From positions 68,932-128,991 of the forward strand of contig PS015198.1 in NCBI GenBank assembly GCA_048213135.1: 60,060 bases of DNA, written 5' to 3'. Both the position numbers and the translations under genes were made by a program. Below are positions 1 through 60,060 of this stretch, in pieces. The notes beneath the pieces were generated by a model. That model was given only the letters and a program-made list of their open reading frames with translations. It was not told where the DNA came from and did no database searches. Each line of letters begins with the position of its first letter. Within the stretch, counting starts at the first letter, position 1. The DNA is from Reclinomonas americana ATCC 50394 (Eukaryota).

Positions 1-13000: not shown

Positions 13001-16000
13001 CCTTCCGTCGTCCGCAGTCATGGTCTCGTTCGGCAGGAGCCTCGGCAAGCTAATGAATAATGCACGTGCCAAGACGCCCAAGTCTATTGAAGGAGTGCTC
13101 CAGAGCATGAGCAACTTCATCGAGGTAAGCAAATGTCTGTTCTGTCTATCCCGCGTGACTGGAAAGTGAACTAACGTCGATGCATGTGCCACTCTACAGA
13201 AGAGTGAACTGCGTGGTGCTGCTCTGGTGGATGCCATTGAGAGACCATTGATTTTGGTGGATGAACGTGGCCATTCTGAGGTACGCCGACGTTCTCTTGT
13301 GGTCCTTGCATTTCGCGATTTGTGTTGACTGACACACGTGCTTCATTCACGATGTCGGTCGTTCTGCAGGAGTCATGGAAGATGATGGAGACAAAACGGA
13401 AGAGCAATGACCGTCTTTTGCAGCTGGTCATCCAAGCCGCGCAGGCCCTACGTGAGTGTCCTGGCTTGCAAGCGTCGCTGATTCGAGACGGCTGTCTCTC
13501 CGAGGAGGAGATCGCACGGGCCGTCGAGTGGTGTATTGAGAGAGGTTTGATGGCATCCTTGTGTTGTACTGTGTGCATTGTGTCAGGACTTACAAGCGAG
13601 GTGCAGCTCTCATGGAGGCGAAGGTGCTGAAGAAAGAAGAGATGAAGGAAGAGAAAGAGGAGGATGATTCAAGGGTCGGCAGGGAGGAGGATGAGGACGA
13701 CGACATGGATGAGGCTGACAAGAGGAAGGTATGACCATGGATGATTGGACAAGTGCACGTTGTGGCAACATCTCATCTGTACATGCAAAGCGACGAGGGA
13801 GTGGTCCTGCAACAATGAGCAAGGACGAACAACTGATGCTGGCAAGGCTGCTTGTTGAGTGTGCTTGCTGTCGAGTGTCCTTATGCGTAAATCGTCTAGC
13901 TGATCGAATGTTCATTGCACCACCCATGTGTTTCATACGCGAGCAGTGCTGCAACAAGAAGAAGATACTTGTGACGGCGTTTGGCTTCATGGCGCCGTTC
14001 GTGATGGGATCCACGGTCCGTCATCACCAGGGCGTTGTTGTTAAACTCGTATGCAAGGAGTGTGGCTTCTCGACATCGAAAGCAGGACGGCTTTCGTCGG
14101 CAGTCGTCAACTCATTTGGCAAGAGTCTTTGCGACTTCGTCAGGACAGCACGCGAGAAGACGCCCAACTCTGTTGAGGGAGTGCTCCAGATGGTGGGCGA
14201 CTTTGTCGAGGTGAGCAGCGAACCTCTTTGCGAAAGTTTATCAATGGTGAGCGCTAACGTGTGTGCCACTATGCAGAGGAGTGAACTGCGCGATGCGGCT
14301 CTGGCGGATGCCATTAAGAGGCCGCTGTTTGTGGTGGATGAACGTGGTCATTCGGAGGTGTGGTTGCCCTGTGTTCTGTGTGAAGATGCATGCTAAATGG
14401 CGTTTTTCTCGTTTTGTGCTTCGATATTCGGATGTCAGGAGTCGTCACTCTTGCCAGGGATGAAGCGCAACAGGAAGACTCCTCTGCTGCCGTTCATGAC
14501 ACAAGCTGTTGAGGCTCTTCACAACTGTACAGGCCTGCTGGTCACTCTGCTTCGAGACGGTTCTCTTTCCGAGGCGGAGATTACTCGTGCCGTCAAGTGG
14601 TGCCGTGAACGAGGTTTGGTTGCGTGACACACATTGTTGCAAATTGTGAATACTCTGACACAGGCGACAGCTCTGAGGGAGATGGAGATGATAAAGAGAG
14701 AGGAGAAGAGAGAGGACGACGATGATGATGACGGCAGCGAGAATGAGGACGATGACGGGGAGGGAAACAGGAGACACAAGGTACGCCCGTCACTGCTATC
14801 TATATAATGAGACGTGAATTATTTGTGTATCTCAAAAACTGCACGATTCTCAATGACAGGGCCACAAGAGTGGCCTTGCAAAGTTGAGCATCAACGAGCA
14901 ACTTATGCTGGCGAAACTGCTTGTTGCGTATTGTTGTTGTTGCCTCTCTGCTCGGCTCCTCATTCCCACTCACCCAGCGAACATGCGAGCAGGGTTGCAA
15001 CAGGAAGAGGATGCTGGTGAAGGCATTCGGCCTCATGGCACCTGTGGTTATGGGATGCACTGTCCTCCATCATCAGCGCCTTCTCTTCCAATTTGCCTGT
15101 GATGAATGTGGGATGCCATGCGAGGATCCTGGCTGCCCATCACCTGGAGTCCAGTCTGCATTTGGCAAGAGTCTTGCCAATAGTGCCAACACGGCACGCG
15201 GCATGACGCCCAAATCAGTGGAGGGCGTGCTTGAGAGCGTGAGCAACTTCATCGAGGTCAGTGTCCCTGTGTTGGCATTCGACAGTGACGTTCCTGCTTC
15301 CTGATCTGCCTTCCATTGTGTGCATGTAATCATCAGAAAAGCGGTCTTCGAGGAGCTGCACTGGTGGATGCTGTCGAGAGGCCAATGATTGTGGTTGACG
15401 AACGTGGCCACTCTGAGGCATGTGGACTGTGATTTGTGCATTGATGTGCATCAATGATGTTGTCTCACTTTCTCAATTCTCGGGCAGTAGGAATCAGCCA
15501 AGTTGACGCAGATAAACACCAAGCAAACTCCTCTTCTGCCGTTCGTCACACAGGCCATGCAGGCTCTCCACAGCTGTGCTGGTCTGCTGGCTGCTCTGCT
15601 GCGCGACGGTTGCCTTTCCAAGGCAGATATGGAGCGTGCCGTCGAGTGGTGCAGTGAACGAGGTTTGGGAGCGTGACACACATTGTTGCAAATTGTGCAT
15701 ACTCTGACAAACAGGCGACAGCTCTGAGGGAGATGGAGACGGCGAAGAAAGAGAAGAAGAGAGAAGACAACGAACAGGCGGATGATGATGACGACAGCGA
15801 GAATGAGGACGATGACGGGGAGGGGAAAAGGATACACAAGGTACGCCGTCACTGCTATGTGTGAGTCCTGAATGATGTGTGCATTCCGAAACTGCATGGT
15901 TCTCAATCGCAGCGCCGGAAGAGTGGCCCTGCGAAGTTGAGCATCAACGAGCAGCTTATGCTCACGAGGCTACATGTTGCGTGTTGTCGTTACTTCTCTG

Positions 16001-16976
16001 CTCGGCTCCTCTCTCCCACTCACCAACCGCACATGCGAGCAGGCATGCAACAGGAAGAAGATACTGGTGAAGGCATTCGGCCTCATGGCACCGTTGGTGA
16101 TGGGATCCACTGTCCGCCATCATCAGCGCCTTCTCTTCCTGCTTGCCTGTGACGAATGCGGACTGCCGTCGGAGGGACCAGGCTGCCCATCATCCGCTGT
16201 CATGGCTGCATTTGGCAAGAGTCTTGCCAAGAGTGCCACTTGGACACGCGGCAGGACGCTTAAGTCAGTTGAGGGCGTGCTCGAGAGCGTGAGCCACTTC
16301 ATCGAGGTGAGTGCCAGTGTGTTGTCTCTGTGTCGCCTCCGATCGTGACGTTTCTGGTGACTGACTTGCGTTCAATATGTGCGGGATCATCAGAGGAGTG
16401 GTCTTCGAGGAGCTGCGCTGCTGGATGCTGTCGAGAGACCACTGATTGTGATTGACGAGCGTGGCTTCTCGGAGGCATGTATCCTGCATGTGTGGTTTTG
16501 TGAATCAATGCTAGCTTGCTCACAATGCGTACTCTGGCAGGAGTCAGCAAAGTTGTGGAAGGGAGGCACTCCAAATGTTCTTCTGCCATTCGTCACGCAG
16601 GCCATGCCGCTGCTCCACACTTACCCTGGCCTGCTGGCCACTCTGCTGCGAGATGGACGTCTGTCAAAGACGGAGATTGCGCGTGCCGGTGAGTGCTCCA
16701 AATGGAAAGATCTGGAAGCACCTGGATGTTGTTGCATGTCGTGCCAGCATCAACTCTGACGAGCATGATGCAGTGCTGGGTGAAGAGAAGCCGGTGAAAA
16801 TGGAGGTGGTGAAGAAAGAGGAGGAGGAAGACGAGGAGGAAGACGAGGAGGAGGAGGAGGAGGAGGAGGANNNNNNNNNNNNNNNNNNNNNNNNNNNNNN
16901 NNNNNNNNNNNNNNNNNNNNNNNNNNNNNNNNNNNNNNNGGAGGAGGAGGAGGAGGACGAGGACGAGGACATGTAG
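10047..16976 (+). CDS. Uncharacterised repeat-domain protein, paralogue A (five ~190-aa repeats with acidic/basic linkers)
   Basis: ATG 10047 (MASRHPPPPRPHS). Five 264-nt phase-0 core exons at 11649-11912, 12861-13124, 13947-14210, 14993-15256 and 16043-16306. Each is followed by an ~81-nt exon (xSELRGAALVDAxERPLIVVDERGxSE), an ESW..LLPF..LLRDGxLSxAEIxRAV exon and a VKKEE/acidic exon. Stop TAG ends at 16976. Confidence 0.85.
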
Positions 16977-18075
16977 AGCAAGTAGTTCGAGAGGATGATA
17001 CTGCCGTGAATGGACGATGATATGCCTGCACCGGAGGGGCAGCTGGAGGGATGAGGGACACGGGAAGAAGTTTCACTGTGTTAGCAGCAAATGCAGACTG
17101 CAGGTTGTTTGTGAAATAGATGGAGCTTGTCGAAGAAGGAGAAGAGGAGAGCAGAAACCGCAGTTCACCAAGAGGAACACTTCTGAGCAGCGGCCTTGTG
17201 TTATGAGGGATGGACTCTGCATTCGAGCTTTCTCTTCATGCAGCTGACTGGTGTAGTTATTGTTGCAGGAGGAAGAGCAAGACGAGTGAAGGACGATTCA
17301 CCTTGCGAGGCGAATGAATGCTGTTGTGCGTGCAGCCGCCCGTAGGCGTCCGTTCGCTTTCGTGCGTGTTGCTAACTCTGCGCAACAACCAACTCGAAAA
17401 TGGCCGTCGTAAGATCTCTTTGACCGCCGCGAGCTCAAGCATATTCGAGAATAGCAACGCGTGCTTCTTCTCTGTTCATGGTAGCGACAGAGCAACACAC
17501 CGCTGATGCATAACGGGCCATCGGCTGTGGGGGAAGGGAGCAACCCATCGCGTGTTTGTGCAGGTAACTCGTGTTCTTGTGGACCGATGTGGATTGAGCA
17601 GAAGGAGGTGCTGCGTTGTTGGATCTATGGATACTCCTGCACGTGCATCAGACCAGCGGGCACAGTCTCGATGACGATAAGAGTTGTTGGTTTTCAACTG
17701 GATGCTGAGTTCGTATCCTTCACGTTGTGTTTGTCTGCGGCCCTTCCTCGGTATCCATCCAGGCGATGCTGCCATGATGCAGCTGCTCATGTGCGCTGTT
17801 GTACTCTATGAGGAGGTGTTGTCTTTCACCATCTCAGCACCCAGCTTCTCCTGATCCATGTTCTCACCGCAAGAGAGAGATCTAAAACTAAGAGACATGC
17901 ATTGCTGGACGTGCAAAACAATCGCAGTTGACGATGTACCCAAGTTTGCCCAGTTCCCTGACACTCCCTCTCCTCTCTCTCCCTTTCTCACTGCCACACT
18001 CCTCCTTCTCCTCCTCACCTTCACATCACGACTTGTCACCTTTTCATCTTGCTGTTCGAATCAACGAATTCTTCA

Positions 18076-18490
18076 CAGTAGACTCCTCGCTGCGTTTCGA
18101 CAAACTGGGTTTCATTTGCTTCTGTGTCGGTACTCCGTACCGTTCCCATCTATTTACAACCCATCAACTAGAGCTATCCGTACACGCAAACAACCGGGTC
18201 GCCAACCACTTGTTGTGCTACACAAGCTCCTCTCTAACTGTCACGCCAAAAACCCTCCACACACAAGCGCACAAGTCCCTTGAAGACAAATGCAAAACCG
18301 AACAACCCCAGCAAACAAAAGCGGAGGAGAAACGAGGAAATATGATGTGTGTACGCCGGGTGGGTGGGTGGGTACTGGCGTGCCACAGCAACAAACGAAA
18401 AAGCAAGGAATTTTCGTTTGGTCTCCACTCGTCGTCTACTAAATGATCAATACCAGAATCAAGGTTCCTACTCAGAACCGACGATCTTCA
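18076..18490. mobile_element. ~415-bp insertion upstream of paralogue B, possibly MITE-like
   Basis: Absent at the equivalent position in units A and C. It starts cagtagac (18076), contains gtctact at 18434-18440 (7-bp inverted match) and is flanked by an imperfect duplication (acgaattcttca / acgatcttca). Confidence 0.35.
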
Positions 18491-18574
18491 TTTGCTCTCG
18501 CTCTCTCTCTTTTCGTTTCTTGCATCACGCAGCGCGCGCGTGTGTGTGCGAAACAACAACAAAGACGCATACAG

Positions 18575-21500
18575 ATGGCCTCTCGTCGACACCCTCCTCC
18601 TCCTCCTCCACGCCCTCACTCAACAACAAAAACACCAACTCCTTCTCTGCCAATGTCTGCCTGTTCTCCGTGCGACGATGAGAAAGCAGACATGATGCTC
18701 GTCGACAGCAAGCAGCATGTGACGACGATGATGATGATGATGCATTCCTCTCCCTCCATCAACATCAACAGCAACGATGATGATGAGATGAAGATGAAGA
18801 GCGCATCGGGGTTATCTGCTCATCGTGGTGTACCTGCTATGGCAAGGCGACGAGTTCCTGTCTCTTTTTCTTCTTCCTCNNNNNNNNNNNNNNNNNNNNN
18901 NNNNNNNNNNNNNNNNNNNNNNNNNNNNNNNNNNNNNNNNNNNNNNNNNNNNNNNNNNNNNNNNNNNNNNNNNNNNNNNNNNNNNNNNNNNNNNNNNNNN
19001 NNNNNNNNNNNNNNNNNNNNNNNNNNNNNNNNNNNNNNNNNNNNNNNNNNNNNNNNNNNNNNNNNNNNNNNNNNNNNNNNNNNNNNNCCATGAAGACACA
19101 CATTGACACACAGCCTCGGAAAGATTCTCTTGCTGCGTACCTTGGTGTCATCGTCGTCAAGCTTGATGTCATCTTCTTCTTGCTCCTCTTCCTCCTCCAT
19201 CTTCACCAGCATCTTCGCATCACCAGATTCTGCGTGATGTTGGTCAATACAAGTGCAAGCAACAGCACCAGTCGCATGAGAATACAGACCTACTGTATGG
19301 CACCACATGACGGCACGTGATATCTCGGCTTCAGAGAGGTGGTTGTCGCGTAGCAGAGCCATGAGACCATCACACTTGCGCAGCGCATCCATGGCCTGCT
19401 TGACAAACGGCAGGAGATGATCTTCCTTGGTCTTGTTTGAGGGGCGCAAGACTTCCCACGATTCCTGTAACAAGCAAGTAGATTGGGTGAAAACTTGTCA
19501 GCCTGATCGCTGTCGAAAACAATCATGCAACACGAACGCACCTCCGAATATCCGCTCTCATCCACGACAATCAGCGGACTCTCAACAGCATCCACCAGAG
19601 CCGCGTCACTTAGCTGGCTCATCTGCAGATTGCAATCATCTGCATGTTGGTTCACATGTCATGGTCGTCACACGCACACATGCTTGCTCACCTCGATGTA
19701 GTTGCTCATGCTCTGGAGCACGCCCTCCACTGATTTGGGCGTTTTGGCGCGTGAATAGCTGGCAGTTTCGCCAAGACTCTTGCCAAATGCACTCTTGACT
19801 GCCGACGACGTGCGACCCGGCTCCGACATCGGAACCCCGCAGTCGTCACAGGCAAGCTCAAAGAGAATGCTCTGATGGTGGACGACTGTGTATCCGTGAA
19901 CAATCGATGCCATCAGGCCAAATGCCTTCACCAGAATCCTCTTCCGATTGCATCGCTGCGAGTGACCAATGAAGAGATTAGGAGAAGGAGGAGTGAGCTG
20001 GTTTGCAACGAAGAAAGAGAGCATGCACACGCAACAAGCAGCTTGTTCAGCAGCAGCTTCTCGTCTGCGCTCAACTCCACGGGCTCTTTCGCAGCTTGAC
20101 CCTTGCCACGCTGTGAATCCACAGCATGCATGATTGACACAAATACATCCAAATGCAGAGATCGATAAACAAACACAACAATGTCAGTAGCAGAGAATCC
20201 ACACCTTCTTTTTCTTTGGCGGTGCAAGCTCATCATCACTGGATGCATTCGCCTGCTGAGAATGAAGAGAAACCATCAGGTGTCAACTGCGATGCAAGCG
20301 AGAGGCGGTGAGACGCGTGCCTCAGCGGAGCTCACCTCCAGAGAACGCTTGCGGGATGATGTCTCAACTAAATCACGTGCAGGCAAGTCCTCGCTGTGAT
20401 CCACCTGAGACGAGTCGGCTCGCCGTCTCCTCGCGCGTTGCTGCACAAGCATNNNNNNNNNNNNNNNNNNNNNNNNNNNNNNNNNNNNNNNNNNNNNNNN
20501 NNNNNNNNNNNNNNNNNNNNNNNNNNNNNNNNNNNNNNNNNNNNNNNNNNNNNNNNNNNNNNNNNNNNNNNNNNNNNCTCTTCTTCTTCTTCTTCTCCTT
20601 CTTCTTTCCCATCATGGATTGTCGTTGTGTTTCATTGCCTGTTGCAGAACCAGCTGGCCTCGTGAAAGACAAGAAGGAGAAGAAGCACACCGACGAGAGC
20701 ACAGCCGCCATTGCCGCTGCCCGAAGTGACGCTGAGCAGGGTGCGTCTCTCTCTTGCTGTCTTTGATGTTCTCGCGTCACGTGATTTCTCACCTGGGTGG
20801 TGCATGCACGCAGCTGCTCATCAGGAGCACATGGAACACACAGCGATGGAAGGCATTGTCGAGGTACAGTGATTGTGTGTCGTCCCAAGATGAGCATTTC
20901 TCTCACTTGAACTCTCTGTCTCTCTCTTGGCATAATTGCGCAGCAACGTGCGAGGAGGCAGCGAGTCGACTCATCTCAGGTGGATCACAGTGAGGACTTG
21001 CCTGCGCATGACTCAGAAGAGGCATCGGTCCGCAAGCGTTCTCTGGAGGTGAGCTCCGATGAGGCACGCGTCTCATTTGCCCCTCTCGCTCGCTTCGCAG
21101 TTGAGACACCTCATGTTTCATACATTCTCAGCTGGTGGATGCATCCGGTGATGACGAGCTTGCACCGCCAAAGAAGAAGAAAAAGAAGGTGTGGATTCTG
21201 TCGCTGTTCGTCGATCTGCAGCTGGGTTCTCTTGTGTCAATGTTGCTTGCTGTTGATTCACAGCGAGGCAAGACTCGAGCTGCGAAAGAACCAGAGGAGT
21301 TGAGCGCAGACGAGAAGCTGTTGCTGAACAAGCTGCTTGTTGCGTGTGCTTGTCACTCTGTCATCATTGCGATCCACTTTGCTCCTTCTCCCTCCTCGAT
21401 GCACTCACCATTCTTCTCGTGTCACTCGCAGCGATGCAATCGGAAGAGGATTCTGGTGAAGGCGTTTGGCCTGATGGCACCGATCGTCCAAGGGTCTACG

Positions 21501-24500
21501 GTCGTCCACCATCAGAGTGATCTCTTTGAGCTTGCCTGTGACGACTGCGGGGTTCCGATGTCGGAGCCGGGTCGCACGTCGTCTGCAGTCGGATGTGCTT
21601 TCAGCAAGAGCCTCGGTGAGACTGTCAGTCATTCACGCCAGTCAACGCCCAAGTCAGTAGAGGGTGTGCTTCAGCGTATGATCAACTACATCGAGGTGAG
21701 CGAACATTCTTGGCGACGACCATGACATGTGAACCAACATGCAGATGATTGCAATCTGCAGATGAGCCAGCTCAGTGGCGCGGCACTGGTGGATGCGATT
21801 GAGAGACCGCTGATTGTGGTGAATGAGCGCGGGCATTCGGAGGTGCATTGCTTTGCATGATCTTCAGTGACTGTTATGATCGTGTCCGTTGATCTTCACC
21901 CTCGACCTCGTGTTACAGGAATCATGGAAGAAATTGTCACCTAGGCACAAGGGCAAGAAAGATCTTCTTCAGCCGTTTGTCAAGCAGGCCACGGATGCGT
22001 TGCGCGAGTGCGATGGTCTCATGGCTGCTCTGCTTCGGGACAATCACCTCACTGAGGCCGAGATAGCACGTGCCGTCACGTGGTGCCGATCAAAAGGTCT
22101 GCAATCTCATACCGCTGTTGGTGTTGCCGGTGTTGGTGTTGACCAGCACCGCGCAGAATATGGGGATGTGAAGATGGTGGTGAAGAAGGAGGAGGAAAAT
22201 GACGGAGAGGGTGATGTCCTCAAGTTCGAAGACGAGGACGTCAAGGTACGAGCAACAAAAGCTGCGGGCGCGCAAGTCTTCGTGGAGTTGGTCGACCATT
22301 GATATCTTGCGTGTTCACAGGACGATGACGGAGAAACAAAGCCAAGCAAGGTACGGCGATGCCCGATGTTTGTGGATGGTTGGTGAGGCAGGTGTTGAAT
22401 GTGGATGTTGTGTGGGGTATGCACTTGCAGCGCCTCAAGAGTGGTCGCCGTGTGCCGGATGTGGATTTGAGCAAGGACGAGCAGATGGTGCTGGACAGAC
22501 TGCTTGTTGCGTGTGCGTGTCCATAGTACCTCAGCAATGCAGAGTGATTGACTCAGCCATGTCTTTGTCTGTCGTAACACCTGATGCTTGTGCATGTGTG
22601 TGCGAACAGCGATGCAACAAGAAGAAGATACTGGTGATGGCATTCGGCATCATGGCGCCCATTGTGAAGCCATCCGCAGTCTTGCATTATCAGCGGGTTC
22701 TTTTCGAACTCGCCTGCACGGAATGTGGCATCCCTTCGTCAGGAGCTGGCTCTCCATCGTCCGCAGTAATGGAAGCATTCGGCAAGAGATTTGGCAGTAC
22801 CGTCCAAGGCGCACGCACCAAGACGCCCAAGTCAGTTGAAGGAGTGCTCCAGAGCATGAGCAGCTTCATCGAGGTGAGCATCTGTCTGTTCTCCATCTCT
22901 CACATGTGACTGGTGAGTGAGCCAATATCAATTCATGTGCAACTCTGTAGAGGAGTGAACTGCGCGGTGCTACTCTGGCAGATGCCGTTGAGAGACCACT
23001 TATTGTGGTTGATGAACGGGGCTATTCTGAGGTGTACCGAATTTCCTTTGTGCGCTCTTGCGTTTCCCGGTTTGTGGCGACTGACTTGCTTCTTTTAATA
23101 TGTCGGTCGTGCTGCAGGAATCATGGAGGATGTTGGAGATGAAGCAGAAGAAAAACGACCATCTCCTGCCTCTCATCGCCGAAGCTGCGCAGGCCCTGCG
23201 TGAGTGTCCTGGGTTGCAAGTGTCGCTGAGTCGAGACGGCTGCCTCTCCGAGGCGGAGATCGCACGGGCCGTCGAGTGGTGTGGCGAAAGAGGTTTGATG
23301 GCATCCGTTGTGTTGTACTGTGTGCATTGTGTTAGGACTGACGAGTAACATGCAGCTCTGCTGAAGGCGACGGTGCTGAAGAAAGAAGAGATGAAGGAGG
23401 AGGAGGAATGGGAAGATGATTCAAGGGTCGATGGGGAAGACGATTCAGACGACGACATGGATGAAGCTGACAGGAGGAAGGTATGACCATGGATGATTGG
23501 ACGAGTGCACGTTGTGGCAACATATCATCTGTACATGCACAGCGACGAGGGAGAGGTTCTGTGACAATGAGCAGGGACGAACAACTGATGCTGGCGAGGC
23601 TGCTTGTTGCGTGTGTTTGCAGTTGAGAGTCCTTCTGCGTAAGTCGTCTTGCTCATTGTGTGTTCATCGCACCACCGATGTGTTTCATGCGAGAGCAGTG
23701 CTGCAACAGGAAGAAGATACTGGTTACGGCGTTTGGCATCATGGCGCCGTGTGTGATGGATTCCACAGTCCGTCATCATCAGCGCGTTCTTGTTGAACTC
23801 GCCTGCAAAGAGTGTGGCGTCCCCTCGTCAAAAGCAGGACGGCTTTCGTCGGCAGTCATTAACTCATTTAGCAAGAGTCTTGGCGAATTCGTCCAGAGGG
23901 CACGTGCAGGGACGCCCAAGTCAGTTGAGGGAGTGCTCCAGATAATGAGCGACTTTGTCGAGGTGAGCAGCGATCATCTTCTTGCGCAAGTTTATCAATG
24001 GTGAGCGCTAACATATGTGCCATTATGCAGAAGAGCGAACTGCGCGATGCGGCTCTGGCGGATGCCATTAAGAGGCCGCTGTTTGTGGTGGATGAACGTG
24101 GTCATTCGGAGGTGTGTGGCTTCCCCGCGCTCAGTGTGCGTTGTATATGCTTAGCATGGCTGATACTTTCTCACTTTCTCTGCTCCGGAATTCGGATGTC
24201 AGGAGTCGTCACGCTTGGCGGCGATTAAGCACAAGAGGAAGAGTCCTCTGCTGCCGTTCATTACGCAAGCTGTGGATGCTCTCCACAACTGCCCTGCCCT
24301 GTTGGCCACTCTGCTTCGAGACGGCTGGTTGTCTGAGGCAGAGGTTACTCGTGCCGTCGAGTGGTGCAGTGAACGAGGTTTGGCTGCGTGACACACATTG
24401 TTGCAAATTGTGAATACTCTGACACAGGCGACAGCTCTGAGAGAGATGGAGATGGTGAAGAAGGAGGAGAAGAGGGAGGAAGAGCAGGAGGATGATAACG

Positions 24501-26244
24501 ACAGCGAGAATGAGGATGACGACTCTAGAGAGAATGGCATGTGCAAGGTACATTCGTCGCTGCGTTCTGTGGCATGCAAAAGGTGTGTACCTAAACAATT
24601 CATGGTGTGCGTTCTACAGCGCCGCAACGGTGGCCCTGCGAAGCTGAGCATTAACGAGCAACCGATGCTGGCGAAACTGCTTGTTGCGTGTTGGTGTGAT
24701 ATTAGCAAGTCACCGAAAATGTTGTCATGAAATCCTCACTTGCGTCTGCCCATCACACATGCGAACAGGCATGCAACAAGAAGAGGATACTGGTGAAGGC
24801 ATTCGGCCTCATGGCACCCTGGGTGATGGGATCCACAGTCCTCCACCACCAGCGTGTTCTCTTCCAGCTTGCTTGTGACGAATGCGGATTGCCGTCGACG
24901 GGACCGGGTTGCCCATCAAACGTAGTCATGCCTGCATTCGGCAAGTGTCTTGCCTGTAGTGTCGGCAAGGCACGCTACACTATGTCGAAGTCAGTGGACG
25001 GCGTGCTCGAGAGCGTGAGCAACTTCATCGATGTACGTGTCCCTGTGTTGGCTTCGTTCATTCGACAGTGACTTGCCTGCTTGCTGACCTGCTTTCCATT
25101 GTGTGCATGTGGATTCATTAGAAGAGCGGACTTCGAGGAGCCGAGCTGGCGAACGCTGTCGAGAGACCAATAANNNNNNNNNNNNNNNNNNNNCAACAGG
25201 AGCCACAAGGTGCGCCCCTCACTGCTATCTATGAGATGTGAATTATGTGTGCAGTTTAAACGGCATGGTTCTCAACCACAGCGCCACAAGAGTAGCCCTG
25301 CGAAGTTGGGCATCAACGAACAACTGATGCTGGCAAGAATGCTTGTTGCGTGTTGTCGTTACCTCTCCGCTCGGCTCCTCACTCCCACTCACCCACCGCA
25401 CATGCGAACAGGCATGCAACAAGAGGAAGCTGCTGGTGAAGGCATTCGGCCTCATGGCACCAGTGGTGCTGGAATCCACAGTTCGCCATTATCAGCGCGT
25501 TCTCTTCCAGCTTGCCTGTGACGAATGCGGAATGCCCTCAAACGGACCAGGCAGCCCTTCATTCGCAGTCATGTCTGCATTCGGCAAGAGTCTTGCCAAT
25601 AGTGCCAACACGGCACGCAGCAGGACGCCCAAATCAGTGGAGGGCGTGTTGGAGAGCGTGAGCAACTTCATCGAGGTAAGTGTCGGTGTTTTGTGCTGTT
25701 TTACCATCAAGTGATACGTGCCTGGTGACTCACTTGAGTTCAATATATGCGGGATAATCAGAGGAGTGGTCTTCGAGGAGCTGCGCTAGTGGATGCTGTC
25801 GAAAGACCACTGATTGTGATTGTCGATCATGGCTTCTCGGAGGCATGTATCCTGGATGTGTGGTTCTGTGAATCAATGTTAGCTTTCTCACTTTGCGTAC
25901 TCTGGCAGGAGTCAGCAAAGTTGCGGAGGGGAGGCACTCCTAATATTCTGTTGCCATTCGTCACGCAGGCTATGCGTCTGCTCCATAACTGTCTTGGCCT
26001 GCTCGCTACTCTGCTTCGAGACGGTTGTCTTTCGAAGGCGGAGATTGCGCGTGCTGGTGAGTGCTCCAAATGCGACGATTTTGATGCACCTGCTGTTGCA
26101 TATCGTGCCACCCTCATCACTGACGAGCATGATGTAGTGCATGGTGACGAGAAGCCGCTGAAGATGGAGGTGGTAAAGAGAGAGGAGGAGGAGGAGGAGG
26201 AGGTGGAGGTGGAGGAGGGGGACGACGAGGACGAGGATATGTAG
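18575..26244 (+). CDS. Uncharacterised repeat-domain protein, paralogue B
   Basis: Exon 1 from ATG 18575 (MASRRHPPPPPPRPHS), resuming after gaps at ~20648 (EPAGLVKDKKEKK). The 264-nt core exons are at 21432-21695, 22610-22873, 23699-23962, 24769-25032 and 25412-25675, and the gene ends EDEDM* at 26244. The join across the gaps is inferred. Confidence 0.75.
19088..20452 (-). CDS. Fragment of a third paralogue (N-terminal exons plus repeat 1) on an inverted, gap-bounded contig
   Basis: The minus strand encodes ELSADEKLLLNKLL, a 264-nt core exon at 19692-19955 (RCNRKRILVKAFGLMASIVHGYTVVHHQSILFELACDDCG), MSQLSDAALVDAVESPLIVVDESGYSE and ESWEVLRPS. N-runs flank it on both sides. Confidence 0.75.
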
Positions 26245-27376
26245 AACAAGCAATTCAAGGTGGCGGTAGAGGAGGAATGGATGTGGAGAGGAAGACACTG
26301 CCGTGGATGGAAGACGGTAGATTTGCACCGGTGCGTGGTGAGGGAGTGAGAGTCAGACAGAAGGGGGAAAGAGAGAGGGGAGAGATTTCGCTGGGCTAGC
26401 AGCACATGCAAGTTGTATGCGAGATCAATAGAGCTTGTCGAAAGAGAAGAAGAAAGCAGATTCGCAGAGCACCAAGAGGATTTTTCTGAGCAGTTGCCTG
26501 GTGTTGTGAGGGCTGGACTTTGCATGTGAGTTTTCTCTTCAACCAGCTGACCACTGTTGTTGTCGTAGGAGGAAGAGCAAGGCGAGGGGAGGAAGATTGG
26601 AACCGGGGACCGTCATGAAACTTGCGAGGCGAATGAATGCTGCTGTGCGAGTAGCCGCCAGGAAGCATGCATCTGTTGTCGTGAAGTTGCCTGAGAACAG
26701 ACGTCATATTGACAAGGTCCAGCCATATTCGATGCGGCAGAGCAGCACACCGCTGGTGCATGACTACCGGCGTGCGGAGGGCGTGGTCCATCGCTAGATT
26801 GTGCAGATGACTCGTGTGCATGTGGATCGACTGTGGATGAGCAGAAGCAAGTGATGCGTTTTGCTGAGTCTCTGGATACTCCTGCACCTTCATTCGGCAC
26901 CACCTCAGCAGGTGCGGTTGGAATGCAGTCTCAATGACTATCAGGGTTGTTGGTTTTCAACGAGTTCGTAACTTCTCGTTGTGTTTTTTGTCTGCGTCTG
27001 TTCCTCGGTATCCAGCGCCCTGATGCAGCTGCTCATGTGCTCTGTTGTACTCTGTGCGGAGTTGCTGTCCATCATCATCTCAGCACTCAGCTTCGCCTGA
27101 TCCATGTTCTCTCAAGGATCCGGAGAGAGAGAACTAACCAAGGAGTTATGCATGTGCTGGTCAAGGAGACCGATTGCGGTTGACGATGCACCCAAGGTTG
27201 CCCAGTTCTCTGACACTCCCTCTCTCCTTCTTCCTCCTCCTCACCTTCCACATCACGACTTGTCATACCTTCTCATCTTGCTTCGGATCAACGAATCTTC
27301 ACTCTGTCTCTCTCTTCGTGTCTTGCATCACGCAGTGCGCGTGTGTGTGCAGAAACAACAACCAAGACACACACAA

Positions 27377-27613
27377 ATGGCCTCTCGCCGTCCTCCTCCT
27401 CCTCCTCCACGCCCTCACTCAACAACAACAACAACTCAATCGCTGCCGATGTCTGCCTCTTCTCCGTGCGACGACGAGAAAGCAGACATGATGCTCGTCG
27501 ACAGCAAGCATCATGTAACGACGCCAGTGATGACGGTGATGCATTCCTCCTCTCCTTCCATCAACATCAACGAAGATGATGAAGAGAAGAAGAAGATGAA
27601 GAGCGCATTGGGG
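27377..27613 (+). CDS. First exon of repeat-domain paralogue C (truncated by gap)
   Basis: MASRRPPPPPPRPHSTTTTTQSLPMSASSPCDDEKADMMLVDSKHHV is near-identical to exon 1 of A and B. It is preceded by the same upstream block (ctgacactccctct...catcacgacttgtca). Confidence 0.75.
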
Positions 27614-27695
27614 NNNNNNNNNNNNNNNNNNNNCTACTCTCTCTCTCTCTCTCTCTCCTCCCTCCCCTCCCCCCCCCCCCCCCCCGCGAACTCAC

Positions 27696-30440
27696 CAAAT
27701 CCTTTGGTCTGAACAGACCCGCAAAATACGGATGCTGCAGCGCCTCGGCCATCGATATGCGATCACCAGCCTGCCGCGCCAGCATCCGCCGCATGAGATC
27801 CAACGCTGCGCACAACAAGCACGATGAGTGCGCAGTCACAGCAGCAATCCAACGGGAACCACCAAACCGTGCGCATTCGGCTGCGTAATGCAGTCGTCAA
27901 AATAGGACTCCAGCGACCGCCGCATCGCTCCCAAGCTCGTAATGTATACGCGCCACTGCAATGAGCGTGTGTGTGTGTGTGAGAGAGAAAGAGAGAGAGA
28001 TCTGCTCGTGCAGACTGGCGGAGTTATGTGGCCGAACGAAAAAGGGGAAGGGAAAAGAGAAAAGGAAAAGAGAAGGAAAAGAAAGGTGAAAGAAACTGCA
28101 TATGATTGATTGATAGAGAGTGAAGCAAGGAAAACAGGCAGTTTCAACAGAGAAGAGTGCCAACGTACCTCGTCAGACATGGATACCGGGAGTTCCTCAG
28201 GATCGGGCGGTCCTGTGAATTCCAGCACGCGATGCACCTACACACACTACGGTGACTCCTTTTTGCCACTCACTCTGAAAACACCTTCCCTATCAACCAC
28301 AAACCTGGTCCAAGGTGCTGCATCCCGGAAACGCTGGTCTCCGTCGGTACAGTTCCTGCACACATGAATCAGAAGAGTCAAAAGTGCTGCTCGTCTACTC
28401 ACACTGCGCGGTCCCCACAAACCATCATGATGCAGCCGACACTCTGCCACCCTCAACTGTGTGAGTGCAAGGGAAAGACGAGAAAGTTCCAGGAATCGTG
28501 CACGCAACCCAAACATCGGCCTTTGTTGTGTACGAGGAGCCACCGAGCAACAAGCACGGTGGTCGATACCAACGAGTGATGGCGTACTGCAGCGGAAGTG
28601 TGAATTCTAACGCCAAGCTGGATCAGGATGAGGGGAGACCGCAACTTGTGTCATGGGAAAACCGGCCGTGGCTGTGCGTGCAGCTCCTCGCGACAGACCA
28701 AAATCGCACAGCTTGACACGAATGCATCCTGCACGTGGACGGCGGTGAGCAACGAGCCGCGAGAGATCGGAGACGAGCCTCGCCTCGCTCACCGTCTCCG
28801 CGGTTGACGTCCACCAACACATTGCTGGGTTTCTGTCGACGGAAAAAAAGTCAGAAGACGGCCACCACTTCATGGCACCTTGCTGCAACTCACCAAGTCG
28901 CGGTGCAAAATGGACGCCGAGTGGATCTGGAACACGGAGCGGCACAACTGGAACATGATGCGACGGATTTCACCCTCCGACAGCGTCACCTCGTGCACCA
29001 GTTTGCAGAGATCCGAGTCCATGAGTTCCGTGACAATGAAGCTGTGTGGGATAGAAAGGAAAGGGTGAGAAGGGGAGAGGTAGGGGGAAGGAGGGGGAGG
29101 GAGGGGGGAAGAGGGGAAGAGGGGGGGGGAAGGAGGGGGAAGGAGGGGAAAGAGCGGGAAAGACGGGGAAAGAGGGGGAAAGACGGGGAAAGAGAAGGGG
29201 AAGAGAAGGGGAAGACAAGGGGGAAGACACGGGGCAGGAGAGCGACTGACGTGAGTCGGCCAGAGAACGAGAAACGACAGAAGCATCCGAAGCTGATGAC
29301 AGAGGCAGCTCTCGAGGAGGAAGACAAGCCGATGAGCAACGCAACAAGTCAGAGAACTCCAACAGCGACCCTTGCGGATACGCGTCGATCAACTCGGGCA
29401 CAATCTACAGACGCGCAAGAAGAGTGAGCGAGGAGACAAGGTGCCCCGCGCGCTTTCCGAAGCGTACCTGACTCGCATGCTGCGCCAAATGCTGATGCAC
29501 CAGCAACTCGCGAAGAAACTTGTGCGAGTGATCCGAGCACAGCCACCACCGCGACGATCGCTTCCGATCCGCCGCCGCCATCACATTCATCGACGACTCC
29601 TCCTCATCCTCCACCGCATCCTCCACAGCTTCCGGTCGCGTCATCGGATGGCTCTTGACAGCCACCCATCGATTCTGTTGCCGATCGCGTGCTCGACTGC
29701 ATGAGGAAGAGGCAGCGTGAGGAGGCAGGGGAGGGGAAAGTGGGGGGGAAGAGAGGGGGGAAAGAGGGGGGAAGAGGGGGAGAAAGAAGGGAAGGAGGAG
29801 GGATGATGGTGGAAGAGAAGAGGGAGAGAAAGGGCGAAGAGAAGAGAGGGGCGAAGTGAAGGGGGAAGAAGGGGAAGCGAAGGGGGAAGAGGGGGGAAGA
29901 GAGGAGGAAGAGGAAAGTTATGAATGCTGCGCTGTATCTCACTGTACAGAGACTCGATACGGACACACATGAGCCCGGTTTCCCGCTCAAGATGCACAAG
30001 TTGCTCGAGTCTCTCTCTTGAACACTCTCCCCCATTCCCTCTCTCCTCTTGCCTCACAGTGCGCATCAAGTGCGCGCAAAAAAAGCGCATGTGTTCGATG
30101 TCACAACATGTGAGTGACTGTGAGTGACAAGGGAGAGCCTGAATAAAAAACCGCATCTCCACATCTTCTCTGTCTCACTTGCACACACACTTGACCCGCA
30201 CAGTCATGACACACTCACACAACTCTCTCACTCACACACACTCTCGCTCTCTCCTTCTCTGTGTGTCTCTGTCTGTCTCTCTCTTTTTGTTGTCTATGTC
30301 TGTCTCTCTCTCTCTCTCTCTCACCTCACAACACCAAAGGAACCCGAGCCAAGAATGGTCCCATCGATCTCATAACGAGGAGATGCGCATCTGGAGGTCG
30401 CCGACGATGACGAAGACGATGACGACTGACTGAATGACAT
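27696..30440 (-). CDS. MAP kinase-like CMGC protein kinase (TQY activation loop); 3' end lost in gap
   Basis: Spliced motifs: MSFSQ..YEIDGTILGSGSFGVV|SRARDRQQNRWVAVK..FLRELLV|..|FIVTELMDSDL..ILHRDL|KPSNVLV|VKLCDFGLSRG..MTQ|YAITRWYRPPCLLLG..KADVW|SVGCIMM|ELYRRRPAFPG..DQ|..ALDLMRRML..DRISMAEALQHPYF. Confidence 0.9.
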
Positions 30441-31629
30441 TCTGTCTCTCACACACTCTCACACACTCTCACACACACACTCTCTCACTGAGAGACAGAC
30501 ACACACACACACACTGTGTGCCAGTCACGTGTGGAGTCACGGTGTCTTGGCGCACGCACACTGGTGACAGAGAGAGAAGGGACGTGAGAGGGACAGCAAG
30601 TACGACGTCGCGTAAAGGCTTTTGTTTTCTCGACCCCCTTGCGTGTCCTGCCAAGGGTAAACAATGTATCATGAGCGCACAGGCTAACACAACAGGAAAC
30701 CTCGTTCCCTTTGATGCAATGTGATGTGCGAAGTGATCCGCGGCCAGACGTCGTCGAAGCTTTAGAAGATGGGCATTGAGAGCGGCCAGCTGCGCCGAGT
30801 GGTGGACAGATGCTGCGTGGAGATCTTGCAATATTCGCTTTCCGCTGTGCTGGTGGCAACCTGGGTCAAAACCAGAACCAAGCGAACAATCTCCCACCTC
30901 AGGGCAATTAGAACCATCGCGTCGCTACTGCAAAACCCAGTTTCAACGAGTTCAGCGTCTACGTAGGCCGCCGACACTATTTGCGCCACGAAATCCTCTA
31001 GAGGCCAACACGCGTTTGATTGGCTTTGCCTCTCCTGAAAGGGAAGATGACTGTTGGAGAAGAGCAACTATGTTTTTTGTAAATTGTTGGTGCGCCAAGG
31101 CCATTGTCGGCAAGGACATTTGTCGCAATGTGGCGAATGATCATCAAGTGTTTTGTGTGGTTTCTGAAGTGCGAAGCCTCGAATAGCAGCAGCTCATCCA
31201 AACAGCAGCACAGCCGCTTGGAGATTACCATCTTGAGTGAGCACCAGAAACCATGACATCCCGAAACAGTTCGAACCGTAAATGCCGACGTTTCCAGTGA
31301 CTCGCACTCTTCGGAGGGCACTCTGCTGTGGCACGACATGCGCCGGTCACAGCGATTTTCGAGCTGTCAAGAGGGCGCACATTGCTGGCAAGGCAAGCAG
31401 GCACAGTTGGCTAGACACCACTCGCGGATTGATGCACTCTGTCGAGGCCCGAAACGAAACAACTGCTCGCCACGATTCTCCCTCCCCTTCGCTCACTCTC
31501 CCTCATGTTCCCCCTCTCACTGCAACGCACTCCTCGTCTCTCGCTGGACAGGAGATACTCTTCCTATCTCTCTCTTACACATGCACTCACGTTTGAGGGG
31601 CGACGTCGCAAGCATGTACAAGTGTTGTA

Positions 31630-32126
31630 TTACATCGAGGTGCGTTGCAGCACCACGTAGGTGGTGGCAAACCCAATGCCCTTGACCTCCACGCTCGCCA
31701 TTTCGACCTCGAAGAGACCACGCGTCTTTCGAAAGGTCGACTGCGACGAAGAACGCAACTGTGAGCGGACGAAGATTCATGACCATTGTCGTGCTGCGTA
31801 CCTCGCTCATCTGTACACCCCCGTAGGCGGCCGAGCTTTCCATCCGCGACGCCATGTTGACCGAATCTGTTGAAGCAGCACAGACGATGGTGAACAACAG
31901 GTTTATTGACAGATAGGACAGCGCTCAAACGAGAGGTGAAATGATCACAAAATACGTGATCCCCAGCAAGTTTCTTGCAACTATGCAACACCAACAAAGG
32001 CGGAGTACGAACCATATCGGCCACGAATAATTATCGCTCTGCATCTGCTCAATGCGTCAACTCGTGCTCTCGTAGAAACTCGCCTCTCTCATTTCCTCAC
32101 TCTCTCCCATTTTCCTCTCTCTCTCC

Positions 32127-32210
<84 letters not shown>

Positions 32211-32702
32211 CTACTACTACTACTACTCTCGTACTACGTACTACGTACGTACCGTAACGTCGTACGTACGNNNNNNNNNNNNNNNNNNNNNNNNNNNNNN
32301 NNNNNNNNNNNNNNNNNNNNNNNNNNNNNNNNNNNNNNNNNNNNNNNNNNNNNNNNNNNNNNNNNNNNNNNNNNNNNNNNNNNNNNNNNNNNNNNNNNNN
32401 NNNNNNNNNNNNNNNNNNNNNNNNNNNNNNNNNNNNNNNNNNNNNNNNNNNNNNNNNNNNNNNNNNNNNNNNNNNNNNNNNNNNNNNNNNNNNNNNNNNN
32501 NNNNNNNNNNNNNNNNNNNNNNNNNNNNNNNNNNNNNNNNNNNNNNNNNNNNNNNNNNNNNNNNNNNNNNNNNNNNNNNNNNNNNNNNNNNNNNNNNNNN
32601 NNNNNNNCCGTACCGTACCGTACCGTACCGTACCGTACGTACCGTACCGTACCGTACCGTACCGTACGTACGTCTCTCGCCGCTCGCACTACACTACTAC
32701 TA

Positions 32703-32778
<76 letters not shown>

Positions 32779-35700
32779 CAGTACGCAACTCGTGCAGCAG
32801 TGGTGCGAATGACGCCCCTTGCTTCCAATGCAAACTCCGTCACCGCAGCCGCATGATCGTGGCGCGGCAGGTACATGCCGGCCACCGCAAGGTACGCCGC
32901 TCCTGTCGCCGAAATCGGGTGAGCACGAGGAAAAGGTGACAGCGATTTCACCAGTGCCTCCACTCACCAATCGTCTTCACCCGCTCGATACCGAGTTTCG
33001 AGACGAGGCGGTCGAGTGCACAGACGACCTCGTGCACCACCTCAATGCGCTCCGTCAGAGACACCTGTTCATCTGCACGGGGAGGCACCACAAGGTCAGT
33101 CAGGGAGAGAGAAGAGACAGAGAGAGAAGCTGTCTTGGTGTGTTGTCTCTTGTACTCATGTCGTCACCTCCTCTCTTGATATCCTGCTTCTCACTTCTTC
33201 GCCTTTTCAGCAGACTGTCTCTGCGTCTCTCGCGTTTCTTTCACTCTCGTTGCCCCCTCTCCATGTGCCCATCAGAATCCTTTGACAATCCTTTGCCACT
33301 TCATCAGACTGCTCTGCGTCTTTTGCGTTTCTCTCACTCTCTAATTCTATCTCTCCCATTGCCTCCCTTTTTCACTCTGGTTCTCTCGCTGTTGTCTGTC
33401 TGTCTCTCCTTACTCTCTCTCTCTCTCTCTCATTCTCCCTCTCTTTCGGTCTCTTTCTCTCATTGTCACTCTCTCTCACTCTACATAGCTTCTCTCTCAC
33501 TGCCCCTTATTTGTTTATCAAGAGCCCCATCTTGGCCTTGGCAACGAGACCCTCTTCCTCTCCATCTCTCTCCGTCAGTTTCAGCAGGTATCACATAGAG
33601 AGAAAGAGGAAACCCGAGAATCAGCTGAGGACCGCATCCAGCCCCTCTCCTTCCCCCTAGTCCCCCCCTCTCCCTCCCTTCCCTTTCCGCACCTCTCCTC
33701 GTCACCGACGCGATCTTGACAAACACACACGTCACATCGGCGTGGTGCTCAAACAGTGTCGGCCTGGCATCGCCTCCAACGCTACCGACGTCGGACTGAT
33801 GGAAAGTACACGAAAATCAGTACCGCACTCTGGTGCGAAGAAGACAAGGGCGAAGAAAGCATAGACCAAACCATATCAAGCATCTCCAGTGCACGCGCAG
33901 TCGAGGTTGCGCGCATTTTGTCGAGTGCGGCGGGAGGGAAAATGGTGCTCAGCAACTGCGCAAGATACAAACAATGAGGATCGGAAGACGGAATCCAAAC
34001 ATCAAGACAGAGCACCCCCGACGAGAAACAGTAGAAGAGAGTCGAACTGTCTAACGCACACCACTGCTCCTGTGCTAGATTTCAGATAGGAATGCAAAAC
34101 GATAGGAAAGGAAAACCAATGAAGGCTGTCAATGTGCACAACAGTACGATAAGAAACAAAGGTCGTGCTGACGTTTCTGAAGAAGACCTTGTGCCACACT
34201 CCAAACACACATGCAGAAAGAAGCAAAAATGAGTCAGTGTCATTATCTAGCGACCATCAACCCTTCCAACTACGCGCGTGAATAAGGCCCTCACAGAAAC
34301 TCAGCAGTGCCTCTCAATCTCCTTCCCTTGCCCTTCACTACGTCGCTGGGCGTGGCGCATTATCTCGTGGCCGCCTTCCGGTGCATGGTGTTCCTGTTGC
34401 AGCCGCAGGGAGCGTACTACCCAACGCTACTCTCTCTACCTTTCCTTCCATTCCATCCACTTCTCCCTCTCCCTTCCCCCTTCTCCTTACCTGACACAAT
34501 CTGGCATTCTTCGCCTGCTGCTGCTGCATCGACACTCGCTGCACATTGGGCATCGACAGTCGCACCATCACTCGTCTGATCGAGTCGCCGGCAGTCTGGC
34601 AGGCCCACAGCACGAGACGCTCCCTACGAACCACAAAACAGCATGTCAGCCCGCCCACTTTCTCCCTGAAGGCGAGGCCAAGAATAAATGTACGCAACAC
34701 GTTGCCGGTCTTGCACCGCACGTTGACCTCGATACCCTCCGAGCGCATGCCGGCATTCAACACCTCCTGCATCACCATGCCCTCCAGCAGCAACAGAATG
34801 TTCTCGTGATGCGACTGCGAGGTCAGGTCCTCGGTGCAGTAGCCAGTCATGCGTGTCACTGTCGTGTTGCACCACTGAATCTCGCCATTCTCGTCGGTCC
34901 ACAGAATCTGCACACGAGCATGTGAGACATATGTAGACAGATGTCACGAAGACTCAAAACTCGTTGCACGCAACTGCATCCGACGAGCTACACAGCATGT
35001 TGCTCATCTCGTCAACCTTCTCCTCGTAGACGGCGCGCACCTTGACTTCGTCGACAATGGAGCGCATGATTGCACACAAATAGCGCTGACCACGCATGGT
35101 GACGACCATCACTTCCAGGCGCGTAGGAAGGAGGTTGCCATTCTTCTGCAAGGCCTGCACTTCCAAGCTTGTTGTTCTGCATGGGAGTGGTGAGCTCCTG
35201 CAGACTGTAATTATAACTATCGCGTGGTACGCACTTAGAACACGCGGGCTTGACATTGTCGGTTGAAGAGTCCAATTGAAAGAGAAACCGCGCGACATAC
35301 CTGCAGCACATCACCAGTGAGCACACCTTCCCACTGCCCTATTTCGCTCTGCTATCATTTTTCCTTGCCTCGCTCAAAGACAGCAGTGTGGGAGAAAGCC
35401 CGGAAAGAAAACGACAGCAGAGAGCGAAGGAAGGAAGGCACTTCATGCGCTTTCCCTTCTCTCCCTCTCCCCTCCCCCTCTCTTCCTCCTCTTCTCCCCT
35501 CTCTTCGCCTCCTTTCGCAACGCAACGAATCATGTCTCTCGGCATGCGGCGACGGCATCAGCACGCGAATGTGCCTCCCGAGCAGTTCGTCGGCACTGCC
35601 ATAGCCAAACATGCGCACCGCCGTGGCATTCACTTGCTCCATCACTCCATCCTCTCGCGCCACCACCACCGCCTCGGGTGACGTGCGGGTGGCCAACGCC

Positions 35701-38700
35701 AACTGACAAAAGACATGCACTCGAGTCAGGAGACAAGCGCATGCCAAGTTGAAGGACGACCACATCCGCACCTTGTTCAGTCGGTCTTTCTCGCGGGCCA
35801 CAGCAGCCACCTTTTCGCTAATGTCGCGAAGCTGCACCGCAAAGAGACGTCGCTCGCCGACATGGCACTCGACCACCATCAGCGCGACGGGGACCATGCT
35901 ACCGTCACGGTGGCATGCCTGAACGCCGCCAGAATGAGTGAGAAGACCAGGGAAGGGGGGCTTGCACGTGAGAACACGCTGACCTCGGCATCACGCGTGA
36001 TGGCTAGTGGGCGACGGCTGGCCACCGGCTGCGCCATGTAGCGCGCCAGGTGGCCGTCGTGAGCGGCATGCAACCGAGGTGGAATAATCGTCTGCGTGCG
36101 CCACCATATTGAACTGAGTATAGATCGCCGCCACCAGCCACAACTCACGAACGCGCCACCCAACCTTGATATTCATACCGACAATGCTCTCACTCGAGTA
36201 ACCGAGACAGCGTGTGAAGCGCCGGTTGATGAATTCGATGGTGCCCTGTGGTTGCACATGCAATGAGCTTCACATACGGAATAAATCGTCCGCTCCTCGC
36301 AACGTACCGCTTCGCTTGTCAAGACCAGAGCGCAACCTGTGAACAGAGGAGTCAGTCGCCGCGTCGCTCCACATGTGCGGAACCCTTGTGAAGCGCAACT
36401 CGACAGAATCTCGCGCAGATAGAACTCGCTCTCGTTCATCTGGTGGTTCAGTTTCATCGAGGCCAGAAGCGCATCTGCACCATCATCGGTCAGCATAGCG
36501 CAATAGTTCCTTAACATAGCGTCTGTCACGCAACGAGGCAGCAGCTGCATCTGCAGCTCAGGAACCGCGTTGACCACGGCTGTCGGCACTTGAAGGAGCG
36601 AGCGCTTGAAGAATCGCAGTTGTTGATCGACTTCGCGGAGAAGTGGGGCGACGCACAGCACTGAGAAGAGCAGCGTGCCGAGCACACCCACCGCCACAAT
36701 CGCCATCGAGGTGAATTCGGCGCGTCCAATTGTCCGTTCCAGGCCGAGACGCAGAGACTGTGTGTGCGCGCGCAAGTGAGCGAGACACATCAAAGCTCCC
36801 TGCACGCGCGCAGCAACAGCAACAACGCACCACCAAACTAGCATCAAAGTAGCGCACAAGGGTCTCGTGCGCTGCGAGAATGAAATTCAGATCGTTCAGG
36901 TCGGCGGCACTCGGCGGATTCGTCACGTGTTCGGCAAGCCCCGAAGCAGCTGTCATCATCGAGTTCATCTGGCGACGAGCGTTGCTGGTGAGCAAACAGA
37001 ACGGGGACCACACATAATTGCTGCCGATGCATCGCAAACCAGTGCGCTAATCGGCAGACAGCGGACGATCTTTGCCCACTGTGGATTGGTATCCACGGAT
37101 AACTCCGCCTCGCTGCATCGAGCATCGTACAGCAAGTCCGCTTGCGTCTGGTCGTCCCACCCACTGTTGGTCACCAGATCGGCAATCACCTCTTGCTGCT
37201 CGAGAAACTGGCATGCAGTTCACACAGGTCGTGAGGATCTTGGACAAAGAAAAACACCACCCTGACAACAGGAACAAACCTTGGACACAACGCGCTTCAT
37301 CACCAGCTTCGACTCCTCCAGCATCACAAGTCCAATGGGGTGCGTGAGTTCCACGGCGGCCATGGCCACCGCGGGCAGCATGGCATTGCGCGTCTCAATA
37401 TCATTGAAAATCTCCATGCTGCGTGAGGTGGCGGTGGCCACTGACGATGCGCACAGGCTGCGAGGATGACAGAGAACAAAGACGTCACGCTATCGGGAAG
37501 ATTGGGGTGGATAGTTGATCACTAGCGTACGCAACGTCAACACCAACGTCACCGAGAGCGCGATCAGAACCAGCGCCGCGGCGCGCACCACTAGGTTGCG
37601 CAGAAATTGAAAGTCGACGGTGGTGCACTGCGTCGCCACATACTTGGGCGTCACAATGGTGGAGGGATGTATTCCCTGCACGACAGAAACATACACACGT
37701 CAGGCGCTGTGCCATACCACCACCACGATGCACCAATCGGCACGCAACATCGCGCACAGTGTGCGTCATCTCCAGATACTGCAAGTACCGGTCGCGAATC
37801 TTGTGGCACACCGATTGCATGTCCTTTTTCGGAACGAGGGTGAACGCCTGCAACGACTCGCGCAGTCGCTGCCTCATGTTCAGCGCCACTGGTAGGAAGA
37901 TTACCAGCAGGATTCCCAGACACAGTCTGCACCTCTCGTCAGCATATTAACAAGTACAACGACTGGGATAGACACGCACCCTATGCCGATTGCGAAATCC
38001 GTCCACACTTCCTTGTTGAACGATGCCGCGTCGCTCTCGGTCGCCACGTTCACTTGGTCGGCAATCGTCAAAATAATGTCGCTGACCACCATGCCGTTGG
38101 CGGCGGCAAAAACCACAGACTCGCGATCGACGCTTACAGAGCCACGCAAATCTCGCACCGGCATGTTTGCCACATCCTGCAGCACGACTTGTGTAAGCAA
38201 CTACGGCCACACGAAGACGGGTTGAGTCGATTCGCACGTACCATAACGGACTCCACAAACTTGCTAATCACATCCAAAGCAGGCGACTGAGAGACAACCA
38301 CCACTCCCTCCGTGGCAGTGGTGCCCTCCACCTCGCGAATACTCACCATTCGCGCCGATGCAGTGGTATCATCGCTGTGCGGAGCGTGACATTAGTATTG
38401 TGCGTGTTCGAGGAGGGGGGAGAATACGCACAGACTGGCGGCGGCGTCCACCACTCGTCGAACATACGTCGCATTCGTGACGAGGTCGATACGTAAGGCA
38501 TTCACTGCGGCCTCCGCGTCTGTCACCGCGGATGATTCCACGACGTCGCCCCACAGCTGTATCGCCGACAGCGAAGCTCGCGATGCGTAGGCGCTGCGTG
38601 GAAAATGAGTCTTCGTCATGAAGAGAGGGAAGAAGGGAAGTCAACATCATGAAGACCTTGCAGAGGCCAAATCCAGTGACAGCTCTCGCTGAGAGGCGAA

Positions 38701-41700
38701 CTCATGGACTTGAGTCGTGGATCGTGCAAACACGTACACCATGGTGGCGATGCAGGCCGCTGTCAATATCAGCAGGACCCAGTAGGAACGCACGGTCGTG
38801 GGATTCTGCGGCAGGAGCATGTGAGCTGGAATCAAACAGCCGCCCACTACTTGAATCCACAGTTCGCACCTTTTCCACGACAATCGTACGTCGAAGTGAG
38901 GCCGACGCTGTGCTGTCGGCAGTGACACCCGTGTACGCCGAGCTGCCAGTGGAGCGTGCATGGCTGTGATTGTGTGCAACACGAGTTCAGGAAATGGAAA
39001 GTATTGGCACGACAGTAAAACACTGGCCATGCGCACCTGCTCGATCCCACCGAGCCGCGATCGGATTGACTGGCACTATCACTAGCAGGAGCATCGTTGA
39101 AGCCTGCCAAACCCTCACCCTCGTTCAGTTTCCGAGGCAAGGTTCTTCGAAAGCCAAAGGAAATCCCACACGCAACTCAGCAGTTTCTTGGCCGCCTTGG
39201 CACTCCTCAATGGCTTCTCGTCGCATTGTGCGTTTTTCTTCATCGACGAGGCCGTGCCTTTCTGTGGGTGCTGAGACGGCGGAGAATTTCTGACGCTGTC
39301 AGCGGCGATTCTGACCGCTGCAGGCAAGGGTAAGTGGCATACGACACGCTTCATATGCTGTTCTCTCGTCAACGAAACATTTCTGCTTATCGGGAGAGAT
39401 TACCGCCGCCGTGCTGACGGGCAACACAATTTCGCTTCCTGCGGGCGCCATTCAGTTGCGCTGACACGCAAACACACGCACGCGGCGACGCAAACATGAA
39501 CTCACCATCACCATCGTCAACAACGTCCTGCACAGTGGTGTCGAAGGGCGCGGTAAATGCTTGAATGCGATTGCCAGAGTCGGCAGTGGGCGCAGACGCG
39601 GACGACGATGAAGGAGCCCAGCGATCGCTCTGCTGCGCGCCAATAGCCGATGACAAGTAGTCGTCGTCGTCACTCGCGCCGTCCTTGCCAGCAAAGAGCA
39701 GTTGTCGCAGGTGCTGCGGGGACACGCGGCATGTCAGCCATAGTAGATATGTACAACATACATATTGGCTAGACGTATCAACCTCCATACTCTCCAGCAG
39801 GCCGAATTCGCGCTCCTTGACGGCATTCTGCATAGAGATGCCGTCTCCAGTCGACAACTGCTCCGCCACCATGTCCATGCGCTGACCAAGCAATTCGTCG
39901 TTCTTGATCTCGGTCACGTACTGCAATCACAACGGCGGATGAGTGGAAGTGCATAGAAGCGGATGTGTCTCGTTCCACATAGACCAACCTGCGCGTACCA
40001 CAGAACCAGTTCGACGCTATCGGGATTATCCATCAGCAGAGCCTTGAAGAGGCGATCGCACACTGCCTCCTGCTCTTGTACCGCCAGCAGAAGGTTGCGC
40101 ACCGTGTCATCTGCATCGTATCGAAGCCTTCAGTCAACACGATGGAAAACTCACACACTGACTCTCTGGCTTTATCACTTTCTCTCGATTTGCCTTCCTC
40201 GCCCACTCGCCCAACACTTTGACTCACTCACTCACTCACTCACTCACTCACTCACTCACTCACTCACTCTTCTTACACTCGCTCTCTCTTTCTGTCTCCC
40301 TTACTCACTCTCACTTCCTCCCTTCGTATCCATGCACTTGCTCGCTCCCTTTCAGTTTCCTCTCTCTCTCTCCCTCCCGCCCTCCCCCTCTGCATACACA
40401 AACCAATGCCCACTCGTTCAAGCCTGCGCCACAGTGAAATAAGCTGCACGTAGCAGCGGCACCACTCCTGGTGCACGGCAGCCAGTCGCTGGCGATACGA
40501 CAGCTCCTTGAAGTTGGCGGTGCGCTCAAACGCCGCCGTCAGCTCGACGACAATGCGACGCATGTCAAACGCCAGCGACACCTCGACTTCTTGCCGCGCA
40601 GCGAGCGTCGCCACAATACCGTGTGCCAGTTCGGCATTGCTGTCGAAACTCGCCATGTACACGGCGTGCTGCAGAGACACCAGATCGGCCGCCTGTCCGT
40701 CAAAGTGCATCCGACCTGCCAACACACAAAAGTGAGAGGGTGGACATGCAAAGATGCACACACACACGTGACCCACCAAGCTCAAACAAATCCATCGCCC
40801 GCTCCCACGCATTCATCACGCTCCGCGCCGGTAACCGAGCGCACTGCTCCACCGCCCACACGTGTGGAAACAGCGCACGCATTTCCTTGTCTACCCCGGT
40901 GTCGTCTGAGTTTGCGCTGCCGCCGCCTCTCTGCAAGTGCGATCGTGTGTGAGTCACCACAGTCGTCACGCGCACTTCAGCAGCGAACGCACCAAGTAGC
41001 GCGCCGTGGGACTCGCGATACTGGCCACCAAGCTGGCCATTGACCCCGATGTCGCCGACCGAGGAGACGTCACATGTCGATTCACAAACGCCTCCACCCC
41101 GCGCGTAACGGCCACTTGCCGCGCAAGCAGCGCCACCACTGCCACGAGCGCGCCAATGGCCACACTGCCGGCACCCACCACCGCTGCCAGCAACGGAGCA
41201 CTCCAATGCAAGCCGCCACCGACGGCCACGAGCACGCACTCCACGACACCACCCACGGCACTCGCCACTGCGGCGGTGCTCGCCACCACACCACCGGCGA
41301 ATGAAAAGAGCGGCAAGTACCGCAGCAAGCCCACCAGCAGCAGTCCTGCACCGGCAATGGCCACAATCGCGTGCGCCAGTGGCAGTGCGTGTGCCACAAA
41401 CGTGTGCGACAAGGCCAGGAGGATGCGCAGCGCGTTGAGGGCGGCCAGGTAGCGTCCACTGAGGAGTCCGGCACTCCACAGGCGGGAGGTGGGGCGGAAC
41501 TCGGTGGAGCTGGGGAGAAAGGTAAGGGGAGAGAGAGGGTGGAAGGGTGAAGGGAGAAGGGAGAGGGAGAAAGGGGGAGGAGGAGGAGGAGGGAAAGGGG
41601 ACGGAGAAGGGGGAGGAGGAGGAGAGTAGGAGATGAAGAAGAAGAAGAAGAAGAAGGACAAGGGCAAGAAGAACAGGAAGAAAGAGAAAGAAAATGAGGA

Positions 41701-42682
41701 GAAAGAGTGATTGCACAAGACTGACAGAGAGAGAGAGAGGAGGGAGAGGCAACAGTGCGTGCACATGCATGTGACGCAACAGCATCGGCATCAGTGTGGC
41801 CAACACAGTCAGCGCGAGGGTGAGAAGAACGCCGACAATGCCGAACAGCACATTCATCGAGTCATCACATCCTGCATGTGTGCGTGAGAGAGTGAGACAG
41901 AGAGTGAGTGCATGTGCGTGTCAAGTGCACACGCAACTCCACTCAGCAGAGGCACTCGTCACATCGGTGACGCTGAGGTGCGTCAGTGAGGAGAAATCGC
42001 AGTGGAGCGGACGCAGGAGAAGCAGGACGAGGGCCGACAGCAGTGGACCGCACACCACCGACAACTGTGCGGAGAGACAGTGAGAGAGAGACGCACACAC
42101 TGCGAGGTAGGGTGGCAAGAGAGCGCGCACCAGAACGCGAGTGAAGACGGCGAGAAGTGAGTCCTCGTGCAATCCGGCACCCGATGTCGAAGTCTTTTCA
42201 AGTTGTCGTTGCTGCTGCTTGTGCAGGCGATAGAGGAGCGCGAAGAGGACGAGTGTGCTGGCAAACGCGTACAGCCAGGCCACATGCAGTCGAGTGAGGG
42301 GAAGCTGTGTTTTTCAAGAGTTTTTGTGAGTGAAGAAACCGAAGGGGGGAAACGGAGTTGTTCGAACAAACCAGCGGAGGCAACAATGTGGCTGCTGTGA
42401 GCAGTATGTTGTTGCTGGTGGAGGAGGAGGAGGAGGAAAGAGCTGGAGGCGAGAAGACCGTGGCCACCAGGCTGATGTGCATGGCGACGAACATCACCGC
42501 GTCTTGTAACGGCCGCTACGCAATAGAACCGCGGGGTTAAAAAACAGACTGCAAAAACGGACGATGACAAGTGATCATGATGACATGCGTGTGTGTGTGG
42601 GCGGTGACTGCGCAACGCTGGAGAAGGGCGGACGCCGTTGGTAAAGGCCTTGCAGAGTGCGGCATGCCGTCTCCAGTGCCAT
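31630..42682 (-). CDS. Very large multi-pass membrane sensor: TmcB/TmcC-like N-terminus, three PAS domains and a degenerate class III nucleotide cyclase domain
   Basis: Hydrophobic exons at 41000-42500. Tmc-type segment CDRLFKALLMDNPDSVELVLWYAQ|YVTEIKNDELL (39880-40110). Further TM helices at ~38760, ~37570 and ~36680. PAS domains GTIEFINRRFTRCLGY, DGVMEQVNATAVRMFGY and NGEIQWCNTTVTRMTGY. In-frame splice RLCQ|LLSTIFP into the cyclase: VTCVFVKIAS, VKTIG|AAYLAVAG, DHAAAVTEFALE, DSVNMASRMESS, VEVKGIGFATTYVV, with stop at 31630-31632. Start ATG 42682 is inferred, and one cyclase exon probably lies in the gap 32271-32607. Confidence 0.8.
32130..32775. repeat. Compound microsatellite (CT)n-(CTA)n-(CCGTA)n spanning a gap
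   Basis: Visible ctct, tactactac and taccgtaccg arrays on both sides of the N-run 32271-32607, within the cyclase gene. Confidence 0.85.
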
Positions 42683-45045
42683 GCTTTCCTGTTCGCCAAA
42701 GGCACGCGCTTGTGTGAGATCGACATTCACGAAAGGAAAAAGGCGCCACTCGGTATGACCAATCACACCAATCACTGCCACTCGATGGTCGGTGACGGAG
42801 GGAAACTCGAGGAGAAGGGTGCTCGACTCGAGAGATTGAGGTCGTTGTCTTTGCTCACGCGCAAGATGAGAAAAAGAGTATGAACAATGCGTATGGAAAG
42901 TATTGGTCTTTTATGCATGCGCAAAACGATCAAACGCCGCGTGCATATAGATGTGCGCACGCGTAGGGAGGGGTTCGGCTGTGCCACTCTGCTGCATGCG
43001 CAAATATCGAGCGCTGTACGCTGCCGTGCACCTCATCGCAGCAGGTCTCTGCTGCACATCGCAGCACCGTTCGATATCGGCGCCTTTACTCCTTATCTGG
43101 AAGTCTGCGAATCTCGCAGTGTACGTGCTCGAGAGGGCAAGGGGTCGTCGCAGGTGACTCACACCAACACAATTGCACATGACGCTTTGTACGTGTCGCG
43201 GAGGGTCGTTGCTATTCGAAAAAAATGTTTGTTCGCTTTTGAAAACCGATCGTGATTGCGTAATAAATCTCGATATTCACCAGAGAGAGAGAGAGAGAGA
43301 ATGAGGCTTAATCACCATTTACTCGTGCGTAGAGCGCTCCTACATGTGGCGAGACGGAGTGATGCCTCCATTGCCAGGCTGCAGAATCGCGCGCTCTCCT
43401 CTCACACTTTCACGTATGCGTATGTCTCTCCACCCACACACACATCGCGATCACCTTTTCCTCTCCCAACCGACGCCGTCGAGCAGGCCTCCGACTCCTT
43501 GACACGCAGAGTGACCACAGCAAGGCTTGGCCGCTGAAGACTGCCGCCGAGCTTGAGGAGTGCCGTACGCGTAATTGCAATGGGTGCAGATTGCACACAG
43601 GAAGCGCGCGCTGCTCCTTCTCGCGATCGGCGATGCCGGCGCCGTACGCGTTGCCCACGTCATGGGTTCTTCTGCAGAGCGTCGTCAAAGGCACCACACT
43701 TCCGCAAGGCCTTCCAGCCCGCACTGAGACGCTTGGACTGAGAAGTGTGACATCTCAGCTGCAGGCAAACGCGAGAGGCGAAGGGAGACGCAACACCGCC
43801 GTCCGACCGAGACTGAGCAGCAGCCAGATGCACCGCCACACTGATACCCAACTTCAGAGAGTGCACCCATCACGTGCACGTGCGCATGCACAGAGCGGAC
43901 AGCTGTGCACGGCGCGACGAGGAGCGTTTGGGTCAGTGGTCACGTGCATCAGGAGCACGAGCAGGGGGGACAACAGGAGACAACAACACAGAGAACCGCT
44001 ATGGTGTGGCAACTGCTCACTGGCCACCAAACCAGCAGTCGGCAATTGCAACTTTGCTCGTCCTTCGTGAAGTCGTCAACACGAACACCAGCCACCTTCA
44101 CCGAGCAGTGGAGTCAAGATCAGCAGAGAGGCCGCGGCCGCTTGCTCCACCACCGAGAACAGGCCGAGAGCACCTCTTGATAGCGGAGTGTAGAGGAAGG
44201 TGCCGGAGTCGTTGTCAGTGTCGCGCGCAGGTATCGATGCGCATGCGCATGCTGTCGAGGATGCTGCTGTCGATATCGATTTTGGCGACAGTACAGAGGC
44301 CGCTCTCCACCTCGAGCTCCACAGCACGCTCGAGTGCGATCGCGAGGCCAAGGCAGAGACAGATGCTGTCGCGGTCGAGGTTGGCGGCGGCAGACAGGCC
44401 ACTCACTGCGCTCACTCTTGATCCGCTGCGGATCCGGATCCATCACAGACCACGCATGATCTTGAGCCAGATTCGCATGGAGCGTGTGAAGAAGGGATAC
44501 TGTCGCAGATGCACGAGCACAGCCTGCTTGCCAACTGTAGTCAACCTTGTCCACCAGCTCATGCGCAGCACCAGCTGAATTCGAAGTGCACGCAGCGTGT
44601 CGCCACCGAACAGTCGAGAATGCGCATGCTGTGGTGAGGGGCACGGTGAGCCGTTGTCTCTCTTCATCATCACACGCACGACCAAACAACGACTCCACTC
44701 GCACCTGCTTTGCTCCTCTTCTTCAACTTGCCGTTTTCCAAAACCACTCATCACCACGTCGACTCTCCCTTTACCTCTTATGATTATTTTGTTCGGGTCG
44801 CCACTCACTTTTTCGAGCGACTGTGCGGACGCGCAAGAGAGGGAGAGAGTCAACAAGCGTTGGTGCCCTCGAAAACTTCTCCCGTTGCGTTTTTGTGCGT
44901 TGTTGTTGGGTCACCGCAAAAGAGTTTCCCGGCCGTTGGTTTTTCGCGCGCAATATTTTTCACCGGGAGTGAGGAGAGAAGGAGAGTCAATTATCACTCG
45001 CAAGTGCGCGTTTCGAAAGAGTGTTGACACGTGTTGCTGGCCATC

Positions 45046-48000
45046 ATGGACGACGCAGCGATGGTACCGTCGGTGACCGACGAGCTGCAGATGGCACTGG
45101 GGAGTCTCACAGACAGAACAGCGATTGTCGAGATCGCGGTGAACTCGGCTGTTGCGTCGAGCACACTCACTCACACACACACTCACACTCACTTGCCCAC
45201 TCACACGTGTGCGTCGCAGTGGCTCTTCTTTTGCTCGGCGCTGGTTTGTTTGTCGACACTGATGCGAAACCGCTCAGCAGCTGCTCATTTTGCGCGCACA
45301 CTCTCACACAGGTGTTTATCATGCAAGCGGGCTTCTTGCTCGTCGAGGTGTGTGTGTGAGCACGTGTGTGCGTGCCTGTGTGTGTTGATGACGATCTGAC
45401 TCTCTCTCTCTTTGTCATGTGATTGCATTGATGTGACCGTTGAGTAGGCGGCCAGTGTCAAAGGCAGTGTGTTGTCCATTGTGCTGAAAAATGTGCGTCA
45501 CTTTGCTCTCTCTCTCTCTGTCTCTCACACACACACACCACGTGCATGTGTGCTCACTGTCAGCGATGCTCCTGTGTTCTCACAGACGACGGATTTCATG
45601 TCGGTTCGAGACTCTCCTTTTCACCGTAAGCGGCAGTTTCTTCGATGCTGATCCTCTTGCCCTTTTTTGTGCATCTTCTCCTCCTTCCTTTCCTATGTCC
45701 ATCTTTTTCGTCTTCATGATTGCAGGGCTCCCTCATGTGGTGGCTTCTGGGGGCCACGTTTGCCGGCAGTGAGGGACCTTCCACCTTTATTGGCTTCTCC
45801 ACCAAGGAGGTGCTGGCTTTCCCCGAGGAGAAGCAGTTTCCGTGGATGTTTGGCCTCATGTTTGCCACGACTTCTGGTGCGTGTCCCTCTTGCACGTTGC
45901 GTGTTCGTGGCATGCTTTTGCTCACTCTGCAAGCCTCGCGCAGGAACGATTGTGTCTGGCGCCATGGCTGAGCGCACCAAGTTCACCACCTACATGTTCT
46001 TCCACGCCATCATTTGTCTCGTGCTCTACCCAGTGGTGGTGCACTGGGAGTGGTCGGCGAACGGCATGTTCAGTGGCTACACAGTGGAGGAGAAGCGAGT
46101 GTTTGGGCCGTACTTCTTGCTTGACTTTGCTGGTGCGTTTTTACGAGACCGTGCTTCTCACTTCTGATGCTTCATGTGCTCACGCTTCTCGGTGGCGCAG
46201 GTGACGGTGCTGTGCACATGGTCGGTGGCACGTGCGCTTTCGTCGGAGCGTGGATGGTGGGTCCACGCGAAGGCGTCACCTTTAAGAAAAGCGTGCTGGA
46301 CGAGGACGACGTGCTGAGCAGTGCTGCCTCCTCGCTGTCGTCGGTGAGTTTGTCACACAAGACTGCACCGTGATAACCCGAGCTGTGCGCTGACTCGACC
46401 GCACAGGGAAGTCGCGCGACGGACGAAGACGAAGGACCGGTGACAGACACGTTGTTGGAGCTCATTCGAAACCAGTGGGTTCGTGTACATCATCTTGGCC
46501 GCTAGAAACTCTTGGTGCTTCTTGTTCTCACTCCATCTTTCTCCATGTGCGCAGGTCAAGGTGTGTGTGCCACACTGTAGTCCATCTGCGCACCCCCTAA
46601 TCACTGTTCTCACCCACCCGCCAACAGACCCAGATCATTCTCTCCGCACTCGGTGTGTTCTTGCTCTGGTTCGGGTGGCTCGGCTTCAATGTCGGCAGTA
46701 CTGGCTACATCATTGGCACCGAGATCTGGAAGGTGGCTGGTGAGTGGTCTTCATTGTGGCCGCGCAACACTCCTCGTTTGTGTGCCCACACTTCGCCGCG
46801 CAGGTCGTGCCGGCCTGAACACTGTGATTGCCGGCTCGTCGGCGACCATCACTGCCCTCGGCCTCGGCTATCTGCAAGTTGGGCGCATCAACCTCACCGC
46901 CGTCCTCAACGGATCGCTGGCCGGCCTTGTGGCCATTACTGCAGGTTGGTGGAGGCGCCTGTTTTTCATTCGAGCTTGTCACTGCATTATGTAACCGCTG
47001 GCTTGCCATTGAACAGGGTGCTCCATGATGGCTCCCTGGGCGGCGTTCGTCACCGGTATCATTGGTGCCGCGGCATACTTGGCCGGTGCTTGGCTCACCA
47101 ACATTCTAAAGATCGACGACCCGGTGCGTCTCCTCGACGACAAAGATCTCGTGATGCGTCACTGACACTCTCCCTGTCGTGCAGGTCGAAGCGTGCGGTG
47201 TGCATCTCTTTGGCGGCTTCACGGGTCTCATGTGCACTGCCTTCTTCTACGACGACGAATATGTCAATAAGAGTGAGTCTCGCGGTGCAAAGTCGTATTT
47301 CCAATCTTGTGAATTGCTCACTTCATGCAGTCTATGGAGCTGGTACGAGTGAGAAGATGGATCGTGGCAAGGCGATTGGGTGCCAACTGGCAATCGCACT
47401 GTGCATTTTCGCTTGGTGTGCCGTGAGCAGCTATGTTTTGTTGTTCCTTTGGCGCTACGTGTACTCGGACAAGTCGCTGCGAGACGCCCACAACGATGCC
47501 AACCTGTTCGGCGCCGATGTCGAAGACCTGTACGTCGCCACTCTGGCCTCGGCCCCGCGCGGCCGCGTCGTCATTGCCTTTACCGATGTGGAAGGTGTCT
47601 TGTGATTGCTCGAATGTTCTATAAATGCGGGCTGACTGTGTGCTTGTGTCCGTCCGCAGGTTCCACCGCCTTGTGGGAAGCCGATCCGGCGGTAATGAGC
47701 CGCAGCATCACCATCCACCACAAGATCATGCGTAACATTATTCGTGAGCACGGCGGCTACGAGGTGAAGACGGAGGGTAAGTATTCTTCAAGTGTGCATG
47801 TCAGCAAGTAACACCGATCCTGACCGCTCATGTCGCCGCACGCACGTAGGCGACGCTTTCATGATTGCCTTCAAGGAGCCACGGACAGCGCTGAACTGGG
47901 CGCTGGAGGCACAAATGGCTCTGTTGAAGGTGCGCTGCTCATGATGTTTACTTGCACTCACTTGCTTCCTTTGTGCTCACCAAACATCTCTTTGGCGGTG

Positions 48001-49662
48001 AATAGGCGCGCTGGCCGCGAGTGCTGTACACTTTCAAGCACGGCGATGTGAAGCAGGGAGCTGACGGGCCGATTTACTCTGGTCTGCGCGTGCGCATGGG
48101 TCTGCATTTTGGCCAGGTGCAAGACAAGGTGAGGACAGAGGGAGAGTGCGTGCGTGTTTGGCGACGTCGGCATCGTTGTCACTAAATGCTTTCTCCTCCC
48201 ATTTGATTCTCTTGGTGCAAACGTAGGTCGACGAGGTGAGTGGATTCACCTGCTCGCTAATGCGCTCGTCTCTATGATCCTAATTCCAGTGCGCCCACAC
48301 GCAGACCAACAACCGTCCCGACTACTACGGACCAATGGTGAATCGTGGCGCGCGTGTGGCTGGCACAGCCGCCGGCGGCATGATCCACGTGAGCGAAGAA
48401 TTGCTCAGTCAGATCCCTCGCAATGCTGACGGTACACTGGACCTGTGCCTCGGCACATGCACCAACTACATTGGACCGCTCATGCTGAAGGGCCTGGACG
48501 ACGCCATTCATGGTGAGGAGACAATTTGCTGGTCAAGGAAACTGTCGTCGGTGTGTCTCACCTTTATCGCATACGCGCAGTGTATCAAATCTTGCCCTAC
48601 GCGCTCCGCGAGCGCGGCACGGGCGGATGGAACAACATCTCCTCGGTGCCGGAGGATCTGAGCCAGTTTGTGCCCGACACCAACCTCATCAGCGACGAGG
48701 CCAAGATGGCCGAGGAGGATCCACCGACACAAGACGATGCCACTCCCGACGTCAACGCTGCTGCAGAATTCAGTCCGTCGGAGTCAGGAAAGTCGGCAAA
48801 GAGCGGCGCGCTCATTGTCGCCGCGGCTCGGTCCAACCGAAGTGGACGCCCGGGATCGGCGTCCGCGCAGAGTCGACGCAGTCGACCTGGCGAGGTGTGT
48901 GTCGATGAATAGAGAAGAGAGGAATTGTCTTGCCTGGTGGTTCGCTGACTGTTCGCACAGTCCCCACGAGACCCAGAAATGGGTGCTGGCGGAAGCCACG
49001 CTGGTGGCCTCATGAGTCCGGCTAGCGCCGGCTCACAGCGAAGCCTTCGATCACGGCGTCCAAGTGGCGACGTGGTGAAGTTTGAGGAGGACTCTGCAAT
49101 CGCTCGCATGGCGCGCGACACGACCGAGTTGGAGGACCTCACCAAGAGCGCGCGCAACAGCGGCCGTCGATTCTCCCACTTCGAGGTGGTGTGCATACCG
49201 GGCACCAATGGTGGCAAGCCCCAGTTTTACATGCAGCCAAAGGAGCAACGTCGACGCGGCGACGAGTACGTGATCAGCGAGAATGCACCGATGCATGTAA
49301 TGCGCAGCGCCACCGGCTCGGTGGCGGAATTCGCTCGGCTGCCACACCAGCCAGATGCGCACAGGCAGCACGAGGACACCAGCAGCAGCGTCGGCGAACG
49401 ACGAGTGGGTGTGATGCCTCGCGGCGGCGGTGGCGGCCACGTCGACGACGAGCACGTCGACTCAGAGATTGAGGAGGTGGTCGGCGCGCGCCACTCCATC
49501 CCCGACATTGGCACCTACCACCGGCAGCAGTCGGGATACGGGGATGTGGACGGCGGAGTCGCGCCGATGCCATCCTCCGGATCGAATCACAGTGCTGGCG
49601 GCACGAGCCGCCGGCGAAGTGTTGGGTTTGCGCAGTCGCCGCGTTCCGACGAGCACGCGTGA
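45046..49662 (+). CDS. Ammonium transporter (Amt/Mep family) fused to a C-terminal class III adenylyl cyclase
   Basis: Amt motifs: WLFFCSAL|VFIMQAGFLLVE, LKN|TTD, FGLMFATTSG|TIVSGAMAER, YPVVVHWEW, DFAG|DGAVHMVGG, GPREG, LWFGWLGFNVGS, NGSLAGLVAITAG, KIDDP|VEACGVH. One exon (~47330-47594) holds both the last TM helix and the cyclase start RVVIAFTDVE. Then G|STALWE, YEVKTEG|DAFMIAF, GLRVRMGLHFG, RPDYYGPMVNRGARV, GGMIHVSE, LKGL, a Ser/Arg-rich tail and stop TGA ending 49662. Confidence 0.93.
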
Positions 49663-50498
49663 GCTGAGAGGGAGAGAGAGAGAGAGGGAGATAGGAGAAA
49701 AATGAGTTCAAATCAAAAGCAACGTAATATGCTGCAGAAGGGGGAGGGCAGGCGAAGCTACAATGCAGGCTCAGCTTGTTCGAAGCTCCAAGAACAAACA
49801 AAATCACTTGCCAGATATCGATTCGGATAAGGATGATATCGAATGCCGCGCGCAATATCGACGAATTCGATACGCGCGCGCAGTGAGTGTGGTATCATTG
49901 TGTGGCACGATCCGGGGTCACCAAGTGCACAAGGCTGGCATCATCCAGCGCCACAGCAATCCACTGTTCAACCACGCAGTTCTCGACTTGTCCGGAGCTA
50001 CAGCTCGGGCTCCGAGAGCGCACACACACTAGGAACCTGTTGCTGCCAAGATTGGTGTTTGTGTTGATGTTTTGGATACGGTTGAATAACTTGGTCGACG
50101 TCATCAAGACAGCTGTTGCTTGTTTGTTGCAATTGGTGCACGCTGCGTGAATGAATTGTTGTTCATGCTTTTACAATCGGATCCGTTTATGCCTTCTGGC
50201 ACCGGCACCTCTTCGATAAATTTGCAGCAGCTAAGTGTCTAATCCACGCTCGAGTCATGGGTTCTCTTGCAGATCCAGAATTCGAAACTTCGAATTCATG
50301 CATGACTACCACCTCTCGACGTTCTCTGAATCTCGAGATCGTGCTGCTTCTGTTATATTGCATCTGTCGCTGGTGCTCACTGACGATGGCAATCATCATG
50401 CAGCCGGTGTTGCTTGAGCGTTTCCCCACAAACCCGCCCTTCTCTTCTCTTCCCGCCATTTCCATTGTCCCGGTGTTTGCCATTCACACTCTTCACAA

Positions 50499-50690
50499 AT
50501 GTCTGACGCCGATCACTCTGCTGCCGCCGCCGCTGCTGGCGATGCTCAAGCTGCTGCTGCTGATGCCAAGAAGGGAGGCAAGAAGGCCGGCAAGAAGGCC
50601 GCTGCTGCCAAGCCCGCGGCTGCTGCGGCGGCTGCGGAGCCCGCGCGCCGCTCCACTCGTGAGCGCAAGGCCACCACGTACCTTATCAAG
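50499..50690 (+). CDS. First exon of an Ala/Lys-rich, probably nuclear protein
   Basis: MSDADHSAAAAAAGDAQAAAADAKKGGKKAGKKAAAAKPAAAAAAAEPARRSTRERKATTYLIK followed by donor GTGTGT. It has strong GC3 codon bias and continues into a gap. Confidence 0.6.
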
Positions 50691-50970
50691 GTGTGTGAGA
50701 GGGAGAGAGAGGGAGGGGAGATGGGGAGGAGAATGCGTGTGTGTGCATTGTATGTGTGATGAGATTGATTGGGTGAATGCAGTGTGTGCGTGTGTTTGTG
50801 TGAGGGAGAGAGAAAGACACAAAGAGTCACACACACACGCACACACACGCACAGAGAGAGAGAGAGAGAGAGAGGCGTAGACGTGTGTGCATGCGTGCAT
50901 GCAGGTGTGCACGGAGAGACAGTGCACGAAAGAGAACGCAACACTTTGTGCATTCTCGCGCGCATAATGA

Positions 50971-51055
<85 letters not shown>

Positions 51056-51810
51056 GAGGAGNNNNNNNNNNNNNNNNNNNNNNNNNNNNNNNNNNNNNNN
51101 NNNNNNNNNNNNNNNNNNNNNNNNNNNNNNNNNNNNNNNNNNNNNNNNNNNNNNNNNNNNNNNNNNNNNNNNNNNNNNNNNNNNNNNNNNNNNNNNNNNN
51201 NNNNNNNNNNNNNNNNNNNNNNNNNNNNNNNNNNNNNNNNNNNNNNNNNNNNNNNNNNNNNNNNNNNNNNNNNNNNNNNNNNNNNNNNNNNNNNNNNNNN
51301 NNNNNNNNNNNNNNNNNNNNNNNNNNNNNNNNNNNNNNNNNNNNNNNNNNNNNNNNNNNNNNNNNNNNNNNNNNNNNNNNNNNNNNNNNNNNNNNNNNNN
51401 NNNNNNNNNNNNNNNNNNNNNNNNNNNNNNNNNNNNNNNNNNNNNNNNNNNNNNNNNNNNNNNNNNNNNNNNNNNNNNNNNNNNNNNNNNNNNNNNNNNN
51501 NNNNNNNNNNNNNNNNNNNNNNNNNNNNNNNNNNNNNNNNNNNNNNNNNNNCATCATCATCGCCACTGCCGTCACCAGCACAACAGAGAGCCACACTCAA
51601 TCGTACAAGCGAGAAAAGAGATTCAGAGAGGGTAAGGGTGGGGAAAAAGACATCAATCGAGAAAAAACACATAGGAGTGAGAGGAAGGGAGCGTGCGGAA
51701 ACCACATTAAGAGTCGCGCGCCGACAGCTTACTCGCTCTTCTGTGGTGGGAGGGGAGGAAGAGTGAGTGAAAAGGGAGAGGAACGGGGCAAATTTTTCAA
51801 TCACACAAAC

Positions 51811-52077
51811 CTCGGCCTTGTCGTCGTCGCCGTCAGTCTTCTGCTTCTTCTGCGGCGGCTCGTCCTCACCAGCGTCACCGCTGTCGGCCTTCTTGCCCTG
51901 CTCCAACAGTGAGCAAGCGGGCAGAGACACGCTGGATAAGAAATGCGTGTGTTCCAAACCTTCTTGGCGGCCTTCTTCTTCGGCTGCGCGGGCTTCTTGG
52001 GAGCGGCCTCGCGTGCGCGCTTCTTGGTCACTGGAGCCTCATCCTCCTCATCGCCACCCATGTCGGTGTCGGTGTCC
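51811..52077 (-). CDS. Two K/E/D-rich exons, possibly continuing the 50499 gene on a mis-oriented contig
   Basis: DTDTDMGGDEEDEAPVTKKRAREAAPKKPAQPKKKAAKK and GKKADSGDAGEDEPPQKKQKTDGDDDKAE, both with CAG acceptors and GTTTG donors. The contig 51552-52360 is bounded by gaps. Confidence 0.55.
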
Positions 52078-53316
52078 TGCATGAAGAGAGTGGAGAGAGG
52101 GAGGATGAGGGGAAAAAAGAGCGAGATTCGGAAGAATGCACACACAGACATGCATTCGAGCGCTCGCCAGCGCGTCTTTCGCATGCATTGTGCGGTGACT
52201 GTGTGCGTGTGAACGTGCGTTGCTATGTGTATGCATCAGTGTCATGCGTTTGTGTCCGCGCACATGTATGCATGCACTCAACGTCGCTGTCTAACATCGA
52301 CACTGGCAAATGCACCACTCAGAACGCCTCGCTCTCACACAAGCACATACACACACACAANNNNNNNNNNNNNNNNNNNNNNNNNNNNNNNNNNNNNNNN
52401 NNNNNNNNNNNNNNNNNNNNNNNNNNNNNNNNNNNNNNNNNNNNNNNNNNNNNNNNNNNNNNNNNNNNNNNNNNNNNNNNNNNNNNNNNNNNNNNNNNNN
52501 NNNNNNNNNNNNNNNNNNNNNNNNNNNNNNNNNNNNNNNNNNNNNNNNNNNNNNNNNNNNNNNNNNNNNNNNNNNNNNNNNNNNNNNNNNNNNNNNNNNN
52601 NNNNNNNNNNNNNNNNNNNNNNNNNNNNNNNNNNNNNNNNNNNNNNNNNNNNNNNNNNNNNNNNNNNNNNNNNNNNNNNNNNNNNNNNNNNNNNNNNNNN
52701 NNNNNNNNNNNNNNNNNNNNNNNNNNNNNNNNNNNNNNNNNNNNNNNNNNNNNNNNNNNNNNNNNNNNNNNNNNNNNNNNNNNNNNNNNNNNNNNNNNNN
52801 NNNNNNNNNNNNNNNNNNNNNNNNNNNNNNNNNNNNNNNNNNNNNNNNNNNNNNNNNNNNNNNNNNNNNNNNNNNNNNNNNNNNNNNNNNNNNNNNNNNN
52901 NNNNNNNNNNNNNNNNNNNNNNNNNNNNNNNNNNNNNNNNNNNNNNNNNNNNNNNNNNNNNNNNNNNNNNNNNNNNNNNNNNNNNNNNNNNNNNNNNNNN
53001 NNNNNNNNNNNNNNNNNNNNNNNNNNNNNNNNNNNNNNNNNNNNNNNNNNNNNNNNNNNNNNNNNNNNNNNNNNNNNNNNNNNNNNNNNNNNNNNNNNNN
53101 NNNNNNNNNNNNNNNNNNNNNNNNNNNNNNNNNNNNNNNNNNNNNNNNNNNNNNNNNNNNNNNNNNNNNNNNNNNNNNNNNNNNNNNNNNNNNNNNNNTG
53201 GTGGTGGTGGTTCTCGCCGCCACCCACCACGTCTCCACCGCCCAGCACACATGCTGCAGCCGCTTGCAATGCATCCAATCCCTCCACCTTGCACCTTACT
53301 TTTGTTGCTTCTTCCT

Positions 53317-54520
53317 TCATTCACCGTCGTACGCGGTGGCGGGGTCAAACACGAGCGGGAAGAACTGGCCTTCGATTTTGTGGCCGCGAGGCACGGGCGG
53401 CACATTTTGCAGCAGCTCCCCATCCGTGTCGCTAATGGTGCCGTCGGCAAAGTAATTGAGTGCGAGTGCACGCCGCGGTGCTGCCGAGTGGTTGGCAAAC
53501 GAGCCGTGCACTGTGAGTGGGTGGTGGAAGGAGAGGCAGCCGCGCCCAATGTTGCCGCACACGGGCGCAAACTCGTCGAGTTCCTCCGCTTTGAGGATGC
53601 CGCGAATGCTCTCCATCGTGGCAAAGTCCTGCGCTCGTGTCAGCGGCATGAGGCAGAGGAGGAGGGGGGCGAGCGTCACGCAACACGATCGGTGATGGGC
53701 AGAGGCTTGCCGTCTCGGTGCCACCGATGCGATCCGGGCACGAATTGCAGGCCCCCGTTCTCCTCGTTCTGCGCATCGAGCGCCACATGCACCGTCATGT
53801 GGCACATGGGGATGGTGCGTTGCCAGTACGAGTAATCCTGCACAGATGGGAAGGCCAGCGTCACGGGCGGAGGGAAGGGATTGGAGAGAAAACAAGCACT
53901 TCTCAAACCTGATGCCACGCGACGACCTGCACGAGACACGTGTCAATCACTTGCGCGCTCACTCACTTGCTCCCTCCATACACAGGCCACTCACTCCGCC
54001 ATGCTTCGCCGGCTTGGCGAAACACTGATCGTGCCAGAATCGAACGGCTGTCTCCTGTCCGGGTCGCAGCAGCTGCGATGTCGGCACCACCACTCCACGC
54101 GCAAAGATCACATCGTGGAAGGCGGGGGTGAGTCGCCACTGCCCGAGACAGTGCATCAGCACGGCGTCGGGGTTGCCGCCTTGATTGGCGTGGAACTCGT
54201 GCAGCAGCGAGGGGAAGCCCGGGTGCGGGTGTTTCTCCGGCTCCAGCAGGTGATTGTAGTCGCGCAGGAGCATGTCACACTGCTCGTCGGTGAACACTGC
54301 GTGGGAACGGGGGATGAGTGGGAGTGGGAGGAAAGAGAGAGAGAGAGAGTGAGAGAGGAGAAGGAGACGGAGTACCGGGTGTGTCGAGGACGAGAAAGCC
54401 ATTGGTGTTGTAGTCGTCGATCTGTGCCTGTGAGAGACGGAAGGTCTTGGCCGGTGCCTCGTGTGGACAGAGGACGCCGAGAGAGTGGGAGAAGCGCGAC
54501 AGGTCGTCAATGTCTCCCAT
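53317..54520 (-). CDS. Phytanoyl-CoA dioxygenase (PhyH) family Fe(II)/2-oxoglutarate dioxygenase
   Basis: LSQAQIDDYNTNGFLVL, DQCFAKPAKHGG|VVAWHQ|DYSYW (HxD motif), VALDAQNEENGGLQFVPGSH, and FHHPLTVHGSFAN..RRAL (distal His and 2OG-binding Arg). Confidence 0.92.
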
Positions 54521-54552
54521 GATTTAGAAAAACGAGATATCAGGACACGAGT

Positions 54553-56010
54553 TTACTTGTTGCTGCTCGTGGCGTCCTCACTCGGGCGCCTCCGGTCCAT
54601 GTGCTTGCGCAGCGCACGGAGCAAGACACTACCTCCTCCACTGCCACCACCAGCTCCGCCCTCGGGAGGCGAAATGAAGACAGACTTGTCGACGTTGCGC
54701 AGGCGGGCCATCAATCCCGACGCGGTGGGCGACGTGGACTGGGCGCGACGGCGACGCTGCTGCAGGACGGCCTCGTGGCGAGCGGCGAGACCGCGGGGAG
54801 CAAACGGGGGAGAAAGCAAGCCGCTGGCCGACTTGCTGGATGTTGGCGGCGATTGCAAGTGCGGTGGTGGCGAAAGGGAGCGGCGTGCAGCTGCAGGCGT
54901 CTCTGGTGACCACCATCGGCGGCCACGAGCGCCAGCAGCAGCAGGAGGGGAGGAGAGGGCAGAAAGGGCAGGCATTGAAAGGCGACGTTCGGCAAAGGCA
55001 CGGGCGGGCGACGAATGACGGCACATGACTTCGGCAATCACATACTCCTCCAGCGCCGGATCGAGCGGCGGCTCCGACATGACCGAACCGTGGTCATCGG
55101 CGGCGATGGCACCGGCGGAGAGTGGCGAGGAGATGGCACGCTCACGATCGAGCAGGCGCTCGAGACTCGAGTTGAGGCGCGACCACGACGAGTCGCTGCG
55201 CGGGTGACCGCCGGCGTTGCGCCGTCGACGGGCGGCCACCGTTGCCGCCGCCGCCTCTGAGGCGGTGGGCGAGGCGGGCGAGATGACCTCGGGCGACACC
55301 TCTTCGGTGAACGAGTTGGAGGGTTTGCGAAAGCGGGCCAGAATGCGCTGCAGCGTGACCAGCGACGGATCGAGGCCGGAGCGCGCAAAGGCCAGTGTGG
55401 CGTCGTGCAAGTCGAATTTGGGGCCGGGTGATGCCGCCGCCTTGGCCTTTTTCGCCGCCAGCGCCGCCGCGGTGTTCTCAATCAGGGATTGGAGGGTGTC
55501 GGTGTCGAGGGGTTCCTCCGAGACCTTTTTTGTGGGGAGGGAAGAGATGAGGGGAAAGAGGGAGAAGTAGGGGGGAAGAATATGGATGGATACGAAACGT
55601 GTGGAAACGGCACGTTTTCGGAGCGGTGGTACATGAAAAAGGTCTCCACGGCGTCGGCCTGCGTCGACTCTTCCCGAATGCGCTCCTCCTCTGTGTGCAT
55701 GGTTGGAGGGAGTGAGCTGGCGGGCGGGGCGGGGGGAGTGGAGTCGTCGGGAAGGTGCGCAACTTTCGCGATCCAGCACGTCGCGCTTGCGCAGTTCCTC
55801 GGGATCGCCAATCTCCGCCGCTGGGAGGACGGGTGAGGGAAAGGGAGGCTATAGGGAAGAGGGTGAGTGGCTCACCGTACTGCTCCAGGCGAGTGCGCAG
55901 GGAGACTTGTGATTCGCGGACTTTCTGGCGGGGGGGGGGGGGGGGGGGGGGAGGAGGAGGGGAAGGGAGGAAGGAAGGAAGGAAGGGGNNNNNNNNNNNN
56001 NNNNNNNNCC

Positions 56011-56086
<76 letters not shown>

Positions 56087-56423
56087 CTCTCTCTCTCTCT
56101 CTCTCTCTCCCTCTCTCTCTCCCTTCTCCTCCCTTACCCACCCGATACTCTTTCAACACATCCGGCGGCTCCTCTCGCCTCAACGCCACCACCGGCACTC
56201 CCTCCACCAACCGCCTCGCCGCATCGGCCGCCGACTGCGACACAGACGACGACGACGACGATTGCACATGTCGCGATCCATCCTCCAACTCGAGCGATAC
56301 ACGCGTCTCTCCCCGCGAAACCTGCACCACTCGCCCGTATCGATGCTCCCACTTACCGCGCATCACGCGCACGCGATCGCCGATTTGCAGGCGAAGGCGC
56401 GGGCGATGGCGAGGTTCGCTCAT
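54553..56423 (-). CDS. Uncharacterised protein with an N-terminal KOW-like motif and a long Ser/Pro/Arg-rich C-terminus
   Basis: MSEPRHRPRLRLQIGDRVRVMRGKWEHRYGRVVQV matches the KOW pattern GDxVxVxxGxxxGxxGxV. The long terminal exon (~55525-54553) is open to TAA. Middle exons are only partly resolved. Confidence 0.6.
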
Positions 56424-56527
56424 GCAATATATATAACAACGCTCGCTGCGACTCCGGACATATCGATCGCGTGACCGACGTTCTTGGATGATTGTGGCCA
56501 CCTAGCGTTCTGCAGAAGTGGCAGCCT

Positions 56528-56740
56528 GTGGGCCTCTCGCCTTGACCGTTGATCCGTGAACGGTCACGAATGGGATCGATATTGCGCATGCATGCAGTAT
56601 GCGTTAACGTTCTCGGATCGCTGCGAGTGTGCAGAAAGCGATGAGGTTGTGGTGAGCCTTGACAACCTAGCGGCCTGCATGAGCGTCAACCCAGTGGGCC
56701 TGTCGCCTTGACCGTTGATCCTTGAACGCACGATCGCGAA
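56528..56740. repeat. ~40-bp imperfect direct repeat in a divergent intergenic region
   Basis: gtgggcctctcgccttgaccgttgatccgtgaacg at 56528 and gtgggcctgtcgccttgaccgttgatccttgaacg at 56694. Confidence 0.8.
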
Positions 56741-57490
56741 AAATGTCTTTCGAATTCGAATTCGTTCCCGGGCCCGGGGCTTTTTGCCTTGCATTGACCC
56801 TCGGCAAGGCACCTACGAGATCATGGTTGGCGAAAGCTCTCCTATGGCCATCGATACGGTGCAGCACACAGTGGAAGTGATAAGAGAACCCGCAACTTCG
56901 CGATCGATATTGATGTCTCCGGTCTTCGTGATCGTCCGCGCGTCGACTGGCAGGCAGTAATACAAGCAACTCATTCTCTTCGCAGTTGTCTCCCCTTGAC
57001 GCATGCAAGGCGTGAAGTACTTCGCATCGATATCAATTTCGATATCTTGCTGTTTTGTGCGCCGCTGGGAATTCCAGCATCGCCGCCAGCGCCCTGTGCT
57101 TGCTTTGCATGAAGTACTACATTGAGACCGTATACGTGCGTCTGGCCCTGGCCATCGCCGTTCACTTCGACACGATCGCGAGCGATATCGATATCGATCG
57201 CGGTCGCGGTCCCGAGAGCTTGAATTGCAGTCGCTGTCCCCGGTCCCACGCAAATGCTGTATCATACCCAGTGCGCTAGGGTCGCGTACATGGTCGTGGC
57301 GCGCTTGGTCACCCTAGGCCTGCACGCCTTCGCGAGAATTCGAATTCGAATTCCGTAAGCGCAAACGCAGCGCAACGATTGCAGCTGCGATCGCTCTGCA
57401 TCACATATTCCTGCCTTTACCTTCCCCATCTTCCTCCGAACAGCCACCAAGTCGACATCGACCTCCAAACTTTCTCTCACCAATCAAATC

Positions 57491-60060
57491 ATGAACGCCG
57501 AGTTCGAGCACGCCGCTCCTCCTCTCCCCGTCGCCATCGACTGGGATCGCCTTCACACTCAAGTCATCGACTCGCCACTCTGCAGCACACTGCTCAAGGC
57601 CGCCTCTGTGTACCACGACGATGCAGTGGCAGCGATGCGCGATGTGCCTGCTGATCGCGTGGAGGAGCTGCGTCCACTCATTGTCAACCTCGCCGATTGG
57701 TGCACTGAGCAGGTGGGTGGGATGATGATAGAGAGGCAGTGCGAGACACACGCACGCACTCACTCACTCACACGCACACCACTCACTCGCTCACTGGCTC
57801 ACACTCTTGCACACACACTCACTCTCTCTCTCACACAGAGGGGAGGGGAAGAGAGTGAGAGGCAGAGAGTGAGAGAGTGAGTATTTCCGAACAAATGCAC
57901 ACACACTCTCTCACTCACTCACTCACTTGCTCACACTCGTTCACTCACTCTCACACACTCTTGCACACACGCACACAGAGAGGGGAGAGAACGAGAGTGA
58001 GAGAGTGTGAGTATTTCCGAACAAATGCACTTGCACACACTCTCACACACTCACTCACGCGCTCATTCACTCACTCACTCTCATACACGCTCACTCACTC
58101 ACTCACACACACTCTTGCATCAGTCAGTATTTCCGAACAAACACTCATTCTCTCTTCTTCACACACTTGCACTCTCTCTGCTTTTATCTCTACTTCTCTC
58201 TCTACTTCTCTCACTCTCTGTGTGCACTCTCTTTCACAATCCGAGTATTTCCGAACAATCGTGTCTCGCAGACCGCGGACATGATCAAGGGCTTGTGCAC
58301 ACTCCTCAACACCGTCGGCGTTGCTGAGATTGGCGATGGCGAGGAGGCGGCGGAGCGCTCGCGACGTCGCCACAACACGCTGCGATTGTTGTGCCGTCTG
58401 ACACTGCCCAGCAATCTCGACTGGGAGGAGGATGTGGACGAGGATACGCAGCGCATGGTGAAGGAGCGGCTCATGGCGCACTTCAAGTCCTCGGCACGCG
58501 ATCGCGTGACCATGGAGTTCCTCATGCAGCTCGTCACGCAGGTCGCAGTCATGGCCTTGCCGTTGCGTGTTATTACTTTTCCGTGTTGATCGCCACTTGG
58601 CGCTTAGTGAGTGTGTGCAGGACTGAAGCTGGATGGCCGCTGCTGACTGGCACGCTGGTGTTTTGCATTTGCTCGGAGAACTCTGTGCTGCGCGAGTTTG
58701 CGCTGAACACCTTCAGCAATGTGCTCCCCCACATGGCCGAGTCCAGCGTGCAGCAGATGCTGCCGGGCGTGGTCGGCATTCTGCGTCGCATCATCAGCGC
58801 TGGTGTGTGTGTCGCCACCGCCACCACCACCACCTGCGTTGCATTGCTCTCACGCGTTGATTGTCTCGCTTTGCAAGACGCGTCGCTGGACATGCGCTGC
58901 ATCGCCGCCACCCTCGTCCTCTCCATTCTCTTCCAAATGGCGCAGCGAGCGGCGATTGTCAACTTGCTCAAGCCGCTCGTGTCGCTCATGGCCGACGTCA
59001 TCCGTGATGCCTTTGCGCAGCAGCTGTATAAGCGGTCGACTGCTCTGTTGCAAGCCTTGCAGACGCTGGTGAACGACGTGCCGCAGGTGCTGAAGCAGCA
59101 CGTGGACGCCGTGGTGGAGGTGTTGATTACCATTATGGGCGACGCCGCGCTGGGCGAAGCCGACGAGCTCTCCAACGTTCGCATCGCCGCGGCGAAAGTG
59201 TTTCTCGACATGGTCAATGCCTTCAAGCCGCTGCGCAAGAAGAAGGCCCTCGTCACCGGTTTCCTTCAGACGCTGCTGCACTGGACCACGCTGGTCACCG
59301 ACGAGACGTTCATTTGGGACTGGTCGTCGGTGTGTTAACGCTCCGGATCCATTGTCACTTCCACACTCCATCTAATCAATCGCTTGCTGCTGCTGTGTTG
59401 CAGGTGGAGGATGACGCGGATCGTGGGCGAGTGCTGTACTACGAAAGTGTCCAGATGCTGGACTCCGTGGCCTCCTCTCGCATTGGTACGCACGCACACC
59501 GCGCAGTTCCCGTGTGCTCGTCTTTTCTGTACCTTACTCAACCCTCTCCTCTCCTTGCTCCACCTGCAGGCAGCAAGAACCTCCCGCTGTTTGCCAGCCT
59601 GATTCAGGATTACAGCGTGGCGGCCGAATGGCAGCGGCGTTCGCTGGTCGGCCTGCTGTTGGTGTGCATGTGTGACGAGTTGAAGGACCACCTGGCGCCA
59701 CTGCAGAGCCAGTTGATGCCAGTCTTGCTTGGCCTTGCTGACGACCAAGACTCGCGTGTGCGCTCGAGCGCCATCGCTGCCATCTGCACGCTGCTCAATA
59801 CCTATCAGCCGGACGCCTCCAAGACTTTCTTCCGAGAAATCATGCCGCTCCTGCTCCGACATATTCTCGATCCCGACGAGCGGTGCGTTGTGCAGGAAGC
59901 TCTTTTTTTGTGATGGTTTCCGAGTGCTGGAGACTCACTTCTCCGTCTCCCCTTTTTCCCCCATTTGTCTACACCCTTCTCGTTCCTCCTTCACCTTCCT
60001 CCCTCGTCGTCTTCCCTTTCCGCCTCCCCCCTGCTCCTTCCCCCTCGCTCCTTCCCCTTC
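57491..60060 (+). CDS. HEAT-repeat protein, importin-beta family-like (importin-4/5-like); runs off the window
   Basis: Helical Leu-rich exons with HEAT signatures: AGWPLLTGTL..LREFALNTFSNVLP, VRIAAAKVF, AEWQRRSLVGLLL..CDELKDHL and LLGLADDQDSRVRSSAIAAICTL. The subfamily assignment is by motif resemblance only. Confidence 0.7.

What the first reader, a model, noticed from the sequence alone, without database searches (positions are those of the whole stretch)
45046..49662. Eukaryotic ammonium transporter-adenylyl cyclase fusion: candidate ammonium receptor that makes cAMP
Seen: a complete Amt domain keeps the twin pore His (VHMVGG, GVHLFGG), the Phe gate (FGLMF, GWLGFN), the Trp/Ser recruitment site and a remnant of the Amt C-tail (LR...GAD). 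A single exon (~47330-47594) runs from the last TM helix into the cyclase (..LWRYVYSDKSLRD..FGAD..RVVIAFTDVE), so the fusion does not depend on how exons were joined. The cyclase has both metal-binding Asp (FTD, EGD), the adenine-specifying Lys/Asp pair (KTEG, RPDYYG) and the transition-state Asn/Arg (VNRGAR). Established: bacterial Amt sensors fused to a His kinase (Kuenenia Ks-Amt5) or a diguanylate cyclase (Shewanella Sd-Amt1) are known, while eukaryotic ammonium signalling (yeast Mep2, Dictyostelium AmtC) uses unfused transceptors. Inference: this is a one-component NH4+-to-cAMP receptor. Amt trimers versus cyclase dimers would imply an unusual assembly.
Basis: partly seen in the sequence, partly recalled or inferred. 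Interest (0 to 1): 0.9.

Follow-up and report, generated by a model that had tools for sequence, protein, structure and literature searches.

The report
Eukaryotic ammonium-transporter/adenylyl-cyclase fusion gene
An intron-rich eukaryotic gene joins an intact ammonium-transporter-type membrane module directly to a complete cAMP-making enzyme, so it probably turns outside ammonium into a cAMP signal; similar unstudied fusions exist in marine diplonemid protists, but none has been tested.

Summary
A roughly 21-exon gene on the + strand (45046-49662, about 1002 aa, GT-AG introns averaging 80 nt) encodes one Amt domain and one class III cyclase domain. One exon (47331-47594) holds TM11, the Amt C-tail motif and the first cyclase strand with its metal-binding Asp.

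- **Amt domain:** all pore residues are present, and so are all seven residues of the N1/N2 "ammonium receptor" signature of Sd-Amt1.
- **Cyclase domain:** all seven catalytic and adenine-specifying residues are present. Its nearest solved relative is the trypanosome GRESAG4 adenylyl cyclase, and its nearest sequences are fungal Cyr1-type domains.
- **Not unique:** 11 other eukaryotic Amt+cyclase proteins turned up (Diplonema papillatum, Artemidia motanka, unnamed ENA genomes). Most have two Amt domains, and all have a linker about 85-110 residues longer. Seven literature searches found no paper describing such proteins.
- **Origin:** the window's copy looks like a separately derived, linker-less version.
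- **Assembly:** the trimer-versus-dimer problem is already known from Sd-Amt1.

No RNA evidence could be obtained, and the function is inferred. I rate it a new variant of the known Amt-receptor kind, of moderately high interest.

The parts
45046..49662 (+). Whole gene: about 21 exons, 3009-nt CDS plus stop, about 1002 aa (model A) or 1007 aa (model B)
Evidence: Scripted splice model, in frame, with GT-AG introns.
45046..45347 (+). 5' exons, uncertain. Model A: 45046-45103, 45220-45251, 45312-45347. Model B: 45046-45150 joined to 45312-45347. Both encode the N-terminus and TM1 with Q35 and E42 (MQAGFLLVE).
   Evidence: Both models are in frame but have weak donors (GTCTCA/GTCGAC or GTTGCG). 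No RNA was available to decide between them.
45448..45603 (+). Exons 45448-45492 and 45586-45603 (an 18-nt micro-exon), holding N57, D60 and F61 of the N1/N2 signature (LKN|TTDFMS)
   Evidence: The blastp alignment to P0004 is ungapped through this stretch. Residue map. The donor GTTCGA is weak.
45726..47272 (+). Amt core exons: 45726-45876, 45944-46132, 46201-46343, 46407-46478 (loop exon, optional), 46628-46739, 46804-46944, 47017-47123, 47185-47272. They hold F105/F109, T115/S118, W148, D174, H182, F268, S272 and H375.
   Evidence: Collinear PF00909 hits. Exon 7 against PDB hits Sd-Amt1 at E 1.9e-5. blastp E about 1e-50. Residues mapped.
47331..47594 (+). Junction exon (aa 398-486): TM11 (about aa 419-441), Amt C-tail motif SLRD..FGAD (G458, D460), about 16 residues, then cyclase strand 1 with metal Asp D483 (RVVIAFTDVEG)
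   Evidence: A single open exon. Amt homology reaches aa 464 and cyclase homology starts at aa 466-472. No hydrophobic segment follows aa 437. Pfam finds no HAMP or other module in it.
47552..48627 (+). Class III cyclase catalytic domain (aa about 472-680) across the end of the junction exon and exons 47660-47776, 47850-47929, 48006-48128, 48227-48235 (9-nt micro-exon), 48305-48512 and the start of 48581-48894. It holds D483, K522, D526, D601, N608, R612 and K657.
   Evidence: Weak PF00211 hits on two exons. Exon 15 matches GRESAG 4.3/4.1 at E 2.5e-5 and 4.3e-5. tblastn and blastp to PF00211 proteins. Alignment. Residues mapped.
48628..49662 (+). C-terminal tail of about 320 aa, rich in Ser/Gly/Ala/Arg, with no recognised domain; stop at 49660-49662
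   Evidence: No Pfam family on exons 20 and 21. Composition.

Best explanation
This is one eukaryotic gene for a membrane protein of about 1000 aa. Its N-terminal half is an AMT1/AmR-type ammonium-transporter module (N-terminus outside, C-terminus inside). The cytoplasmic C-tail of that module runs, with no HAMP, PAS or coiled-coil spacer, straight into a Cyr1/GRESAG4-type class III adenylyl cyclase domain. A disordered tail follows.

Proposed mechanism, all inferred:
1. NH4+ is recruited at the Trp/Ser site.
2. It passes the Phe gate to the twin-His region and occupies the lateral N1/N2-type pocket (E42, N57, D60, T115, S118).
3. As in Sd-Amt1, this shifts TM helices and the Amt C-terminus.
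4. That movement changes how two of the three cyclase domains under an Amt trimer pair into the head-to-tail dimer that forms the active sites.
5. cAMP output therefore follows external ammonium.

The sign of the response (activation or inhibition), and whether the Amt module also transports, are open.
For: **Shown from sequence**
- One open exon bridges TM11 and cyclase strand 1.
- All Amt pore residues and all seven cyclase catalytic or specificity residues are present. K522 and D601 are the adenine-type pair; that rule is established class III cyclase knowledge, recalled here.
- Exon 15 matches the T. brucei adenylyl cyclases GRESAG 4.3/4.1 (E 2.5e-5).
- Among solved structures at E<=0.01, exon 7 matches only the sensor Amts (8qj3/8qj4/8qpf at E 1.9e-5, 6eu6 at E 0.0013). 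Exon residue 1 falls on chain residue 104, so T115/S118 correspond to T104/S107 of Sd-Amt1.
- All seven N1/N2 signature residues are present, with spacing one residue short at two places (signature from PMC11152129).

**Comparative**
- Eleven other eukaryotic proteins combine PF00909 and PF00211. Three come from transcript assemblies.
- 29 of 33 Amt domains in this wider fused family keep Q/E/N/D/T/S.
- 14 of 16 aligned cyclase domains keep the catalytic set.

**Precedent**
- Ammonium activates the fused transducer in Ks-Amt5 and Sd-Amt1, and the paper's model has the trimeric sensor driving a dimeric enzyme (PMC11152129).
Against: - No RNA run could be listed, so splicing and co-transcription are unverified, and no activity data exist.
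- N1/N2-type residues are not specific to receptors. Among 30 ordinary-length Amts nearest to exon 7, 19 have at least 6 of 7 and 5 have all 7. PMC11152129 itself places plant AMT1 transporters in the same cluster.
- The E-to-N and F-to-T spacings are each one residue shorter than the published signature, so the strict pattern fails.
- The link is very short. The distance from His2 to metal Asp1 is 109 residues, against 192-218 in all 11 other Amt-cyclase proteins. Two cyclase domains may therefore be unable to pair beneath one trimer.
- Two other Amt exons found no solved structure: exon 11 at E<=1 and the exon 2-3 stretch at E<=10. The "closest to sensor Amts" result rests on exon 7 and on the homolog P0004.
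- The exon-level PF00211 hits are below Pfam's gathering score.
Confidence: 0.55

Rival explanations
1. The Amt module is only a membrane anchor and oligomerisation scaffold, or an ordinary transporter. The cyclase is constitutive or controlled by something else, such as the long Ser/Arg-rich tail, phosphorylation, pH or bicarbonate. Ammonium would then not gate cAMP synthesis.
For: - The membrane domains of many class III cyclases have no proven ligand (established knowledge, recalled).
- The N1/N2 residues are shared with ordinary Amts.
- The window's Amt domain scores highest against ordinary-length Amts (P0020 224 bits, P0088 215 bits), not against fused ones (up to 191 bits).
- A tail of about 320 aa with no recognised domain could carry the regulation.
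Against: - Every ammonium-handling residue is kept. A mere anchor would not need that.
- The fused arrangement recurs in other eukaryotes, with the cyclase-proximal Amt domain keeping the signature while the distal domain has lost it in 4 proteins.
- The Amt C-tail, a known regulatory lever, runs directly into the cyclase.
- The two fused Amts that have been tested are ammonium receptors (PMC11152129).
Confidence: 0.25
2. Coupling runs the other way, or the product differs. The cyclase domain, or nucleotide binding to it, regulates ammonium transport through the C-tail. Alternatively, the enzyme makes cGMP rather than cAMP.
For: - The Amt C-tail controls pore opening in AMT1 and Mep2 (PMC6423903 passages).
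- The pore residues are those of a conducting Amt, including an intact Phe gate that most diplonemid homologs lack (they have L/Y).
Against: - The Lys/Asp specificity pair is the adenine type.
- The closest solved relatives are adenylyl cyclases.
- A full catalytic set (7 of 7) is not needed for a purely regulatory domain.
Confidence: 0.08
3. Gene-model artefact or dead gene. The two domains are not made as one protein (internal polyadenylation, alternative splicing or misassembly), or the locus is an unexpressed pseudogene.
For: - No RNA holder was listed.
- The window's protein was not found in the protein collection.
- The assembly has many N gaps and microsatellites.
- Three donors are weak.
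Against: - There is no N gap within 45046-49662.
- About 21 exons stay in frame with no stop.
- All functional residues are intact.
- The junction lies inside one 264-nt open exon whose two ends match the two domains in the same frame.
Confidence: 0.07

Closest known systems
Sd-Amt1 of Shewanella denitrificans (ammonium receptor, Amt-HAMP-GGDEF; PDB 8qj3/8qj4/8qpf; PMC11152129)
   Same: - An Amt module with canonical pore residues plus the N1/N2 pocket residues, fused at its C-terminus to a nucleotide cyclase that works as a dimer under a trimeric sensor.
- It is the best solved match of exon 7 and of the homolog P0004 (177 bits).
   Different: - Sd-Amt1 is bacterial, and its output is c-di-GMP from a GGDEF domain.
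- It has a HAMP domain plus a long helix between the modules. The window has neither (no Pfam family on the junction exon), and only about 16 residues separate the C-tail GxD motif from cyclase strand 1.
Ks-Amt5 of 'Candidatus Kuenenia stuttgartiensis' (Amt-histidine kinase; PDB 6eu6, identity of the entry recalled)
   Same: A fused Amt receptor with the N1/N2 site. It is the second-best solved match of exon 7 (E 0.0013).
   Different: Its output is a histidine kinase, it is bacterial, and it was shown not to translocate ammonium (PMC11152129 passage). Transport by the window's protein is unknown.
Diplonemid and ENA-genome Amt(-Amt)-cyclase proteins (P0003, P0004, P0011, P0016, P0151-P0156, P0160; two are NCBI 'putative ammonium transporter 1 member 5 [Diplonema papillatum]')
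   Same: - Eukaryotic, with PF00909 and PF00211 in one chain.
- Same N1/N2-type residues and the same cyclase catalytic set.
   Different: - Two Amt domains were found in 6 of the 11 proteins by alignment or Pfam; P0152 and P0156 have one. The window has a single Amt region.
- The His2-to-Asp1 distance is 192-218 residues, against 109 in the window.
- They have L/Y at the Phe-gate positions.
- Identity to the window is only 31-39%.
- In a quick tree the window's cyclase sits with Cyr1-type domains, not with most of these (long branch, so placement is unsure).
Fungal Mep2 ammonium transceptor acting on the PKA/cAMP pathway
   Same: An Amt/Mep family member used for ammonium sensing in a eukaryote. 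C-tail movement is thought to carry the signal (PMC6423903 passages).
   Different: - Mep2 is unfused, and its signalling partner is still unidentified (same passages).
- The window's Amt is of AMT1/AmR type, not Mep type. In one search, Mep2 chains did not appear at E<=0.01.
Trypanosoma brucei receptor-type adenylyl cyclases GRESAG 4.1/4.3 (PDB 1fx2, 1fx4) and the fungal Cyr1 catalytic domain
   Same: - Closest solved cyclase fold by sequence (P0004).
- Closest sequences are Cyr1-type (37-47% identity), sharing GYEVKTEGDAFM and GPMVNR(A/G)AR.
   Different: GRESAG4 has a single-pass membrane anchor with a periplasmic-binding-protein-like ectodomain (recalled). Cyr1 has RA/LRR/PP2C domains (Pfam lists). 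Neither has an Amt module.
Ion-channel/adenylyl cyclase fusions of Paramecium, Plasmodium and Chlamydomonas CYA18
   Same: Protist proteins in which a transport-type membrane module is fused to a class III cyclase (PMC9561859 passage).
   Different: The membrane module there is a K+-channel-like domain, not an Amt.
Cyanobacterial Amt-PAS-adenylate cyclase fusions noted earlier in this scan (e1-3133192, e1-3137638)
   Same: An Amt receptor module with a class III adenylate cyclase output.
   Different: They are bacterial, with a HAMP-like linker and three PAS domains between the modules. I did not re-examine them here.

Membership tests
Amt/Mep/Rh ammonium transporter family (PF00909) | Sequence match to the family profile over the whole domain | tested here: met
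   Six exons hit PF00909 collinearly over profile positions 100-330. The spliced model aligns over aa 13-464 to full PF00909 domains at E 2e-52 to 1e-69.
Amt/Mep/Rh ammonium transporter family (PF00909) | Twin pore His, Phe gate, Trp/Ser recruitment site, conserved Asp (AmtB numbering H168/H318, F107/F215, W148/S219, D160; numbering recalled) | tested here: met
   H182, H375, F109, F268, W148, S272 and D174 sit in the aligned columns.
Amt/Mep/Rh ammonium transporter family (PF00909) | Eleven transmembrane helices, N-terminus out, C-terminus in, trimer | tested here: inconclusive
   A crude hydropathy scan shows the last hydrophobic segment at aa 419-437 and none after it. Helix number, topology and trimer state are inferred from homology only.
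Amt-type ammonium receptors (AmR: Ks-Amt5, Sd-Amt1) | N1/N2 signature Q-X6-E-X15-N-X2-D-F/T-X54-60-T-X2-S/T (PMC11152129) | tested here: inconclusive
   All seven residues are present (Q35, E42, N57, D60, F61, T115, S118). The gaps are X14 and X53, so the strict pattern fails and only a relaxed one matches. The residues are also frequent in ordinary Amts: 19 of 30 have at least 6 of 7.
Amt-type ammonium receptors (AmR: Ks-Amt5, Sd-Amt1) | C-terminally fused cytoplasmic transducer module | tested here: met
   A cyclase domain follows TM11 within the same exon.
Amt-type ammonium receptors (AmR: Ks-Amt5, Sd-Amt1) | HAMP or helical linker between sensor and transducer (Sd-Amt1) | tested here: not met
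   No Pfam family on the junction exon. The His2-to-Asp1 distance is 109 residues, against 192-218 in other Amt-cyclase proteins.
Amt-type ammonium receptors (AmR: Ks-Amt5, Sd-Amt1) | Ammonium binding changes transducer activity; no net transport | not testable with these tools
   Needs biochemistry and electrophysiology.
Class III nucleotidyl cyclases (PF00211) | Sequence match to the catalytic domain | tested here: met
   Exon-level Pfam hits are below the gathering score (14.5 and 17.1 bits against 21.9). However, exon 15 matches GRESAG 4.3 at E 2.5e-5, and the spliced domain matches PF00211 proteins at E 1e-33 to 5e-50.
Class III nucleotidyl cyclases (PF00211) | Two metal Asp, transition-state Asn/Arg and phosphate Lys in one chain (homodimer-competent) | tested here: met
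   D483, D526, N608, R612 and K657 sit in the conserved columns of a 17-row alignment. The roles assigned to these residues are recalled from the cyclase literature.
Class III nucleotidyl cyclases (PF00211) | Adenine-specifying Lys/Asp pair (adenylyl rather than guanylyl) | tested here: met
   K522 and D601. Actual product not testable here.
Fungal Cyr1 adenylate cyclase | RA, LRR and PP2C domains upstream of the catalytic domain | tested here: not met
   Cyr1-type hits carry LRR/PP2C Pfam families. In the window's exons only PF00909 and PF00211 reach E 0.03 or better; the only other hits are PF11821 and PF11167 on exon 12, at E 0.07-0.1, below their cut-offs. The resemblance is to the catalytic domain only.
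Diplonemid Amt(-Amt)-cyclase family | Common descent of the fusion (same linker module, cyclase grouping with the family) | tested here: inconclusive
   The linker is about 85-110 residues shorter. In a quick, unfinished tree the window's cyclase falls in a 24-row set with 22 Cyr1-type rows (SH-aLRT 96) but on a long branch (1.57). The fused group itself needs 4 changes on that tree.

The most novel reading that the evidence does not exclude
The window's gene is an independently evolved, linker-less eukaryotic ammonium receptor. An AMT1/AmR-type sensor drives a Cyr1-type adenylyl cyclase directly through the Amt C-tail. It would be a one-polypeptide version of the long-sought link between Amt/Mep transceptors and cAMP/PKA signalling, and a candidate chemoreceptor for ammonium in a free-living protist. 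Together with the diplonemid Amt-kinase, Amt-cNMP/ion-channel and Amt-PP2C proteins, it would show that eukaryotes have repeatedly turned Amt into a modular receptor.
Probability: 0.4. Interest if true: 0.78.

Novelty: new variant of a known kind. Interest (0 to 1): 0.62.

Why it matters
Only two Amt-based receptors have been characterised, according to the paper read here. Both are bacterial, with histidine-kinase or c-di-GMP outputs (PMC11152129).

In eukaryotes, ammonium sensing by Mep2 and related transceptors feeds PKA/cAMP-dependent programmes. The partner that links the transporter to the pathway has not been found (PMC6423903, passages read).

A natural protein in which the Amt C-tail is wired directly to an adenylyl cyclase gives a simple, assayable system with ammonium in and cAMP out. 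It could be used to ask how Amt conformational change is read out.

It also offers an extreme test of how a trimeric sensor drives a dimeric enzyme when there is almost no linker.

Finally, it points to a wider, undescribed set of Amt-fused signalling proteins in marine protists.

Tried and rejected
- **Own genome:** none is held for this window, so paralogs and the organism could not be examined.
- **RNA evidence:** no RNA holder was listed for 45000-49700, so I could not lay reads.
- **Word-index protein searches:** the junction exon and cyclase exon 19 (lengths "longer") found nothing at E<=0.01. Short exon queries are weak against 5.8 billion sequences, and the window's own protein is apparently not in that collection.
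- **ESM Atlas:** the junction exon and P0156 gave no usable hit.
- **Metagenome contigs:** the junction exon gave 376 pattern matches, none confirmed.
- **PDB searches:** the exon 2-3 stretch and exon 11 found nothing. Exon 19 gave only weak Ma1120 hits at E about 0.7.
- **Second Amt domain in the window:** I looked for one upstream, as in the tandem homologs, and rejected it. tblastn of 268 proteins gave 651 HSPs, none outside 45000-49700.
- **Membership of the diplonemid fused family:** left open.
- **Structure or complex prediction:** not run for the window's protein, because those tools take only unspliced window sequence.
- **Literature:** seven searches found no paper on a eukaryotic Amt-cyclase fusion. 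Subscription journals, including Tremblay & Hallenbeck 2009 (cited by PMC11152129), and all supplementary files were not seen.
- **Organism:** not identified.

Full report

Yes. The window is eukaryotic nuclear DNA with moderate GC, many N gaps, CA/CT microsatellites and short GT-AG introns. No whole genome is held for it.

Reading 44900-49800 and joining exons by coordinates in a script gives an in-frame CDS from ATG 45046 to TGA 49660-49662. It has about 21 exons and 20 introns of 58-149 nt (mean 80). The protein is 1002 aa in model A and 1007 aa in model B. The two models differ only before 45312.

The less secure parts of the model are these:
- The 5' exons have weak donors.
- The 72-nt loop exon 46407-46478 is uncertain.
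- Two micro-exons (45586-45603 and 48227-48235) are each supported by ungapped alignment to homologs, not by RNA.

**2. Are both domains there?**

Scanned exon by exon, PF00909 hits six exons in collinear order (profile 100-330, E from 1.4e-11 to 0.024). PF00211 hits two exons (profile 19-56 and 122-152, E 0.027 and 0.0042). Both PF00211 hits are below the gathering score, as expected for pieces of 38 and 69 aa. Exon 6, the junction exon and exons 9, 16, 17, 20 and 21 gave no family.

The spliced model gives decisive scores:
- Amt against P0004: E 2e-52, 35% identity.
- Cyclase against P0004: E 1e-33, 39% identity.
- Amt against the ordinary Amt P0020: E 1.5e-69.
- Cyclase against the Cyr1-type domain of P0209: E 5e-50, 42% identity.

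Exon 15 alone matches the T. brucei adenylyl cyclases GRESAG 4.3 and 4.1 at E 2.5e-5 and 4.3e-5.

**3. The junction**

Exon 47331-47594 encodes aa 398-486. It holds, in order:
- the loop before TM11;
- TM11 (about aa 419-441);
- the Amt C-tail motif SLRD...FGAD (G458, D460);
- about 16 residues;
- cyclase strand 1, RVVIAFTDVEG, with metal Asp D483.

Amt homology to P0016 and P0152 reaches aa 464. Cyclase homology begins at aa 466-472. There is no hydrophobic segment after aa 437, and Pfam finds no HAMP, PAS or other module in the exon.

**4. Functional residues**

- **Amt:** F105/F109, W148, D174, H182, F268, S272, H375.
- **Cyclase:** D483, K522, D526, D601, N608, R612, K657. This is the full homodimer-competent set with the adenine-type Lys/Asp pair. 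The role assignments are recalled from the class III cyclase literature.

**5. What kind of Amt is it?**

Among solved structures at E<=0.01, exon 7 matches only three distinct sequences: the Sd-Amt1 entries 8qj3/8qj4 and 8qpf (E 1.9e-5) and 6eu6 (E 0.0013). I recall 6eu6 as Ks-Amt5. No AmtB or Mep2 chain appeared. The homolog P0004 likewise scores 177 bits to Sd-Amt1, 145 to 6eu6 and about 136 to AmtB-type chains.

The Sd-Amt1 paper (PMC11152129; passages read) proposes the signature Q-X6-E-X15-N-X2-D-F/T-X54-60-T-X2-S/T for the lateral N1/N2 ammonium-binding pocket of receptor Amts. The window has Q35, E42, N57, D60, F61, T115 and S118. The exon 7 alignment starts at chain residue 104, so T115/S118 correspond to T104/S107 of Sd-Amt1.

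Two results count against this as proof of receptor function:
- Two spacings are one residue short, so the strict pattern fails.
- These residues are not specific. Of the 30 ordinary-length Amts nearest to exon 7, 5 have all seven and 19 have at least six. The paper itself puts plant AMT1 transporters in the same cluster.

The signature is therefore consistent with receptor function but does not establish it. Exon 11 and the exon 2-3 stretch found no solved structure.

**6. Does the architecture exist elsewhere?**

Yes. A full HMMER scan with exon 7 gave 915 hits at E<=0.001. The top of the list is dominated by very long proteins that match the exon twice.

I scanned all 16 of the top 150 that are at least 800 aa. 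Fifteen have two Amt stretches. Their other domains are:

| Added domain | Proteins | Count |
|---|---|---|
| Guanylate_cyc | P0003, P0004, P0011, P0016 | 4 |
| Protein kinase | P0005, P0024 | 2 |
| cNMP-binding | P0002, P0006, P0010, P0030 (P0030 also has Ion_trans) | 4 |
| PP2C (single Amt) | P0125 | 1 |
| None (Amt only) | P0001, P0007, P0031, P0039, P0084 | 5 |

Their sources are EukProt transcript assemblies of the diplonemids Namystynia karyoxenos and Artemidia motanka, assemblies labelled "Hpha", and one unnamed ENA contig.

A search with P0016 (residues 800-1230) listed 120 proteins. Nine of them carry PF00909+PF00211. They include two NCBI entries named only [quoted passage not shown] and single-Amt forms (P0152 at 1119 aa, P0156 at 1069 aa). 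In all, I saw 11 other Amt+cyclase proteins, plus P0157 with a degenerate cyclase.

In this wider family, 29 of 33 Amt domains keep Q/E/N/D/T/S. The four that lack them are all the first domain of a tandem pair. Of 16 aligned cyclase domains, 14 keep the catalytic set.

**7. Is the window's gene one of them?**

Probably not by simple descent.
- The window has a single Amt region.
- Its Amt domain scores higher against ordinary Amts than against the fused ones.
- Its cyclase is closest to Cyr1-type domains. In a quick tree it falls in a set with 22 Cyr1-type rows (SH-aLRT 96). However, the careful search did not finish and the window sits on a long branch, so this is only a lead.
- The distance from the second pore His to the first metal Asp is 109 residues in the window, against 192-218 in all 11 others. 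The window lacks the spacer of about 85-110 residues that they all have.
- It keeps the Phe gate, where most of them have L/Y.

**8. Mechanism**

- **Shown:** one open reading frame, intact residues, and a cytoplasmic cyclase directly after the Amt C-tail.
- **Inferred:** ammonium occupying the pore and N1/N2 region moves the C-terminus, as seen for Sd-Amt1. This changes the pairing of two of the three cyclase domains under an Amt trimer, and so changes cAMP synthesis.

The trimer-to-dimer symmetry break is already described and modelled for Sd-Amt1, so it is not a new oddity. The almost absent linker is new, and it is the main structural doubt.

The rivals are an anchor or transporter with otherwise-regulated cyclase, reverse coupling or a different product, and an artefact or pseudogene. 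They are scored in their own sections.

**9. Novelty**

Seven literature searches found no paper on a eukaryotic Amt-cyclase fusion. I read passages of PMC9561859, PMC5322657 and PMC6423903, and none describes one. Subscription journals and supplementary files were not seen.

Earlier notes of this scan record cyanobacterial Amt-PAS-adenylate-cyclase fusions on other DNA. I did not re-test them.

I therefore file this as a new variant of the known Amt-receptor kind. It is eukaryotic, has a cAMP output and has no linker module.

**10. What remains open**

Transcript structure, organism, activity, ammonium dependence, transport and assembly all remain open.

Noticed in passing
Proteins P0001-P0030, P0084 and P0125 (not in the window): Diplonemid transcriptomes and unnamed ENA genomes hold giant proteins with two tandem Amt domains fused to a protein kinase, to cNMP-binding and ion-channel domains, or (with a single Amt) to PP2C. 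In four proteins the first Amt domain has lost the N1/N2-type residues while the second keeps them. This looks like an undescribed expansion of Amt-based receptors.
   Followed up: partly
window 11544-22909, both strands (for example 11544-11942 +, 13719-14396 +, 14888-15304 +, 15941-16348 +, 19668-20183 -, 21105-21725 +, 22184-22909 +): At least seven copies of a repeated coding segment share the stretch ...CNRK(R/K)ILVKAFGLMAP..HHQ..LF.L.C.ECG.P......SSA...FGK.L......R.KTPKSVEGVLQS.S.(Y/F)IEVS. Two copies gave no Pfam family. This is a local gene-family array of unknown function.
   Followed up: partly
window about 31500-37000, - strand: A second putative signalling gene lies here. Two ORF pieces carry PAS domains (35358-35990, E 3.3e-9; 34341-34943, E 9.6e-6). 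An ORF at 31517-31924 contains a cyclase-like ...VNMASRMES... motif. That ORF was not detected by Pfam at E<=0.01 or by tblastn with Cyr1/diplonemid-type cyclases.
   Followed up: partly
window 58328-59335, + strand: An ORF with importin-5-like TPR/HEAT repeats (PF25780, E 4.3e-10).
   Followed up: no
window about 7150-7300, + strand: An exon reading ...[32 protein letters not shown]..., which looks like a proteasome beta subunit by eye. It was not scanned.
   Followed up: no
window-wide (for example 4500-5180, 6750-7100, 8030-8930, 10350-10790, 32270-32600, 51060-51550, 52360-53200): Many runs of N, and long CA, CT and GAG-type microsatellites flank the genes. The assembly is fragmentary, though there is no gap inside 45046-49662.
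   Followed up: no
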